A DNA stretch of 63,985 bases, counting the filler, from an uncultured bacterium (lineage in GTDB: Bacteria; CAYJOG01), in the NCBI GenBank assembly GCA_964371695.1. It is 4 parts of 4 records of this genome, joined end to end, with 100 filler letters (N's around TTAATTAATTAA, not from the genome) between each part and the next. Parts side by side here need not be neighbours in the genome. Positions count along the whole stretch, not along the records: positions 17,931 to 35,546 come from CAYJOG010000011.1; 3 more parts are not named here. One strand, given 5' to 3'. Numbering within the stretch: the first letter of the stretch is position 1; each line of letters begins with the position of its first letter. The notes under the pieces are model-generated. The model was not told the DNA's origin, ran no database searches, and saw nothing but the letters and a program-made list of their open reading frames with translations. A program made the position numbers and the translations under genes. Shown here one piece after another: positions 1 to 63,985 of the stretch.

Positions 1-282
1 GTGTTGAACACGCTGGAGCAGAACACAGACCTTTCTGCCCGCGATCAGGCCATGGTGGCGCGCCTGAGCTGTCGCAGCGCCGTGATGGCGGGGGACGAAC
101 TGGACCCCACCGGCGCGGCGGAACTCATCCGTAACCTGCTGGCCTGCGACAACCCCGACACCTGCCCCCACGGGCGGCCCATCATCAGCCGCCTGTCCGA
201 AGACGAACTGGCCCCCCGTTTTCACCGCCCCAAAAAGGGCCGTTGCGGTGTGCGTCCGACAGAGGAAACGAAAGGGGATTAA
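1..282 (+). CDS. mutL: DNA mismatch repair protein MutL, C-terminal fragment (gene starts before window)
   Basis: SCRSAVMAG and CPHGRP motifs of the MutL C-terminal endonuclease domain. Confidence 0.85.
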   Translation: MLNTLEQNTDLSARDQAMVARLSCRSAVMAGDELDPTGAAELIRNLLACDNPDTCPHGRPIISRLSEDELAPRFHRPKKGRCGVRPTEETKGD

Positions 283-356
283 GCATCGGCTAAGGGGTTT
301 GTCTTGCGGCCAGCAATCCCGCAAAAGCACTCTCCTTTGCGCTACACTACCGGCGC

Positions 357-1430
357 TTGCCTGAGACACCTGATACGCCCGAAACACCTCCGGTTATTCT
401 GGAGATGCCGTTTTCTCACGGGGGCGGGGGGGGCAAGCTGCCACCCCGCCGGGGCAAACAGCCCCCGCCTTCGTGGACACCGCCGCCCGAAACGGGCCGC
501 TGGGGTCGGCGTCTGCTGCTGGTGCTGGTGGGGATTTATGCCGTGGCCTCGTGTGTGTATGTGGTGGGGCCTGATGAAAAAGGTCTGGTGCTGCGCCTGG
601 GGCGCTACACCGGCACGCCAGTGGACCCCGGTATTCACCTGAAGCTGCCCCTGGGTCTGGACAACGTGTATCGGGCCAAAGTGAAGTTTGCGTTCAAGGA
701 AGAGTTCGGCTATCGCACCGTCCGGTCGGGGCAGGTGACGCAATACGAACCCAACGAATACGACGAAGAAAGCCTGCACGTGACGGGCGACCTGAGCATC
801 GCCGACATCGACTGGGTGATTCACTACCGCATCGTGGACCCGTACAACTACCTCTTTCACACCCGCAATCTCATCGAGACCATCCGTTTTGCCAGTGAGG
901 TGGCCATGCGCGACGTGGCGGGCGACCACAGCTTTGACGAGATCATCAAAAACCGTGATGAAATCGAGAATGAAAGCCGTCGCGACCTGAACCAGATGCT
1001 CACCCAGTGGAAAGCTGGTGTGCAGGTGCATACGGTGCGGCTGCAACACGCCGCGCCGCCCCGCGAGGTGGCGGGTGCCTTCAACGAAGTGAACAAGTCG
1101 CAGCAGGAGATGGAGCGCACCATCAACGAGGCGCTGGCGGAATACAACCGCGAAATCCCCGCCGCCCAGGGCAAGTCCCAGCGCATTCTGGAAGAAGCCG
1201 AGGGGTACAAGCGGGAGCGCGTGAACCTGGCCAAGGGCGAAGGGGAGCGGTTTCGCAAGCTGGTGCAGGAATACGCCCTGGCCAAAGAGGTGACCCGCCG
1301 CCGTCTGCAACTGGAAACCTTGCAGGAGGTTCTGGGCCGCAGCAAAAACAAGGTGTTTGTGAGTGATTCGGCGGGCAACACCATCAAATGGCTGGAACTG
1401 CGCAAACCCCGTGCGGGAGCAAGCCAATGA
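357..1430 (+). CDS. hflK: FtsH protease modulator HflK (start 357 TTG or 405 ATG)
   Basis: Single TM followed by SPFH domain and 'AFNEVNKSQQE...A.YN..IP.A.G' coiled coil; ATGA overlap with hflC. Confidence 0.9.
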   Translation: MPETPDTPETPPVILEMPFSHGGGGGKLPPRRGKQPPPSWTPPPETGRWGRRLLLVLVGIYAVASCVYVVGPDEKGLVLRLGRYTGTPVDPGIHLKLPLGLDNVYRAKVKFAFKEEFGYRTVRSGQVTQYEPNEYDEESLHVTGDLSIADIDWVIHYRIVDPYNYLFHTRNLIETIRFASEVAMRDVAGDHSFDEIIKNRDEIENESRRDLNQMLTQWKAGVQVHTVRLQHAAPPREVAGAFNEVNKSQQEMERTINEALAEYNREIPAAQGKSQRILEEAEGYKRERVNLAKGEGERFRKLVQEYALAKEVTRRRLQLETLQEVLGRSKNKVFVSDSAGNTIKWLELRKPRAGASQ

Positions 1431-2548
1431 CCCGTACCGCCCGAATTGTCATGGTGCTGTTTGCCCTGGTGCTTTTGCGGGGCAGCCTGTTTGTGGTGGA
1501 CGAAATGCACCAGGCCGTGGTGCTGCAGTTCGGCCAGATTAGGCGGGTGGACAGGGATCCCGGCCTCAAGTTCAAACTGCCTCTCATTCAGAACGTGGTG
1601 ATGCTGGAAAAACGTGTGCTGGCCTGGGACGGCGCGCCGGATGATATGACCACCGGCGACAAACAAAAAATCTGGATCAACACCAGCGCCCGCTGGGTCA
1701 TCGTGGACCCGGCCAAGTTCCTGGTGTCGGTGCGCGAAGAAGATGCCGCTCAGGGCCGCCTGGACGACCTGATTGACGGTGAAGTGCGCAAGGCGGTGGC
1801 TCGCCACCGGGTGATTGATCTGGTGCGCGGCTCAGAAAGGGAAATGACCTATTTCGACGACGAGGAAGATCTTCGGCGACTTTTGCTGCGTTATCCCAAC
1901 CTGGATATTTTTCAGGGGGATGCCTTTGATCCCACGCGCGGGCAGATTGCACTGCCCGAATCGGAAATTGAATCTGCTCCCGCCCCGGTGAATTTGTCTG
2001 CCGGTCTGGGGGTGAGTGGTTCAGTGGAACTTCCTCCTTCAGCAGAAACAGCCACCGTGGCGCCAGACGCCGAGGTGGAAATCCCGCGCCCCACAAGCAA
2101 ACGGGGGCTGATCATGGATCAGGTCACCCGAAATGTGACCGCCCTGACGGAAAAGGAATACGGCATCAAGGTGTTGGATGTGCGCATCAAGCAACTGATT
2201 TATGTGGAAACCGTGCGCCAGGAGATTTACCAGAAGATGATCAGTGAACGCCACCGGGTAAGCGAAAAGTTCCGTTCGGTGGGTCAGGGGGCGGGCGACA
2301 AGATTCGCGGTGAGAAACTGCGCAAACTTAAGGAAATTCTGAGCGAAGCCCGACGCCGGTCTGAAATCGTGCGGGGCGAGGGCGACGCCCAGGCGGCCCG
2401 CATTTATGCCTCTGCCTATAACCGCGACCCGGAGTTTTACAAGTTCGTCAAAACCCTGGAAACCTATCGCATGGCTGTGGATGAAGAGACCGAACTGATT
2501 CTGCCCGTGCAAAGCGACGTGTTTCAGTACCTCATCAAAGCACCGTAA
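1427..2548 (+). CDS. hflC: FtsH protease modulator HflC
   Basis: N-terminal TM, 'VVLQFG...PGLKFKLP', C-terminal 'RGEGDA.AARIYA.AY..DPEFY.F..TLE.Y'; coupled to hflK. Confidence 0.9.
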   Translation: MTRTARIVMVLFALVLLRGSLFVVDEMHQAVVLQFGQIRRVDRDPGLKFKLPLIQNVVMLEKRVLAWDGAPDDMTTGDKQKIWINTSARWVIVDPAKFLVSVREEDAAQGRLDDLIDGEVRKAVARHRVIDLVRGSEREMTYFDDEEDLRRLLLRYPNLDIFQGDAFDPTRGQIALPESEIESAPAPVNLSAGLGVSGSVELPPSAETATVAPDAEVEIPRPTSKRGLIMDQVTRNVTALTEKEYGIKVLDVRIKQLIYVETVRQEIYQKMISERHRVSEKFRSVGQGAGDKIRGEKLRKLKEILSEARRRSEIVRGEGDAQAARIYASAYNRDPEFYKFVKTLETYRMAVDEETELILPVQSDVFQYLIKAP

Positions 2549-2564
2549 GCGGGTGGGGGGCGTC

Positions 2565-3200
2565 TTACCCGGTGAGGACGGTCAGTCTGGAAGACAGATC
2601 ATTCGCGTTGGCTCGCCAGAATCGGGTCTCGCCGTGGGCTGATGCCAGCACATTCAGGGCCTCCCGCGCGGCCAATGCGCCGACCCAGTTGACCAAAGGA
2701 CCGAGGATGCCCGCGCTCGTGCAGGTGCGGTCAAACATGGCCTGATTTTCTTCGCCGAACAGGTTGCCCAGCCGCTGGGGGCTGGGGGTGGGGCGGGACC
2801 ACACCCAGCCCTCCAGCCCCAGCGCGCCTGTGATAATCAGGTGCGCAGCAGGGCAGGGATGCTCTTCCAGTGTCCATTTCAGCCGTCCGTCATCGCTGGC
2901 TTCCAGCAAAATCCGGGAAGTCACCAGGGCCATGTCTTTTTCTGGCAAAAACGGCCGGGCCATGACTCGGAGGGTTTCCGGGAAAAATTCACTGGCCACT
3001 ACGGCTTTGGGCTGGCCGGTGTGTTCTTCTGAATACAACACCTGACGATGCAGGTTGGAAACCGCCACGGTGTCCGGCTCATAAGCCAGCACCCGGACAC
3101 CCGCCGTGCAGAACACGCGGGCGGCCATGGCCCCCAGCCCCCCCAGGCCGATGAGGGTGACCTGGGGCGAAAAATCACCTGGGGGGCCAAGGGTGGTCAT
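2565..3200 (-). CDS. ThiF/MoeB/HesA-family adenylyltransferase (short form)
   Basis: GLGGLG nucleotide-binding loop, 'SNLHRQVLY', 'G.PKA', 'C..AGILGP'. Confidence 0.75.
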   Translation of the reverse strand: MTTLGPPGDFSPQVTLIGLGGLGAMAARVFCTAGVRVLAYEPDTVAVSNLHRQVLYSEEHTGQPKAVVASEFFPETLRVMARPFLPEKDMALVTSRILLEASDDGRLKWTLEEHPCPAAHLIITGALGLEGWVWSRPTPSPQRLGNLFGEENQAMFDRTCTSAGILGPLVNWVGALAAREALNVLASAHGETRFWRANANDLSSRLTVLTG

Positions 3201-3236
3201 CTCCAGATGATGGCACGAAGGCGGGGTGGCAGAATG

Positions 3237-3266
3237 AAAAACGCCCGCTCAAGGGCGGGCGTTTTT
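3237..3266. terminator. Rho-independent terminator (bidirectional-type hairpin)
   Basis: AAAAACGCCCGC-TCAAGG-GCGGGCGTTTTT downstream of the peroxiredoxin gene. Confidence 0.75.
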
Positions 3267-3292
3267 CAAAATCGAGCCAAAGAAAAAACCGC

Positions 3293-3757
3293 TCAGCTTT
3301 TCAGGGCGTCCTGAATGGCCTTGAAGTCGGGCACCTGTTTGGGATCGTCGCTGATCCACACATATTTGAGCATGCCGTTTTTGTCGATGACAAAGGCGCT
3401 GCGTTTGGAAACACCCTTCAGGCCAATGAGGTCTTCGTGGATCGCGCCATAGGCGGTGCTCACGGTTTTGTTGAAATCACTCACCAGGGTGAAGGGGAAA
3501 TTGTGTTTTTCCTTCCACAGGCGGGCTGCAAAGGGGCTGTCTACCGAAAGGGCGATCACTTCGGCGCCCAGGCCCTGATAGACCGAATGGTCGTCGCGCA
3601 CGGCGCACAGTTCGCCCTCGCACACGGGGGTGTTCACCAACGGATAAAACAGCAGCAGCACGTTGCTTTTGCCCCGGAAACTGCTCAGGGCCACGTCGGT
3701 CATGTCACTGGATTTCAGTGTGAAATCCGGGGCCTCCTGGCCCGTTTGAACGCTCAT
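3293..3757 (-). CDS. Peroxiredoxin (AhpC/TSA, AhpE/BCP-like)
   Basis: 'G..APDFTL', FYP...TPVC..E peroxidatic motif, 'SVDS', 'RSAFVIDK.G'. Confidence 0.9.
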   Translation of the reverse strand: MSVQTGQEAPDFTLKSSDMTDVALSSFRGKSNVLLLFYPLVNTPVCEGELCAVRDDHSVYQGLGAEVIALSVDSPFAARLWKEKHNFPFTLVSDFNKTVSTAYGAIHEDLIGLKGVSKRSAFVIDKNGMLKYVWISDDPKQVPDFKAIQDALKS

Positions 3758-3878
3758 GAAATTGCCTCCTCAAAAAGTTCCCGCCAGTGTACCGCGCCTT
3801 CCAGTCCCAGCCAGCGGGCAATGTCAGATGGCTTCGTGCCAGAGTTTTCGCTCTTGTAATCAGGGAAGGCAGACCCAC

Positions 3879-3906
3879 AAAAAAGGGGCCATGGCGGCCC
3901 CTTTTT
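3879..3906 (-). terminator. Rho-independent terminator
   Basis: A-tract/GGGGCC...GGCCCC/T-tract hairpin after the TPR gene. Confidence 0.7.
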
Positions 3907-3927
3907 CAGACTGCATGAAGAAGGACT

Positions 3928-4749
3928 TCAGAACATGTCAATGTCCATGTTCTCGATTTTCTGGCCGGTGGCTTTTTCTTTGGTGAACCGCGTTATGGCG
4001 TTTTTCAACAGGAAAAGGGAGGGGTAAACCTTTTGGGCCTCTTTGGCCCATTTGAGGGATTGGTCAAACTTTTTGAAGTCCTCATAAAACAACGCCATGC
4101 CAAAATAAAACCGGGCGGTGGGTTTGGGTTTGAGGTGGCGGGTTTTCATTTTGGCCACGCCCTTGGTGAACTGTGCTTCGGCCTCTGCGTTGCGGTCCAG
4201 CTTCATAAGGGTGCGGGCGTAGTTGGCGTGGGCCCAATAATCTTTTGGGTCCAGCTTGATCAGCTTCAGCCACTCTTCTTCGGCCTGTTTGGCCATGCCC
4301 AGATAGTGTTTGCCCACGGCGATGGCCCCCACCGCGCAGGTGTTCTTGTTGTTGATCTTGAGGGCTTCGAGAATGGACGCCGTGGCGCGGGCCTGAAGCA
4401 CCCGGCGCGTGAGGCCCGATGTGCGGTTGCCGATGCGCCCCAGCGCCGAGGCGTATTTGCAGTGGACGTCGGGGTTGCGGGGTTGCAGTTCCTTGGCCTT
4501 GATGAGGAATTCCTCGGCTTTTTTCAGGGAAGCCTCGGACTTGTCCTTGTTCATGGTGATGTTGCCCATCCAGTAATTTGTCCAGTAATCACCGGGGGCT
4601 TTTTTGTATTCCCGAAGCACGATGGCGTAGGCCTTGTCGTATTCCAGGTTTTCATCCAGCAGTTCCACGTCTTTTTTCCAGTCGGCGTGGGCCAGTGTAA
4701 AAGTGAAAGAAATCGCCACCAGGGCGAGAGTCAGGCTGCGTTTGAACAA
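3928..4749 (-). CDS. Secreted tetratricopeptide-repeat protein
   Basis: GAGGAG RBS before TTG at 4749; signal peptide ending AHA; TPR-like helices ('KAKELQPRNPDVH', 'IKLDPKDYWAHANYA'). Confidence 0.7.
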   Translation of the reverse strand: MFKRSLTLALVAISFTFTLAHADWKKDVELLDENLEYDKAYAIVLREYKKAPGDYWTNYWMGNITMNKDKSEASLKKAEEFLIKAKELQPRNPDVHCKYASALGRIGNRTSGLTRRVLQARATASILEALKINNKNTCAVGAIAVGKHYLGMAKQAEEEWLKLIKLDPKDYWAHANYARTLMKLDRNAEAEAQFTKGVAKMKTRHLKPKPTARFYFGMALFYEDFKKFDQSLKWAKEAQKVYPSLFLLKNAITRFTKEKATGQKIENMDIDMF

Positions 4750-4860
4750 GGGAATCTCCTCATGAAAGTAAGGTCTTGGGAAGGACCATTCTAGAAACGC
4801 CCGGTGCAACCTTCAAGCGGTTTGGACTCTTTTTTATGAAATCTCTCTTCCTGTTCCACA

Positions 4861-5280
4861 ATGGCCGCCGTGGGTACGAATTTTTTTGAGGAACTGGGCG
4901 CGGAGGCGGGCCTCACCCGTCTGGTGGACCTGTTCTATGACCTCATTGAGCAGGACTCGGTGCTGCGGCATCTTTTTCCGGAGGACATGACCGAAGCGCG
5001 GCAAAAACAGGCCCTTTATTTCATCCAACATTTTGGTGGGCCAGACCATTACACCCGCCAGCACGGCAAGCCCTTTTTGCGCTTCAAACACCGTCACGCC
5101 GTGATTGGCCAGCCGGAGCGGGACGCCTGGATGGCCTGTTTTGAAAAAGCTCTGGCGGATGGGGGCGTGCCCCAGGCCTTGGCCCGTCAGGTGCTGGAGA
5201 ACCTGACGCCTTTGGCGGACGCCATGATCAACAGCAAGCCCGGCGTGCGCGACGCCCAGTACTTCAACACACCCACTTAG
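4861..5280 (+). CDS. Truncated (2/2) hemoglobin, group II-like
   Basis: 'LVDLFYD', 'FGGP..Y....G.P.LR..H', 'ERDAW..C'. Confidence 0.85.
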   Translation: MAAVGTNFFEELGAEAGLTRLVDLFYDLIEQDSVLRHLFPEDMTEARQKQALYFIQHFGGPDHYTRQHGKPFLRFKHRHAVIGQPERDAWMACFEKALADGGVPQALARQVLENLTPLADAMINSKPGVRDAQYFNTPT

Positions 5281-5381
5281 CAGGGTGTTGGTCAACCTCC
5301 CCTCAGCAGTTATCCTGAAGCTTCTCAAAATGAAACTGGAAACCCCATCCCCTGAGATGGTTTTTCCCACGCGGAGGCAAC

Positions 5382-7130
5382 GTGACCAAAACACTGGCCG
5401 TGATTTTTTTTGAACAGGTCGAGGCCCTGGGCCAGCACCCTGCCATGGAATACAAAGACCCCCAGGGGCAGTGGCGCACCATCACTTGGCAGGAACTGGG
5501 GGAGCGGGTGCGCGCTCTGCTGAGCGCCTTCAGGGCACACGGCGTGACGGCGGGAGACCGCATCGCCATCCAGAGCACCAATTGCCCCCAGTGGGTGACG
5601 GTGGACATTGCCGCCATGGTGGCTGGTGTGGTGACCATCGCCTATTACCCCAATGAGTCCCGCGAACGCCTCGCCTATCTGGTGGGCCACAGCGAGCCGA
5701 AAGTCGTGTTCTCCCGCAATATTGATCTGGCGGGAGCCACCCTCACCGCCAGCGAAGGGGCGGAGCCAAAACCCATGGTGGTGCAGTTTCAGGAGCCGCT
5801 GGCCAGCGGGGCGGTTTCGCTCAAGCAGTTTCTGGGCGCGGCAGATCCCATGCCCATTCACGAGGCCAAAGCCCTGGCCGCCCAGCGCGGATGGGACGAG
5901 CTTTACACCATTCAATACACCAGCGGCACCACCGGCCCGCCCAAGGGGGCCATGCTCAGTCATGGCAACTGCGCCACCATTTCAGACCTGGGGGCCACCA
6001 TCATTCCCGGTCGCAACCATCGCACCATCAGTTACCTGCCCCTGTCGCACATCGCCGAGCGCATGCAGGGCGTGTTCATGTTCATCGTCAACGGCAACAC
6101 CCAGTGTTTCTGTGAGAGTTTCGACACGCTGAAGGAAGACCTGCTTTATGTGCGCCCCACCTTTTTTGTGGCGGTGCCCCGCGTGTGGGAAAAGTTCATG
6201 GTGGGTCTTGAAGGAGCCATGGAAAAAGTGACGGGTTTCAAAAAGACCTTGCTGGACCTCGCCCGGAATCTGAACAAAAAAACCAGTCCCTCGGCGCTGG
6301 ACAAACTGCTGCTGGGCGTGCTGGACAAAATTGTGCTCAGCAAGCTCAAGGCCAAGCTGGGGTTGGACAACTGTCAGGTGTTCCTGGCGGGCGCGGCCCC
6401 GCTCTCTCCCCGCGTGTGGTCGTTTTTCAAGGAATTCGGCATTGAAATTCTGGAGGTTTATGGCCAGACCGAAAGCACCGGCGTGGTGTTTTCAAACCTG
6501 CCGGGCACGGCGCGCATCGGCACGGTGGGGCGGGTGCTTCCCGGCAATCAGGTGCGCATCAACCCCGACGGAGAAATCTGTTTCAAAGGGCCTCTGGTGT
6601 TTCTGGGTTATTTCAAAAACCCCGAAGCCACGGCGGAAAGCATTGTGGATGGCTGGCTGCACACCGGCGACGTGGGGGTGCTGGACAACGACGGTTTCCT
6701 GAAAATCACCGACCGCAAAAAGGACATCCTGATTACGGCGGCGGGCAAAAACGTGGCCCCCGCCGGTGTGGAGGCCAAGCTGGCGGGTTGCCCCGGCGTG
6801 GCCCGTGTGGTGGTGGTGGGAGATCAGCGCAAGTTCCTCACCGCCCTGGTGGCCCCAGATGAAGTGCAGGTGAAACAACTGGTGACCGACGGCAAACTGA
6901 GCGGTGGCGAGCCTTGGGACAAAAATGAAAGCCTGCAAAAACTGGTGCAGGGCTACATCACCGAAGCCAACAAGGACCTGGCCAGTTACGAAAGCATCAA
7001 GGCGTTTCGTGTGTTGCCCCACGACCTTTCCATTGAAGAAGGCGAATTGACGCCTTCACAAAAGGTGCGGCGCATGGTGGTGCATAAGAAATACGCCGCG
7101 ATCATTGACGGTATGTATCCGCCGGAGTAA
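5382..7130 (+). CDS. Long-chain fatty acid--CoA ligase (AMP-binding)
   Basis: YTSGTTGPPKG, YGQTE, 'GWLHTGD', 'ITDRKKD...AGKNVAP'; GGAGG RBS. Confidence 0.9.
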   Translation: MTKTLAVIFFEQVEALGQHPAMEYKDPQGQWRTITWQELGERVRALLSAFRAHGVTAGDRIAIQSTNCPQWVTVDIAAMVAGVVTIAYYPNESRERLAYLVGHSEPKVVFSRNIDLAGATLTASEGAEPKPMVVQFQEPLASGAVSLKQFLGAADPMPIHEAKALAAQRGWDELYTIQYTSGTTGPPKGAMLSHGNCATISDLGATIIPGRNHRTISYLPLSHIAERMQGVFMFIVNGNTQCFCESFDTLKEDLLYVRPTFFVAVPRVWEKFMVGLEGAMEKVTGFKKTLLDLARNLNKKTSPSALDKLLLGVLDKIVLSKLKAKLGLDNCQVFLAGAAPLSPRVWSFFKEFGIEILEVYGQTESTGVVFSNLPGTARIGTVGRVLPGNQVRINPDGEICFKGPLVFLGYFKNPEATAESIVDGWLHTGDVGVLDNDGFLKITDRKKDILITAAGKNVAPAGVEAKLAGCPGVARVVVVGDQRKFLTALVAPDEVQVKQLVTDGKLSGGEPWDKNESLQKLVQGYITEANKDLASYESIKAFRVLPHDLSIEEGELTPSQKVRRMVVHKKYAAIIDGMYPPE

Positions 7131-7136
7131 CCAGCG

Positions 7137-8330
7137 TCACTCGGTCAGAAACCCCAACGCCTGGGCGGTGCGTATCGCCTTGCGGGTGGCGGCCACGTCG
7201 TGTACCCGCACCACCGAGGCTCCTTGCGCCAGAGCGAAAACGGCTGAAACAAGGCTGCCTTCCAGGCGGTCCTGGGGTGTCTCTCCCGCGCCGATGGCCC
7301 CCAGAAAACTTTTCCGGCTCAGGCCCACCAGCAGGGGATAACCCAACGCCGCCAGGGCGGGGAGCTCCCGCAGCAAGGTCAGGTTGTGGTCCGCCAATTT
7401 GCCAAAACCGATGCCGGGGTCGAGCCATATTTTTTCCCGCGTGACACCGGCCTTGAGGGCGCGCTGGGTCTGTTGTTCCAGAAAATGCCCCACCTCCAGC
7501 GTCACGTCTTCATAAGCCGGGTTTTGTTGCATGGTCTGGGGGGTGCCCTGCATGTGCATGAGGGTGAGGCTGGCGTGGCGGGCGGCCACGGCCTCGAGCA
7601 GTTTTTCATCTGCCCCGCCGGTGATGTCGTTGATCATGCCTGCGCCCTGTTCCAGCGCCCACCGGGCCACCTCTGCGCTGGGGGTGTCCACACTCACACG
7701 GTCTCCAAAAACTTCCGCGGCTTTTTTCAGGGCAAACGAAAGCCGCCGGATTTGTTCCTGGGAGGTGACGGGCAACGCGCCGGGGCGGGTGCTCATGGGG
7801 CCCAGATCCACCCAGTCCGCGCCTTCTTCCTTCATCTGGTGCAGACGGTCTGATTGTGCGGTTTCGGTTTCATACAGGCCGCCGTCGTGAAAACTGTCGG
7901 GTGTCAGGTTGAGCACACCCATGATCAATGGCGTGGCCGGGCTGGCCGCAACCGCCTTTTCCAGTCGGGCCGCCAGGGCTTTCCCCCCCAGGGGCTGCTG
8001 GTGCATTTTTTCCATCAGGCGAGGCCAGCGGGCGCGGGAACAGATGAGCAGGCCGTGGGTGAATTTGTCCTCCAGCAGAATGGCGTTTTTGGGTGTGGCG
8101 AACTCCGCCCCCGTGGCCAGGGCTTCCTGTTTCAGGATTTGCGCCAGGGGCATGTTCATGTGGCGGATTTCGACGGCGAGAACGTCACCTTTGGGGGCCA
8201 TGATGGTCTGGCCCCGGCTGCTCACCCCCAGGCGTTCCAGAAAGGGCAAGAGCGTGCCGGGCGTGTCAATACGGCGCACCAGCAGACTGGGGCCCTCTGC
8301 GGCATCTGGAAAAATCAGCTCCCCGCTCAC
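7137..8330 (-). CDS. folP: Dihydropteroate synthase with N-terminal extension
   Basis: 'MGVLNLTPDSF.DGG', 'STRPGA', 'DPGIGFGK', 'GLSRKSF', 'RVHDV'. Confidence 0.92.
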   Translation of the reverse strand: MSGELIFPDAAEGPSLLVRRIDTPGTLLPFLERLGVSSRGQTIMAPKGDVLAVEIRHMNMPLAQILKQEALATGAEFATPKNAILLEDKFTHGLLICSRARWPRLMEKMHQQPLGGKALAARLEKAVAASPATPLIMGVLNLTPDSFHDGGLYETETAQSDRLHQMKEEGADWVDLGPMSTRPGALPVTSQEQIRRLSFALKKAAEVFGDRVSVDTPSAEVARWALEQGAGMINDITGGADEKLLEAVAARHASLTLMHMQGTPQTMQQNPAYEDVTLEVGHFLEQQTQRALKAGVTREKIWLDPGIGFGKLADHNLTLLRELPALAALGYPLLVGLSRKSFLGAIGAGETPQDRLEGSLVSAVFALAQGASVVRVHDVAATRKAIRTAQALGFLTE

Positions 8331-9703
8331 TCGTGCCCCAGGCCCAGTTCCTTGAGTTTGTAAAACAGGGTGCGCTCGCCAATGCCCAGCATTTTGGCCG
8401 CCTTGATTTTGCTCTGGCCGCTCTGGTCGAGGGCGCGCTGAATCAGGGTGCGCTCCACCAGTTCCTGGGCCTTGTGCAGCGTTTCTTTATAAGTGTCGGG
8501 AGAGAGCACAGCCGGTGCGGGAATGTTCAGGTTTTCCAAAGAAGAGAGTGTGGCCTTGGGCACCAGATTTTCCACCGGACTGCCGTCGTAGAGCAGGGCC
8601 AGTCGTTCCATGGTGTTGGAAAGTTCCCGCACGTTCCCCGGCCAGGGGTGGCCCGCGAGGGCCGCCATGGTTTTTTCATCCAAAGGCGGGCAGGGGCGGC
8701 GGAACTCGCGGGCGTAACGTTCCAGGAAATACCGGGCCAGCAGGGGAATGTCCTCCTGCCGGTCACGCAAGGGAGGCAGTGTCACCGGAAACACGTTCAG
8801 GCGAAAAAAAAGGTCTTCGCGGAAACTCCCCTTCGACACCATCTGCTTCAGGTTGCGGTTGGTGGCGGCCACCAGCCGCACGTCCACGCGCCGGGGCAGA
8901 TTCTCGCCGATTTTCTGGATTTCGCCGGCCTCCAGCACCCGCAGCAGCTTGGGTTGCAGCGACAGGGGCAACTCGCCGATTTCGTCCAGAAACAGTGTGC
9001 CCCGGTCGGCTTCTTCAAAGCGCCCCTTGCGGTCCCGGTCTGCGTCGGTGAAGGAACCTTTGCGGTGTCCGAACAGTTCGCTTTCAAAAAGGGTTTCAGG
9101 AATCGCGCCGCAGTTGACCGCCACAAACGGCCCCTTTGCGCGGGGGCTTTTGTCGTGCACAGCGCGGGCGAAGAGTTCTTTACCCACGCCCGTTTCGCCT
9201 ACCAGCAACACGGTGCTGGGGGTGGGGGCGACTTTTTCAACCATGGAATAAGCCTGCTTCAGGGCGGCGCTTTGTCCTACCAGGGCGTGGCCGGTTTCGC
9301 GTTTGAGTTCTTCTTTCAGCCGCAGGTTTTCGGCCTCCACCTGACTTAGGTGCAAGAGCCGGTTGAGGGTGAAGGTGAGTTCATCAATGTTGAAGGGTTT
9401 GAGGGTGTAGTCGCTGGCGCCCTCGCGCATGGCCCGCACCGCGCCCGCCACGTCGCCGTGGGCCGTGACCATCAGGAACGGCACCTGATTGTCTTCTTCG
9501 CGCACGGTGTGCAGCACGTCATAACCATCTCGCTTGGGCATGCGCACATCACAAATGATGGCGTCGGGCCTGAGCGCCAGAAACTGCCGCACGCCTTCAT
9601 CGCCGTCCGCCGCCGTGGACACGTCAAAGCCTTCACCCTCAAAGTGCATGGCCAACATGCGGCGCACGTTTTCCTGGTCTTCGATAATCAGCAGGCGGCT
9701 CAT
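8327..9703 (-). CDS. Sigma54-dependent (NtrC-family) response regulator
   Basis: Receiver domain, GETGVGKE, 'ESELFGH.KGSFTDA' (GAFTGA variant), 'WPGNVREL', Fis-type HTH. Confidence 0.93.
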   Translation of the reverse strand: MSRLLIIEDQENVRRMLAMHFEGEGFDVSTAADGDEGVRQFLALRPDAIICDVRMPKRDGYDVLHTVREEDNQVPFLMVTAHGDVAGAVRAMREGASDYTLKPFNIDELTFTLNRLLHLSQVEAENLRLKEELKRETGHALVGQSAALKQAYSMVEKVAPTPSTVLLVGETGVGKELFARAVHDKSPRAKGPFVAVNCGAIPETLFESELFGHRKGSFTDADRDRKGRFEEADRGTLFLDEIGELPLSLQPKLLRVLEAGEIQKIGENLPRRVDVRLVAATNRNLKQMVSKGSFREDLFFRLNVFPVTLPPLRDRQEDIPLLARYFLERYAREFRRPCPPLDEKTMAALAGHPWPGNVRELSNTMERLALLYDGSPVENLVPKATLSSLENLNIPAPAVLSPDTYKETLHKAQELVERTLIQRALDQSGQSKIKAAKMLGIGERTLFYKLKELGLGHE

Positions 9704-11296
9704 GGCAAAGGCTCATTATGGTCATTCGCCTGGGGCAGTGTGAGGGTGAAAGTGGTGCCCTGGCCTACAGACGATTTGACCGTCAGGGTTCCGCCGGCGT
9801 CGTTCACCAGCCGCTGGCATACCGATAACCCCAGGCCCGTGCCTTCGCCGGGGGCTTTGGTGGTGAAAAACGGGTCAAACAGGCGGGGCAGGTTTTCGGG
9901 GGCGATGCCCTGGCCTTTGTCGCTGACCTCCAGCACCACCCGGTTTTCGTGGGCGTGGGCGCTCAGGCGCACCTCCTGGCCGGGGGCGCTGGCCTGAAGG
10001 GCGTTCACGCACAGGTTCAGCAGCACCTGCACCAGTTGGGTGCGGGGCATGGTCACGCTCAGGCCGGGGGGTGCGTCGATCTCCAGGGTGCGGGTTTGGT
10101 GGCAGCCGTGCATGCGAGCCATGGCCAGGGTGTCGCTCATGGCGTCGTCCACACGGCAAAAAGAATCTTCAAGGCCGGTGGGGGGGCGGGCGATGCCCAG
10201 CAGGCTGCGGACAATCTGGTGAATGTGGTCTGCCTCTTTGATGATTTCGCCATAAATGCCGCTTTCCCGGCCTTCTGGCGGGGCTTTGCGCTGAAGCATC
10301 TGGGCATAACCCCGAATGGCGGTGAGCGGGTTGTTCACCTCGTGGGCAATGCCGCTCGCCAGCTCTCCCACGGCGGCCAAGCGGCCCTTTTCGGCCAATA
10401 TCGCGGCGCGATCTGACAACACCCGGCCCGTGAGTTGCAGCAGGTAATAAAACAGCGCCCCCAGCAGCAGCAACAGCAGCAGCCCCAGCCCCAGGCTCTG
10501 CCACAATAGCTTGGTGAGGACCGCCTGCTCGGTGGCGGTGTGGTGCAGCATCACCACCCACAGGGGGCGGCGACCCGCCACGGGAATGGCAAAGGCCCGC
10601 GCCCGCAGGCTTTGGCCGTGGAACTCCCTGTCCATGTCTGGCGCACCCAGCCAGGGCCGCAGGGTGCCAATCCACCGGTGTGTCAGGGGCAGCGTGGCGT
10701 GCAGCACCTGCCCCTGATAAACCAGGGCAAATTCATCGCCTGTCTGGCTGGCCAGGTTGTTCAGAAAACGATCTTCCAGCACGGTGGCCCAGCGGGCCGC
10801 CCCCGTCACGGTCTGGCCGTTGTGCAGCAATCGATAACTCACCACGCACACCCGTGCTCCGGCACACCATTCAAACCCGCTGCTTTTGCCGGTGGTCATG
10901 GCCTTGCGCCACAGGGCCGAAAAAACGGCGTCGCCGCCGGGCAGGGTGGCGGGGTGCAGCAGGGGGCCGCTCAAGCGCTTACCGCTGATGGCGAAAATTT
11001 CCTGAATGGGGTCCGTGGGAGAAGACAGTAAAGGGGAAGATGGGGCAGGTGCGCCCGATGTGTTTTGCCGGGCGGCCTCCTGGGCTTTTTGAGAGAGGCT
11101 TTCGCGGGCGGTTTTCAGACTGGCCAGCGTGCTGGCGGCTGTACGCTCAAAACGCTCCTGCCACTGGGCGGCCACCTGACGCCGCACCACCGCCAGGCCA
11201 AACCCCGTCACCAGCGCCAGCACCGCAGCCATGGCCAGCAGAAACGCCGCCGTAAAACGCATTTGAAGAAGACNNNNNNNNNNGACGGTCGCTCAT
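9700..11296 (-). CDS. Membrane sensor histidine kinase (true start probably ATG at 11296, across the 10-N gap)
   Basis: Two TM segments, 'AHEVNNPL', 'QVLLNLCVNA', 'FDPFFTTK', 'GTGLGL'; collapsing the duplicated GAC at the gap gives in-frame MSDRLLQMRF. Confidence 0.88.
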
Positions 11297-11814
11297 GGTG
11301 GTGCTTTGCGGTTTGCGCCCATCAGGCCGGCGTCCACCAGATATTCATAGGCGGTTTCCAGTGCCAGTCTGTCGGGCGCAGAAAGAGGGGTGGTTTTCAG
11401 GATTGTGATCACTTGGCGGCAGGTTGTTTTGCCTGGGGGGCAACCGGTGTTGGCATCCATCACCAAGGGCAGGTTTTTGTCGTCAGAAATGATGAAAGTC
11501 TCCACCAGATGCAGGTGGCGGGGGGCATCTGTGCCAACGATTTGAAAGGGGGTGCCCAAGAGCGATTCCAGCAAATCCATCTGGGGCAGCCCCCCAAAAG
11601 GCAAAACCTTGTTGGCCACAACTTTCAGGCCCTTGGGGTTTTCCCACACCAACTTGCTGGGGGCAATGGCCATGAGTTTTTTGCGGGCTTCACCGAACGG
11701 GTCAGCCCCCCCTCTGGGGGTATGGGCTTGGGCGGAGAATGGCCACCACAGACTCAGCGCCAGCAGACCTATAGAGGCAGTCCGCTGCGACAAAACCATG
11801 GCACCCCTGCGCAT
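11293..11814 (-). CDS. Hypothetical exported protein (start 11814 or 11799)
   Basis: 3' part of a long ORF; signal peptide ending AQA; its stop overlaps the inferred kinase ATG (ATGA). Confidence 0.55.
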   Translation of the reverse strand: MRRGAMVLSQRTASIGLLALSLWWPFSAQAHTPRGGADPFGEARKKLMAIAPSKLVWENPKGLKVVANKVLPFGGLPQMDLLESLLGTPFQIVGTDAPRHLHLVETFIISDDKNLPLVMDANTGCPPGKTTCRQVITILKTTPLSAPDRLALETAYEYLVDAGLMGANRKAPP

Positions 11815-11874
11815 CTGTTCATGGTATCGGTTTGTTCGCTGCGAAAAAAATCCTGCCCCGATTAAACTTCGCCC

Positions 11875-12981
11875 ATGTCCGTTGCGTCTTCCTCCAAAAA
11901 ACCGTCCCTCAAGCGCATGGGTGTGCTCACCAGCGGCGGCGACTGCCCCGGCCTGAACGCCGTGCTGCGGGCCGTGACCAAATCGGCCCTGCTGGATCAC
12001 GGTATTCGGGTGTTCGGATTTCACGATGGCTTCAAGGGTTTCATGGAGGGTGAGGCGGAGGAACTGAACTGGAACAGCGTGAGCGGGATTCTCACGGCGG
12101 GGGGCACCATTCTGGGGGCCACCAACCGCGACAATCCTTTTCGCATGGCCGATGGCAAGGGCGGTTTTAAAGACCGTTCCGCCGACGTGGTGAAGCACTA
12201 CAAAAAGCTGGGGCTGGATGGCTGCGTGGTGGTGGGCGGCGACGGCACCATGAAGCTGGCGCAGGCTTTTGCCGAGCGGGGCCTGCGCATTGTGGGCGTG
12301 CCCAAAACCATTGACAACGACCTGTGGGGCACCGACCACAGCGTGGGCTTTGACACGGCGGTGGAGTTTGCCGCCCAATGTCTGGACCGCCTGCACAACA
12401 CGGCCCAGAGTCATCACCGCATCATGGTGGCCGAGGTGATGGGCCGCGACAGCGGCTGGATTGGCCTTTACAGCGGCGTGGCGGCGGGGGCCGATGTGAT
12501 CCTGCTGCCGGAGATTCCTTTTGACCTGGAAAAAGCCGCCGGGTTCATCACCCGCCGCCAGGGTGAGGGCAAGTGCTTCAGCATTGTGGTGGTGGCCGAG
12601 GGGGCGCGGGAAAAGGGCAAAGGCGTGGTGGCCAAACTGCTGGCCGACGACCCCACCCACCCGGAGCGTCTGGGGGGCGTCGGCGAGGTGGTGGCGCGGG
12701 GCCTGCAACGCCTTACGGGACTGGAAGCCCGCGTGACGGTGCTGGGTCACCTGCTGCGGGGCGGCAGCCCCACGGCGCGAGACAGGCTGCTGGCCACGTC
12801 TTTTGGCCACACAGCGGTGAACCTGCTGTGGCGGGGCGTGGCCGGGCGCTGCGTGGTGGAGCAGGGGGGGATCATCACCCATGTCTCACTCAAGGAAGCC
12901 ACCAGCCGCCGCAAGGATGTGCCCAAAAAACACCCGCTGATACTGGCCGCCCGATCGGCCATGACGAGTTTTGGGGATTGA
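11875..12981 (+). CDS. pfkA: 6-phosphofructokinase
   Basis: 'TSGGDCPGLNA', 'GGDGT', 'PKTIDND', 'EVMGR', 'LGHLLRGG'. Confidence 0.92.
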   Translation: MSVASSSKKPSLKRMGVLTSGGDCPGLNAVLRAVTKSALLDHGIRVFGFHDGFKGFMEGEAEELNWNSVSGILTAGGTILGATNRDNPFRMADGKGGFKDRSADVVKHYKKLGLDGCVVVGGDGTMKLAQAFAERGLRIVGVPKTIDNDLWGTDHSVGFDTAVEFAAQCLDRLHNTAQSHHRIMVAEVMGRDSGWIGLYSGVAAGADVILLPEIPFDLEKAAGFITRRQGEGKCFSIVVVAEGAREKGKGVVAKLLADDPTHPERLGGVGEVVARGLQRLTGLEARVTVLGHLLRGGSPTARDRLLATSFGHTAVNLLWRGVAGRCVVEQGGIITHVSLKEATSRRKDVPKKHPLILAARSAMTSFGD

Positions 12982-13010
12982 TGTTTTTGTCGGTTTGGCT
13001 TTTTCTTTGA

Positions 13011-13035
13011 GGCGGGGGAGGACGCCCACCCCACC
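13011..13035. repeat. REP-like palindrome (GTGG/GTAG family)
   Basis: GGCGGGGGAGGACGCCCACCCCACC, a variant of the copies at 26161 and 33208. Confidence 0.6.
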
Positions 13036-13087
13036 GAGTTTTTGCGATTGATTTTCCTCTCCGGGGATTGGCTTTAAACTGGCCCCC

Positions 13088-13330
13088 ATGAACCGCAAAT
13101 CCCTCAGAGTCCTCTTCGCCGCCGGTTTGCTGGCGACCTTGCCCGTGGGGGCCGCCATGGCCTGCAACGGCGCAAGGGGCTGTCATGGTGCCAAAACATG
13201 CACCGGCGCCAAGGCCAAGAATGGCGGCAAACATTCCTCCAACGCCAAATCCGGCAAGCATTACAGCAAGGCCAAGGGCAAAAAAATCGGCCCCGACGCC
13301 ATTGCGCTCAAGGAAAAAAAGGCGAAATAG
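13088..13330 (+). CDS. Small secreted Cys-repeat, Lys-rich peptide
   Basis: Signal peptide ending AMA, three C-x-G-A-[RK]-x repeats, host-like codon usage. Confidence 0.65.
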   Translation: MNRKSLRVLFAAGLLATLPVGAAMACNGARGCHGAKTCTGAKAKNGGKHSSNAKSGKHYSKAKGKKIGPDAIALKEKKAK

Positions 13331-13355
13331 CGGATAATTGCACTAACCCGGTTTG

Positions 13356-14867
13356 TTATGGGTTTTGACTTGTTGCCTTAACCGGCCTGTACAACACCAG
13401 CTTGGCGCGGGGTGAGAAGTAGTTGTCCTCGGCAAAGGTGGTCAGTTCCACGGGTGTGAAGCGCCGGGTCATGGCGGCGTGCAGCCAGCCGCGCCGGTCG
13501 GTGTAGGGGCCGTAGCCCTGGGCGTAGAACAGCCACACCCTTTTCCCTTTCGGAAAACTGGCGGCCAGGCGGCGGGCTTTGGCGGGGGTCAGGTTTTCGC
13601 CATAAGCGTCTTTCATGTAGTCGTGGTCTTTGGGCAGGCCGCGCACGGTGAGCGCCGGAGCGTAATAGGTCACCACATTGGCAAAACTGGCGGGGATGAC
13701 ATACACGGCCTCGCCTTTTTTGATGCGTTTGGCCAGCAGGGCCACGGCGGTGCGGTTGTTGCGGGGGCGGTGAATGGCCCCATGCAGCGTGAACACCCCA
13801 AGGCCCCACACCACCACCATCAGGGCGCAGGCCACACGCGCCGCTGGCCAGGGTTGGGGCAATGTGCTTGCAAGCCAGACCGCAACGGGGGGGGCAAGAA
13901 AGACAAGATATTTCGGTGTGAGCGGCAGGCCTCGCAGCACAAAGGCGGCCACGGCCAGGGTCAGGCTTCCCATGCTGATGATCGCTGCGGTGCGGCCAAA
14001 GCCACGGGGCGTGCGGGTCGCCGCCACCGCCACGGCCACCAGAGAAACCGCCAGAATCCACTTGCCCACCGAGGCGGGTGAGGAATTCTCAAACCAGTTG
14101 AGGTGATAGCCCCCCCACCAGGCGAAGGTGGTTTCTGTCAGCCGGTGAAACAACAACGAGGCGGAAAGCCCGCCCTTGGGCGGCAGATAGGTGGGGGCCT
14201 GGCCCAATATCACCACCACCATGGGCAGCATGAGCAACCCGCTTATTCCCGCCTGCAGCAACCGGCGATGCAGTGGCCCGATGCCCTGCCAAACCAGACA
14301 CAGCAAAACGGGGGCCATGTACAGATACCAATAGGCAAATGTGAAGGCGCCCAGCATGGCGGTGAGGGGAAAAAGCACCATGGCGACGAGGCAGGTTTTT
14401 TGCCGCTCCGGGTCTGTGAGTCTTTGAAGTGACCAAAGGTTGAGCCAGCCCAGCAGCAGCAGGGTGTTTTCAAACCGCGGGCTGATGGCTACTTGCAGCA
14501 ACATGGGCGAAAAGGCTGTGAAGCCTGCTGCCCACAGGGCGGCGGCGCGCCCCCTGGCTTGCCACAAGGTGTGCCACGCCACAATCACCGCGAGCGCCGC
14601 TTCCAGAGCAGGCAGGGTCATCATCCACCGTTCACCATCACCGGGCAGCGCCCACAGCTTGAGCAGAATCATGTTCAGCGGCGCGTGGCCAGACTTCACC
14701 ATGGCGCGCATCGCATCGGCCCAGCCCATACGGGCCATTACAAATTCATAGGTGGACTCCATGCCATAAAACCCGCGCCAAGAAAGGCTCAAGCGCACCA
14801 CAAGGGCCAGCAGCGCGAGACAGGAGATAAGCCGGATGTCCCGTTTCGAGGGATCAGATGGCGGCAC
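13356..14867 (-). CDS. GT-C fold (PMT/GT39-like) membrane glycosyltransferase
   Basis: Many TM helices, 'E.....H.PL', 'FSP......R' pattern; adjacent to a GT2 gene. Confidence 0.65.
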   Translation of the reverse strand: MPPSDPSKRDIRLISCLALLALVVRLSLSWRGFYGMESTYEFVMARMGWADAMRAMVKSGHAPLNMILLKLWALPGDGERWMMTLPALEAALAVIVAWHTLWQARGRAAALWAAGFTAFSPMLLQVAISPRFENTLLLLGWLNLWSLQRLTDPERQKTCLVAMVLFPLTAMLGAFTFAYWYLYMAPVLLCLVWQGIGPLHRRLLQAGISGLLMLPMVVVILGQAPTYLPPKGGLSASLLFHRLTETTFAWWGGYHLNWFENSSPASVGKWILAVSLVAVAVAATRTPRGFGRTAAIISMGSLTLAVAAFVLRGLPLTPKYLVFLAPPVAVWLASTLPQPWPAARVACALMVVVWGLGVFTLHGAIHRPRNNRTAVALLAKRIKKGEAVYVIPASFANVVTYYAPALTVRGLPKDHDYMKDAYGENLTPAKARRLAASFPKGKRVWLFYAQGYGPYTDRRGWLHAAMTRRFTPVELTTFAEDNYFSPRAKLVLYRPVKATSQNP

Positions 14868-14870
14868 CCC

Positions 14871-15659
14871 TCAGGTTTTCCTCAGGGCAAGTGCGCCTGC
14901 TTTGTATTGATTCAGGTGCCTCCTCATGGCAAATCCCAGCTTCACGTATCCCAGAATCGTGCGCATGAAGCGAATCTTGCTGGCCCCTTCTTTGAGGCCA
15001 TAGTCAAACTTGATGGGCACTTCATCTATCTCAGCGCCCACCACGGCGCATTTCACCAGAAGCTCCACCATGCAACTGAACCCCATGCTGGTGAGCAGGT
15101 TTTCTCCAAAAAAATCGGCGGCCTTGCGCAGCAGTCCCAGACGGTAACCTCGGTAGCCACAGCTGTAATCCCGCACGTTTTCCACGGGCAGCAAAAAATG
15201 CATCAGCAGATAAGCTCCTTTGCTGAGCAACTGGCGGTGCCACGGAACATTGGCCGAAACAGCACCCTGCTGATAACGGCTGGCGATGACCAGGGTTTTG
15301 CCCTGTTCCAGCCTGGGCAGAAGGTCGTGGATAGTGGCTGGGTCGTGGGTGTTGTCGGCGTCCATGGTGACAATGATGGTGTTGTCGGGCAGCGCACTTT
15401 TGGCCAAAAGTCCCACCCCGGTTTGCAGTGCAGCACCAAGGCCCCGGTTTACCTCGTGCTGGTGCAAGGTGACCTTGCCCGCAACAAACAGCGGATGACA
15501 ACGCACCTTTTCAGCGCTGCCATCGCTGGAGCCGTCGTCCACGATGGTGATGCTGTAGTCCACCTTCCCGCTCAGGGTCTGCTCAAGCCGACCCAGAAGA
15601 GGTGTGATGCAGCCCACCTCGTTGTACATCGGCAGAAATATGACAACTTTTGGCTGCAT
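14871..15659 (-). CDS. GT2 polyprenol-phosphate glycosyltransferase
   Basis: 'P.YNE', 'VDDGSSDGS', 'NRGLG.A', 'MDADNTHDP', 'RDYSCGYRGY'. Confidence 0.85.
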   Translation of the reverse strand: MQPKVVIFLPMYNEVGCITPLLGRLEQTLSGKVDYSITIVDDGSSDGSAEKVRCHPLFVAGKVTLHQHEVNRGLGAALQTGVGLLAKSALPDNTIIVTMDADNTHDPATIHDLLPRLEQGKTLVIASRYQQGAVSANVPWHRQLLSKGAYLLMHFLLPVENVRDYSCGYRGYRLGLLRKAADFFGENLLTSMGFSCMVELLVKCAVVGAEIDEVPIKFDYGLKEGASKIRFMRTILGYVKLGFAMRRHLNQYKAGALALRKT

Positions 15660-15817
15660 CGGATGAAATATAGTTCGGCCATTTATACCCATCAAGTTTA
15701 GACGGCAGATGAAAAACGGCCTGAAAACGCCCCCACTGGTCAAAGCAGCCCCCGGACACTAAACTCCGCACCTGCGGCGCTCCGGCAAAGGCGCGCCTTT
15801 TTTTCATGGGATAAAAA

Positions 15818-17636
15818 ATGGTCATCACCTTCATTCGCAAACACCTCACCTGGCTCATCTACCTCATGATCATTGTCTTTGGCATGAGCGTGTTTCTGAT
15901 GGGCCTTGGCCCCATCCTGAGCCAGCTTGGCATTGGCGGCAGCGGGGCGCTCAACCCGGCCCGCACCGCCGCCGAACTCATGGGTCGCAAGTTTTCCTTC
16001 CTGGAAATGGAAAACATGGCGCGCATGGACGAAGCCCGCGCCGAGCAGAGCGGCATGTCGGTCAACCCTGTCATGCACGTGGCCTATCTCAGCCGGGCCG
16101 TGGACATGCTGGGCGACCGGGCCCTGATGCTGAACGTGTATTCCGAAAACGGCCTGGATTATGACGAAGCAGAGCAAAACAAGATTCTGGACCAGATCTG
16201 CACCAGTGTGCTGGCTCAGGTGGGCAGCAAGGCGGGGCAGGGGTCTGGCCTGCTGGCGGCCACCAACAAACGCAAGGCCTGCAAGCAGGAGTTCTCGCGG
16301 GTGGCGGAGGGGTACTCCTTTGAGCAGTACAACCAGGACGTGGTGGACCAGCTCAAAATCAAGGCGGCGGTGGATTTCATCACGGACCAGGAAATGAACG
16401 GCGACGAAAAACGGGTCAAGCGCCGGTTAGATCGCATTTACGCCAAGCTCAAAGGCAAAGGCGAGCAGGCGTTCATGGAAGAAGCCAAAAAAGTGAGCGA
16501 AGACACCGGCTCGAAAACCAGCGGCGGTGACCTGGGCGAGTTTGGCCGGGGCCGCATGGTCAAACCCNNNNNNNNNNGTCAAACCCTTTGAAGAAGCGGC
16601 ATTCAAAACCAAAGTGGGGGTGATGACCGCGCCGGTGAAAAGCGACTTTGGTTATCACCTGATTTATGTCTATGGCAAAAAAGAAGCCAGGGGGCCAGAT
16701 TTCGAAAAAGAAGCCCCGGTTATTCGCCAGCGATTGCTGGACGAAAAAAAGGCCAAGGCGGCTGAAAACACCGCCGCCAACAGCGCCAGCAAAAAAGCGC
16801 CCAAAATCACGGTGTCTGAAAAAGAAGTGCGCGAAGCCTATGAAACCGCCAGCGCCCGGCACATCCTGTTCAAGGTCAAGTCCAAAGACGCGCTTTTTCA
16901 GGCGTGGCGCAACCGCGAAGTGAGCAAGGCGGTGCCGGTGCTGCGGGATCCGCTGCTCAACGCCTTTCGGTATGAACGCCGTCAGCCCCCCCACGGCAAG
17001 GGCGTGGCCGACCCCACCGAACGCATCCGGTTGTATGAAAAGGCTGTGGAGCAGGAACCCCGTGAGGCGGTGCGCCACTACCTGCTGTGCAAGTCCTATG
17101 AAGCCCGTTATGACGAAGCCAAAAACAAGGCTGAGCAGGACGCCGCCCAGAAAACTCAGGAACGCATGAAATCCCTGAGTGGTTCGGCTGGCCTGAGTGC
17201 TTCGGTGGAGCCGGTGAAGCCCGCCAAGGTGGCCACCGATGATCTGGATAAAGCGCTGGCCTGCATCAACAAGGCCATCACGCTCACCGAAACGCCGCCA
17301 GAGGTGGTGCAGGGGCAACCCGCCACGGCGCCCCAGGCGCAGGTGGGGCAGTATTACCTGTTGCGGGCGCAACTGGGGCAGAAACTGGGCAAACCTGCCA
17401 AAAAACTTAAAGCCGATGCCGAAAACGCCCTGGCTTTCGCCAATGGGGATGTTTCCACGCTTTATGAAACCAAGTCCCTTTTTGACAAAATAGGCGACAC
17501 CGAAAAATCAGCCCAGACACAGGAAACCATCACCAAAATGATGGAGGCCATGCAAAAAGCCGCTGCCGAGCAGGCCCCCGCCGCACCCAGCGCCCCCGAA
17601 GGAGAAAAAGCCCCCAGCGACCGGGGAAGTTACTGA
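15818..17636 (+). CDS. Membrane-anchored PpiC/parvulin peptidyl-prolyl isomerase (PrsA/PpiD-like), split in the ORF track by the false gap at 16568-16577
   Basis: 'SED.GSK..GGDLG.F.RG.MVKPFEEAAF......SDFGYHLI' is restored by collapsing the duplicated GTCAAACCC; N-terminal TM. Confidence 0.8.
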
Positions 17637-17730
17637 TCGGCTAGGAGTTTTCTGGCTGCTCTGGGTTTTGCGGGGAAGGGGGATCGGGTGTGCCGGAAGG
17701 GCTGGCGCGGCCTTATATAATGATGTTTCT

Positions 17731-17818
17731 GGAGAGGTGGCCGAGTGGTTGATGGCGGCGGTCTTGAAAACCGCTTAGGGTTTATAGCCCTACGTGGGTT
17801 CGAATCCCACCCTCTCCG
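17731..17818 (+). tRNA. tRNA-Ser (anticodon UGA)
   Basis: Acceptor GGAGAGG/CCTCTCC-G, anticodon arm GCGGT-CTTGAAA-ACCGC, long variable arm, GGTTCGAATCC T-arm; CCA not clearly encoded; TATAAT at 17716-17721. Confidence 0.95.
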
Positions 17819-17830
17819 CCCCACAACCTT

Positions 17831-17930
17831 NNNNNNNNNNNNNNNNNNNNNNNNNNNNNNNNNNNNNNNNNNNNTTAATTAATTAANNNNNNNNNNNNNN
17901 NNNNNNNNNNNNNNNNNNNNNNNNNNNNNN
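17831..17930. other. Artificial contig linker
   Basis: N44-TTAATTAATTAA-N44, stops in all six frames. Confidence 0.97.
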
Positions 17931-17981
17931 ATACAACAGCGATGAGGACATCGCTGCTACTCATTTCAAACCGGATGAACC
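17931..17981. repeat. REP-like palindrome at contig end
   Basis: CAGCGATGAGGACATCGCTGCTACTCATTT...ATGAACC; near-copy at 52634-52682. Confidence 0.7.
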
Positions 17982-17982
17982 A

Positions 17983-18801
17983 CTACGGCTGTGCCTGCAA
18001 CTTGCGGCGCAGGGCAAAAACCTTGTCCAGGCCGTCGGTCTGAATGCCGTCGCTGCCCAGTTCGGCCATGATTTTCTGGTAAAACCGGGGCTGGTCCTGC
18101 CACACCAGGGCGTTGGTGAACACCAGTACGCCCCGGGCGTGGGCGGCGTCTACGGCGGCCGCGTCCAGCTTGCCTGCGTCGCTGTTCAGCGCCCGCAGGT
18201 GCGGATAACGGGCCAGTTGGGACGCCACCTCTGCCGCCGTGCTGAAGTGGGGCATGAGGGGCGCTTCGGGCCACAACGCCGCCAGGGCGCGGGCGGTGTC
18301 CTCGCCGGTGGTGATCACCACGCAATCGCGGCCAAAGCCATATTTTTTCACCAGGGCCACCATGGCGGCGGTGGGGGGTTCCTTGGCGTCCCAATAAAAA
18401 CAGGTTTTGCCTTTCATCACCGCAAGGGCTTCCTCCAACGTGGCCACTTTTTCGCCCCGATAGGCGGGGTTGGTGGTGCGGATGCTGAGCGCCTTGATCT
18501 GGGCGAGCGTGCGCGCAGACACCGGCCCCGTGCCGCTGGTGGTGCGGTTGAGCGTGTCGTCGTGCATCAGCACGGGCACGCCGTCTTTGCTGGTGCGCAC
18601 GTCCAGCTCAATGTAGTCCGCGCCCATTTCAATGGCCTTGCGAATGCCCGCCAGGGTGTTTTCCGGCGCAAAGCGCATGGCGGTGCGGTGGGCAATGACC
18701 AGGATGTTTTTGTTGGGCCGGTGCGTGGGCAGAGATGCCGCACACAAAAGCCGGGGCGAAAAAACCGTCAGAAGCAGGAAACAGAAAATCATTCGACGCA
18801 T
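17983..18801 (-). CDS. Secreted glycerophosphodiester phosphodiesterase
   Basis: 'IAHR', 'PENTL', 'IELDVR.SKDG..V.MHD.TL.RTT', 'GIQTD'. Confidence 0.88.
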   Translation of the reverse strand: MRRMIFCFLLLTVFSPRLLCAASLPTHRPNKNILVIAHRTAMRFAPENTLAGIRKAIEMGADYIELDVRTSKDGVPVLMHDDTLNRTTSGTGPVSARTLAQIKALSIRTTNPAYRGEKVATLEEALAVMKGKTCFYWDAKEPPTAAMVALVKKYGFGRDCVVITTGEDTARALAALWPEAPLMPHFSTAAEVASQLARYPHLRALNSDAGKLDAAAVDAAHARGVLVFTNALVWQDQPRFYQKIMAELGSDGIQTDGLDKVFALRRKLQAQP

Positions 18802-18906
18802 GGGCTTATTTTATGGGCCTGTGTGAATGAAGTGTTGAGCGCCCGTGTTTGCCCTTGATGCAGGGCTGGACAAAAGAAACATTTGCATCTGGCCGATATG
18901 AATTCA

Positions 18907-19000
18907 TACCAATTCTTCTGATCCCTTCCTTGGTTCATCCCGGTTTCCTGACAGCCCGCCCTTCCGGCGGTTTCCTGCCATCGCTGGATTAGAATTGGTA
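18907..19000. mobile_element. Putative 94-bp MITE
   Basis: Perfect terminal inverted repeats TACCAATTCT/AGAATTGGTA flanked on both sides by TCA. Confidence 0.5.
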
Positions 19001-19030
19001 TCAGCACTTCGCCTTGCGGCGACCCCTGCC

Positions 19031-21493
19031 ATGACACCTCCCTGGATCAAAGACCGCCTTGGTCGGCAGGATATTCCCTGGTTGCTGCTGCTCAGCGCTC
19101 TGGCGGTGGTGGTGTGCTGGCCCTTGGTGGGGCAAGGCCAGTTGCCCCTGCACGCTGACAACATCAACGTGAACCTGCCCCGACACGTTTTTTTGCATCA
19201 CCATTTCTTCAGGGGGTTGTTGCCGTTGTGGGATCCGCAGGTGGGCGCGGGGGCCCCCACGGACATTTTTCTCGCCCCCACTTGGCCTTTTTATCCCTTC
19301 AACCTGCCGTTTTACCTGATCCCCGATCCGCTGGATTCGTTCCGCTTCAGTTTTCTCGGCATGTTCCTGATGCTGGGCTGGGTGTTTTATGTCAGTGCGC
19401 GGTTGTCGTTCACGGGCAGCCGGTTTGCCGCCGCGCTGGGGGCGGTGCTGTTCATGCTCAGTGGTTACGCCCAGGTGAACTTTGATCATCCCCAGGACCT
19501 GCCCCCGCTGGCCTGGGCGCCCCTGGTGCTGGCGGGGGCGCTGAACTGGCTGGCCACGCGCAAGCCGCTGTGGCTGTTTGTGATGGCCGGGGCGGTGGGC
19601 TTGCAGTTCATGGGCTTCAACCTGCAATGGGACCTGATGACCTGCCTGATGACGCTGGCGCTGTGGGCCGCCTGGGGATGGGTGCGCCGGGACCAGCGAT
19701 TGAGCGGCCTGCCCGGCCAGCCGGGGCAGGCACTCGTGGGCCTGCTGGGAGCCTGGGGCGTGGGGGCGTTGTCGGCGGCCATTGTGTTGTTGCCCTTCAT
19801 GCTGGGAGGCATGGGGGCAGAAAGGGCCGCGTGGCACTGGCGGTGGAACGTGGGGTTTCCCATGGGGCCGCCACACGTGCTGGCCTCGCTTTATCCCAAC
19901 CTGTTCGGCAGCTTTTTCAGCAACACCCACTGGGCCAACGGGGCCTATTGGGGCGAGAGCACGGGTTATGTGGGTTTCGCCGCGCTCACGCTGGTGTTGT
20001 ATTCCGCAAGGCGGCGGCTGGGCCGCCCTGCTGTCGCGTTTTTGCTGATCGCCCTGTTGGGGCTGGTGATTTCTTTTGGCGCACGCACGCCGGTGGGGCT
20101 GGTGGTGTTCAACCTGCCGCTGTTCCACGCCTTTGCCCACCCGGGGCGCTTCTTTTTTGTCATGACCTGCGCCCTGAGTGTGGCGGTGGCCATGGCCGGT
20201 GAAACACTCACCGAAGAGAAACAACCCCCCGGCGTGCTGGCCCGGTGGGTGATGGGTCTGGCCCTGCTCAGCGCCCTGCTGTTGCTGGTGTTGCGCGGCC
20301 CCATGGAAAACCTGTTTCTGGACCTGCTGCACCGCGCCTATGCCGGGGAGGGTTTCGGGTTTTTGGCCAAGCTGTTTTTGCAGGGCCGGGCCGAGCACGA
20401 CTGGGCGTTTTATGCCGCCAAAAGCAGCGGCATTTTTCGCACGGTCGCCACGGCGGTGGCGGCGGGACATGGTGTGCTGGGGGCGGCCATCGCCCTGGGT
20501 TATCTGGGGCGGGAACAGGCCCGGACAAAGCAGGCGCTGTGGCTGGGGCTGATGGCGGTTTCGCTGCTGATTCCCATGGGGCATTTCACCACCAACCATC
20601 CCGCCGCGCTGCTGCGGCGCGAGCCGGACTATCTCAGGGTGGCCAAACAACACCTGCACGGCGGGCGATTTCTGCCTTCCCTCCAAGCAAAAAACGACCT
20701 TTCCCTGCCCTGGCGCGAAGAGCTGAACACGATTTTTGATGTGCCGCTGGCCAAGGCCTATCTGCACTTTCACGCCGCCAACAACACCCTGCCTCCTGGT
20801 GAGTTCTGCCAGCTTTATGGCGTGCGGGTGCTCACACAGTTTTCGGTGTCAAACCCACCTGCGCCCTATTGCGCGGCACAACATTTGCTGGCCACGGTGA
20901 GGTCCGCCGACGCCACCGGCAAACCCACCGGTTCCCTGCGGCTTTATTCGGTGAAAAACCCGTTGCCGGTGGCCTATCTGGCCCCCACGGTGCGCACTTA
21001 CCCCGCAACGCTTTCGCCCAGCGGCGTGCTGCGCGGGCAGCCCCTCAACCCCCGCCTCACCGTGTTGTTGCCCAAGGCTGACGCCACCGGACTGGACGGT
21101 CTGTTGGAAGAAAATGCTTCACCGCCGGAAGCGATTGACCCACAGAACGGCGTGACGGGTTTTCGCCGCCCCCTGACCCACCAGATGCGCCTGTCGGTGA
21201 AGGCCCCACAGACCACCCTGCTGGTGGTGCTGGAGAACTGGGACCAAGGCTGGCGCGCCACGGTGGACGGCAAACCCGCCCCCATCCGCCGGGCCTTTGG
21301 GGCGTTCATGGCGCTGCGCGTGCCCGCAGGCCAACACCGGGTGGCGCTGGATTATTTCCCCTGGCACTGGCCCTGGCTGCCGCTTTTTTGTGGCGGCGTG
21401 TGGCTGGGGATTTTGCTGGGGGGCGCGGGGTGCTGGTTAACCAACCAGCGGCTCAGTCCCCCGGCTGCGGGTGTGTCTTGGCCCACGCCTTGA
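19031..21493 (+). CDS. YfhO-family (GT-C) polytopic membrane protein
   Basis: 'PLWDP...G.P...FYP' N-terminus, many TMs, C-terminal 'W..GW.A.VDG.....RA...FMA..VPAG.H.V...Y.P'. Confidence 0.8.
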   Translation: MTPPWIKDRLGRQDIPWLLLLSALAVVVCWPLVGQGQLPLHADNINVNLPRHVFLHHHFFRGLLPLWDPQVGAGAPTDIFLAPTWPFYPFNLPFYLIPDPLDSFRFSFLGMFLMLGWVFYVSARLSFTGSRFAAALGAVLFMLSGYAQVNFDHPQDLPPLAWAPLVLAGALNWLATRKPLWLFVMAGAVGLQFMGFNLQWDLMTCLMTLALWAAWGWVRRDQRLSGLPGQPGQALVGLLGAWGVGALSAAIVLLPFMLGGMGAERAAWHWRWNVGFPMGPPHVLASLYPNLFGSFFSNTHWANGAYWGESTGYVGFAALTLVLYSARRRLGRPAVAFLLIALLGLVISFGARTPVGLVVFNLPLFHAFAHPGRFFFVMTCALSVAVAMAGETLTEEKQPPGVLARWVMGLALLSALLLLVLRGPMENLFLDLLHRAYAGEGFGFLAKLFLQGRAEHDWAFYAAKSSGIFRTVATAVAAGHGVLGAAIALGYLGREQARTKQALWLGLMAVSLLIPMGHFTTNHPAALLRREPDYLRVAKQHLHGGRFLPSLQAKNDLSLPWREELNTIFDVPLAKAYLHFHAANNTLPPGEFCQLYGVRVLTQFSVSNPPAPYCAAQHLLATVRSADATGKPTGSLRLYSVKNPLPVAYLAPTVRTYPATLSPSGVLRGQPLNPRLTVLLPKADATGLDGLLEENASPPEAIDPQNGVTGFRRPLTHQMRLSVKAPQTTLLVVLENWDQGWRATVDGKPAPIRRAFGAFMALRVPAGQHRVALDYFPWHWPWLPLFCGGVWLGILLGGAGCWLTNQRLSPPAAGVSWPTP

Positions 21494-22463
21494 AGCGCGC
21501 CGGGGCGCTGGTGTCAAACCACCGTTTGGCCTCGGTGGCCCAGCCCCGTTTGCGGGCGTCTTCAAAGGCCGCTTCGTATTGCTTCAGATAATCCGGCGGG
21601 GTGCGGAACAACGACCCCTGAAACGCCAGAAAAAACCAGCGCACCGTGGCAAAGGATGGATCGCGGTGGGCATTTGCCAGCACCTGCGCCAATTTGTCCA
21701 GCACCGCCGGGGGCATGTCGCGGCGGGTGGCCAGAAACACCATCGGCTCGCCGGGGCGACACACCAAAGGCCCGGCGTTTTTGAACTCTGGTTTCTGTTT
21801 TTGCACAAACAGCCACTTTTGCCAACCCATATACGCCGCGTCGGTTTCGCCCTTCAGCAACTTCTCCAGCGCCACCGCCGGATTGGCGTGAAAATCAAAA
21901 CCGCCAAAGAACTTTTCCAGCGGTTCGTTCACGCCGCCCTCAAACAGCAAACGCCGCACGGTGACGTAATCCGTGAGGCCGTTCAGCCGTTTGCCCTTCA
22001 GCGCCGCCACGCCCTTCAGGCCCCGGCGTTTGTCTACAAACAGGCAGGCCTGGCCATAGGTCTGGCCCTTCACCGTCCAGCCCAGAAAAGGCGTCAGTTG
22101 CTGGCGCAGCACGTCGTGCAGCATGTATTCCTCAGGGTAAAGATAAATCAGCTCGGCCTTTTTCTCGCGGGTGAGACGCATGGCTTCGTCCATGGCCACC
22201 ACGTTGCCGGGCTTGCCGCGTTTCATGGCCAGTTCGTGGCTGTGCAGGATTTCCAGCGAGCCGTCGTAACCCGTTTTCTGCGCCACGCCCTTCACCATGC
22301 TGTTGAAGGCGTCGTAAACGCGGTGATAGTTCACCCCCAGCGAGGCATAACCCATGGGCACATACCAGCGCACTTTTTGCGCCGCCTGGGCCGTGGGCGC
22401 GCCGCACGACAACAACATCAGGCCAGCAACCGCCAATTTCCAGAGTTGAGTGAATCTTTTCAT
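21453..22463 (-). CDS. PhnD/SsuA-like periplasmic substrate-binding protein
   Basis: Signal/lipoprotein-like N-terminus, 'LKGKRL', 'L.GETDAA'; no cognate permease adjacent. Confidence 0.55.
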   Translation of the reverse strand: MKRFTQLWKLAVAGLMLLSCGAPTAQAAQKVRWYVPMGYASLGVNYHRVYDAFNSMVKGVAQKTGYDGSLEILHSHELAMKRGKPGNVVAMDEAMRLTREKKAELIYLYPEEYMLHDVLRQQLTPFLGWTVKGQTYGQACLFVDKRRGLKGVAALKGKRLNGLTDYVTVRRLLFEGGVNEPLEKFFGGFDFHANPAVALEKLLKGETDAAYMGWQKWLFVQKQKPEFKNAGPLVCRPGEPMVFLATRRDMPPAVLDKLAQVLANAHRDPSFATVRWFFLAFQGSLFRTPPDYLKQYEAAFEDARKRGWATEAKRWFDTSAPARFKAWAKTHPQPGD

Positions 22464-22634
22464 GGGTGAATCAGAAGTATAAGAACCAATCCCTTGGTTT
22501 GTTCAGAAGGATGCCTATGTTGAACATCACGCCCCGCCGATGCGCCGGTTCCCGTGCCTGCTTCAACGGCAACCCACCGCCTCAGGGCGGGGCATGCACA
22601 ACTGTTCTTCCGCCGCCCGGTGCGGCTTTTGTGG

Positions 22635-23981
22635 ATGCCACCTCAAGCCCCCTTCATCAGCCCCGTGCCGCTGCTGCCCCACCAGCAGCGGTTTTTTGAC
22701 AGCCGCACCAAAAACCTGGCGCTCATCACCGGCGTGGGAGCGGGCAAGAGTTTTGTGGGGGCGCTCAAAACAGCGCTTCTCTCCCGCGAGGCGTTTCCTC
22801 ATCCGGTGCTCATTGCCACCGGATCGCGTGATCAGCTCTTGCGCAACATCGTGTTTCCGCTTCAGAACATGGCGGCGGAACTGGGTTTCGAGACGGTTTA
22901 CAAGGGATATCCCTATCACCGCCTCACGTTCACCTGGCCCGGCGAGACCGATGAAAACGGCGCACCACGGCAGGGGTTCGGATTTGCATTTGGTGTGCAG
23001 GACGACGGCGCGATGCACCGCATGAGGGGCCTGAACGTGGCCGCCGCCTGGGTGGACGAAGGCCGCGACGTGCCGGTGGAGGCGTGGGAAATCATCAAGA
23101 GTCGCGTGCGCGTGGGTGAGGGGCTGCGGCAGATTCTGCTCACCAGCACACCGGGGCGCGGAGCCGACTGGATGCACCGGTTTTTTGTGCGCGACGTGGC
23201 CGAAAAACCCGCCCGGGCGCGGGACAGGGAACTGATTACCGGCGTCACCAGCGCCCACAATCCGCACCTGCCTGCGGATTATCTGCAAGACCTGCGGGAC
23301 AGTTACGACCCCACCACGCTGGCCCGCGAGTTTCAGGGCCAGTGGGTGGAAGACAAAACCCTGCAGGTGGTGCATGAATTTGACCGCGCCCGCCACGCGG
23401 TGACGGGCGAAGAACAGGATTACACCCCCAACCTGCCGGTGCTGCTGTCGCTGGATTTCAACATGCTGGGCAGCGCGCTGTTGTGCCACTGGTGGGAGGA
23501 AAAGCTGTGGGTGTTCGATGAAATACGCCTGCCCAAAAGCAACACGTGGGAGGTGGTGGGCGAGGCGGTGCGCCGCATGGCAACAGACTTGCCCGCCGAG
23601 CGCCGTGTGCGCGAATGGGTGGTGGCGGGCGACGCCACAGGCCACCACGGCGACACCCGCAGCCGTTACAACGACTGGCAGATTGTGCGGGAAATCCTGC
23701 GGGACAAACCGGCCTTTCCCTGGACCTATCACGAGGCCACCTGGACCCACAACCCCTCGGTGCGCGACACGGTGGTGCTCTTGAACGCCAAGTTCAGCCG
23801 CGACGAGGTGCTGATTCACGAACGCTGCCGCCTGTTGATGATGGACCTGGAAGAAACCCGCTACCGGCCCGGCTCGGAGACGCTGGACAAAACCAACCCC
23901 GACCTCACCCACCTCACCGACGCCCTGCGCTACGCCGCCAAGGCGGTGTATTACAACCACCCCCAAAAGCCGAGTTTGTGA
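22635..23981 (+). CDS. Phage terminase large subunit
   Basis: 'PHQQRF' adenine motif, Walker A GVGAGKS, 'RGLN..AWVDE' Walker B, STP coupling motif; RNase H-like nuclease Asps in LSLDFN, AGDATG, HLTDALRY. Confidence 0.88.
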   Translation: MPPQAPFISPVPLLPHQQRFFDSRTKNLALITGVGAGKSFVGALKTALLSREAFPHPVLIATGSRDQLLRNIVFPLQNMAAELGFETVYKGYPYHRLTFTWPGETDENGAPRQGFGFAFGVQDDGAMHRMRGLNVAAAWVDEGRDVPVEAWEIIKSRVRVGEGLRQILLTSTPGRGADWMHRFFVRDVAEKPARARDRELITGVTSAHNPHLPADYLQDLRDSYDPTTLAREFQGQWVEDKTLQVVHEFDRARHAVTGEEQDYTPNLPVLLSLDFNMLGSALLCHWWEEKLWVFDEIRLPKSNTWEVVGEAVRRMATDLPAERRVREWVVAGDATGHHGDTRSRYNDWQIVREILRDKPAFPWTYHEATWTHNPSVRDTVVLLNAKFSRDEVLIHERCRLLMMDLEETRYRPGSETLDKTNPDLTHLTDALRYAAKAVYYNHPQKPSL

Positions 23982-23998
23982 AAAAAGGGTTTATCTAT

Positions 23999-24032
23999 TT
24001 TGTTTTGCACAGGCGGGACGCCTGCGCCACCA
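23999..24032. repeat. REP, left copy of a 34-bp direct repeat flanking the RAYT
   Basis: TTTGTTTTGCACAGGCGGGACGCCTGCGCCACCA, identical at 24667-24700. Confidence 0.85.
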
Positions 24033-24078
24033 GAACATTGCCACCAGAACTATGTCACCAGAACTGCGCCTCCAGAAC
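24023..24078. repeat. Four degenerate 14-bp tandem repeats
   Basis: CCAGAAC at 24030, 24044, 24058, 24072 (period 14). Confidence 0.75.
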
Positions 24079-24113
24079 AGGCCTTCCCCCAAAAGCCTTT
24101 CCTGAAAATTTTT

Positions 24114-24138
24114 TGGTGGGGCAGGCATCTTGCCTGCC
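24114..24138. repeat. Inverted REP copy downstream of the RAYT
   Basis: TGGTGGGGCAGGCATCTTGCCTGCC: GTGG plus palindrome, opposite orientation to the 24010-24032 copy. Confidence 0.7.
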
Positions 24139-24164
24139 TTGAATAAAAAACAAACCAAAATATT

Positions 24165-24617
24165 TTATGAATGAAAACCTTCGGCCCAAACCCATGGATA
24201 ATCCGCCGCTTCAGGCCACCGCTTTTTGGGGTTACCAAGAATGTATTGCATTTTTTCCAACATGTCTTGTTCGTCCCTTACCTGCCGGTCAAAAGATTCA
24301 TCTTGCCAAACAATCCCCATTTTTCCACGATGTTTTCCAATGGCCTTGCTGGAAAAAGACTTCCAGGAATGGAGGGTTTTTTCAAGTGGATATTGGGCCA
24401 TGGTGGTGAGAACGACATGAACATGATCATCCATCACCACAAAGGCATACAGCAGATAGCGCTGGTCTTTGAAAAATTGCAAAGCGTTGCTTGTGATTGT
24501 TTTCTCTGTTTCAGACAGTTCTGATGTTCCAGAAGCAATTCTCCATGTAACAAAGTATGTAGCCCCCGGCGTGTAAATGTGTGGCAGTCGGCGGCGACGA
24601 ATTGTCACAAACCTCAT
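24165..24617 (-). mobile_element. REP-associated tyrosine transposase (RAYT, Y1 HUH/IS200-like)
   Basis: 'R.LPH....GATYFVTW', HUH motif MDDHVH, 'WQDESFD..VR', catalytic 'YILGNP'; more AT-rich than its neighbours; flanked by REPs. Confidence 0.88.
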
Positions 24618-24666
24618 TCTACAGGTTGTTCGTGTTTGATCATTCGGAAAAGACAGAGGATTTTTC

Positions 24667-24700
24667 TTTGTTTTGCACAGGCGGGACGCCTGCGCCACCA
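24667..24700. repeat. REP, right copy of the 34-bp direct repeat
   Basis: Identical to 23999-24032. Confidence 0.85.
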
Positions 24701-24747
24701 AAAAATGAATTCACCTTTATCACACCAAATCCCACAAGGAGACCCAC

Positions 24748-26121
24748 ATGTCCCACCCCTTTCTGCTCGAAGAAAACCCCACCCACGACGCCGCCACCAG
24801 CGAGTTGCTGGCTTATTACCACGGCTGCCACATGGGTTATCTGCGCCAAGCGCTGAAGAAACGCCTGAGCGAGGCCGACGTGATGACACAGGTGATGGAG
24901 GCGGCCAACCTGGTGCGGCCTTTGGTGGACCTGCTCAGCCCCGCCTATACACCGCCGCCCCACCGCGTGCTGCTGGGGGGCACGCCCACCGAAGAAAGCG
25001 CCTTTTTTCACCTGCTGGAAGACAGCCGCTGGGACGAAACTTTTGACGAAGCCAACCGCCTGGCCACCCTGTGTGGCGTGAGCGCCATCAAGTGCGCCGT
25101 GACGGGCCAGGGCCGCCGCTGGGCCATGCAGGCGCTGGCCCCCAACGCCTGGTGGGCCGCCGCCCACGCCGAGACCCCCGGCGAACTGGCAGCTTTTGTG
25201 CACGAGGCCCTTTTGCCCGGCGAGAACGGCAAACCCCGCTGGCGCACCTATGGTTATACGCCGACGTTTGTCTATTGGCGCGACGCGGGCGCGCCCCTGC
25301 CCAGCCGCATGGCGGTGTTTGATGACACTGCGCCGCTTTTTGAAGGCGTGAACGACGCCCCGGCGGGGCGTATGGTCAACCGTTATGGCCGCATTCCGGT
25401 GGTGCTGGTGGTGAACCGCCGCGCTGCGGGCGGTGTGAAACCACCGGTGGACGAAACCCTGCTGAGCCGCCAGCAGGCCCTGAACCTGAAGCTCACCGGG
25501 CGCAACTTCAACCTCATGGAGCTGGGGTTCAGCCAGTTGGTGCTCAAGGGCCAGTGGGACAAATCCATCCGTCGTAGCGTCACCGAACCCATCAAGGTGC
25601 CCATCGAGCGGGGCGGGGATTTTCAGAACACCGTGGATTACCTCACACCCAACCCCTTTGTGGCCGAGCACCACGAGGCCATCGAAACCGAGTGGGACAT
25701 GGCGGCCCGCGAAAACGGCCTGGACCCCGACACCCTGCGGGGGCGGCGCACCAGCACCAGCGGTTATCACCAGGAACTCAAGGATCAGCGCCTGCGTGAG
25801 CACAAATCCCGCCAGTGCCGCCGCCGCGCCCGCGACGAACGCGAGGCATTTGGTTTGCTCAAGGCGATCAGCGCCGCCGAGGGGGGCGCGCCCCTGCGGC
25901 TTTCGCCGGGGGTGGAATTGTCGGTGGCGTTTTCGCCCTATCGCGTGCCCCGCGACGAAGCCGAGGAATGGACGCTGCTGAAGGATCAGGTGCTGATGGG
26001 CGTGAGGCCGGTGGACGACCTGGTGCGCCTCATCCGCCCCGACCTCACCGGCGAAAAAGCTGTGGGAGATTATCTGGCCAGCGTGAAGGAAAGAAATGGG
26101 CTGCTGACGTTGGGGAGTTAA
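24748..26121 (+). CDS. Putative phage portal protein (SPP1 gp6-like)
   Basis: 457 aa, same strand and downstream of TerL; AGGAG RBS; 'NLVRPLVD.....Y..PP.R' and 'NRYGRIPVV' resemble portal motifs. Confidence 0.62.
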   Translation: MSHPFLLEENPTHDAATSELLAYYHGCHMGYLRQALKKRLSEADVMTQVMEAANLVRPLVDLLSPAYTPPPHRVLLGGTPTEESAFFHLLEDSRWDETFDEANRLATLCGVSAIKCAVTGQGRRWAMQALAPNAWWAAAHAETPGELAAFVHEALLPGENGKPRWRTYGYTPTFVYWRDAGAPLPSRMAVFDDTAPLFEGVNDAPAGRMVNRYGRIPVVLVVNRRAAGGVKPPVDETLLSRQQALNLKLTGRNFNLMELGFSQLVLKGQWDKSIRRSVTEPIKVPIERGGDFQNTVDYLTPNPFVAEHHEAIETEWDMAARENGLDPDTLRGRRTSTSGYHQELKDQRLREHKSRQCRRRARDEREAFGLLKAISAAEGGAPLRLSPGVELSVAFSPYRVPRDEAEEWTLLKDQVLMGVRPVDDLVRLIRPDLTGEKAVGDYLASVKERNGLLTLGS

Positions 26122-26160
26122 GCCGGAGGGGAAAGAACCTGCGGCCAATCTGGTTTTCAT

Positions 26161-26230
26161 GGCGGGCGAGGACGCCCGCCCCACTACAAAACAGCTTTCT
26201 TGCTCAGTGGGGCGGGCGTCCTCGCCCGCC
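26161..26230. repeat. REP doublet (perfect 25-bp inverted pair)
   Basis: GGCGGGCGAGGACGCCCGCCCCACT (26161-26185) / AGTGGGGCGGGCGTCCTCGCCCGCC (26206-26230). Confidence 0.85.
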
Positions 26231-26336
26231 TCTGGTGAGAAAAGCAAAAAACCATACCCGCACCGTCTTCCCGCCCCAAGGTGGAAAACCGGTCACCGGG
26301 GGATGACGGCGGGGCGGAATGTTATAAACTCCGCCC

Positions 26337-27110
26337 GTGCGAAAACTGGTATTTGCTGCTCCCCTGCTGCTGGCGGGTTTTTTGCCTCATGCACAGGCCA
26401 TCACGCTGGATCACCTGAGCGTGCTCACCTATCAGGAGAAGATTCAGGTGGAGGCCCTGGCGAGCGACGCCGCCGCCGTCAAGGACATCGCCGCCTTTGA
26501 CGCCACCGGCAAGCTGCTCTATCGCCGCGAGTGTCCCAAGGCCCCCGTGTGCCGTGCCGTGTTTGTGCTCGAATCGGTGGACAGCCCTCAGCGCACCCTC
26601 ACCCTGCTGGCCACCAACACCGAGGGCAAGAGCGCCAGCGAGGTGTTCACCGCCCAGGTGGAAAAAAACGTGGCGCGGGTCTATGTGCTCAACAAGATTG
26701 AAGACGCCAACACGTTACTGCCCCTGGGGGCCTTTGACTTTTTGAACAAAGACCTGGTGGCCGGCACCGTGCCTGCCGAAATGATGGCCTCTNNNNNNNN
26801 NNCCTCTGAAAAACCCGGCGAGTTGCCCAGCCACGACCCAAATCTGGAACTGCCCAAAATGGACCTGGGGCATTATCAGGACGGCGACAAGCTGGTGCTC
26901 ACCGCCAAGGCCAGCAGCAAGGTGGGCATGGACAGCATCGCGATTCTGGAAGATGGTCTTTTTCTGGACGTGGAGCTGTGCAGCGGCGAAAAGAAATGCA
27001 CCTTCACCAAGGTGCTGGCCCGCCCCAGCGGCAAACACACCTACCGCTTCAAGGCCCGCACGGTGGGGGGCGCGCAAAAAGAGGAAGAGCTGCTGGTGGA
27101 TTTGCCATGA
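26337..27110 (+). CDS. Secreted protein, probably two Ig-like beta domains (spans false gap 26793-26802)
   Basis: Signal peptide ending AQA; two Cys pairs (CPKAPVC, CSGEKKC); frame preserved across the gap. Confidence 0.6.
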   Translation: MRKLVFAAPLLLAGFLPHAQAITLDHLSVLTYQEKIQVEALASDAAAVKDIAAFDATGKLLYRRECPKAPVCRAVFVLESVDSPQRTLTLLATNTEGKSASEVFTAQVEKNVARVYVLNKIEDANTLLPLGAFDFLNKDLVAGTVPAEMMASXXXXSEKPGELPSHDPNLELPKMDLGHYQDGDKLVLTAKASSKVGMDSIAILEDGLFLDVELCSGEKKCTFTKVLARPSGKHTYRFKARTVGGAQKEEELLVDLP

Positions 27111-28888
27111 CGCGGAAGCCAGGGCTTTTCGGGGGAAAAAGAATCCTCGGCCAAGGCAACGAAAAATCCAGGAGCCACGGGCCATGGATGGCCGTCCTAT
27201 TCATGCTTGGCCTTTATGGCTGCGGCGGTGGCGGCAGCACGCAGGACGTGAAAAACCCCAACCGCACGTTGATGCTGACGAGCGCCAGCACCAGCACTTT
27301 TCCCAACGGCAGTTTTCCCAAGGCCATGGTGGTGGCCAAAAACGAACTGTGGGTCACCAATCAATACAGCAAGCTGGTGGTGGCGAGCGCCGACCTGGAC
27401 ACCATGCCCGACACCGATGGCGACCAGCACCCCGACCTGTGCGAGTTTCTCAAAAACAGCGACCCCGACGACGCAGGCAGCACCCCCCCGCCCCTGGGGG
27501 CAGACCCCACACCAGCGGGCAACTGCGGCGACATCGCCTTCAGCCGCGTGACGGTGCTGGACGCGGGCACCCTGGCGGTGCTGGGACAGGTGGACGTGCC
27601 CCGCGAAGCCAATTACATCGCCAGCGACGGTGAGAACATTTATGTCACCCACGCCCGCGAGGGCTGGCTCACCAAGATTGACCGCGCCGCCCGCAAAATC
27701 CTCACCACCAAACGCATTGACACCAGCGGCCTTGGCCCCCTCAATGAAATCGTCTATGACACGACCCGCGACAGCCTCTATACCCTGGTGAGCACCATTG
27801 ACACCGGCAAACCCAAAAGCCTCAGCCAGTTCATCAGCATCAGCAACGTGAGCGCCGTGGGCAAAAACGGAACCTTCACCACCACCAAGCTGGAGATTCC
27901 CCCCGCGCAGAACCTCACCCGTCGCGTGCCCGCCCTGGCGCTGAACGAGACCGAGGGCAAGGTGTATGTGGCCGCCTTTGACCAGAAACGCATTTATCAG
28001 ATTGACGTGACGCTGCCCACGCCGGATTTCGCCAAAGAAGTCAGCAGCATCAAGGGCAGCCGCGCCGACATCAAGGATGTGGTCGGTGACGACGCCAAAA
28101 TCACGCTGGACACCGACATGATTCCCTTAAGCGCCGCCACGGCGCTCAAGTTCAAGGACAAAACCTTCAACTTCGACCCCACCTTCAAAAACACCGACAC
28201 CGCAGGCACCAGCACATTGCAGGCCCACGTGGCGGTGTTGCTGGACACCAACGGCGACGGCACGGACGACCGCACCTATCACGGCGTGCTGGACCTGGAA
28301 AAGGGTGAACTGACGTTTTATGACTTCGTGACCACCAGCAGCGGAAAAACCACGGTGGAAGACGCCGACAAGATCCGCGAGCCGGTGCAATACAAGGGCG
28401 AGCGCATCCTGGCCAAGGATTACACCATCGAGGGCACGCTCATCGTGACCTTCAACAAAGACCTGGAAGCCCCCGCAGGCCTGCAACTGTTCCAGCACGG
28501 GGGCGACAACTATCTGGGGGTGCTGTATTCGGAGGTGGACAAACTCTCGCTGGTAAAAATTGCGCCGGGCACCAGTCTGAGCACCGCCAGCCGATTTGGT
28601 GTGCTCACCGCCACGGGGGATTTTCCCCAGGACATGGGGGTGTTCGACGGCTACCCCTCTGCCAACGGGGCGCGGGTTTATGTCACCAACCGCAACGACA
28701 ACACGCTGGTGAGTTACGACGTGGATTTCACACAAACCGCCAGCAGCACACTGGCCATACAGGAGTTGCAGCGGGACGCCTTTGGCGACCGCCCCTGGGA
28801 GTTGCTCACCGCCGGTGGCGACGCACGGCGGTTTTTTATGACCCTTCACGGCGCCAACACCGTGGCGCTGTTTGAGAATGTGCGGTAG
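27107..28888 (+). CDS. Lipoprotein with YVTN-type beta-propeller
   Basis: Lipobox LYGC then Gly linker; WVTN, YVTH, YVAA, YVTN blades; DxDGD motifs; ATGA overlap with the upstream gene (alternative start 27188). Confidence 0.7.
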   Translation: MTRKPGLFGGKRILGQGNEKSRSHGPWMAVLFMLGLYGCGGGGSTQDVKNPNRTLMLTSASTSTFPNGSFPKAMVVAKNELWVTNQYSKLVVASADLDTMPDTDGDQHPDLCEFLKNSDPDDAGSTPPPLGADPTPAGNCGDIAFSRVTVLDAGTLAVLGQVDVPREANYIASDGENIYVTHAREGWLTKIDRAARKILTTKRIDTSGLGPLNEIVYDTTRDSLYTLVSTIDTGKPKSLSQFISISNVSAVGKNGTFTTTKLEIPPAQNLTRRVPALALNETEGKVYVAAFDQKRIYQIDVTLPTPDFAKEVSSIKGSRADIKDVVGDDAKITLDTDMIPLSAATALKFKDKTFNFDPTFKNTDTAGTSTLQAHVAVLLDTNGDGTDDRTYHGVLDLEKGELTFYDFVTTSSGKTTVEDADKIREPVQYKGERILAKDYTIEGTLIVTFNKDLEAPAGLQLFQHGGDNYLGVLYSEVDKLSLVKIAPGTSLSTASRFGVLTATGDFPQDMGVFDGYPSANGARVYVTNRNDNTLVSYDVDFTQTASSTLAIQELQRDAFGDRPWELLTAGGDARRFFMTLHGANTVALFENVR

Positions 28889-28935
28889 GAAAGAGAGAAA
28901 CGCGAGCCTTTGGCGTATGCTCTTTTTGAAGCAAA

Positions 28936-29898
28936 ATGGCTGAACCAAAGCTCAACAAAAATCCGGCTACACCCAAAAAGGGTGCCGGGCGAGGCGTTTC
29001 ACCCATTTATCTTGAAAAGGCTGATCAACCAGAAATATCAGATAATGTTTTTTTACGATTTCGTGGAGATCGAAAAATTGCCTTCGGGTGGTATGGTGGG
29101 AAATATTCGCACCTTGATTGGCTGCTGCCGTTGCTTCCCAAATGCCATCATTACTGTGAGCCGTTCTCAGGCTCAGCGGCTGTTTTACTGAACCGAGAGC
29201 CGTCTCCAGTCGAAACATACAACGACATTGATGGGGAAGTGGTTAACTTCTTCCGCGTCCTACGGGATCAGCATGAGGTGCTTATCCGCGCCATTGCCCT
29301 GACTCCTTTTGCCAGAGAGGAGTATTACCACGCAATCAATGCACCCACCTTGGGTGTTGACGAAGTTGAGCGTGCCCGGCGATTCTATATCCGTGCGCGA
29401 CAAACCCGCACCGGCTTGGCTCAAACCGCGTCGCTTGGCCGTTGGGCTAATTGCAAGGATACAAGCAGAAGCGGCATGTCAGGGGTGGTGTCGCGCTGGC
29501 TGGGGGGCATCCATGCGCTCGACAGCATTGTTCAGCGGCTCATTCGTGTCCAAATCGAAAACCGTCCGGCAATGGATATCATTCGACTTTACGACAGTCA
29601 GACCACCTTGTTTTACTGTGACCCACCATACCTTCACGCCACCAGGGGAGATTCCAAAGCCTATGGATTTGAAATGGATGAAATTCAACATCGGGAATTG
29701 GCCGAAGTCTTGGGTGCCTGCAAAGGTTTGGTCGCTGTTTCTGGTTACGATCATCTGTTGATGGAAGAGTTGTATCCACCAAATTGCTGGCACAAAATAA
29801 TCGGCCCAAGCAAAACCATTCATTCCACCAAGGACTTACGCCAGGAAGTTCTTTGGACAAATTTCAAACCCTCAGGACAAGGATCCTTGTTCGAATGA
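28936..29898 (+). CDS. DNA adenine methyltransferase (D12/Dam-like)
   Basis: 'W.GGK', 'EPFSGS', 'YNDI', catalytic DPPY, 'EVLW.N'. Confidence 0.9.
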   Translation: MAEPKLNKNPATPKKGAGRGVSPIYLEKADQPEISDNVFLRFRGDRKIAFGWYGGKYSHLDWLLPLLPKCHHYCEPFSGSAAVLLNREPSPVETYNDIDGEVVNFFRVLRDQHEVLIRAIALTPFAREEYYHAINAPTLGVDEVERARRFYIRARQTRTGLAQTASLGRWANCKDTSRSGMSGVVSRWLGGIHALDSIVQRLIRVQIENRPAMDIIRLYDSQTTLFYCDPPYLHATRGDSKAYGFEMDEIQHRELAEVLGACKGLVAVSGYDHLLMEELYPPNCWHKIIGPSKTIHSTKDLRQEVLWTNFKPSGQGSLFE

Positions 29899-31034
29899 AT
29901 TCTCCCCAAAAGCACTCCCCTCAAGAAACCCTCCAGGACATCTACCTCAGGGCAACTTCAGCAACCGAGGAAACAGCTATTTCCGATGCTGCTGCTCGCG
30001 AGCGGGTGGAATATGTGTGCCGATGTACAAGTAATCGGGCGGGCGTACGACTGCTCATGGCCTGCCTCCTGGCAAAGCTGGACAATCCTTCTGTTGACCC
30101 TCGCAAGCCCTACACGGAAATCGGCACACCAGACAGCTTCTCAGGCCGCACCTATGACGAACAGTACCTGTCTGCCTTCATTAATTCGCAGCATTTGCCC
30201 TGCAATCAGACCACTGCTTTTCTTACGCCGACATTTCGAAACATCAGCGAAACCCTGTCGCCGGACAAAGAACTTGTCGGGCGTCCAAGGGAACTGTACA
30301 AAAAAACGCTCTTGCTTTTAGATGATGTGGCGGAGGGACGCATCAAGGCAGACATTTTGTTTGTGGAGGTAGTGCGCATATTGTTGCGCGTGCGTGATGA
30401 AAATCAATCTCGGTTGGGTTCACTCTTAAGTGCTGTTGAGCAGCCTAAGGGTGCATTACCCCTTTCCAGCGAGGCCATCATAACCCTCATCGGCCAGCAC
30501 TTGGCATGCAAAAATGCTAGTCGCTTGCCCGTATTGATCATGGCCGCAGCCTACAGGGCTGTCGGCGACCTCCTGGGAGAACAGGCGCTGGCGCTTTGTT
30601 CCCACAACGCCGCCGATCTTCAAACCGGTTCAATTGGCGATGTGGAAATCCGCTTGGCGGGCGATGATGCCGTCGTGACGGCGTATGAGATGAAAATGAA
30701 GCCAGTTACCATTCAAGATATTGATGCAGCGGTAAAAAAGATATTAAAGGCTGAATCACGCATTCAAAATTACATTTTTGTTACCACTTGCAGGATTGAT
30801 TCAGATGCCGCTGAATATGCCTGCCAGTTTTATGAGAAAACAGGGGGGACAGAAATCGTCATCTTGGATTGCCTTGGATTTCTAAAACATTTTTTGCACT
30901 TTTTTCATCGTCTACGGAGTGAGTTTTTGGATACTTATCAAGAACTGGTGGTAAATGAGCCAGATTCCGCAGTCCGACCAGCGCTCAAAGAGGCTTTTCT
31001 GGCATTGCGGCAAGCGGCTGAAACGGGTGATTAG
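29895..31034 (+). CDS. Putative type II restriction endonuclease (SacI-like, tentative)
   Basis: ATGA overlap with the MTase; PD-(D/E)xK-like 'GDVE...YEMK'; lower GC than the host. Confidence 0.6.
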   Translation: MNSPQKHSPQETLQDIYLRATSATEETAISDAAARERVEYVCRCTSNRAGVRLLMACLLAKLDNPSVDPRKPYTEIGTPDSFSGRTYDEQYLSAFINSQHLPCNQTTAFLTPTFRNISETLSPDKELVGRPRELYKKTLLLLDDVAEGRIKADILFVEVVRILLRVRDENQSRLGSLLSAVEQPKGALPLSSEAIITLIGQHLACKNASRLPVLIMAAAYRAVGDLLGEQALALCSHNAADLQTGSIGDVEIRLAGDDAVVTAYEMKMKPVTIQDIDAAVKKILKAESRIQNYIFVTTCRIDSDAAEYACQFYEKTGGTEIVILDCLGFLKHFLHFFHRLRSEFLDTYQELVVNEPDSAVRPALKEAFLALRQAAETGD

Positions 31035-32102
31035 ATGATTCCGCCTTCTTCTCCCAACCCCTGGCTTTCCATCCAGGATCTCGCCTGCGTGTTTCACGGC
31101 GGCGCGGGGCTGCATCCGTTTTCTCTGGAGGCGGGCGAGGGCGAGTTTGTGGTGGTGGTGGGGCCCTCAGGCTGTGGCAAGAGCACGCTGTTGCGCCTGC
31201 TGGCGGGTTTGCAGCCGCCGCAAAGCGGCCGCGTCACGCTGGGGGGGCGCGACATCACGGCCCTGCCGCCTCAGGGGCGCGACATCGCCATGGTGTTTCA
31301 GGACTACGCGCTTTATCCGCACCTCACCGTCAAGGGCAACCTGATGTTTCCGCTGCAAGCCCGGCGCACACCCAAAGCCGAGGCCGAAAAAAAGGTGGCC
31401 GACGTGGCGGCGCGCCTGGGTCTGGAACCGCTGCTGAAACAGTATCCCCGCACACTCAGCGGCGGCCAGCGCCAACGGGTGGCCGTGGGCCGGGCCTGGG
31501 TGCGCGCGCCGCGACTTTTTCTTTATGACGAACCCCTCAGCAATCTGGACGCCGCCCTGCGGGCCGAGCTGCGGCAGGAACTGCTGGAGCTGAAAAAAGC
31601 CCTGGGCGTCACGTCGCTTTACGTCACCCACGATCAGGTGGAAGCCCTCACGCTGGCCGACCGACTGGTGGTGCTGAAAAACGGCCAGACGTTGCAGGTG
31701 GGCCGCCCGCAGGAGGTTTATGAGCGCCCGGCCCACGCCTTTGTGGCGGGTTTTCTGGGACAGCCCCGCATGGTGCTGCTGCCGGTGCGCCGCGAGGGCG
31801 GGCGGCTTTTGCTTTGCCCGCCTGATCAGGCCGCGCTGCTGGCGGGTACACGGCCCGAACACTGGTTACCCGCCACCGGCGCTGAAGCACCGGATGGCCT
31901 GCACGTGCAGGCGGCGCTCACCCACCGCGAGTTTGTGGGAGCCACGGCGGTGCTCACGCTCTCGCCCCCCTTTGGCCTGCCATTTTTTGTCACCCGCCCA
32001 CCGGGCGAAGCCTCGCCGGAACAGGGCGGCTGGTTTGCCCCGGCGGACAAACTGCACCTGTTTGACGCAAGAACCCGCTTACGGCTTGAGCAGACTGAAT
32101 AA
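31035..32102 (+). CDS. MalK-type ABC transporter ATP-binding protein
   Basis: GPSGCGKS, '[10 protein letters not shown]', LSGGQRQR, 'DEPLSNLD', 'YVTHDQ.EA'. Confidence 0.9.
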
Positions 32103-32144
32103 GGCAAGTTAATTTTGTGTAAGTTTATGCACTCCAACATCGTT

Positions 32145-32170
32145 CCCTCTCCCCATTAAAGGGGAGAGGG
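32145..32170. repeat. CCCTCTCCC...GGGAGAGGG palindrome
   Basis: CCCTCTCCCC-ATTAAA-GGGGAGAGGG between convergent genes. Confidence 0.6.
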
Positions 32171-32245
32171 GGTAGATGGCGTTCTGTTGTTCGGGTGACG
32201 GGTACGACAAGGCGAAAAACCGTGCATAGACTTAAGAAAAATGAA

Positions 32246-33286
<1,041 letters not shown>

Positions 33287-34153
33287 TTAGCCCAGGGCTT
33301 TTTTGACGAGGCCAGGGATTTGATCGGTGGTGTCGGCGATGGGCACTTTGGCGTCCGTGAGCGCCGCCACCTTGGCCTGGGCCGTGCCCTTGTTGCCGCT
33401 CACGATGGCCCCGGCGTGGCCCATGCGTTTGCCCGGCGGCGCAGTGCGCCCGCTGATGAAGCCCACCACGGGTTTGCTCATGGTCTTGATGTATTCCGCG
33501 GCTTCTTCTTCGTCGCTGCCGCCGATCTCACCCACCATCACCACCACTTTGGTGGCGGGGTCTTTTTCAAAGGCCATGAGGCAGTCGATGAAGGTGCTGC
33601 CGATGATGGGGTCGCCGCCAATGCCCACGCAGGTGGTCTGCCCCAGGCCGTTCACGGTGAGTTCGTTCACGATTTCATAGGTGAGGGTGCCGCTGCGGCT
33701 GATCATGCCCACGGGGCCGGGGGTGAAGATGTTGCCCGGCATGATGCCGATTTTGCACTCACCCGGCGTAATCAGGCCCGGACAGTTGGGGCCGATCAGC
33801 ACCTGGCCGCGAGACTTCACCAAGTGAAACACCGGCACCATGTCCAACAGGGCGATGCCCTCGGTGATGCAGATGATCACCGGCAGTCCCGCGTCGCTGG
33901 CCTCCACAATGGCGTCGGGCGCAAAAGGCGGCGGCACAAAAATCACCGAGGCGTTCGCGCCGGTTTCTTTCACGGCCTGGGTCACGGTGTCGAACACCGG
34001 CACGCCCAGGGCCGATTGCCCCCCCTTGCCGGGCGTCACGCCCGCGACAAGATTGGTGCCATATTCCTTGCACAGACCGGCGTGAAAACCGCCCTCTTTG
34101 CCTGTGATGCCTTGCACCAGCAAGCGGGTGTTCTTGTCTACATAAATGCTCAT
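33287..34153 (-). CDS. sucD: Succinyl-CoA synthetase alpha subunit
   Basis: 'QGITG', 'GPNCPG', 'SRSGTLTYE', 'RMGHAGA'. Confidence 0.96.
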
Positions 34154-35298
34154 TTCGCGCCTCCGATCAGCGCCACAATGCGCTTGGCCGCGTCCAGCAT
34201 GGTGGCCTCGGTATAGACCCCGGCGGTGGCGTTTTCCTGAAGAATCTTGCGGCCTTCTTCTTCGTTGGTGCCGCTCAGGCGCACCACCACGGGCACGGTC
34301 ACGCCCAGGCTCTTGATGCCCTCCAGCAGGCCCTTGGCCACTTCGTCGCAGCGGGTGATGCCGCCAAAAATGTTGAACAGCACGCCTTTTACCTTCGGGT
34401 CTTTCAGCACGTGACCCAGGCTCTTTTTCACATGGTCGGCCTTGGCGCCGCCGCCAATGTCCAGAAAGTTGTTGGGCTTGCCCCCCACGCGGCTCACCAC
34501 GTCCAGGCTCGTCATCACCAGCCCCGCGCCGTTGCCAATGATGCCCACGTCGCCGTCGAGGTGAACATAGGTGATGCCCTCCTGCTGGGCGATGCGCTCC
34601 AGTTCGTCGTCGGCGCTGGCTTCAAACAGGTCTTCGAGATTTTTGTGGCGGAACATGGCGTTGTCGTCAATGTCCATTTTTGCGTCCAGCGCCTGCACCT
34701 TGCCCGCCTTGTTGATGATGAGCGGGTTGATCTCCACCAGCGTGCAGTCCAGGTCTTCATAAGCCTTGTAAAGCGCCCGGATGACCACGCCGAGATCCTT
34801 GTGCTGCGCGGCGGGAAAACCGCCGTCGAACAGGATGCGCCGCACGTGGCTGGCGGTGAGGCCCGTGGTGGGATGCACGTGCTGCTTCACGATTTTTTCG
34901 GGCGTGGCGACGGCGACTTCTTCGATGTCGATGCCCCCCGACATGCTGGCCATGATCACCGGCAACCGCGCGTCGCGGTCCATGGTCACCCCCAGATAAA
35001 TCTCCTGGGCGATGTCCGCCGTTTCGGTCACCAGCACTTTTTCCACCGTCAGGCCCTTGATCAACATGCCCAGGATGTGACTGGCTTTTTCTTTGGCTTC
35101 GGCGGCGTTCGCGGCGAGTTTCACGCCCCCCGCCTTGCCCCGGCCCCCGGCATGCACCTGGGCCTTGATGACCACCTGGCCCCCCAGGCGGCCCGCAATT
35201 TCCGCCGCCTGATCGGGCGTGGTGGCCACTTCGCCGGGCGGAATGTCGAAACCATAGGGGCGCAGCAGCTCCTTGGCCTGATACTCATGAATCTTCAA
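34150..35298 (-). CDS. sucC: Succinyl-CoA synthetase beta subunit
   Basis: 'MKIHEYQAK', '[13 protein letters not shown]', 'GNGAGL', 'NIFGGI.RCD'; AGGAGG RBS. Confidence 0.96.
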
Positions 35299-35388
35299 GG
35301 GGAAACCTCCTTAAGTAACAAAGGGTTTGTATGCTAGGGAAGAACCCTGGGCATGGCAACGAATGAAAGCAGATGCCCCGCGCGCCCC

Positions 35389-35422
35389 AGAACCTGTTCA
35401 TAAAGTCCGTCCTGGACTCTAT
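35389..35422. repeat. Element end shared with 43507-43540
   Basis: AGAACCTGTTCATAAAGTCCGTCCTGGACTCTAT versus reverse complement AGAGCCTGTTAATAAAGTCCCTCCTGGACTTTAT. Confidence 0.6.
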
Positions 35423-35479
35423 CAGTTCATTTTTCTGAAGTTTATGCGCGGTTTCCTGCCTTGTCGTGCCCTGGCTGGC

Positions 35480-35506
35480 GTCATTCCCGCGAAAGCGGGA
35501 ATCCAG
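35480..35506. repeat. ATTCCC-N8-GGGAAT (dRS3-like) repeat
   Basis: GTCATTCCCGCGAAAGCGGGAATCCAG, identical at 52232 and 62656. Confidence 0.85.
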
Positions 35507-35546
35507 TCAAAACATAAAACCAAAGGTTTTTGACCTTATTCATTAT

Positions 35547-35646
35547 NNNNNNNNNNNNNNNNNNNNNNNNNNNNNNNNNNNNNNNNNNNNTTAATTAATT
35601 AANNNNNNNNNNNNNNNNNNNNNNNNNNNNNNNNNNNNNNNNNNNN
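35547..35646. other. Artificial contig linker
   Basis: N44-TTAATTAATTAA-N44. Confidence 0.97.
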
Positions 35647-35689
35647 CCCCCCCCCCCCCCTATTTTGCCGGGGGGGGGGCCCCCCCCCC

Positions 35690-35915
35690 ACCTGACGTGG
35701 CGGGCGCAGCCCGCTGGGGTGATTCAACCTGTCAGGAACCGCTACACACTGGGGGTTCGGGGGTGAGGCGGGGTACTGCCAGAGCACATTGGTGCTCTGG
35801 CCCGCCGAACGGGCATCCATGAGTTCGAGCGGAGTCTTTCTGGGTGCCCCAATGGGCACCCAGCCGCGAGAAGGCGATAGCGGGGATGCCCTGGGGACCA
35901 GTCACCATGGATGGT
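35690..35915. ncRNA. Candidate structured non-coding RNA with complementary hairpin loops (family and strand unknown)
   Basis: Hairpins 35778-35801 and 35840-35863, enclosing stems, no convincing ORF. Confidence 0.35.
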
Positions 35916-36042
35916 AAATGGCTTTCATCTTCCTTTGTTCCCCCGCCAGAGGGAAACAAGAAACACCCGTGTTGGCAAGCATTTTTCAGGGGGATTTTTT
36001 ACAGGGCTATGTCCGGGGAAATCCCTGTGATAATTTCTGGCC

Positions 36043-37200
36043 ATGAGCACAACCGTCTACACGCATCCCGCCCAGCACGAAGACAAAATCATGCTGCGCC
36101 AGACCTACCGCAAGTTCGCCGACGAGGTGATCCGCCCCCGCGCCGCCGAGGTGGATGAAAAAGAAGAGTTCGCCCGCGACGTGTTCGACGGCCTGGCGGC
36201 GCTGGGCACCTTTGGCGTCACGGTGCATCCTGATTACGGCGGCAGCGGCGGAGATTATTTCGACTGGCTGGTGATTCTGGAGGAGGTCGCCCGTGCCTGC
36301 GGCAGCACGGCGCTCATCTGCAACGTGCAGGGCTGCCTGGGGCTTTACCCCGTGGCCGGGTTTGGCAGTGACGAGCAGAAAAAGGAATGGCTGCCGGGCA
36401 TATCGGCGGGCGAAAAAATCTGCGCTTTTGGTCTGACCGACCCTGGCAGCGGCAGCGACGTGGCGGGCATGAAAACCCACGCCAAAAAAGACGGTGACGA
36501 CTGGGTGATCAACGGATCGAAAAGTTACATCACCATGGGCAGCGCGGCAGACGTGATTGTGGTGTTTGCCGCCACCCAAGAGCGTGAGGTGAGCGCCTTT
36601 CTGGTGCCGCGGGGCGCAAAGGGCCTGGCCTATGGCAAGGATGAACTGAAGCTGGGCATGCGCGGCACCCTCACCAGCCAGTTGTTTTTTGAAGACCTGC
36701 GGGTGCCCGCCAGCGCCATGGTGGCCGAGCGGGGCAAGGGCATGCGCATTGCCATGAGCACGTTGGACAGGGGCCGCCTCACCATCAGCGCCCTGGCGCT
36801 GGGACTGGCCGAAGAAGCCCTCAAGCTGTCGGTGGCCTTTGCCAACGAACGCCTCAGTTTTGGCAAAACCATCGGCACCTATCAGGGCATCCAGTTCATG
36901 CTGGCGGAAATGTCCACCGAGCTGGCGGCGGGCCGCGCCCTGCTGGAGCGCGCCACCATGGCGTTCATCAATGGCGAGCCGTTCAGCCTGCTGGCGTCAC
37001 AGGCCAAGCTCAAATGCACCGAGGCCAGTGTGTGGGTGTGCGACCGGGCCATACAGGTGTTCGGGGGTTATGGTTACGTGCGGGAGTATCCGGTGGAGCG
37101 GCTGTGGCGCGACGCCCGGCTCACCACCATCGGCGAGGGCACCAGCGAGGTGCAGAAACTGGTGATTGCCCGCAACCTGGGCGTGGGGATGGGGGGATGA
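36043..37200 (+). CDS. Acyl-CoA dehydrogenase
   Basis: 'FGLTDPGSGSD', 'INGSKSYIT', 'Q.FGGYGY..EYP.ER..RDA....IGEGTSE'. Confidence 0.93.
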   Translation: MSTTVYTHPAQHEDKIMLRQTYRKFADEVIRPRAAEVDEKEEFARDVFDGLAALGTFGVTVHPDYGGSGGDYFDWLVILEEVARACGSTALICNVQGCLGLYPVAGFGSDEQKKEWLPGISAGEKICAFGLTDPGSGSDVAGMKTHAKKDGDDWVINGSKSYITMGSAADVIVVFAATQEREVSAFLVPRGAKGLAYGKDELKLGMRGTLTSQLFFEDLRVPASAMVAERGKGMRIAMSTLDRGRLTISALALGLAEEALKLSVAFANERLSFGKTIGTYQGIQFMLAEMSTELAAGRALLERATMAFINGEPFSLLASQAKLKCTEASVWVCDRAIQVFGGYGYVREYPVERLWRDARLTTIGEGTSEVQKLVIARNLGVGMGG

Positions 37201-37862
37201 GTTTTTCGGCATCGGCGCGGCTGATGGAAGAACTGACGCCGCTGCTGGCGCGCATTGAGCAGTTTGAGCTGGACAGGGAACCAAGCCTGGAAGGGCAGGG
37301 GCCGGAGCGTTCCCTTCCCCTTCTGAAAATGGCCCTGCGCAATGAACTGGAAGCCAGCGACATCGCCGCCCGGTGGCTGGCCGAGACTCCCGTGGCAGGT
37401 CTGAAGCTGGCCCTGGCGCGGCAGGTGGGTGATGAAGCCCGGCATTACGGCCTGATACAACACCGCCTGAAGGAACTGGGCCACGACACCACTTCTCACG
37501 ACCCCTGGGCCGAGGGGAAAAGTCCGCTTTATGTCTGGTTGTTGGATTTGAAGACCGACGCCGAGCGTGTGGCCGCCGGACCCTTTGCGCGTGAGGCCCT
37601 GGCCTGCGCCAAAAACCGCCAGTTCATCCGGGCCTGCCGCGCCTGGGGCGACACGGCCACCGCCCGTTTGTATGAAGAACAGATCAACCCCGACGAAGGC
37701 TTTCACCACGAACTGGGCAAAACCTGGGTGGACCGTCTGGTGCAGGATGAGGAGGCGTATCAGGCTGCCCTGGCGGCTGTGCGGGGAGTGCTGAAGGTGG
37801 CCGAAGAAGTGCAGGAAGTGTTGCAAGCCAAAAAGTGCCTCACCCACACGCCGGGATGTTGA
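37197..37862 (+). CDS. Ferritin-like diiron four-helix-bundle protein
   Basis: E...DEARH...E...DEGFH ligand pattern; ATGA overlap with the acyl-CoA dehydrogenase. Confidence 0.7.
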   Translation: MSFSASARLMEELTPLLARIEQFELDREPSLEGQGPERSLPLLKMALRNELEASDIAARWLAETPVAGLKLALARQVGDEARHYGLIQHRLKELGHDTTSHDPWAEGKSPLYVWLLDLKTDAERVAAGPFAREALACAKNRQFIRACRAWGDTATARLYEEQINPDEGFHHELGKTWVDRLVQDEEAYQAALAAVRGVLKVAEEVQEVLQAKKCLTHTPGC

Positions 37863-37895
37863 ATCCTTTTTGGGCGGATGCGATAAACTGGTCTC

Positions 37896-38573
37896 ATGCC
37901 CCACTGGCAAAACCGGCCTGAGCAGAAGTGGGCGTCGTTCCGCTTCAACCAGCCCTATGCCAAGGGGTTGAAACGGTTGAAGGAAGACGTGCTGGCCAAG
38001 ACCGATTTTGACCCCGCCACGTTGTGGCAGTGGGGCACCATGCAGGCCATGGCGCTGATTGAGGTGCTGAGGAGCGCCGAGGCCCGGTTTGGCGAAGAGG
38101 GCCAGGAACTGGTGTGCGGCGCGCTTCAGCGCATCGGTCTGGACGTGGGGCGGCAGATTCTGGCGGGTGTGGAAATTTCACCGGACCTGACCGAGGCGGA
38201 GTTCATCTCCTTTTACGCCACGGTGATCAACCGCATTGCCTATGCCTCGCTGGAGGCCCCCCGCATCGAGGGGGACGACAAAGTGTCTTTTGACATTTTG
38301 TGGTGCCCGCACCAGGACCACTACGGAGCGTTTGACTGCCGGGTGCAGCGTTATTTTGTGCAGGGCATGATTGAGGCGGCGCAGGAACACGCCCGCGCCA
38401 GCGGGTTTGAGGTGCGTTTTGACAGCACCATCCCCGCCGGGGCCAGCACCTGCCACTTCACCGTGTGGCGTGGCACAGAGGCCGAACACGCCGCCTGGGC
38501 CGCGTTCACACAAAAGCTGGAACACAAGGCCCTGAAAATGTCACAGGAGGAAAAAAACGGTGAAGAGGGTTAA
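37896..38573 (+). CDS. Hypothetical protein, ATC-hydrolase/V4R-like fold
   Basis: 'A..RFG..G', 'CPH.......DC', 'TIP.G...C.F' Cys pattern. Confidence 0.55.
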   Translation: MPHWQNRPEQKWASFRFNQPYAKGLKRLKEDVLAKTDFDPATLWQWGTMQAMALIEVLRSAEARFGEEGQELVCGALQRIGLDVGRQILAGVEISPDLTEAEFISFYATVINRIAYASLEAPRIEGDDKVSFDILWCPHQDHYGAFDCRVQRYFVQGMIEAAQEHARASGFEVRFDSTIPAGASTCHFTVWRGTEAEHAAWAAFTQKLEHKALKMSQEEKNGEEG

Positions 38574-38578
38574 CTCAG

Positions 38579-39964
38579 TTACCCCAGCAGTTCCGGCGCA
38601 TGTTGTCGCAGCATTTTTTTTGTCAGGCCACCGGCGCGGATGATGTCCCGGTATAAAAACGCGCTGGGGCGGGGGGTGCGGGTGAGGGCGGGCGTGTTGC
38701 GGTCCACATGCACCAAGCCAAAAAACTTGTCATAACCCTCCAGCCACTCAAAGTTGTCGGTGAGTGTCCAATAAAAATAACCCCGGATATCTGCCCCGTC
38801 TGCCATGGCCCGGCGCACCTGCCACAGGTGATGCACCAGCGCCCGTTGCCGCAGGTCATCGGCCTCGTCGGCGCAGCCGTTTTCGGTGACATAAATCGGC
38901 ACACCGGCAAACCGCCGGTGATTGGCCATGAGCACGTCATATAACCCTTCCGGGTCAAAGGGATAACCCATTTGGGTGAATACGCCGCCGGGTGGGGGAT
39001 TCATGACGCTGACATGGGGCCGGGCCGGGTCCATCAGCCGCAGGCGATAACGGCTGTAATAATTCACACCCACGTAATCCAGACTGTTTTTCAGCCCTTC
39101 GATTTCTTCGCCCAAGCCCCAGGGGGGCAACACGCGCCCCTGCTTCACGCTTTCGTCCCACACTTCATAAAAAGCCCATTCCACACCCTGGCCAATCAGT
39201 TTTTCGATGCCGCCCAGGGGGGTGTGCTGGGGGTGAAAATGGGTGAACGGCGTGGCGGCGTTGGCGTAGCCCACCATCACCGGCCCCCCCGTGGGGCTTT
39301 TGGAGACCTCGCTGTGTACCAGCCCATAGGCCATGGCGTGGCCCCGCAGCAGCACCTTGAACACACGGGCCGCCTCGATGGGGTTGATGCGCCGCGGGGG
39401 CATCAGGCCAGCGCCATAACCCGCCAGCACAATCACCATGGGTTCGCAGATGGTCATCCACCAGTCCACTGCGCCCGCCAAACGCCGCACCACGCGGGTG
39501 AGGAAGCGCTTCCATTTTTGCAGGGCCTTGGGGTGCAGCCACGCGCCCTCGTCGGCAAACCATGTCGGCAAAATCCAGTGGTTCAGGTCCAGCCCCACCC
39601 GCAGGCCCCTGGCGCGCATGTCGTCGGCCATGCGGCGGTAATGGTCCAGGGCGGTTTCGTCAAAGCGGCCCTCCATCGGCTCAATGCGCGCCCACTCAAT
39701 GCCAATGCAGTTGGCCTGAACGGCCAGGGTTTGCATCAGGGCGTGGTCCTGTGGGTAAAGGTTCCAGTAATCATTGGCGATGCCGCTTTTCTGCTGGCGC
39801 TTCACCACGCCGGATTGCTCGTAGCGCCACCAGTCGCTGTGAATGTTGCCGCCCTCTACCTGGTGCCCGGAACTGGCCACGCCAAAAACAAAATCTTTGG
39901 GGAATGTGGCGGCCAGCGGGGCAGGGGACCTGTCCCCCGGTTTTTTGCCCGCCGCCCGGCTCAT
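38579..39964 (-). CDS. Glycoside hydrolase family 1
   Basis: 'FP..F.FG.A.S..QVEG', 'EWARIEP', 'VNYY', TENG, 'W.LTDNFEW..GY...FGL'. Confidence 0.9.
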   Translation of the reverse strand: MSRAAGKKPGDRSPAPLAATFPKDFVFGVASSGHQVEGGNIHSDWWRYEQSGVVKRQQKSGIANDYWNLYPQDHALMQTLAVQANCIGIEWARIEPMEGRFDETALDHYRRMADDMRARGLRVGLDLNHWILPTWFADEGAWLHPKALQKWKRFLTRVVRRLAGAVDWWMTICEPMVIVLAGYGAGLMPPRRINPIEAARVFKVLLRGHAMAYGLVHSEVSKSPTGGPVMVGYANAATPFTHFHPQHTPLGGIEKLIGQGVEWAFYEVWDESVKQGRVLPPWGLGEEIEGLKNSLDYVGVNYYSRYRLRLMDPARPHVSVMNPPPGGVFTQMGYPFDPEGLYDVLMANHRRFAGVPIYVTENGCADEADDLRQRALVHHLWQVRRAMADGADIRGYFYWTLTDNFEWLEGYDKFFGLVHVDRNTPALTRTPRPSAFLYRDIIRAGGLTKKMLRQHAPELLG

Positions 39965-40686
39965 GGTTTGGGCCGTCCGAACAAGGCCGGGTCGGGCACA
40001 CCGGCGGCGGCGAAACCCTTGGCCCGGAGCAGGCAACTGTCGCAGGCGGCGCAGGGTTCGCCGGTGGGGCCTGGGTCGTAACAGGAGTGTGTGAGCGCCA
40101 GTGGCGCACCCACCTTGATGGCCAGCTTCACGATGTCTTCCTTGGTCAGATGCACCAGCGGAGCCACCAGTCCCACGCCGTGCCCCCCCATGCCCGCTGC
40201 CGTGCCCAGGTTGGCCATGGTCTCAAAGGCCGCCAGAAAATCTGGCCTGCAATCGGGATAACCGCTGTAATCCAGGGCGTTCACGCCGATGTGGATTTCC
40301 CGTGCGCCCCGGCTCTCGGCCAGGGCCAGGGCATAACTCAAAAACAACGTGTTGCGGGCGGGCACATAGGTGACCGGCACGGCGTTTTCGTGGCCGATTT
40401 CTTCGAGGGAGCGATGCTTGGGCACGTCTTCGCTGCCCAGCAGGGCGCTGTGGGCAAAGCTGAGGTCCAGCCGCACCACCACGTGGTCTTTCACCCCCAG
40501 GGCGCTGGACACCAGGGCTGCGCTTGATAGCTCGATGGTGTGGCGCTGGGAATAATCAAACGTGAGGGCCGAGATGTTGTCTGGCGGCACACCCGCCGTT
40601 ATGGCGTGGGCCAGCACGGTGGTGGAATCCAGCCCGCCGCTCAGCAGCACCACGGCTTTTCTGTGAATCTTGTCGGCTTTGGCCAT
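39961..40686 (-). CDS. queC: 7-cyano-7-deazaguanine synthase
   Basis: SGGLDS, 'TYVPARN', 'DYSGYPDCR', 'THSCY...C..C.SC'. Confidence 0.94.
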   Translation of the reverse strand: MAKADKIHRKAVVLLSGGLDSTTVLAHAITAGVPPDNISALTFDYSQRHTIELSSAALVSSALGVKDHVVVRLDLSFAHSALLGSEDVPKHRSLEEIGHENAVPVTYVPARNTLFLSYALALAESRGAREIHIGVNALDYSGYPDCRPDFLAAFETMANLGTAAGMGGHGVGLVAPLVHLTKEDIVKLAIKVGAPLALTHSCYDPGPTGEPCAACDSCLLRAKGFAAAGVPDPALFGRPKP

Positions 40687-40766
40687 GAGGGTTTTTCCGG
40701 CCCCGGTGGGGACAGCTTATTCTGACGTTTGGCGGCGGTGTTCCCAAGCGGGAAAGTATGAGTAGC

Positions 40767-41579
40767 TCAGGGCAAACCGGCCAGCACGTGCAACTGGGGG
40801 CACACGGTGGCGCTCAGACCCAGGCCAGACAAGCGCTTGGCGGTTTCGGTCACCAGCGGATCCTGCCAGGGGTGGCCCGCCAGCGTCACCGGCTGCACAA
40901 ACCAGGGCAGGTGTGCGTGACGGGCCATGATCAACCGCGCCGTCTCCTGCAGTTCGGTCAGGTCCAGGCCCGGCCCCACCACCACTTTCAGATAAGCCTG
41001 CTGGGTGGGCAAAAGTTGGTCCAGTGTGGCCGCGAGTTGTTGCCGCCGCCAGTCGGGGGCGTGTTTGTCCTGATCCACGCTTTGCAGCTTCACGTCGGCG
41101 CTCAGCACGTCTACAAAAGGGGCAATGGTGTGAAATGCCTCTGGCAGCAGGGCATTGGTTTCCAGCAACACATCAAGCCCCAGGTGTTTGGCCTGTGGCA
41201 ACAGGGCCGACAGAAACTTTTCGTGCAGCAGCGGTTCGCCGCCGGTGACCGCCAACACCCTGGCGCCGGACTGCCGGTGAAGCTGCGTGATTTCCTTCAG
41301 CAGTATTGGCAGCGGCACCGGATTGGGGTGCTGGCGAAAAACGGGATGCCCCACGTCCAGGCTGGTTTTGGGCGCGAGGGTTTCGGGGGCGTCGCAATAG
41401 TTGCAGCGCAGGTTGCAGCCCACAAAACGCAAGAAAAGATGGCGCTCGCCCGCCAGAGGGCCTTCACCCTGATAACTGGCGTAAAGCGCCGCCACAGAGG
41501 CTTTGGGGCTGGCGGGTTTTTCGCCAAAAGGCAGTGGCAAAATCCGCGAGGGATGATCGGTGGCGGCGCCCGGTGACAT
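40767..41579 (-). CDS. queE: 7-carboxy-7-deazaguanine synthase (radical SAM)
   Basis: 'S.QGEG', CNLRCNYC, TGGEP, ETN, 'PQLH'; upstream of queC. Confidence 0.85.
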   Translation of the reverse strand: MSPGAATDHPSRILPLPFGEKPASPKASVAALYASYQGEGPLAGERHLFLRFVGCNLRCNYCDAPETLAPKTSLDVGHPVFRQHPNPVPLPILLKEITQLHRQSGARVLAVTGGEPLLHEKFLSALLPQAKHLGLDVLLETNALLPEAFHTIAPFVDVLSADVKLQSVDQDKHAPDWRRQQLAATLDQLLPTQQAYLKVVVGPGLDLTELQETARLIMARHAHLPWFVQPVTLAGHPWQDPLVTETAKRLSGLGLSATVCPQLHVLAGLP

Positions 41580-41702
41580 GGCAAACCGATCATAAACGCT
41601 GGCTGGTATAACAGGGTGTTTATCAACACCCTGAAAAACCCATGGTTGGTTTTCTGCTTTTACAATGACCCCGCACCCGGCATGTTTCGCGCGTTTCGCT
41701 CA

Positions 41703-41725
41703 GGCGGGCGTCTCGCCCGCCCTAC
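41703..41725. repeat. REP-like palindrome (GTAG family)
   Basis: GGCGGGCGTCTCGCCCGCCCTAC. Confidence 0.6.
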
Positions 41726-41769
41726 TCACGCGCCAACCTCTCTCTTTGTTCACCCCCCGACTTCTCCCC

Positions 41770-41798
41770 TTGACAGACCGGCTGGGGGGCGTTACAAA
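41770..41798 (+). promoter_or_regulatory. Putative sigma70 promoter of rho
   Basis: TTGACA-N17-TACAAA about 100 nt upstream of the ATG. Confidence 0.5.
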
Positions 41799-41894
41799 CA
41801 GTCTTACCCGCTGTTTCCGGTCAGCTTTGCCTCCCAAACCGGGGTTTTCCAATTTTTCTCTTGTTCTGTCAATCCCTTTCCAAAGGAGACCCAC

Positions 41895-43253
41895 ATGTCT
41901 GCCACACGCAAAAAGGCTTCCGCCGTGGAAGGCGCTTCTGAGCCATCGCAGGACGAAAAGGACTTATCGGAACAAACCGCCCCAGACGGCCTCACCCCCA
42001 TTCCCGAAGTCGCCGCCCTTGAGGAAATGCCCCTGGCCGAACTGAAAAAGCTGGTGCGCGAGCACGGCATAGACCCCACCAACCAGCAAAAGTCGGACCT
42101 CATCATGGAACTCATCAAAAAGCAGGCCGCCGAACTGGGCGTGATGGTGGCCGAGGGCCTGCTGGACATTCAGGACGAGGGTTATGGTTTTTTGCGTCGG
42201 CGGTCTTATTACCCCGGCCCCTCAGACGTTTATGTCTCCAACAGCCAGATTCGCAAGTTCTGCCTGCGCCAGGGTGATCTGGTGGTGGGCCACGTGCGCG
42301 AGCCCAAGGAGAACGAGCGATTTTTCAGCCTGCTCAAGATCGAGGCCGTCAACGGCATGGACCCGGAGCACCTGGTGGAGCGCCCGGTGTTCGAGCAACT
42401 GGTGCCGATTTATCCCGACCAGAAAATCCGCCTGGAAACCGACCGTGACAGCATGAGCATGCGGTTTCTGGACCTCATCGCCCCCATCGGTAAGGGGCAG
42501 CGGGGCCTCATTGTCAGCCCCCCCAAGGCGGGCAAGACCATCTTTTTGCAGCAGGTGGCCCAGGCGGTGCATAAAAACTATCCCGACATGGTCATCATCG
42601 CGCTGTTGATTGACGAACGGCCTGAGGAAGTGACGGACTTTCAGCGCAGCGTGCAGGGCGAAGTGGTGGCCAGCACTTTTGACGAACGGCCCGAAAACCA
42701 CATCCTCATCACCGAAATGGTGCTGGAAAAAGCCAAACGCATGGTGGAGGTGGGCAAGGACGTGATCATCCTGCTGGATTCCATCACGCGGCTGGCCCGC
42801 GCCTATAACCTGGTGGTGCCCAGCAGCGGCAAAACCCTGAGCGGCGGCCTGGACCCCAACAGCCTGCACAAACCCAAACGGTTTTTTGGCAGCGCGCGCA
42901 ACATCGAGGGAGGCGGCAGTCTCACCATCGTCGCCACGGCCCTGATTGACACCGGCAGCCGCCTGGACGACGTGATTTATGAGGAGTTCAAGGGCACCGG
43001 CAACATGGAGGTACACCTGGACCGCAACCTGGCCAACCGCCGCATCTATCCCGCCATCGACGCCGTGCTCAGCGGCACCCGCCACGAGGAACTGCTGCTC
43101 AGCGAAAAAGACCTGAACAACGTGCGGGGCCTGCGCCGGGCCATATTGGGCATGGGCGAAGGCATGGCCACCGAGCGGCTTATCCAGATGATCAAGGAGA
43201 CCAAGAGCAACCGCGAAATGTTGCTGAATATCGAGATGAAACTGGTGGGGTAA
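41895..43253 (+). CDS. rho: Transcription termination factor Rho
   Basis: 'GYGFLR', 'PIGKGQR', PPKAGKT, '[10 protein letters not shown]', 'EEFKGTGN.E'; AAGGAG RBS. Confidence 0.97.
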
Positions 43254-43340
43254 ATAAAGGAAGTCGTACCAAAAAAGCCGAAGTGTTGAAAACACTGAGG
43301 TTTTTGCCCGCCAAGGAGGCTTTGCCCCCGAAGGCGGTGG

Positions 43341-43540
43341 TTTCAAAAGTTCAGGAGGAACTTTTGAAACAATCCTGTGGGCCGGAGGTGTTCGCGGCGC
43401 AAGCTGGCTTTGCCTGCGCCGCGCCGGGCCGTAGCCATTCACGACGAATGGCAAGGCCAATAAAACCAATGAACATTCCTGCTATTTTGAATGTTCATTG
43501 GTTTTAATAAAGTCCAGGAGGGACTTTATTAACAGGCTCT
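43341..43540. repeat. Multi-hairpin intergenic element (MITE-like remnant)
   Basis: Palindromes TTTCAAAAGTTC/GAACTTTTGAAA, AAAACCAATGAACATTC/GAATGTTCATTGGTTTT, AATAAAGTCC/GGACTTTATT. Confidence 0.55.
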
Positions 43541-43545
43541 CAGGG

Positions 43546-44976
43546 TCAATGCTGTTCTGGTTGAGAATTGGCGCCAGAAGTTTTGAGCCATGGCCCTGCG
43601 GCCAGGAGCAGTAAATAACCCGGCATGAAGACAGCGCCCGCATAGGTGTAGCGGTCCAGCGGCACCTCCACCAGGGCCACCATTACCAGATTGCTTATAT
43701 AAAAAGCCGTGGCCAGCACGCCCAGGGCAGCCACCTCAAAAGTGCTTTGCCGGTTGCGTTGCATGGGGTGGGTGGAATGAAAAAGCACCTGTAAAAAGAA
43801 AGACCCCGCCAGCGCCGCCAAAGCCAGTTGCAACATGCGGTTCTGGTGCAAGGAGCTGTACACCCCCTGCCAGAAAAAACTGCTCACATTGCTGAGGTAT
43901 TGCTTGGCGTGTTTTTTGAGGATGAAACGGGAAAACACACCGGCCTGTTTGTCCAGTTTCATCAGGGCAAACCCCTCAGGCCGCTCAAGAAGGTCTTTCC
44001 ACACCAGCTTTTTGATCATCAGGACACCGCACCGGTTTTTTTCTTCAAGGCTGTCGAAGCTGGGCAACACGCAGTTGAGGTGCTGCTGCGCCCCCTCCTG
44101 CCGTGCTTCGGAGATAATCTTTCCCCAGCCCCGCACCGCCGGGGGAAGGCCGCTTTCGTCGGTGTCCTGATACAGTTGGCTGGTGATGATGAGCAGGTTC
44201 ACGTTGCCAAAGCTGGTGAGCGCGAAGTGCCCCACCACCACGCCCCGAAAAATGATAAACGCCACCAGCGGCCCCATGGCTGCCAGCACGAAAACCGACA
44301 ACGGCTTAAGCAGCGCCAGGGCTGCGGCCAGAGGGGGGGTGTCCTTTTTTTCGTGGGTCATCTTCCACAGCAGCAGTCCCAGGGGCGGTGTCAAAAGCGG
44401 TACCAGCAGATAGGCCGGGCGCATCTGATAAGACAACGTCACCAGCAGCGCCAGCACCACCCACCGGCCCAGCCGCCTGGGGTTGCCCACCACCGCCATC
44501 ACCATGCCCATGGCCCCCACGGCAAACCCCAGCCCCACCACGTCGGTGTGGATGAAATGCACGTACTCCAGCACCATTTGGCTCAGTGCCAGGGGCAGGC
44601 CTGCCAGGGCGGCGGCCAGTGGGCGAAACCGCAACTGGAACAAGCCAAAAATGAAGGTGGCCACCCCCAGCAGAAACACCCACATGTGCATCACCGGCAT
44701 GGGCAGCCGCCCGCCACTCAGCGTGCTCACCACATGCTCCAGCAACGGATAACCCAGGGTGCGGTCTGCCGCCAGAAAGGTTTTGAGGTTCCCCAGCGTC
44801 ACGTCTCCATGCAGCAGATAACCTTTGGAATCTGGCGAAATGCGCACCGACGAGGACGCCAGAAGGGTGAGCGGCACAGCCATGAGCAGCAGCAGCACAA
44901 AGACCCACCCCCCCTGACCAAACCAGTGTTGCGCGGCGGTGTATTTTCCCCGGCGCATTGGGGCATGGGCGGGCAC
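43546..44976 (-). CDS. Polytopic membrane protein, probable GT-C glycosyltransferase
   Basis: 'DS.GY...RT.GYP', many TMs, 'RP', C-terminal 'RY'. Confidence 0.6.
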   Translation of the reverse strand: MPAHAPMRRGKYTAAQHWFGQGGWVFVLLLLMAVPLTLLASSSVRISPDSKGYLLHGDVTLGNLKTFLAADRTLGYPLLEHVVSTLSGGRLPMPVMHMWVFLLGVATFIFGLFQLRFRPLAAALAGLPLALSQMVLEYVHFIHTDVVGLGFAVGAMGMVMAVVGNPRRLGRWVVLALLVTLSYQMRPAYLLVPLLTPPLGLLLWKMTHEKKDTPPLAAALALLKPLSVFVLAAMGPLVAFIIFRGVVVGHFALTSFGNVNLLIITSQLYQDTDESGLPPAVRGWGKIISEARQEGAQQHLNCVLPSFDSLEEKNRCGVLMIKKLVWKDLLERPEGFALMKLDKQAGVFSRFILKKHAKQYLSNVSSFFWQGVYSSLHQNRMLQLALAALAGSFFLQVLFHSTHPMQRNRQSTFEVAALGVLATAFYISNLVMVALVEVPLDRYTYAGAVFMPGYLLLLAAGPWLKTSGANSQPEQH

Positions 44977-45077
44977 GGCGGGAATTGTAACAGCCCGCCG
45001 CTTGGGCAGATGTGGTATTTTCAGTCGTCCAGCCCTTTATGCCGGGGTTGGTCAGGCCGATTGATGGCAAGGTCCCC

Positions 45078-45950
45078 ATGTCTTCTCCCCAAGCCGATTT
45101 GACTGTGATCATTCCTGCCTTCAATGAAGCACAGGGCATTGCGGGCGTGCTGAAAAACGCCCAGGCCGAGCTTGGGGACATCGCCAGTGAAATTCTGGTG
45201 GTGGACGATGGCTCCAGAGACGACACCGCCGCCATTGCCGAAGCCGCCGGTGTGCGGGTGATCCGCCACCCGATCAACCGGGGATATGGCGCGGCGCTGA
45301 AAACAGGCATCAAGGCCGCTGTCACCAGTCATGTGGTGACCCTGGATTCGGACGGACAACACAAAGCTGAAGACGTGCGGCTGCTTTGGCAAACCTGCCG
45401 TGAGCAGCAGGCGGACATGGTGATTGGCGCACGCCAGGGACTGATTCACAGTCAGCTCTGGCGCATGCCGGGCAAGTGGTTTTTGCGGTGGATGGCCAAC
45501 TACATCACCCACACAAAAATTCCTGACCTCAACAGCGGCCTGCGGCTGATGCACCGCGAAACCGCCCTGCGGTATCTGCACCTTTGCCCAGAGGGATTTT
45601 CCATTTCCACCACCCTCACCATCGCTTTTTTGCAGCAGCGGCTTTTTGTGGTTTTTGCGCCCATCACCGTGAACAAGCGCCTGGGCAAAAGCACGGTGCG
45701 GGTGTCCACCGGGTTTGAAACCATTTTTCTGATTCTGCGGCTGGCGGCGCTGTTTAATCCGCTGCGCATTTTTTTGCCCATCAGCTTTTTTTGTCTGGCC
45801 ACCGGCGCCCTGTGGGCCATTCCCTATCTGTTGTTCGCCAGGGGGCTGAGCATCACCGCGAGTCTGGTGATTCTCACCGGCATCCTCATGTTTTCCCTGG
45901 GGCTGATCTGCGACCAGATTTCCCAACTGCGGCTTGAAAGGTATAAATAG
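45078..45950 (+). CDS. GT2 glycosyltransferase with C-terminal TMs
   Basis: 'IPAFNE', 'VDDGS.D', 'NRGYGAA', 'DSDGQH', 'DLNSGLR'. Confidence 0.88.
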   Translation: MSSPQADLTVIIPAFNEAQGIAGVLKNAQAELGDIASEILVVDDGSRDDTAAIAEAAGVRVIRHPINRGYGAALKTGIKAAVTSHVVTLDSDGQHKAEDVRLLWQTCREQQADMVIGARQGLIHSQLWRMPGKWFLRWMANYITHTKIPDLNSGLRLMHRETALRYLHLCPEGFSISTTLTIAFLQQRLFVVFAPITVNKRLGKSTVRVSTGFETIFLILRLAALFNPLRIFLPISFFCLATGALWAIPYLLFARGLSITASLVILTGILMFSLGLICDQISQLRLERYK

Positions 45951-47866
45951 TGTGCGGCATTGTCGGCGTGCTTTTGTCGGGCGGCGCACACGTTGAAGAA
46001 GCCCATCTGATCCGCATGACCCGCACCCTGGCCCACCGGGGGCCAGACGCAGAAGGGGTTTATTGTCATGGCCCCGTGGGGCTGGGGCACCGGCGTCTGA
46101 GCATTCTGGATCTATCGGACCTGGGGCGGCAGCCCAAGGGTTCGGCAGACGGAAAGTTGTGGATCACCTTCAACGGCGAGATTTATAACTTTCAGGAAAT
46201 CCGCAGCGACCTCATGGCGCTGGGGCACCGGTTTGTTTCGCAGACAGACACCGAAGTGATTCTGCACGCCTACGCAGAGTGGGGCGAGGCGTGTCTGGAG
46301 CGGCTGAATGGCATGTTTGCGTTTGGTTTGTGGGACGAAAACCAGCAATCGCTGTGGCTGGTGCGGGACAGGCTTGGGGTGAAGCCCCTGTTTGTGGCCC
46401 ACACGCCCCATGGGCTGGTGTTTGGTTCTGAAATCAAGGCGCTTTTGGCCAGTCCCTGGGTGAGCCGCGAGGTGGACCACCGCGCCCTGGCTTATTTTCT
46501 GGCGCTCAACTACACCCCCGCACCTTACACCTTGTTCAAAAACGTGCGCCAGGTCATGCCGGGGCAGTGGCTCAAGGTCACGGCGACGGGCCAGGTTGCA
46601 ACACGGAACTATTGGGATTTTTGTTTTCACGAGGGCGAGGACAGGGGTGAGGCGGCCTATGCAAAAGAGTTGTCGGGGCTGCTGGAAAGTTCTGTTTCGC
46701 AGCGTCTGGTGAGCGACGTGCCCCTGGGGGTGTTTCTGAGCGGTGGTGTGGATTCCAGCACCGTGGCGTGGTGGATGAATCACGCCATGCACGAGCCGGT
46801 GAAATCCTTTTCCGTTCATTTTGGCGAAAAAAGTTTTGATGAAGACGTGTATGCAAAAACCGTGGCGGAGCACATCGGCGCGCAGCATCACCAGCAGCTT
46901 GTCCGGGCCGAGGCTGCCGAACTCTTGCCCGCCATTGTGGCCCATGCCGAGGAACCCACCGCTGATTCCAGCATGGTGGCGGTGTATTACCTCTGCAAAA
47001 GTGCGCGCGAGCATGTCACCGTGGCGCTGTCGGGCGACGGGGCGGACGAGATTTTTGCCGGTTATGAAACCTATGCCGCCAACCGCCTGCTGGGCCTGTG
47101 GCGGCGGCTGCCGGGTTTTTTGCGCCGGGGGGTGATCACGCCGCTCATTCACGCCTTGCCGCACCAGGACGCCAAAATGAACCTGCCCATGAAGCTCAGG
47201 CGTTTTCTGTCAGGCGCAGAGCGACCGGATGAGGAGGCCCACGCAAGCTGGCGCATGATTTTTGACGAAACCGCCCGCCAGCGCGTGTTGGCCCCCCTGT
47301 GGAGCGAGCAGGATGTGCGGGCTGACGTGCTGGACCTTTACCGGGATGTTTTTCGCCAGGCCGCCCAGGCCGGGGCCACGCATCCCCTTAACCGCCAGCT
47401 TTATGTGGACACCCGGTTTTATCTGCCCAATGACATGTTGGTGAAGGTGGACCGGATGAGCATGATGCACGCTCTGGAAGTGCGTGAACCCATGCTGGAT
47501 TACCGGCTGGTGGAGTTTTCGGGCCGCCTGCCGCCCCATTACAAACTGCGGGGTCTCAACCACAAAAAATACCTGCTGAAAAAAGTGATGTCGGGCAAAC
47601 TGCCCCATCACATTCTGCACCGCAAAAAGGCCGGGTTTAACGTGCCCAACGCCCGGTGGATGAAAAAGGAACTGCGGCCCTTTGTCACCGCACACCTGCA
47701 TCACCCTGCCGTGGCGGACATGGGCATGGACCCCGCCGCTGTGCGCTCGCTGCTGGAGGAGCATTTTCAGGAAAAGGCCGATCACAGCCACCAGCTTTGG
47801 GGCCTGCTCACACTGTCCCTCTGGTGGCAGAAGTTTCAGACAACCACAAATTTTCATGGGGCCTGA
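45950..47866 (+). CDS. asnB: Asparagine synthase (glutamine-hydrolysing)-family amidotransferase
   Basis: MCGI N-terminus, HRGPD, NGEIYN, LSGGVDSS, SGDGADE, 'KVDR.SM'. Confidence 0.9.
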   Translation: MCGIVGVLLSGGAHVEEAHLIRMTRTLAHRGPDAEGVYCHGPVGLGHRRLSILDLSDLGRQPKGSADGKLWITFNGEIYNFQEIRSDLMALGHRFVSQTDTEVILHAYAEWGEACLERLNGMFAFGLWDENQQSLWLVRDRLGVKPLFVAHTPHGLVFGSEIKALLASPWVSREVDHRALAYFLALNYTPAPYTLFKNVRQVMPGQWLKVTATGQVATRNYWDFCFHEGEDRGEAAYAKELSGLLESSVSQRLVSDVPLGVFLSGGVDSSTVAWWMNHAMHEPVKSFSVHFGEKSFDEDVYAKTVAEHIGAQHHQQLVRAEAAELLPAIVAHAEEPTADSSMVAVYYLCKSAREHVTVALSGDGADEIFAGYETYAANRLLGLWRRLPGFLRRGVITPLIHALPHQDAKMNLPMKLRRFLSGAERPDEEAHASWRMIFDETARQRVLAPLWSEQDVRADVLDLYRDVFRQAAQAGATHPLNRQLYVDTRFYLPNDMLVKVDRMSMMHALEVREPMLDYRLVEFSGRLPPHYKLRGLNHKKYLLKKVMSGKLPHHILHRKKAGFNVPNARWMKKELRPFVTAHLHHPAVADMGMDPAAVRSLLEEHFQEKADHSHQLWGLLTLSLWWQKFQTTTNFHGA

Positions 47867-47944
47867 TGCGGCTGGAGGCATGTGGCCGATAGGGATAGGG
47901 TCTGTGACTTGCGCCAAAGGTAAACTGAGGCCCAGACCACGTTC

Positions 47945-48652
47945 ATGTCCAACGATTCCAGCCAACAGGTGTATTGGGAAGCCGAGCATGGCCACCGGGG
48001 TTATGACCACCCGGTGGTGGCGGCCTTTGCCCGTCAGCGGGTGCGGTTTATTGAAAGTTTTCTGAAGCTGGAGGAACTGCAAAACGCCCTGGACGTGGGG
48101 TGTGGCAGTGGTTTCTCAACCTATTACATGGGAGAAAAAGTGCCAGAGGTGTTTGGTGTGGACCGGAGTGAAAAGATGCTGGCAATGCACCCCCTGAAAG
48201 ACACGGGGCGGCTGAAATGTTGCAGCGCATTTGAATTGCCCTATGAAGACGGGCAGTTTGACCTGGTGTTTGGCTGGGAAATCCTGCATCACCTTTCTGA
48301 GCCGGAAATTGCGCTGAGAGAAATGGTGCGGGTGAGCCGCCGTTATGTGCTGGTGGCCGAACCCAACCCGCTGAACCCCGCGCAACTGGCGTTTTCCTAT
48401 CTGGACCCACACCATGCCTGGGTGCGGCGTTTTGGCATGGGCAACATGCGCCGGATGATGGATAAAAGCGGCCTCAGGCTGGGTTACAGCGCCAGCGGCG
48501 GCTGGTTGTTGCCCAATGTCACGCCACCGTGGCTGCTTGGTTTTTTGCTGCGCATTCCTTACAAACTGCCCTTTGGCATCAGCAACTGGGTGCTGGGCGA
48601 AAAAATCGCTCAAGGCGCTGAAAGCCAGCCCCAGGAGGAACCCGTTTCATGA
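47945..48652 (+). CDS. Class I SAM-dependent methyltransferase
   Basis: LDVGCGSG, 'GVD.S', 'LPY.D..FDLV', 'LHH'. Confidence 0.85.
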   Translation: MSNDSSQQVYWEAEHGHRGYDHPVVAAFARQRVRFIESFLKLEELQNALDVGCGSGFSTYYMGEKVPEVFGVDRSEKMLAMHPLKDTGRLKCCSAFELPYEDGQFDLVFGWEILHHLSEPEIALREMVRVSRRYVLVAEPNPLNPAQLAFSYLDPHHAWVRRFGMGNMRRMMDKSGLRLGYSASGGWLLPNVTPPWLLGFLLRIPYKLPFGISNWVLGEKIAQGAESQPQEEPVS

Positions 48653-49284
48653 ATGATTCATCTTCTCTTCAGGTGCGCTCCGGCAAAAAAAAATCGGTGC
48701 TGCAGGCGGTGTGGGATTTTGTGGGCATTCCCTTTCGGCTGGTGTTGTTTGATCAGTCCTGGTTGCCCCGGTGGCGGTGGACGACGCTGGAAGACGAGCG
48801 CCTGAACAGGGTGATGCCCTACATCCACGGGGACTTGCTGGATATTGGTGCAGGCCCCAATACGCTGGTGAAGCGTTATGGCCAGGGCACAGGCGTGCAT
48901 GTGGTGGAGTCGGGCGGTGGGGCGGTGGTGGTGCAAAACACGGCGGAGTTGCCGTTTGCCGACGCCAGCTTTGACACGGTTACCTTCATCGCGTGCCTGA
49001 ACCATATCCCTTATCGCGACAAGGCCCTGACCGAGGCCCGCCGCCTGCTGCGCCCGGGGGGGCGGCTGCTCATCACCATGATTGACCCCATCCTGGGCGA
49101 AATCGGCCACAAGATATGGTGGTATGGCGAAGACAAACACCGTCACGTGGAGGAGGGTGAAACAGGCGGCATGTGGACCAAAGACATCGTGCGACTGGCG
49201 GAGCAGGCCGGGTTTGTGCTGCGGCTGCATCAGCGGTTCGTCTATGGCATGAACCACTTTTATTTGTTTGAAATCAGGCAGTAA
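48649..49284 (+). CDS. Class I SAM-dependent methyltransferase
   Basis: LDIGAG, 'LPF.DASFD', 'R.LRPGG'; ATGA overlap. Confidence 0.8.
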   Translation: MNDSSSLQVRSGKKKSVLQAVWDFVGIPFRLVLFDQSWLPRWRWTTLEDERLNRVMPYIHGDLLDIGAGPNTLVKRYGQGTGVHVVESGGGAVVVQNTAELPFADASFDTVTFIACLNHIPYRDKALTEARRLLRPGGRLLITMIDPILGEIGHKIWWYGEDKHRHVEEGETGGMWTKDIVRLAEQAGFVLRLHQRFVYGMNHFYLFEIRQ

Positions 49285-49312
49285 CCTTGCCGGGCTATTC
49301 CGGCGGACGCAT

Positions 49313-49909
49313 TCAGCGCGCCACGGCTTCCATTTCCAGTTCCAGCGTCACGTCGTCGGCCACCACCAGCACACCATTGGCCATGCGGCCAAAGTTCAGA
49401 CCAAAGGCCTTGCGGTTGATGACGCCGCTCAGGCTGTAACCCATGCGTTTTTCGGGGCCACGGCCAAAATCCACCGTGCTCATGCCGTTGAATGTGCCCT
49501 TGAACGTCACGCTTTTGGTGGTTTTGCGAATAGTGAGGTTGCCGGTGACGGTGACATTTTTGCCCTTGTGCATAATTTTGGTGCTGGTGAACTTGATTTC
49601 TGGGAACTGGGCCGTGTTGAAAAAATCATCGCTGCGCAGGTGTTCATCGCGCCGCTCGTTGTTGGTGTCGATAGAGGCGGTTTTTACCACGCCGGTGACC
49701 TTGGTGAGTTGGCCCTTGGGGGTGGCGGTGAGGGCGCCGCTGAACTGGTTGAACATGCCCCGCACCTTGGACACCGCCAGATGCCGCACCGAAAAACCCA
49801 CCATGGAATGGGCCGGGTCCAGCTCCCAGGCCGCCCGGGCGTGGCTCAAAAAAGACAGGCTCAACAGCAGCGTTAGCGGCAGAACACGAAAAAAGCGGGT
49901 GCGGGACAT
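49313..49909 (-). CDS. YceI-family protein
   Basis: Signal peptide, 'D..HS...F.VRH', 'SIDT....RD.HL.S.DFF....FP.I.F.S'. Confidence 0.9.
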   Translation of the reverse strand: MSRTRFFRVLPLTLLLSLSFLSHARAAWELDPAHSMVGFSVRHLAVSKVRGMFNQFSGALTATPKGQLTKVTGVVKTASIDTNNERRDEHLRSDDFFNTAQFPEIKFTSTKIMHKGKNVTVTGNLTIRKTTKSVTFKGTFNGMSTVDFGRGPEKRMGYSLSGVINRKAFGLNFGRMANGVLVVADDVTLELEMEAVAR

Positions 49910-50028
49910 GAGGGATGCTCCTTGAGGGTTTCAGGCGGGGCCTGGGGGTGAAGGCCATTCTAACCCCTTTGCCGGGACCACCAAAAAAACCATCAATCCA
50001 CACAACGAGGGCATAACATGTTTCCCTC

Positions 50029-50502
50029 ATGTCAGCGCCGGTTCACCCCTTGCTCAACACCAGCCTGAACAGTCTGAACGCCATGCTGGCCAAAAACGGC
50101 CGAGGGCTGACGCCCGAAGAAACAGCGACCCTGAAACAGGTTTTTGGCGAGGCACTGGATTATGACCGCATTCGGATTCACGACAACGCATGGCCCACAC
50201 GGCTGAACAAAGGTCGCTCTTTTGTGGTGGGCGAGAATATTTTTCTGGCGGGCAAGGCCAAAGGCAGCCTGCGGGTGCTGATTCACGAAGCGGCGCACGT
50301 GTGGCAGTTTCAGTGTCTCCTGGGCTGGGCCTATCTGCTGCGCGCTCTGCCCGAACAGGCCGATTACGCCCTGGGCCGCTGCAATCCCTATGACTATGCG
50401 CCGGTGGAAAATCACCTGCCGTTCTCGGCCTGGGGCATTGAGCAACAGGCCCAGTGGATTGAAGAACACCGGCGCTTGCCCGGCGAATCATTCCGCCGGT
50501 GA
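50029..50502 (+). CDS. Small HExxH metallopeptidase-like (DUF4157-like) protein
   Basis: 'R.LT..E', 'FG..LDY..IRIH', IHEAAHVWQ, 'EQQA'. Confidence 0.6.
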   Translation: MSAPVHPLLNTSLNSLNAMLAKNGRGLTPEETATLKQVFGEALDYDRIRIHDNAWPTRLNKGRSFVVGENIFLAGKAKGSLRVLIHEAAHVWQFQCLLGWAYLLRALPEQADYALGRCNPYDYAPVENHLPFSAWGIEQQAQWIEEHRRLPGESFRR

Positions 50503-50748
50503 TTCGGGCTTGTCCTGGGTGTCGGGGGTGGTTTGACCCGCGCTCAGGTCCTGTGCTTTGGTGCTCAGCAGAATGGCGGCGATTTTGGCGTAGATGAACG
50601 CCCCCACCGGAATCACGATGACCCCCATGAACAGCAGCAGAATGCCCAGCACGCCAATCACGTCCACCAGTTTTTCGCGCAGCGTGTGGGTGTGGCCCGC
50701 ATGGACCAATGGCAACAGGAGCTGGAACAAACGCAGCAGCATCAACAC
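50488..50748 (-). CDS. Possible small membrane protein
   Basis: 86-aa ORF with a hydrophobic segment filling the intergenic space. Confidence 0.4.
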   Translation of the reverse strand: MLMLLRLFQLLLPLVHAGHTHTLREKLVDVIGVLGILLLFMGVIVIPVGAFIYAKIAAILLSTKAQDLSAGQTTPDTQDKPESPAE

Positions 50749-50791
50749 AGGCTAACGCAATTTGCCGCCTGCGTTAACATGCACCCGCAGC

Positions 50792-52174
50792 ATGACCCAT
50801 TCCCCGCCAGCAGCCTCTTTGCCGGTTCATCCGTGGTGGTGGCGGCTGCCGGGTCTGCTGGGGCGGGGGGCCGCCCTGGGGCTGATGGGGATTTACGCCA
50901 TTTTGTGCCTGCGGATTTTGTGGGATTTCTGGTGGGTGGATTGTGTGTATCCGGTGGTGATGGCGGCGGTGTTCTGGTGGTGGGCCGCCGAGCCAAAAGA
51001 CAAGCTGCGCAAAAAAACCGGCTGGGTGGTGTTGCTGGGCAACTTTCTGGTGGTGTGGCGCAACGTGAGCGGCGGGCCGGGGCTGGAGCCGCTGGTGGCC
51101 TGGGGGTTGTTCCGCCTGGCCCACCGGCGGCGTCTGGGGCGGGTGGGGCAAGGGGCCGTGTTGTGCGCGCATCTCACGTTTGTCATGGCCACCCGCACCG
51201 CCGTGCTCTACAACTTTGACACGCCCTGGTTTGCACCGGGGGTGGACCGCCAGAGCGGTGTGCGTGTGCTGATGACGGTGGACGACGCCCCTTACATGAC
51301 CCACAACATCCGCTTTGTCGCCGAAGACTGCGGCAGGCGGCACTGGCTCATCGGGGCCTCCACGGGGCCGCTGTTCATTCGCGTGAACAAAAAGAACTTC
51401 AAGGATTACAAATGGGTCAAGCGGGGCCGCAGCACCGACACGCTTTTTCAGGACTGCAAAAACAACCGCGCCTTTGTGGGGGATTACCGGGGCCACGAGT
51501 TGTATATGGTGGACACCCGCACCATGCGGTTGCTGTGGACCGGCAAAAACATGGGCCGCACCGCCACCGTCATCGGAGACCCGGACCTGCGCATGGTGGT
51601 GGTGAGCGAGGACTGGGGCGTGCATGTTTACCGGGTGGATTACCAGAACCTGAACAAACCCCGCGTGACGGTTTACCCCTTCAGCCAGCCCACCGACCCG
51701 CGTTACAGCCGGGCCACGGGCCTGCTTTATTTTGTGGGGGACCGGCTGGTGAAGGTGGACCCGTGGCAGGGCAAAATCCTGGCCTCGGTGGACCATCGGG
51801 GTTTCCCCGACCCCCACATCATTCTGGACGACACCCGTCAGGTGATTTACGCAACCAATTCCCTAAGCGGTGAGTTGAACATTTTTGACATGCACACTCT
51901 GGCCCACCGGGGCGTCTGGCCCACCCGCCTGGGCGACCGTTATCTGTTCTTCGACGAAAAATACGACGCCATCGTGCTCATCAACTATCTCAACGGCCAA
52001 CTCACAGCGCTGGACGCCGAAACCGGCGACGTGCTGGTGCGCCGACAGATTGGCCGCCGGGGGCGCGTGATCAACGTCACCCACGACGGCAAGGAGATTC
52101 TGGTGGCCACCCGCGTGGGACTGGTGGCCATTGAACGCAGGCTGTGGAAACACAAGGTCGATGGAGGAAGATGA
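50792..52174 (+). CDS. Membrane protein with C-terminal beta-propeller domain
   Basis: N-terminal TMs, then repeated beta blades (IYATN, 'L..LDA.TG'). Confidence 0.6.
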   Translation: MTHSPPAASLPVHPWWWRLPGLLGRGAALGLMGIYAILCLRILWDFWWVDCVYPVVMAAVFWWWAAEPKDKLRKKTGWVVLLGNFLVVWRNVSGGPGLEPLVAWGLFRLAHRRRLGRVGQGAVLCAHLTFVMATRTAVLYNFDTPWFAPGVDRQSGVRVLMTVDDAPYMTHNIRFVAEDCGRRHWLIGASTGPLFIRVNKKNFKDYKWVKRGRSTDTLFQDCKNNRAFVGDYRGHELYMVDTRTMRLLWTGKNMGRTATVIGDPDLRMVVVSEDWGVHVYRVDYQNLNKPRVTVYPFSQPTDPRYSRATGLLYFVGDRLVKVDPWQGKILASVDHRGFPDPHIILDDTRQVIYATNSLSGELNIFDMHTLAHRGVWPTRLGDRYLFFDEKYDAIVLINYLNGQLTALDAETGDVLVRRQIGRRGRVINVTHDGKEILVATRVGLVAIERRLWKHKVDGGR

Positions 52175-52231
52175 AGTCGGAAGTCGGAGAACGGAAGCTG
52201 GAAAAAAGAGAAGACCCCATTGTCCTCTGGC

Positions 52232-52258
52232 GTCATTCCCGCGAAAGCGGGAATCCAG
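52232..52258. repeat. dRS3-like repeat
   Basis: Identical to 35480-35506. Confidence 0.85.
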
Positions 52259-52297
52259 TTGAAACATAAACAGCACACCTTTTTCTGTTTTCTTTCA

Positions 52298-52528
52298 GTG
52301 GGGTGGGCGTCTCGCCTGCCTTTTATTAGAGCATTTTCGGAGTAGACGTGGACGCAATAAGAGCTTTTTTTCTTGCCCTCTCCCTGAGGGAGAGGGCAGC
52401 CGAAGGTTGAGCGAAGCGAAACCCGAGGCGGGTGAGGGGGAATGAGAACTTTTGAAAAAAGCCTGATTCTTTTTGCCCCGCCTGTTCCCCCTCACCCGCC
52501 CGTGACCTCACATCTGTTCGGTCACGGT
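52298..52528. repeat. Repeat cluster at contig end (GTGG REP plus long CCCTCTCCC-family element)
   Basis: GCCCTCTCCCTGAGGGAGAGGGCAGCCGAAGGTTGAGCGAAGCG... matches the reverse complement of about 55681-55750. Confidence 0.75.
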
Positions 52529-52628
52529 NNNNNNNNNNNNNNNNNNNNNNNNNNNNNNNNNNNNNNNNNNNNTTAATTAATTAANNNNNNNNNNNNNNNN
52601 NNNNNNNNNNNNNNNNNNNNNNNNNNNN
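52529..52628. other. Artificial contig linker
   Basis: N44-TTAATTAATTAA-N44. Confidence 0.97.
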
Positions 52629-52633
52629 CTATG

Positions 52634-52682
52634 ACAGCAGCGATGGGGACATCGCTGCGACTCATTTTGAGTCGAATGAACC
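52634..52682. repeat. REP-like palindrome at contig start
   Basis: CAGCGATGGGGACATCGCTGCGACTCATTT...ATGAACC, homologous to 17931-17981. Confidence 0.7.
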
Positions 52683-52688
52683 AGGGTG

Positions 52689-52940
52689 TTACGACTCATC
52701 TCCCGGCAGGCGTTTGCCACCGTCATAGTCGGTCTGGGACTGACCCCAGCGGATGCACTCCACGGGGCAGGACTCCATGGCTTCGGTGAGTTCGTCGTCG
52801 CTGATATCCTCGGTGGGCTGGTGGGCCACCTCTGCCAGAAAAGGATCTTCGGTCATCTCGAAAACCTTGGGAACGGTCTGGGTGCAGAGTTCACAGCCGG
52901 TGCATTCGTCGCGGGCCACATAAAGTGCTTGTCGTGACAT
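52689..52940 (-). CDS. Single-cluster ferredoxin
   Basis: CTGCELC...CPVECI; AGGAGG RBS before ATG 52940. Confidence 0.88.
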   Translation of the reverse strand: MSRQALYVARDECTGCELCTQTVPKVFEMTEDPFLAEVAHQPTEDISDDELTEAMESCPVECIRWGQSQTDYDGGKRLPGDES

Positions 52941-53153
52941 GTCGCCTCCTTGGGACTTGGAGCCTGGAATCAGGCGGGGGCATCTTACAGCAGGCTGAAC
53001 CCATTGCCGACTGGCTGGCAAGAAGTTTTTTATTCGGGTGTTTGCCCTCATGAAATCACCTATACAACCGACCTTGTTTCATGCTGACGTCGGGGGCAAC
53101 GCACCCCCATAATGTGGCCCGCACAGCGGGCGCGACCCGCGCCAGGAGTCTCA

Positions 53154-54506
53154 ATGGCCATTCATCAAGACGATGTTCTCAAAGTTCTTTCCCGCGTGAT
53201 GGATCCCGACCTGAGCCGGGACATTGTGTCGCTGGGGTTTGTCAAAGACGTGTCGGTGACCGGCGACGTGGTGAGCGCCACCATCGAGCTCACCACCCCG
53301 GCCTGCCCGGTGAAGGAAAAACTCAAAACCCAGGCCGAGCAGGAAATCCTCTCCCTGCCCGGCATCACTCAGGCTGTTGTCACCATGACCGCCCAGGTGG
53401 CGGGCCACGCCAGCCGCAAGGGCCGCAGCGCCATGCCGGGTGTGCGACACATCGTGGCGGTGGCCAGCGGCAAGGGCGGCGTGGGCAAGAGCACCACAGC
53501 GGTGAATCTGGCGGTGGCCCTGGCCCGCACCGGCGCCCGCGTGGGACTGCTGGACGCCGACCTCTACGGCCCCAGTTCGCCCCACCTGCTGGGGGCCTCG
53601 GCCCAGTTGCTGGGCAATGCCGAGGGGCAGATTGTGCCGCTGGAAAAGTTCGACATCAAAATCGTCTCCATGGGCCTGATGCAGGGCAGCGGCGCGCCGG
53701 TGGTGTGGCGCGGCCCCATCGCCAGCCGGGTGATACAGCAATTTTTGAGTGGTGTGCTGTGGGGAGAGCTGGACTATCTGCTCATTGACCTGCCGCCGGG
53801 CACGGGCGACATCCAGCTCACCCTGGCCCAGGCCGCGCCGCTGTCGGGGGCCGTCATTGTCACCACGCCCCAGCAGGTGGCCACACAGGTGGCGCAAAAG
53901 GGCCTGCGCATGTTTCAGCAGGTGGACGTGCCCATTCTGGGTGTGGTGGAAAACATGGCCGGTTTTGTGTGCGGCCACTGCAACGAAATCACCCACATCT
54001 TTGGCGAAAACGGCGGCAAACAAATGGCCGAAGAAGTGGGCGCACCCCTGCTGGCCCGTGTGCCGCTGGACAGCGCCCTGGCCAAAACCAGCGATGAAGG
54101 CGTGCCCGTGGTGATAGCCGCGCCAGACAGCCCCAGCGCCCGCGCCTTTGATTTCGCCGCCCGCGAACTGGCCCGCCAGCTGGCCATCCGAGAAAAAGGC
54201 GTGGGGCCGGGGCCACAGCGCATTGTGCCCGACCCCGACGCCCGCGAACTGGCCCTGAGCTGGGAGGGCGGCGCGGTGGACCGCATCCCCTACATCCGCC
54301 TGCGGGGCAACTGCCCCTGCGCGGAATGTGTGGACGAGCTGACCGGCGTGCGCCGGTTTGGCGAAGCCCAGGTGAAACCGGGCCTGGACCTGACCTCTTT
54401 TCACCCGGTGGGCAACTACGCCATTTTGCTCAAGTGGAGCGACAGCCACGAGACGGGCATTTTTACCTGGCCCCATCTGAAGAGGCTGGCCGAGGCCCAG
54501 GTGTAG
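53154..54506 (+). CDS. mrp: Mrp/ApbC Fe-S carrier ATPase with N-terminal DUF59-like and C-terminal DUF971-like domains
   Basis: 'DP....DIV.LG', 'TTPACP', SGKGGVGKS, DLPPGTGD, 'ENM..F.C..C'; C-terminal 'LR..CPCA.C...VGNYA....SD.H.TGI'. Confidence 0.9.
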   Translation: MAIHQDDVLKVLSRVMDPDLSRDIVSLGFVKDVSVTGDVVSATIELTTPACPVKEKLKTQAEQEILSLPGITQAVVTMTAQVAGHASRKGRSAMPGVRHIVAVASGKGGVGKSTTAVNLAVALARTGARVGLLDADLYGPSSPHLLGASAQLLGNAEGQIVPLEKFDIKIVSMGLMQGSGAPVVWRGPIASRVIQQFLSGVLWGELDYLLIDLPPGTGDIQLTLAQAAPLSGAVIVTTPQQVATQVAQKGLRMFQQVDVPILGVVENMAGFVCGHCNEITHIFGENGGKQMAEEVGAPLLARVPLDSALAKTSDEGVPVVIAAPDSPSARAFDFAARELARQLAIREKGVGPGPQRIVPDPDARELALSWEGGAVDRIPYIRLRGNCPCAECVDELTGVRRFGEAQVKPGLDLTSFHPVGNYAILLKWSDSHETGIFTWPHLKRLAEAQV

Positions 54507-54537
54507 GACAAAGTTACGCTTGATACCGTCCCCAATG

Positions 54538-54577
54538 ATGGGTGTGGTCATTTGCCCTCTCCCTCAGGGAGAGGGCA
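54538..54577. repeat. 40-bp inverted repeat, left copy
   Basis: 38/40 match to the reverse complement of 55727-55766. Confidence 0.8.
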
Positions 54578-54638
54578 TTTTCAGGCCGCCTTCCGGGTCT
54601 ACGTTTAGAAACGGCTTGGCCCGGACGCGTTTTTCCCA

Positions 54639-55508
54639 CTATCCCCCAAACTCCTCCAGGGTCTTCAGCACAATGTCGGCGATTTCATCGGGGGCCTCCA
54701 CCGGCAGGTGATGCCCCACGCCGGGCAGGCTGATCCACCGCTGCGGGTTCATCAGGTCCACCCGTTCCCTGGCGTCTCCCAAACCCTGAAAACTGCTGTC
54801 GGCCCCGTCCACATAAATCATGGGGGTCTTCAGGCTGGCCCAGATGTGCCGCGCCATCACCAGGGTAAACCGGTAAGGGCTGCGCTCTTTGTGCCGCCGG
54901 TCAAACCGCCACTTCAGGCCGCCTTCCACCGGCTGGGTGCCTTCTCGGGCCAGGTGCAGGGCGCGCTCGCGGGGCAGCGTGGGCACCGATTTCTGCAACC
55001 TGTCCGCCGCCTGTTCCAGCGTCACGGGCGGCCAGGGCTTGGGCGAAAGCCGCCCGTGATAACCCTCTACCCACAAACGGATGGTGCGGGTGCTCTGGCT
55101 GAAATCGGCGTCGGGCGGGCCGATGCCCTCCAGGTTGATGAACGCCGTCACGCGCTCCGGGAAAGCCGCGATGTAATAACTGCTCACCATGCCCCCCATG
55201 CTGTGGCCCACCACAAACACCTTTTCAGCCCCCACGTGGCGATAAAGCGCGTCGAAATCCAGCAGGTAATCCATGAACTGGTAACTGGCCCCGGTGACCC
55301 AGCCGCTGTGGCCGTGGCCCCGGAAATCCAGCGCCCACACGTCGGCCTTGTGCCGCACCTGCTGGGCGATCCACTCAAAGTTGGCGGCCTGATCCAGCCA
55401 GCCGTGAAAACACAACACGGTGGGGCCGACTCCGGGCCAGTGCAGGGCACTGAGGGGAAGGCCGTAGTGATTGAGGGTGACCCGTTCGGGGGGCGAGAGA
55501 ATGGCCAT
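54639..55508 (-). CDS. Alpha/beta hydrolase
   Basis: HGWLD, 'DFRGHG.S', GHSMGG nucleophile elbow, C-terminal GHH. Confidence 0.9.
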   Translation of the reverse strand: MAILSPPERVTLNHYGLPLSALHWPGVGPTVLCFHGWLDQAANFEWIAQQVRHKADVWALDFRGHGHSGWVTGASYQFMDYLLDFDALYRHVGAEKVFVVGHSMGGMVSSYYIAAFPERVTAFINLEGIGPPDADFSQSTRTIRLWVEGYHGRLSPKPWPPVTLEQAADRLQKSVPTLPRERALHLAREGTQPVEGGLKWRFDRRHKERSPYRFTLVMARHIWASLKTPMIYVDGADSSFQGLGDARERVDLMNPQRWISLPGVGHHLPVEAPDEIADIVLKTLEEFGG

Positions 55509-55570
55509 GTCGGGGGGTTACTTTAGAGCAAAATCCTCTTGAACGTAGACTCAGAAAGTGGCTCGGACAT

Positions 55571-55766
55571 GCCCTCTCCCTGAGGGAGAGGGCGGGACAA
55601 GGCCGAACAGATGTGAGGCCGATGTCCGGGAGAGGGGGAAAGAAAACACCTGTCGAAACAAAGGTTTTTGATAGGCCCGCCGTTCCCCCTCACCCGCCTT
55701 GGGCCTCGCTTCGCTCAACCCTCGGCTGCCCTCTCCCTCAGGGAGAGGGCAAATGACGACACCCAT
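55571..55766. repeat. CCCTCTCCC-family composite repeat, including the right 40-bp inverted repeat
   Basis: Two GCCCTCTCCCT(G/C)AGGGAGAGGGC palindromes with arms homologous to 52375-52528. Confidence 0.8.
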
Positions 55767-55832
55767 TATTTGCCTAATTCAAGCATGACCTTGCCGTGCA
55801 GGCACCATGAAATACCCAGCAACCCCGCACAT

Positions 55833-55861
55833 AAAAAACCGGCCCGCGTGAGCAGGCCGGT
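55833..55861 (-). terminator. Rho-independent terminator
   Basis: ACCGGCC...GGCCGGT stem followed by a T-tract on the minus strand, after the large lipoprotein gene. Confidence 0.6.
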
Positions 55862-55969
55862 GGTGAACTCAACAACAGAACGAACAGTGTCACTTTCGGT
55901 CCACCTGATTTAACAGGAGTAGCGGTGAGGACACCGCACCTACTCATTATTTTCAATTCATCTGAAACG

Positions 55970-58900
55970 CTACTGCACCACCACCAACGGAATGTCCTGG
56001 CTGGTGAGTGTGAGCGAGAGCGTGGGCACCACCGTGAGGGTGGGGCTGTCCGTGTAGGGGCCAAAGCGGATTTTGTCTTCGAACACCTCCAGCTTGTAAG
56101 GACTGGTGAAACCGGCGTCGCCGCCCTTGGCGTGGGCGGTGAACACACCCGGCGGAATGTCCATGGTGAACAGTCCCTCCAGGCTGGTTTTGATGAAGAA
56201 ACAGGGCACGGCGGGCTGTGTGGCGCCGCCGCTGGTGGTGTTTGTGGTGGTGGTGGTGTTCACCACGCCGCTTTCAAGCGGGGCCAGCGCATCGGTGGCA
56301 GCGAGCGGACAGAAAGACACCTCGGCGGGCACGCCCCTGCCGGTGGCAATGTTCTTGACCACACCCTTGAGCACCTTGGGCGCGGCGATGGGTTTGAGCA
56401 TGGCGCTGATGATGTTGCCCAGGTTGAGCAGCGTGGGCGCGGTGAGGGAAATCACCTTGGGTTTGCCGTCACTGCCCACCAGAATGGCCATGGATTCTTC
56501 GGCCTGTGGGCCCACCACGCCGTTGCCCTCGCGCCACACCGCCAGGAACGACACCTGATTGAGGGGCACCTTGCTGAACTTGAAATGGCCCGTGGCGTCC
56601 ACCGGGCCGTCGGCCAGGATGAACACCGGCGCGCCGGGGCCGGGGGGGTTGAGGAACAGCCCCACCGTGGGCACGTGGGTGGCCGTGGTGGTGGCCGAGG
56701 GAGAAAGGTCATTCACCGTCTTGATGAGCGGCTCCAGCACGCCTTCCAGGCTGCCTGCCTGGCCCGTGGGAATCGTGCCCTGACACACCGGCGCACCCAG
56801 CACCACGCTTACGGTGGTGTCCTTCACCACGGTCACCTTGCCCTCCATGAAACACGTGTCGTTGGTGGTGGCGAAAAAGATTTTTACCAGCCACACGCCG
56901 GCTTCCACCTCCAGGGTAAACGTGCCGTCGGCGGCGGTTTCAAAACCCGGAATGCACATCTGGGGCGCTGCGGCGTCGGTGGTGTTGGGGGTGGCGGTGG
57001 TCCCTGCGGCGGTGATGTCCAACCGGCAGGCGGTGACCTTGCCGCGCTGCGCCACGCCACTTGGCCCCACCAGCTTGCCGGTGAACTTGCCCCGTGCGCC
57101 GGGCACGGCCACGATCCACTCATCGGTGATGTTCAGCTTCAGGCCACCGGCGGTGATCTCCACCGGCACGGGACCGGCAGAAGTGCCATAAAAGCCCACC
57201 TTGTCGTCTTTGCCCAGGCCAGCGATGCCGTCCACTTCCAGATAACCCGCCAAAAAGTAGCGTCCCGCCTTGACGCTGCTGAAGCTGAAAGTTCCCGTGG
57301 CATCGGTAGCGGCGTCGGCGTGATAGGCGATTTTCATGTCGGGGCCGGGCGGCGAAAAGGCCAGCACCAGCGTCACACCCCCCAGGGGCGCGCCCTGAAA
57401 GGAAATGGTTCCGGCAAAGGTGGTGAGCGCAATGTCACTGGTGACATCTTCATCCACCTTGCCGTCGCCGTCGTCGTCAATGCCGTTGAAGCCGCCTTTT
57501 TCGTCGTCGGTTTTGCCGTCTTTGTCGTTGTCCACACCGTCACCGGGCATCACCAGCACCACAGGCTGGGGTTTGCTGCCCGCGCTGTTGGGGTCGCTGC
57601 CTTCCTTGATTTCGATGAAGTTTGGCACGCCGTCCGCGTCGGTGTCTTCGGGAGCGGCCACGGTGGCGGCGGGGGGCAGCGGCGCGGCGGGGTCACGCAC
57701 CAGATGGGGCGGAATGCGCCCGGTGCTGAGTGTCACCAGCACCTGCCGCACGGCTTCTTTAACGGCTTTGCGGGCCGTTTCGGGCAGGTCCGCCAGGCGG
57801 GCGTCCAGCTTGGCGTCCAGCGCGGTGAGGATTTCCTTGAGCCGGGTGCGGGCGAAGGTATCCACTTCTTTCGGGTCGGTGTTGGCGGCGAACTTGTCGT
57901 GAATCTGCCCCTCCAGGGTTTGCAGGGCGGCTTCCACCGATTCGATGTCCGAGAGCGCCATCAGGTTGTCCGCCGTGAGAATTTTGTTCCGCAGCAGCTT
58001 GGCGCGGGCGATGATGTTCTGAATCAGCGCGGCCTGATCGGTGAGGGGATCGGCTGATTTTTTCTGGGCTTCGTCCACCAGTGTCTTGAACTCCGCTTTC
58101 ACCTCGGCCGTGGAAAGGCCGGTGACCCGTGCGATGACTTCCACCGGGCTGACAGGCGCGCCCGCCTCGGCGGCGTCGGGGAACAGGAACCGCGCCATGG
58201 AGAGCAGCGCATGCACCACCTCGGACACCTCGTGGCGTTCCTCAATGCGGTCCTTGAGTTCGGCGTTGGTCACGTTGGCGGCCAGTTGGGCCGTGCCCGC
58301 CTGCTGAAACTCCTGAAACTTTTCGATGGCCAGTTTGTCTTCACCCGCCTTGGGGGGAAGTTTGGTTTTGAGTTCGTTTTCGAACTTGGTCTGGGCGGTG
58401 GCCAGTTGGGCTTCCAGGTTGGCTTTTTTGCTGTCGTCGCCCTTGGCCAGTTCTTCGCGGATGCGGATGGTGTCCACCTGATGGCGGCGGATGTCCTTGA
58501 TCTGCTGAATGGCTGCGTCGTCGGTGGCGCTGCCCAGTTCGGCCTTGAGATTGTTGAAGACCTCTTCGCTGGCGGCCTTCACGCCCTGGGCCATGTCGGC
58601 GGGGTTGAAGCCCTGGGTGAGCATGTCGCTGGTGAGGGTTTCCTTGATGATGGCCGGGTCTACCTTTTCAGCGGTCAGCAGGTTCTGCTTCACCACTTCC
58701 TTCAGCACGGCGGCTTCCTGATGGGTTTTCACGTCCACCGCCACGGCGTTGGTTTCGTCTTTGTCCACGCCGGGCAGAATCGCCTCGAGCGTGCTGCCGC
58801 TGGTGTTGTCCTTCAGTTGCACCACGCCGTTGATGACGGTCTCTGGCACCTTGGTGAACTGGAACGTGCCCTGGCTGGGGTTGGCCGGGTCCACCGTCAC

Positions 58901-59215
58901 AGGCACGCTGGCCACGCCGCTCACGGCCGTGAGCGCACCGCCCGTGCCCACCGTATATAAGGTGGCGGTGAGGGTGGATACATCCTGCACACTGCTGGCC
59001 CCACGGGCCGCCACGGTGCCGCCCGTGTCTACCGTGCCGGTGACAGTGGCCCCGGTGGTCTGGTTGTTGTTGCCCGTGCCGCCGTTGTTGGCCGGGGGCG
59101 TGACCACGACGGTGCTGCTGCCGCCGCCACCGCAACCGGCGCTCACGGCCAGAAAAGCCGCTGCCAGAAAAGGCAGACAACGGCGCGACAAAACCGGAAT
59201 AAAGCTGTGGTTCAT
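55970..59215 (-). CDS. Large (1081 aa) surface lipoprotein: beta domains, helical region, DxDxDG acidic repeats, prealbumin/carboxypeptidase-regulatory-like domains
   Basis: Lipobox SAGC plus Gly/Asn linker; DTDADG, DNDKDG, DDDGDG; GGGAGG RBS. Confidence 0.75.
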   Translation of the reverse strand: MNHSFIPVLSRRCLPFLAAAFLAVSAGCGGGGSSTVVVTPPANNGGTGNNNQTTGATVTGTVDTGGTVAARGASSVQDVSTLTATLYTVGTGGALTAVSGVASVPVTVDPANPSQGTFQFTKVPETVINGVVQLKDNTSGSTLEAILPGVDKDETNAVAVDVKTHQEAAVLKEVVKQNLLTAEKVDPAIIKETLTSDMLTQGFNPADMAQGVKAASEEVFNNLKAELGSATDDAAIQQIKDIRRHQVDTIRIREELAKGDDSKKANLEAQLATAQTKFENELKTKLPPKAGEDKLAIEKFQEFQQAGTAQLAANVTNAELKDRIEERHEVSEVVHALLSMARFLFPDAAEAGAPVSPVEVIARVTGLSTAEVKAEFKTLVDEAQKKSADPLTDQAALIQNIIARAKLLRNKILTADNLMALSDIESVEAALQTLEGQIHDKFAANTDPKEVDTFARTRLKEILTALDAKLDARLADLPETARKAVKEAVRQVLVTLSTGRIPPHLVRDPAAPLPPAATVAAPEDTDADGVPNFIEIKEGSDPNSAGSKPQPVVLVMPGDGVDNDKDGKTDDEKGGFNGIDDDGDGKVDEDVTSDIALTTFAGTISFQGAPLGGVTLVLAFSPPGPDMKIAYHADAATDATGTFSFSSVKAGRYFLAGYLEVDGIAGLGKDDKVGFYGTSAGPVPVEITAGGLKLNITDEWIVAVPGARGKFTGKLVGPSGVAQRGKVTACRLDITAAGTTATPNTTDAAAPQMCIPGFETAADGTFTLEVEAGVWLVKIFFATTNDTCFMEGKVTVVKDTTVSVVLGAPVCQGTIPTGQAGSLEGVLEPLIKTVNDLSPSATTTATHVPTVGLFLNPPGPGAPVFILADGPVDATGHFKFSKVPLNQVSFLAVWREGNGVVGPQAEESMAILVGSDGKPKVISLTAPTLLNLGNIISAMLKPIAAPKVLKGVVKNIATGRGVPAEVSFCPLAATDALAPLESGVVNTTTTTNTTSGGATQPAVPCFFIKTSLEGLFTMDIPPGVFTAHAKGGDAGFTSPYKLEVFEDKIRFGPYTDSPTLTVVPTLSLTLTSQDIPLVVVQ

Positions 59216-59383
59216 GGAAGTCCTCCCAAGGGGGTTTGACGAATGAGACGCTGGATGTGAAAAGAAAGTTTAGGGAACAGGCTGATTATTTTAGGACAAT
59301 CCCCAACCGCTTTGTTGTGATGCTGGTCACGTGTTGTGTTGTTGACGGAATCCCCCTCTTCCCATAACGGGGAAAGGGGAACT

Positions 59384-59459
59384 GGTAGAACAGGCTTCCA
59401 GCCTGTTCCAAACATAAACACAGGCAAGGTGCCACACAGGCAAGATGCCTGTGCTACCA
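59384..59459. repeat. REP doublet (GTAG family)
   Basis: GGTAGAACAGGCTTCCAGCCTGTTC ... CACAGGCAAGATGCCTGTGCTACCA, similar to the RAYT-flanking REPs. Confidence 0.75.
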
Positions 59460-59519
59460 AAATAAAACACACCTCCCGCCTCCAGCCTCCCGCCCCCTGC
59501 CTTATACTGACCCCCTTCC

Positions 59520-61307
59520 ATGTCAGGACCACTTTCCTCCACCACACACGCCGAGCCGTCATGGCCGCGCAAGGTGGGCTATGCCGGGGCGCAGCTTTCC
59601 GGCGGCCTCTTCACCATGGCGTTCATGACGCTGTTGATGATCTATTACAGCCCCCCCGGCGGCAGCGGACGCGAAGAGTTGATGCCCATCACGCTCACGG
59701 GTTTCGTGCTGTCGTTCGGGCGCATTCTGGACTCGTTTTTTGAGCCGGTGGTGGCCTATCTGTCTGACCGCACCCGCAGTCGTTTTGGCCGCCGCATTCC
59801 CTGGATCGCCATCGGCTCCATCCCCCTGTGCGCGTTCTTTTTTGGTCTGTGGTATGTGCCCGATTTCGTGAAGGCCCCCGGCGCCAACAAAGCGGGCATC
59901 ATCAACCCCCGCGACGAAGGTTACTGCATGAAAAAAATCGGTGTGCTCAGGGCGCAGCACCCCAAGTCTCCCGCCGCGTGGGCGGATCAAGCCCTGAGCA
60001 CCACCTGGGCCGGGCGCTGCGGGCCCATCATTGGCCGTGAGCGCATGGCGCACCAGCAGCGGCTGTGCCTGGATGAAATGGAGCACCTCAAAATCCGCGC
60101 CCTGGCCAGAGGCGAAAACTGGCAGACCATGGTGCGGCCCACCAGCAGATGCACATCTTATGGCGCGGGCTGCCCGCTTTTCCCCAAAGATCAGAAAATC
60201 ACCGCTGCGGGCACAGGGGGCCACGGCGGGGGCGGCACCTTTGCCCAGGTGAAAAAAGACCTGGCGAAATACTGGAAGGTGGCCCTGTGGCTGGCGGTGA
60301 TGAGCAGCGGTTTCTGGCTGGGTTTCACCGCCGTGTTTCTGCCCCATCTGTCTCTCATGCCGGTGGTGGCGGTGACCGACAAAAGCCGCATGTCCATCAA
60401 CCTCATCATGGCGATTTTCAACATTCTGGGCGTGCTGGTGATGCAGCTCATCCGCCCGGTGTTTGTCACCCTGGGTTTTGGCGACCTGAGCCTGTCTTAT
60501 TTTTTCAGCCTCACGCTCATCTGCGGTTTCTCCATCCTGCTCACGCCGCTGCTCATCCGCGAACCCAAAACCGCCGGTCAGGAGCACCACTATGGTTTCG
60601 TCCAGTCGCTCAAATGGACCTTCACCAACAAGTCTTTCATGATCTACCTGCTCAGCAACATCCTTTACAACATCGGTTTCACGGGGGTGCTGGGGGCCAT
60701 TGAATACATCGTGCGGCTGATGCTGCACCGCGAGCCGAACGACCTCATGCCCCTGGTGTACCTCACCATTCTGGGCGCGGTCATGATCAGCTTCACGGCC
60801 ATGATGAAGCTCTCGGAAAGGTTCGAGAAACGGCACATCTTCACCACCAGCCTGTTTGCCCTGGGGCTGACCACGCCCATGCTTTATCTGCTGGGCAACA
60901 ACACCATTCTGGGGTTCCCGGTGATCACCGTGGCCTTTGTGCTGTTTGCGCTGATCGGCCTGCCGGTGGCGGGCGTGATGAGTCTGCAAAACGCCCTGGT
61001 GGCCGACATTGTGGACGAAGACGAAATGAACAACGGTTATCGCCGCGAGGGCATGTTTTTTGGGGCCATGGGGCTGATCGGCAAGTTCACCGCCGCCGCC
61101 GTGCCGCTGATGACCGCCTGGCTGTTTAACATGGGGGGCTACTGCCACCCCGACTCCCCCACCAACATGGGGGTGCGCCTGCTGGGACCGGGGGCGGGTT
61201 TGTTTGTGCTGCTGGGGGCCGTGGCGTTCCTGTTCTATCCCATCCGCGAAAAAGAACTGCGCAAACGGCGCGAGGCTTTCATGACACAATCGGCTTCGAG
61301 TGAATAA
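59520..61307 (+). CDS. MFS transporter, GPH/MelB family, with a large loop insertion
   Basis: 'D....P....LSDRTRSRFGRR.PW', 'AD.VD.DE...G.RREG.FFG'. Confidence 0.85.
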   Translation: MSGPLSSTTHAEPSWPRKVGYAGAQLSGGLFTMAFMTLLMIYYSPPGGSGREELMPITLTGFVLSFGRILDSFFEPVVAYLSDRTRSRFGRRIPWIAIGSIPLCAFFFGLWYVPDFVKAPGANKAGIINPRDEGYCMKKIGVLRAQHPKSPAAWADQALSTTWAGRCGPIIGRERMAHQQRLCLDEMEHLKIRALARGENWQTMVRPTSRCTSYGAGCPLFPKDQKITAAGTGGHGGGGTFAQVKKDLAKYWKVALWLAVMSSGFWLGFTAVFLPHLSLMPVVAVTDKSRMSINLIMAIFNILGVLVMQLIRPVFVTLGFGDLSLSYFFSLTLICGFSILLTPLLIREPKTAGQEHHYGFVQSLKWTFTNKSFMIYLLSNILYNIGFTGVLGAIEYIVRLMLHREPNDLMPLVYLTILGAVMISFTAMMKLSERFEKRHIFTTSLFALGLTTPMLYLLGNNTILGFPVITVAFVLFALIGLPVAGVMSLQNALVADIVDEDEMNNGYRREGMFFGAMGLIGKFTAAAVPLMTAWLFNMGGYCHPDSPTNMGVRLLGPGAGLFVLLGAVAFLFYPIREKELRKRREAFMTQSASSE

Positions 61308-61330
61308 GGCATATTTCAAGGAGTATTTCC

Positions 61331-62593
61331 ATGTCCATTCCCGTGATTGATCTGAACGGCAACGCCTATGAACGGGGCCTGCAGCAGGGCGTGAAGCTGG
61401 GCCATCACTTTGAGCCCATGATGGAAGCCTTTTATGACAGCGAACTGTGGAAACACGGCAAACCCAAATGGCTGCCCCAGGCGTGGGTGGAAAACGTGTT
61501 CCGCGTGGCGGGTTTTCTGGCCACACGCGACGACGTGCGCAAACACCTGCCCGCCCAGGCCCGACGCATCGAGGGCATTGCCAAGGGCATGGGTCTGGAC
61601 GAGACCTATGTCTGGGGCATTCATTTTCTCGAAGTGATTTTTTGCGAAGCGGGGGCGAGTCTGGCCGCGCCGGGGGGCTGCACGCAGTTCCACGCCACCG
61701 CCGCCGTCACCCAAGAGGGCAGGCCCCTCACCGGACGCAACTATGACATCCCCAACATGCTGCTGCCCTATCAGGCCATCCGCCGCGAAACCCCCACCGA
61801 AAGCGGCCGTCTGGCCTCCATCAGCGCCACCCACCTGCCCATGGCGGGCATTCACCAGGGGCTAAACGAGGCTGGTCTGGTGGTGGCCTGCAACAACGCC
61901 CGCCTGTGGCGGGGCGAAGATTTCAAATACCGGGGCGTGCCCTATTCACTCCTCGCCATGGAGGCCCTGGAAACCTGCAAAACCGTGGCCGAGGCCGTGC
62001 GCTTCATCACCGGTTTCAAACAGCGCACCAACGCCGGCTTCATGGGCCTGATGGACGCATCGGGCGACTGCAAACTGGTGGAGTTCACCGCCTCGCGTTG
62101 TGAAGTGCGCGAGCCTGAAGCGGGCGGTTTCATTCTGCAAACCAATCACTTTCAGAAAATGACTGAGGCCAATCTGCCCGAAGGCACCTTCTGGACAGTG
62201 CAGGGCATGGAGGGGCTGGAATATGCCCGCAGCACCAAGGCGCGTCTGGCCTCTGTGCAGAAAGACGCCCGGAAAGCTGCGGGCAAGGTCACGCTGGACA
62301 CGCTCAAAAAAGCCCTCAGCAGCCACGGCGAAACGGGCACGGGCAGCGACCTGACGGTGTGTTGCCACGGGGATTCCGGCAGCACGCTTTCCAGTTTCAT
62401 GGTAGACCCGGTGAAGCGGGAGTTTTATTTCGCCCTGGGCAACCCCTGCGAAAACGAATACCAGAAAATCACCTTTGCCTCGGCCCAAAAAACCGCCGCC
62501 CGACCCGTTGCCCCCAAGGCCGCAAAACCTAAAACCCCGGTCAGGAAAAAGGCCGCCGCCGCCAGAAAAAAACCCGTCGCCGTGAAGGCGTGA
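61331..62593 (+). CDS. C45-family Ntn hydrolase/acyltransferase
   Basis: 'G..YERG.QQG', GGCT autocleavage site, 'GRNYD', 'GLNEAGL', 'TNHF'; AGGAG RBS. Confidence 0.8.
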   Translation: MSIPVIDLNGNAYERGLQQGVKLGHHFEPMMEAFYDSELWKHGKPKWLPQAWVENVFRVAGFLATRDDVRKHLPAQARRIEGIAKGMGLDETYVWGIHFLEVIFCEAGASLAAPGGCTQFHATAAVTQEGRPLTGRNYDIPNMLLPYQAIRRETPTESGRLASISATHLPMAGIHQGLNEAGLVVACNNARLWRGEDFKYRGVPYSLLAMEALETCKTVAEAVRFITGFKQRTNAGFMGLMDASGDCKLVEFTASRCEVREPEAGGFILQTNHFQKMTEANLPEGTFWTVQGMEGLEYARSTKARLASVQKDARKAAGKVTLDTLKKALSSHGETGTGSDLTVCCHGDSGSTLSSFMVDPVKREFYFALGNPCENEYQKITFASAQKTAARPVAPKAAKPKTPVRKKAAAARKKPVAVKA

Positions 62594-62604
62594 GGGAGAA
62601 TGTG

Positions 62605-63045
62605 CCCTCTCCCCTTGAGGGCTTGTCATGACCCACAAATATGGCCATCCCCGGCGTCATTCCCGCGAAAGCGGGAATCCAGTCAAACATAAAACACCTT
62701 ATTCCCCTCTCCCCTTTACGGGGAGAGGGTGGCCGCAGGCCGGGTGAGGGGTTATTCAAAAGCAAAAATCCAAACAAGGTTTTTTCCTTTTGTTTTTAAA
62801 CCACAGGCGCGACGCCCCCGTCGCGCAACAACCAACACGAAATCAGGGGTTTTTGCCCTTCACGGCGACGGGGGCGTCGCCGCTACTCAGGTAAACCTGA
62901 CAGCAATGGGCGAGACGCCTGTGGCTACTGCGGTGTCACCAGGAAACGAAGTTTTTGTCCATGTTTTGCTAGATTCCCGCTTTCGCGGGAATGACGGCGG
63001 GAGACAATGGGATTTTTTCTTTTACCAACTTCCATCTTCCGGCCC
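62605..63045. repeat. Nested mosaic of palindromic repeats
   Basis: dRS3-like pair 62656-62682/62969-62995 (inverted), CCCTCTCCC palindrome near 62704, perfect 16-bp inverted pair 62809-62824/62865-62880. Confidence 0.8.
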
Positions 63046-63051
63046 GAAAAC

Positions 63052-63985
63052 TCAGCAGGCCCGGACCACATCCGCGCTCAGGTGCGCCGTGGCGGCCTCG
63101 GCCTCTGGCGTGGCGCTGTGCCACTTCTCACCCAAAAAGCGCTCCACGTGGGGGCTGGGGGTGACAAGCGGCTCATAAAGCGTGGCCCGCCGCCAGGGGG
63201 TGAAACCGGCCTCTTGCAGGCTGCTCAGAATGCGCCGCTCACTCAGGCCCGTGCCGTGGCCGCCCCCCGCTAGGCGCGTAATGCTTTCTTCATAAAGCGT
63301 GCCCGAATAATCGTCGCAGATATCCAGCAGTGAAATGGCGAAGGGTTCCCCCAGCTTCACCCAGCTCACCTGCAAATGCCCAATCACGGTGCCCATAAAA
63401 AGCCGCGTCACGGCGTAGAACCGTTCGATGGCCTCGCGGGAAATGACCTCAGTGCGCCCGGTGGTTTTGCCCAGGCGCGTGAGGGTGGGCACAAACAGCA
63501 GGGGCACAAACTCGCTGATCAGTCCCGTCTGCTGCTGGATGGCCCGGATCACCCCCAGGTGGTGCGCCACGTGGGCGGGGGTTTCAATGTGGCCGAACAG
63601 AATGGTGGCGGTGCTGGGGTGGCCCAGGCGGTGGGCGGTTTTCACCACATCCACCCAGTCCTGGCCCGTGAGCTTGCGACCGGCCACCCGGCGGCGCACA
63701 TCGGTGTGCAGAATCTCCGCCGCCGTGCCGGGCATGGAGTCCACACCGGCAGCCATGAGGCGCGAAATGATTTCTTCCACGCCCAGGCCGGTGCGCAGGT
63801 GCAGGGCGTGGATTTCCTCGGGGCTGAAGGCGTGCAGGTGGGCATGGGGGAACCGCTGTTTCAGCCCCCGGCTCAGGTCCAGATAAAAGTCAAAGTCATA
63901 GGCCGTGTCGATGCCTCCCTGAATGCAGAACTCATCCACCCACGGCGTTTCGGCGGCTTTCTCAAAACATTCCTCAAGCGTGAAA
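63052..63985 (-). CDS. cofH: CofH-family radical SAM protein (5' end outside window)
   Basis: 'HAFSP.EI', 'SMPGTAAEIL', 'Q.SWVKLG', 'GTL.EESITR.AG'; frame open to the window edge; MqnC/MqnE not excluded. Confidence 0.65.
   Translation of the reverse strand, partial: FTLEECFEKAAETPWVDEFCIQGGIDTAYDFDFYLDLSRGLKQRFPHAHLHAFSPEEIHALHLRTGLGVEEIISRLMAAGVDSMPGTAAEILHTDVRRRVAGRKLTGQDWVDVVKTAHRLGHPSTATILFGHIETPAHVAHHLGVIRAIQQQTGLISEFVPLLFVPTLTRLGKTTGRTEVISREAIERFYAVTRLFMGTVIGHLQVSWVKLGEPFAISLLDICDDYSGTLYEESITRLAGGGHGTGLSERRILSSLQEAGFTPWRRATLYEPLVTPSPHVERFLGEKWHSATPEAEAATAHLSADVVRAC

Follow-up and report, generated by a model that had tools for sequence, protein, structure and literature searches.

What does a bacterium do with a phage large terminase gene (terL) and a portal gene that stand alone among its own genes? 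The window analysed here, a whole stretch of 63,985 nt of DNA from an uncultured bacterium, consists of four scaffolds with N/TTAATTAATTAA spacers between them. The terL-portal pair lies on the scaffold at 17931-35546 (17.6 kb), and the remaining window amounts to 46 kb. A first-pass annotation had proposed that the pair is retained by itself among host genes, and this core idea is supported by its isolation and by the dN/dS estimated against a relative.

An intact terminase and a divergent portal

The terL open reading frame (ORF) extends over 22554-23981 in a 475-aa form; counted from the ATG at 22635, terL (22635..23981, + strand) encodes an intact protein of 448 aa, whose N-terminal part is an ATPase domain and whose C-terminal part is a predicted nuclease domain, as judged from Pfam, PHROG, tblastn and motif alignment. 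TerL matches the Pfam families Terminase_6N (E 2.7e-11; 44 bits, cut-off 22) and Terminase_3 (30.1 bits, cut-off 23.2) as well as the PHROG family phrog_2 (terminase large subunit; E 2e-29) over residues 36-465 of the 475-aa form, and separate C-terminal terminase PHROGs match residues 248-469 in the same numbering. By tblastn, 885 phage records were found, 790 with at least 80% query coverage; all are less than 60% identical to TerL, and the best of those listed reach ~27-28%. The PBSX-family equivalog TIGR01547 (NCBIfam) was rejected for TerL (43.3 bits vs a cut-off of 105), and a sequence search of the PDB with TerL gave zero matches. The ATPase and nuclease motifs that had been called intact are all present, and they are invariant in an alignment of four sequences, namely, the window protein, a 98% relative, a 63% identical homologue (P0002, which retains every motif) and a 29%-identical homologue. 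These residues, G33-S39 (GVGAGKS), D141/E142, T170/T172, D274-N276 (DFN), G332-G336 (GDATG) and D429/A430/Y433, are what we take to be Walker A, Walker B, the coupling motif and the nuclease acids; the invariant D274, D333 and D429 are assigned to the nuclease site by position only.

The portal gene (24748..26121, + strand) encodes an intact 457-aa protein with a divergent SPP1 gp6-type fold, recognised by homologue search, AF2 and Foldseek; AAGGAG is found upstream of its ATG and is presumably the ribosome-binding site. The protein itself matches no Pfam family and thus falls below the PF05133 gathering score, and its PHROG match is weak (E 0.0023). An exhaustive HMMER search recovered 76 proteins, the query's own cluster representative counted. 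Two short ones (P0045, P0074) were left out of the alignment, and 27 of the 74 aligned proteins (the own representative and 73 remote homologues) match PF05133 (SPP1_portal), with a best E of 8.4e-18. The portal is a divergent relative of PF05133 rather than a scored member. Its profile matches the PDB portal chains 9d94, 8zdl and 8zdj (E 8e-5 to 2e-4). The AF2 model (pLDDT 90.3, pTM 0.88) has 165 Foldseek matches in the PDB at E<=0.001, and those listed are all portals or portal-containing virion complexes of phages, satellites or archaeal viruses, e.g., Bxb1 (6.3e-13), SPP1 (1.1e-12), SaPI1/80alpha and T7, with a query-normalised TM-score of up to 0.61 (SPP1). The model is matched over its whole length and has the full helix and strand set of an ordinary virion portal, in which the domains presumably correspond to those named crown, wing, stem and clip. 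The earlier portal-like call is hereby confirmed at the level of the predicted fold.

Isolation, residence time and a transposase insertion

Ordinary host genes adjoin the pair on both sides, in agreement with the first-pass annotation: left of it are the genes for GDPD, YfhO and a PhnD-like binding protein, right of it those for a signal-peptide protein and a lipoprotein, according to the ORF list and Pfam. The lipoprotein gene start overlaps the preceding stop as ATGA, and a restriction-modification pair is located 2.8 kb downstream of terL and portal. Between the divergent PhnD-like binding-protein gene and terL, there are 171 nt (22464..22634) without a small terminase gene (terS), as had been noted before; the sole + strand ORF there, 22466-22699, has a low-complexity translation. 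Promoter-like sites on the + strand of this region are not above chance, and none above chance was found upstream of terL or the portal gene. The stretch 17931-26792 runs without a gap from the left flank through terL, an inserted transposase gene and the portal gene into the non-phage signal-peptide gene, of which it covers 456 nt from the start. A gap of 10 N follows at 26793-26802, 672 nt past the portal stop, so that the context to its right rests on the scaffold join; the two halves of the ORF reading through this gap are mutually dissimilar, which leaves continuity across it unproven.

Beyond the pair, no phage genes were found on the scaffold 17931-35546 when all large ORFs were compared with Pfam and the unexplained ones with PHROGs, and the absence of capsid, protease, tail, integrase and lysis genes that the first reading had reported stands. 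Integrase, replication or regulatory modules gave zero Pfam, PHROG or NCBIfam matches on this scaffold, which also has no tRNA, no Rfam family, no direct repeat bracketing the pair and no att-like repeat, and the intergenic spaces are at most ~250 nt. Of 41 ORFs on the remaining three scaffolds, none matches a phage Pfam family, and a PHROG search with 17 ORFs from them and three host ORFs of this scaffold gave only domain-level GDPD matches, to the GDPD gene mentioned above. Those 46 kb are likewise free of further phage genes, integrases, tRNAs and att-like repeats. Overall, no capsid, protease, scaffold, adaptor, tail or terS genes were detected within the 64-kb window.

Both genes have the host-like, GC-rich codons ascribed to them at first reading. 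GC3 is 0.80 for terL and 0.81 for the portal gene vs a host mean of 0.77, and their codon-usage distances to 26 host genes correspond to z values of -1.5 and -0.8, respectively; strong outliers are the transposase (z +9.3), the methylase (+7.6) and the restriction enzyme (+7.1). Host repeat elements have colonised the flanks as well. Directly 3' of the portal gene is a REPIN-like doublet (26161..26230; repeat search I2), formed by two perfect 25-nt inverted REP arms that are 20 nt apart, and the same REP is present at 13011 on another scaffold and at 33208 between mdh and sucD (four matches, 0 expected). The host codon use of the pair and the REP/REPIN elements on its flanks speak for long residence in its host.

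The transposase between terL and the portal gene is a REP-associated tyrosine transposase (RAYT) of 178 aa (24165..24701, - strand), identified through NCBIfam, Pfam and codon use. It matches NCBIfam NF047646 at 80.1 bits (cut-off 80) and Pfam Y1_Tnp, and has a GC3 of 0.45. Copies of a 40-nt direct repeat with a REP-like hairpin (repeat search family D2) border it on both sides, the left one at 23999..24038 and the right one, 95% identical, at 24667..24706 (both + strand); the 24-nt core of this repeat occurs exactly twice in the window (0 expected), and three 14-nt tandem units (24028-24078, + strand; family D1) follow the left copy. Both the NF047646 score and the flanking REPs mark the gene as a RAYT. 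In a relative from groundwater, the RAYT span is low in depth and one contig joins 24148 to 24678. The RAYT is a recent insertion that separates terL from the portal gene, and as it lies on the opposite strand, the two genes cannot form one transcript in this lineage. The earlier description as uninterrupted holds for each reading frame, but not for the pair, since the RAYT at 24165-24701, overlooked at first reading, sits between the two genes.

A groundwater relative and selection on the pair

The relative occurs in groundwater metagenomes of a second study, i.e., in another habitat, at 84-94% DNA identity. Run X5 (groundwater, study P2) has contigs that match the genes for GDPD, YfhO, the binding protein, TerL, portal and the secreted protein in this range, and contig depth is 8.2-8.8 for host genes, terL and portal gene alike. 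The relative carries terL and the portal gene without the RAYT, and both proteins are full length. DNA identity is 92.4% for terL and 91.5% for the portal gene, compared with 84-89% for host genes left of the pair. The relative's terL contig (record 20) also aligns at 80% or more to 22492-22634, with gaps of 21 letters over the whole match 22492-23981, and its contig for the secreted-protein gene (record 22) has its start 217 nt to the left of 26300. Two full-length Logan proteins, P0080 for TerL and P0085 for the portal, stem from contigs of 1581 and 1591 nt, the lengths of X5 records 20 and 21, and supply the amino-acid differences given below. Conserved gene order in the relative is deduced from the even depth and from contigs whose ends reach into the same intergenic regions; none of the listed contigs spans from a host gene into terL or portal. 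Logan contigs break at REP copies in all four runs, and the runs listed for the locus include no RNA run.

Between the window and the relative, 11 of 448 amino acids differ in TerL and 25 of 453 in the portal, the latter without gaps, and neither lineage has stops or frameshifts in terL or the portal gene. Base differences amount to 70-113 for terL and 105-115 for the portal gene, which corresponds to an estimated dN/dS of ~0.03-0.07 and ~0.08-0.12, respectively, at a synonymous divergence of ~0.2-0.4; these values are ranges rather than fits, because the base counts were taken from contigs that include 143 nt upstream of terL. Neutral simulations gave 50-70 amino-acid changes in TerL and 80 in the portal, 0 of 5000 were as low as observed, and only 9-21% were free of stop codons. 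The low dN/dS and the simulations argue that the terL-portal pair is a selectively maintained remnant and not a decaying relic, and selection on the intact pair suggests that the bacterium still uses both genes. The estimate refers to one relative lineage, represented by two runs of one study, in which vertical inheritance with purifying selection, as expected of a gene transfer agent (GTA), is found alongside inferred synteny. The check in relatives that had been proposed at first reading accordingly shows the pair present and intact and its selection not neutral. With a portal fold also present, none of the three outcomes that had been named as speaking against a retained pair was observed.

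Possible roles of the pair

The explanation favoured here, to which a probability of about one half is given, is that the pair is the last piece of an old siphovirus-type prophage head module, kept by selection, and forms the packaging vertex of a split GTA-like system. A module with the phage order terS-terL-portal-head genes would have been cut down to terL and portal, and these two, once fixed in the chromosome, would have passed on vertically under purifying selection that preserved their function. The pair may still be a DNA-packaging vertex, with a portal ring at one capsid vertex and TerL cutting DNA and pumping it into the capsid with ATP. As neither protein packages without a capsid shell, a capsid, a scaffold or protease and possible neck or tail proteins have to be provided in trans, most likely by another locus of the same genome, as part of a split GTA-like or defective-particle system; this partner head-gene locus is one that we purely infer. 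A terS that does not adjoin terL would fit non-specific, GTA-style packaging. What speaks against this explanation is the lack of other virion genes in the window, the RAYT that splits the pair and the chance level of promoter-like sites upstream of both genes.

We take the portal of alphaproteobacterial GTAs to belong to a Pfam family other than that of this SPP1-type portal. The TerL described here is of the Terminase_6N/Terminase_3 type and ~27% identical to siphovirus terminases, so that neither protein is a family-level homologue of its alphaproteobacterial counterpart and any GTA-like role would be an independent domestication. The host SucC is 45% identical to that of a Paucibacter genome, the one proteobacterium compared, to which the host is not close. 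The pair also differs from these GTAs in being known from genes alone, with no capsid or structural locus in the window. According to parts of one source, GTA genes may occupy several clusters, the large terminase of Holosporaceae endosymbionts lies apart from the main cluster, 'singlet' GTA terminases have been reported, and Rhodobacterales GTA genes have a dN/dS of 0.06-0.08, which resembles the ~0.03-0.12 found here (PMC9254644). In the same parts, split-locus GTAs (RcGTA-type; Rickettsiales, Holosporaceae) are, like the pair, phage-derived packaging genes that are fixed in the chromosome, inherited vertically and need not adjoin other structural genes (PMC9254644).

The phages with the best TerL tblastn matches, Escherichia phage EC115 (Dhillonvirus) and Prochlorococcus phage MED4-184 (~28% identity over 93-96% of TerL length), likewise have a portal-sized gene directly after terL on the same strand in their head modules; in EC115, the two are preceded by terS and followed by genes for head morphogenesis and the major capsid protein, whereas host genes take those places here. 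Phage satellites such as PICI and capsid-forming PICI carry packaging genes, a head/packaging subset that acts on or with a helper's parts. Unlike PICI-type satellites, the locus has no integrase, replication or regulatory genes and no att repeats; nothing in it suggests mobility, and its gene order appears conserved in the relative. Cryptic or defective prophage remnants, too, consist of phage genes left behind between host genes and lack integrase, att sites, lysis and regulatory genes. However, passages of a prophage survey report that incomplete prophages preferentially lose, rather than keep, terminase and portal genes (PMC7744054), a tendency that counts against the favoured explanation. 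Such remnants also usually gather pseudogenes, whereas only these two genes are present here, intact and constrained.

It is unlikely that the host portal and TerL act on capsids of infecting or resident phages, with the portal entering procapsids and the terminase cutting or packaging the wrong DNA, so that assembly is spoilt or heads are turned into transducing particles, much as satellites redirect packaging. Such piracy or interference would agree with the selective retention of exactly the two packaging-vertex proteins, with the lack of any sign of capsid genes within 64 kb and with a neighbourhood that accepts defence genes, as the restriction-modification pair indicates. However, that restriction-modification pair is compositionally foreign, recent and without shared history with terL and portal, the 5027 PADLOC defence models gave no match to either protein, literature searches on orphan terminases found no such system, and a portal is tied to one specific capsid protein and would hardly work broadly against foreign phages. 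Somewhat less probable, and already disfavoured, is a functionless leftover of a deleted prophage that by chance has not yet decayed. Deletion-trimmed prophage remnants are common, terS, which in the phage relatives lies just upstream of terL, is missing, as are the head genes that follow portal both in these phages and in a distant relative of the portal, the two genes have been split by a transposase, and promoter-like sites are at chance level; the amino-acid changes are nevertheless far fewer than under neutrality, both lineages keep open frames, and terL and portal are better conserved than the host genes on their left.

The preservation of just these two genes with conserved ATPase and nuclease motifs, and the envelope proteins encoded downstream, might also point to a new capsid-independent role, the second option of the first-pass annotation, in which a portal ring and the TerL motor/nuclease serve as a cellular DNA translocase or nuclease in export, uptake or repair. 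This is very improbable, given that the portal model is that of an ordinary virion portal over its whole length, that no signal peptide or membrane segment was seen by eye in its sequence, and that the envelope genes are 215 nt away from the portal gene with the REPIN in between; we know of no precedent for such use of a portal and TerL. Least credible is an assembly effect, by which the rest of a normal prophage would be adjacent and hidden by the 10-N gap or by a mis-join at a REP in this metagenome-assembled scaffold. The dissimilar halves of the read-through ORF and the Logan contigs that end at REP copies would allow it, but the gap-free stretch reaches from a contiguous left side without terS into the signal-peptide gene, and where phage head genes would follow portal on the same strand, the REPIN and a gene of host composition follow. 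Moreover, other assemblies contain P0079 and P0083, identical to the TerL and portal of the window, each on contigs as long as 87,272 nt (counted separately), and the start of the relative's secreted-protein contig in the same intergenic region also speaks against such an effect.

As terminase and portal genes are, in passages of the survey, among the first to be lost in prophage decay (PMC7744054), a lineage that keeps just both, and under strong constraint, is an exception. The protein lineage also stands far apart from others: outside its own 90%-identity cluster, the nearest TerL is 63% identical (word-limited searches, 5.8 billion clusters) and the closest portal 39% (exhaustive search, 1.84 billion representatives), so that the pair adds a distinct branch to both families. 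It is doubtful, at somewhat better odds than any single alternative above, that the host keeps a packaging vertex without capsid genes of its own and turns it either on capsids of phages that enter the cell, as a new assembly-level defence or a host-run route to transduction, or to capsid-free service as a DNA translocase/nuclease; a pair that is alone in 64 kb, strongly constrained and unmatched by known defence models would agree with this. The finding suggests one of two things: a split GTA-like system that evolved independently in an uncultured bacterium of sediment and groundwater, or a viral DNA motor put to a new use by its host.

Identity of the two proteins

The gene at 22635-23981 (plus strand) was taken for a large terminase subunit gene (terL) in the first-pass annotation. 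This call is borne out by Pfam, as the protein scores above the cut-offs for Terminase_6N and Terminase_3, by PHROG family phrog_2, which matches nearly the whole protein (E 2e-29) alongside several C-terminal terminase PHROGs, and by tblastn, in which 790 of the 885 phage records matched were aligned at 80% query coverage or more. None of these phage matches reaches 60% identity, with 27-28% for the best of those listed; a sequence comparison with the PDB gave no match. The TerL motifs named in the annotation are present, and their residues are invariant among homologues as far as one of 29% identity; every one is kept in P0002, a TerL homologue that is 63% identical.

The second gene (24748-26121, plus strand), described at first as portal-like, is recognised by no Pfam family, has only a weak PHROG match, and found no tblastn match among phages and plasmids. 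When 1.84 billion representatives were searched exhaustively with HMMER, 76 proteins were retrieved, one of them the representative of the query's own cluster, and 27 of the 74 that were aligned (two short ones were left out) match PF05133 (SPP1_portal). The resulting portal profile matches three solved portal chains. The proposed structure prediction recovered a portal fold: the AF2 model is confident (pLDDT 90.3, pTM 0.88), and all listed Foldseek matches of the model in the PDB are portals or portal-containing virion complexes, e.g., those of Bxb1, SPP1, SaPI1/80alpha, T7, lambda, and HFTV1. The evidence for TerL and portal therefore confirms the original observation.

Both proteins are isolated. 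A word-based search of 5.8 billion clusters returned for TerL its own cluster, one 63% and one 24% identical homologue, and nothing else, and for the portal its own cluster alone; the nearest portal in the exhaustive search is 39% identical. Four scans of viral contig collections found no close relatives, the sole matches being two remote portals at 20-30% identity. One of these sits in a normal portal-capsid-tail module with major head and tail genes behind it, and the ORF upstream of it has no similarity to the window TerL. A scan of genome contigs gave only a weak N-terminal match, in a Paucibacter genome. Two scans of a metagenome contig collection gave no relatives; in a plasmid collection, the portal had no match, and the TerL matches listed were of at most 28% identity. 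Nothing close to either protein was thus found in the viral, metagenome, phage, and plasmid collections.

Genomic setting of the pair

The four scaffolds of the window are joined by spacers (N/TTAATTAATTAA), and the scaffold that carries the pair (17931-35546) is free of gaps over 17931-26792, with a single 10-N gap at 26793-26802. It opens with genes for a GDPD phosphodiesterase (17983-18801, minus strand), a YfhO-family membrane protein (18995-21493, plus), and a PhnD-like binding protein (21453-22463, minus; Pfam score under the cut-off). These are followed by terL, a REP-associated tyrosine transposase (RAYT) gene (24165-24701, minus), the portal gene, a gene for a signal-peptide protein that spans the 10-N gap (26337-27110), a lipoprotein gene (27107-28888) whose ATG overlaps the preceding stop, a Dam-type methylase gene with a restriction-enzyme-like gene (28936-31034), and then, in order, genes for an ABC ATPase, malate dehydrogenase, and succinyl-CoA synthetase alpha and beta. 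The SucC protein is 45% identical to that of a Paucibacter genome. As the intergenic spaces of this scaffold are about 250 nt or less, hidden genes would not fit.

The overlap of the signal-peptide gene stop and the lipoprotein ATG (ATGA, 27107-27110) suggests an envelope operon of two genes, whose products are both without a Pfam or PHROG match. A reading of the signal-peptide protein as a two-domain repeat across the N gap was unsupported, and the ORF over the gap is a putative single gene. Elsewhere in the window, the sole tRNA is a tRNA-Ser (17730-17821; ARAGORN anticodon tga) at the far end of the first scaffold, and the third scaffold opens with long homopolymer runs of C, G, and C (35647-35690) that are probably a sequencing or assembly artefact.

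The pair had been described as lacking other phage genes and as having host genes on both sides. The other ORFs of its scaffold have no matches to phage, integrase, lysis, or regulatory families, and the scaffold holds no tRNA, no Rfam family, and no direct repeats that bracket the pair. No phage genes were found on the other three scaffolds (46 kb; 41 ORFs against Pfam), and a PHROG comparison of 17 of these 41 ORFs and three host ORFs of the pair's scaffold gave domain-level matches to the GDPD gene only. These searches support the description; on the right side, however, the sequence is contiguous with the portal gene for 672 nt only, and the context past the 10-N gap rests on the scaffold join. 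In phage relatives of TerL, terS comes first, followed by terL, a gene of portal size, and genes for head morphogenesis and the capsid, whereas here the terS, head, and capsid positions are taken by host genes. The absence of a recognisable terS upstream of terL, noted at the outset, also stands, as the sole candidate, a 77-aa ORF, was discarded as low-complexity sequence. A promoter and terminator scan remained at chance level, and no RNA run is among the runs listed as containing the locus.

The host-like, GC-rich codons first attributed to both genes were found again on comparison with 26 Pfam-supported host genes, within whose range both fall. GC3 is 0.80 for TerL and 0.81 for the portal (host mean, 0.77), and the codon-usage distances correspond to z values of -1.5 and -0.8, respectively; for the RAYT and restriction-modification genes, z is +7 to +9 and GC3 is 0.45-0.52.

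RAYT, REP repeats, and the restriction-modification island

The RAYT gene, overlooked in the first-pass annotation, lies on the opposite strand within the 766 nt between terL and the portal gene (NCBIfam NF047646, 80.1 bits against a cut-off of 80). It is flanked on both sides by a 40-nt direct repeat with a hairpin (23999-24038 and 24667-24706); three tandem 14-nt units (24028-24078, 83-100% identical) in the space between terL and RAYT adjoin the REP copy on the left. A REPIN-like doublet with perfect 25-nt inverted arms lies immediately 3' of the portal gene (26161-26230). It belongs to a GC-rich 24-nt REP family in host intergenic regions of two scaffolds, with copies at 13011-13034, on another scaffold, and at 33208-33231, between mdh and sucD, that differ by at most two mismatches. 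REPIN-RAYT systems are described as chromosomal and mostly vertically inherited in one report (10.1101/2022.05.22.493013). Since the REP sequence recurs in host intergenic regions and such systems are chromosomal, host repeats have colonised the flanks of the pair.

In X5, a groundwater run that carries a relative, depth over the RAYT gene drops to 2-3, and positions 24148 and 24678 are joined in a contig with a depth of 9.6. This join is weak evidence because its shorter side is only 22 nt; it suggests that terL and the portal gene of the relative are about 240 nt apart without RAYT, in which case the RAYT insertion would be recent and lineage-specific. Given its GC3 (0.45 against 0.77 in the host) and its seeming absence at this site in the relative, the RAYT gene looks recent and possibly horizontally acquired, an unusual state for a family whose inheritance is described as mostly vertical. 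Further joints (24030/24137/24138 to 26170-26214, and 20248 to 26211) were rejected as portal-gene deletions; their sides are 21-26 nt, and they were read as REP copies elsewhere in the metagenomes.

The N6-adenine methylase gene (PADLOC MTase_II, E 1.7e-56) and the weak type II restriction-enzyme-like gene that follows it (28936-31034), both of GC3 ~0.5, form a compositionally foreign island between the lipoprotein and ABC ATPase genes.

Selective maintenance and possible role

Seven public runs contain the locus: four are from sediment, belong to one study, and have 74-86% of its sampled words, and three are from groundwater, belong to another study, and have 8-9%. Two of each (X1 and X2, sediment; X5 and X6, groundwater) were compared over 17931-26792. 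X1 and X2 agree with the window over this range, with no differences in 15 of the 16 listed pieces and one in the remaining piece. X5 holds the relative, which differs from the window in the genes for GDPD (68/569 differences, 88.0% identity), YfhO (78/525, 88/588, and 121/761; 84-85%), the binding protein (127/1129, 88.8%), TerL with 143 nt upstream (113/1490, 21 gap letters, 92.4%), the portal (115/1360, no gaps, 91.5%), and the secreted protein (28/493, 94.3%). Among the contigs listed, those that match GDPD, terL, the portal gene, the secreted-protein gene, and the long stretch of YfhO and the binding protein are at depths of 8.2-8.8, and record 18, a short YfhO contig, is at 7.48; these are the depths expected from one genome. 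X6 contains the same relative in shorter pieces. An X6 contig of depth 43.8 also aligns with a short stretch of terL and shows an in-frame deletion of 3 nt there (23200-23205); it may belong to an organism of greater abundance that has a related terminase, or be a chance GC-rich match.

The proposed check of synteny is answered in part: the same host genes occur at equal depth, but none of the listed contigs bridges a host gene to terL or the portal gene in the relative. Synteny is inferred from equal depth, the shared region upstream of terL, and contig ends that enter the same intergenic spaces.

The 90%-identity clusters of TerL and portal have five members each, including Logan proteins encoded on contigs that are 1581 and 1591 nt long, the sizes of X5 records 20 and 21; by source and size, these would be the relative's TerL and portal. 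Both are full length, with 11 of 448 residues differing in TerL and 25 differences over residues 1-453 of the portal, which are followed by a short C-terminal tail that is divergent. Contigs of 87 kb are also reported to encode proteins identical to the pair. Nei-Gojobori site counts, combined with base differences of 70-113 in terL and 105-115 in the portal gene, give a dN/dS of 0.03-0.07 for terL and 0.08-0.12 for the portal gene, at a dS of ~0.2-0.4 in one relative lineage. When the same number of substitutions was scattered neutrally with the observed spectrum, 50-70 amino-acid changes were expected in TerL and ~80 in the portal; none of 5000 simulations reached the observed values, and only 9-21% were stop-free. 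The dN/dS check suggested earlier thus places the pair, in this one lineage, far under neutral expectation (0.03-0.12 overall), and an inert relic is the reading most clearly opposed by the data. Most likely, the pair is what remains of a prophage head module, inherited vertically and maintained by selection.

In tailed phages, one capsid vertex is nucleated and occupied by a ring of the portal protein, on which TerL docks to cut the DNA and pump it in. Neither portal nor TerL is known to act without a capsid, so on the simplest reading the capsid and accessory proteins would be encoded elsewhere in the genome, in the manner of a split GTA-like or defective-particle system. Genes split over clusters are a precedent: PMC9254644 describes GTA genes in several clusters in Rickettsiaceae, a large terminase encoded apart from the main GTA cluster in Holosporaceae endosymbionts, singlet GTA terminases, and dN/dS of 0.06-0.08 for Rhodobacterales GTA genes. 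Against a split GTA-like system, no partner locus was seen in the 64-kb window. The rival readings, besides an inert relic, are a capsid-free DNA translocase, an assembly effect, and interference with, or piracy of, phage capsids. Neither protein matches known defence models.

[quoted passage not shown] In the literature on defective prophages, domestication, and terminase, no title or abstract among the matches listed describes a locus of terL and portal only, and 'orphan terminase' gave no match. The idea of a domesticated pair is supported in its general form; its mechanism may be a split GTA-like system or one of the rival roles, and the pair belongs with the known domesticated prophage or GTA-like modules, as a variant of them.
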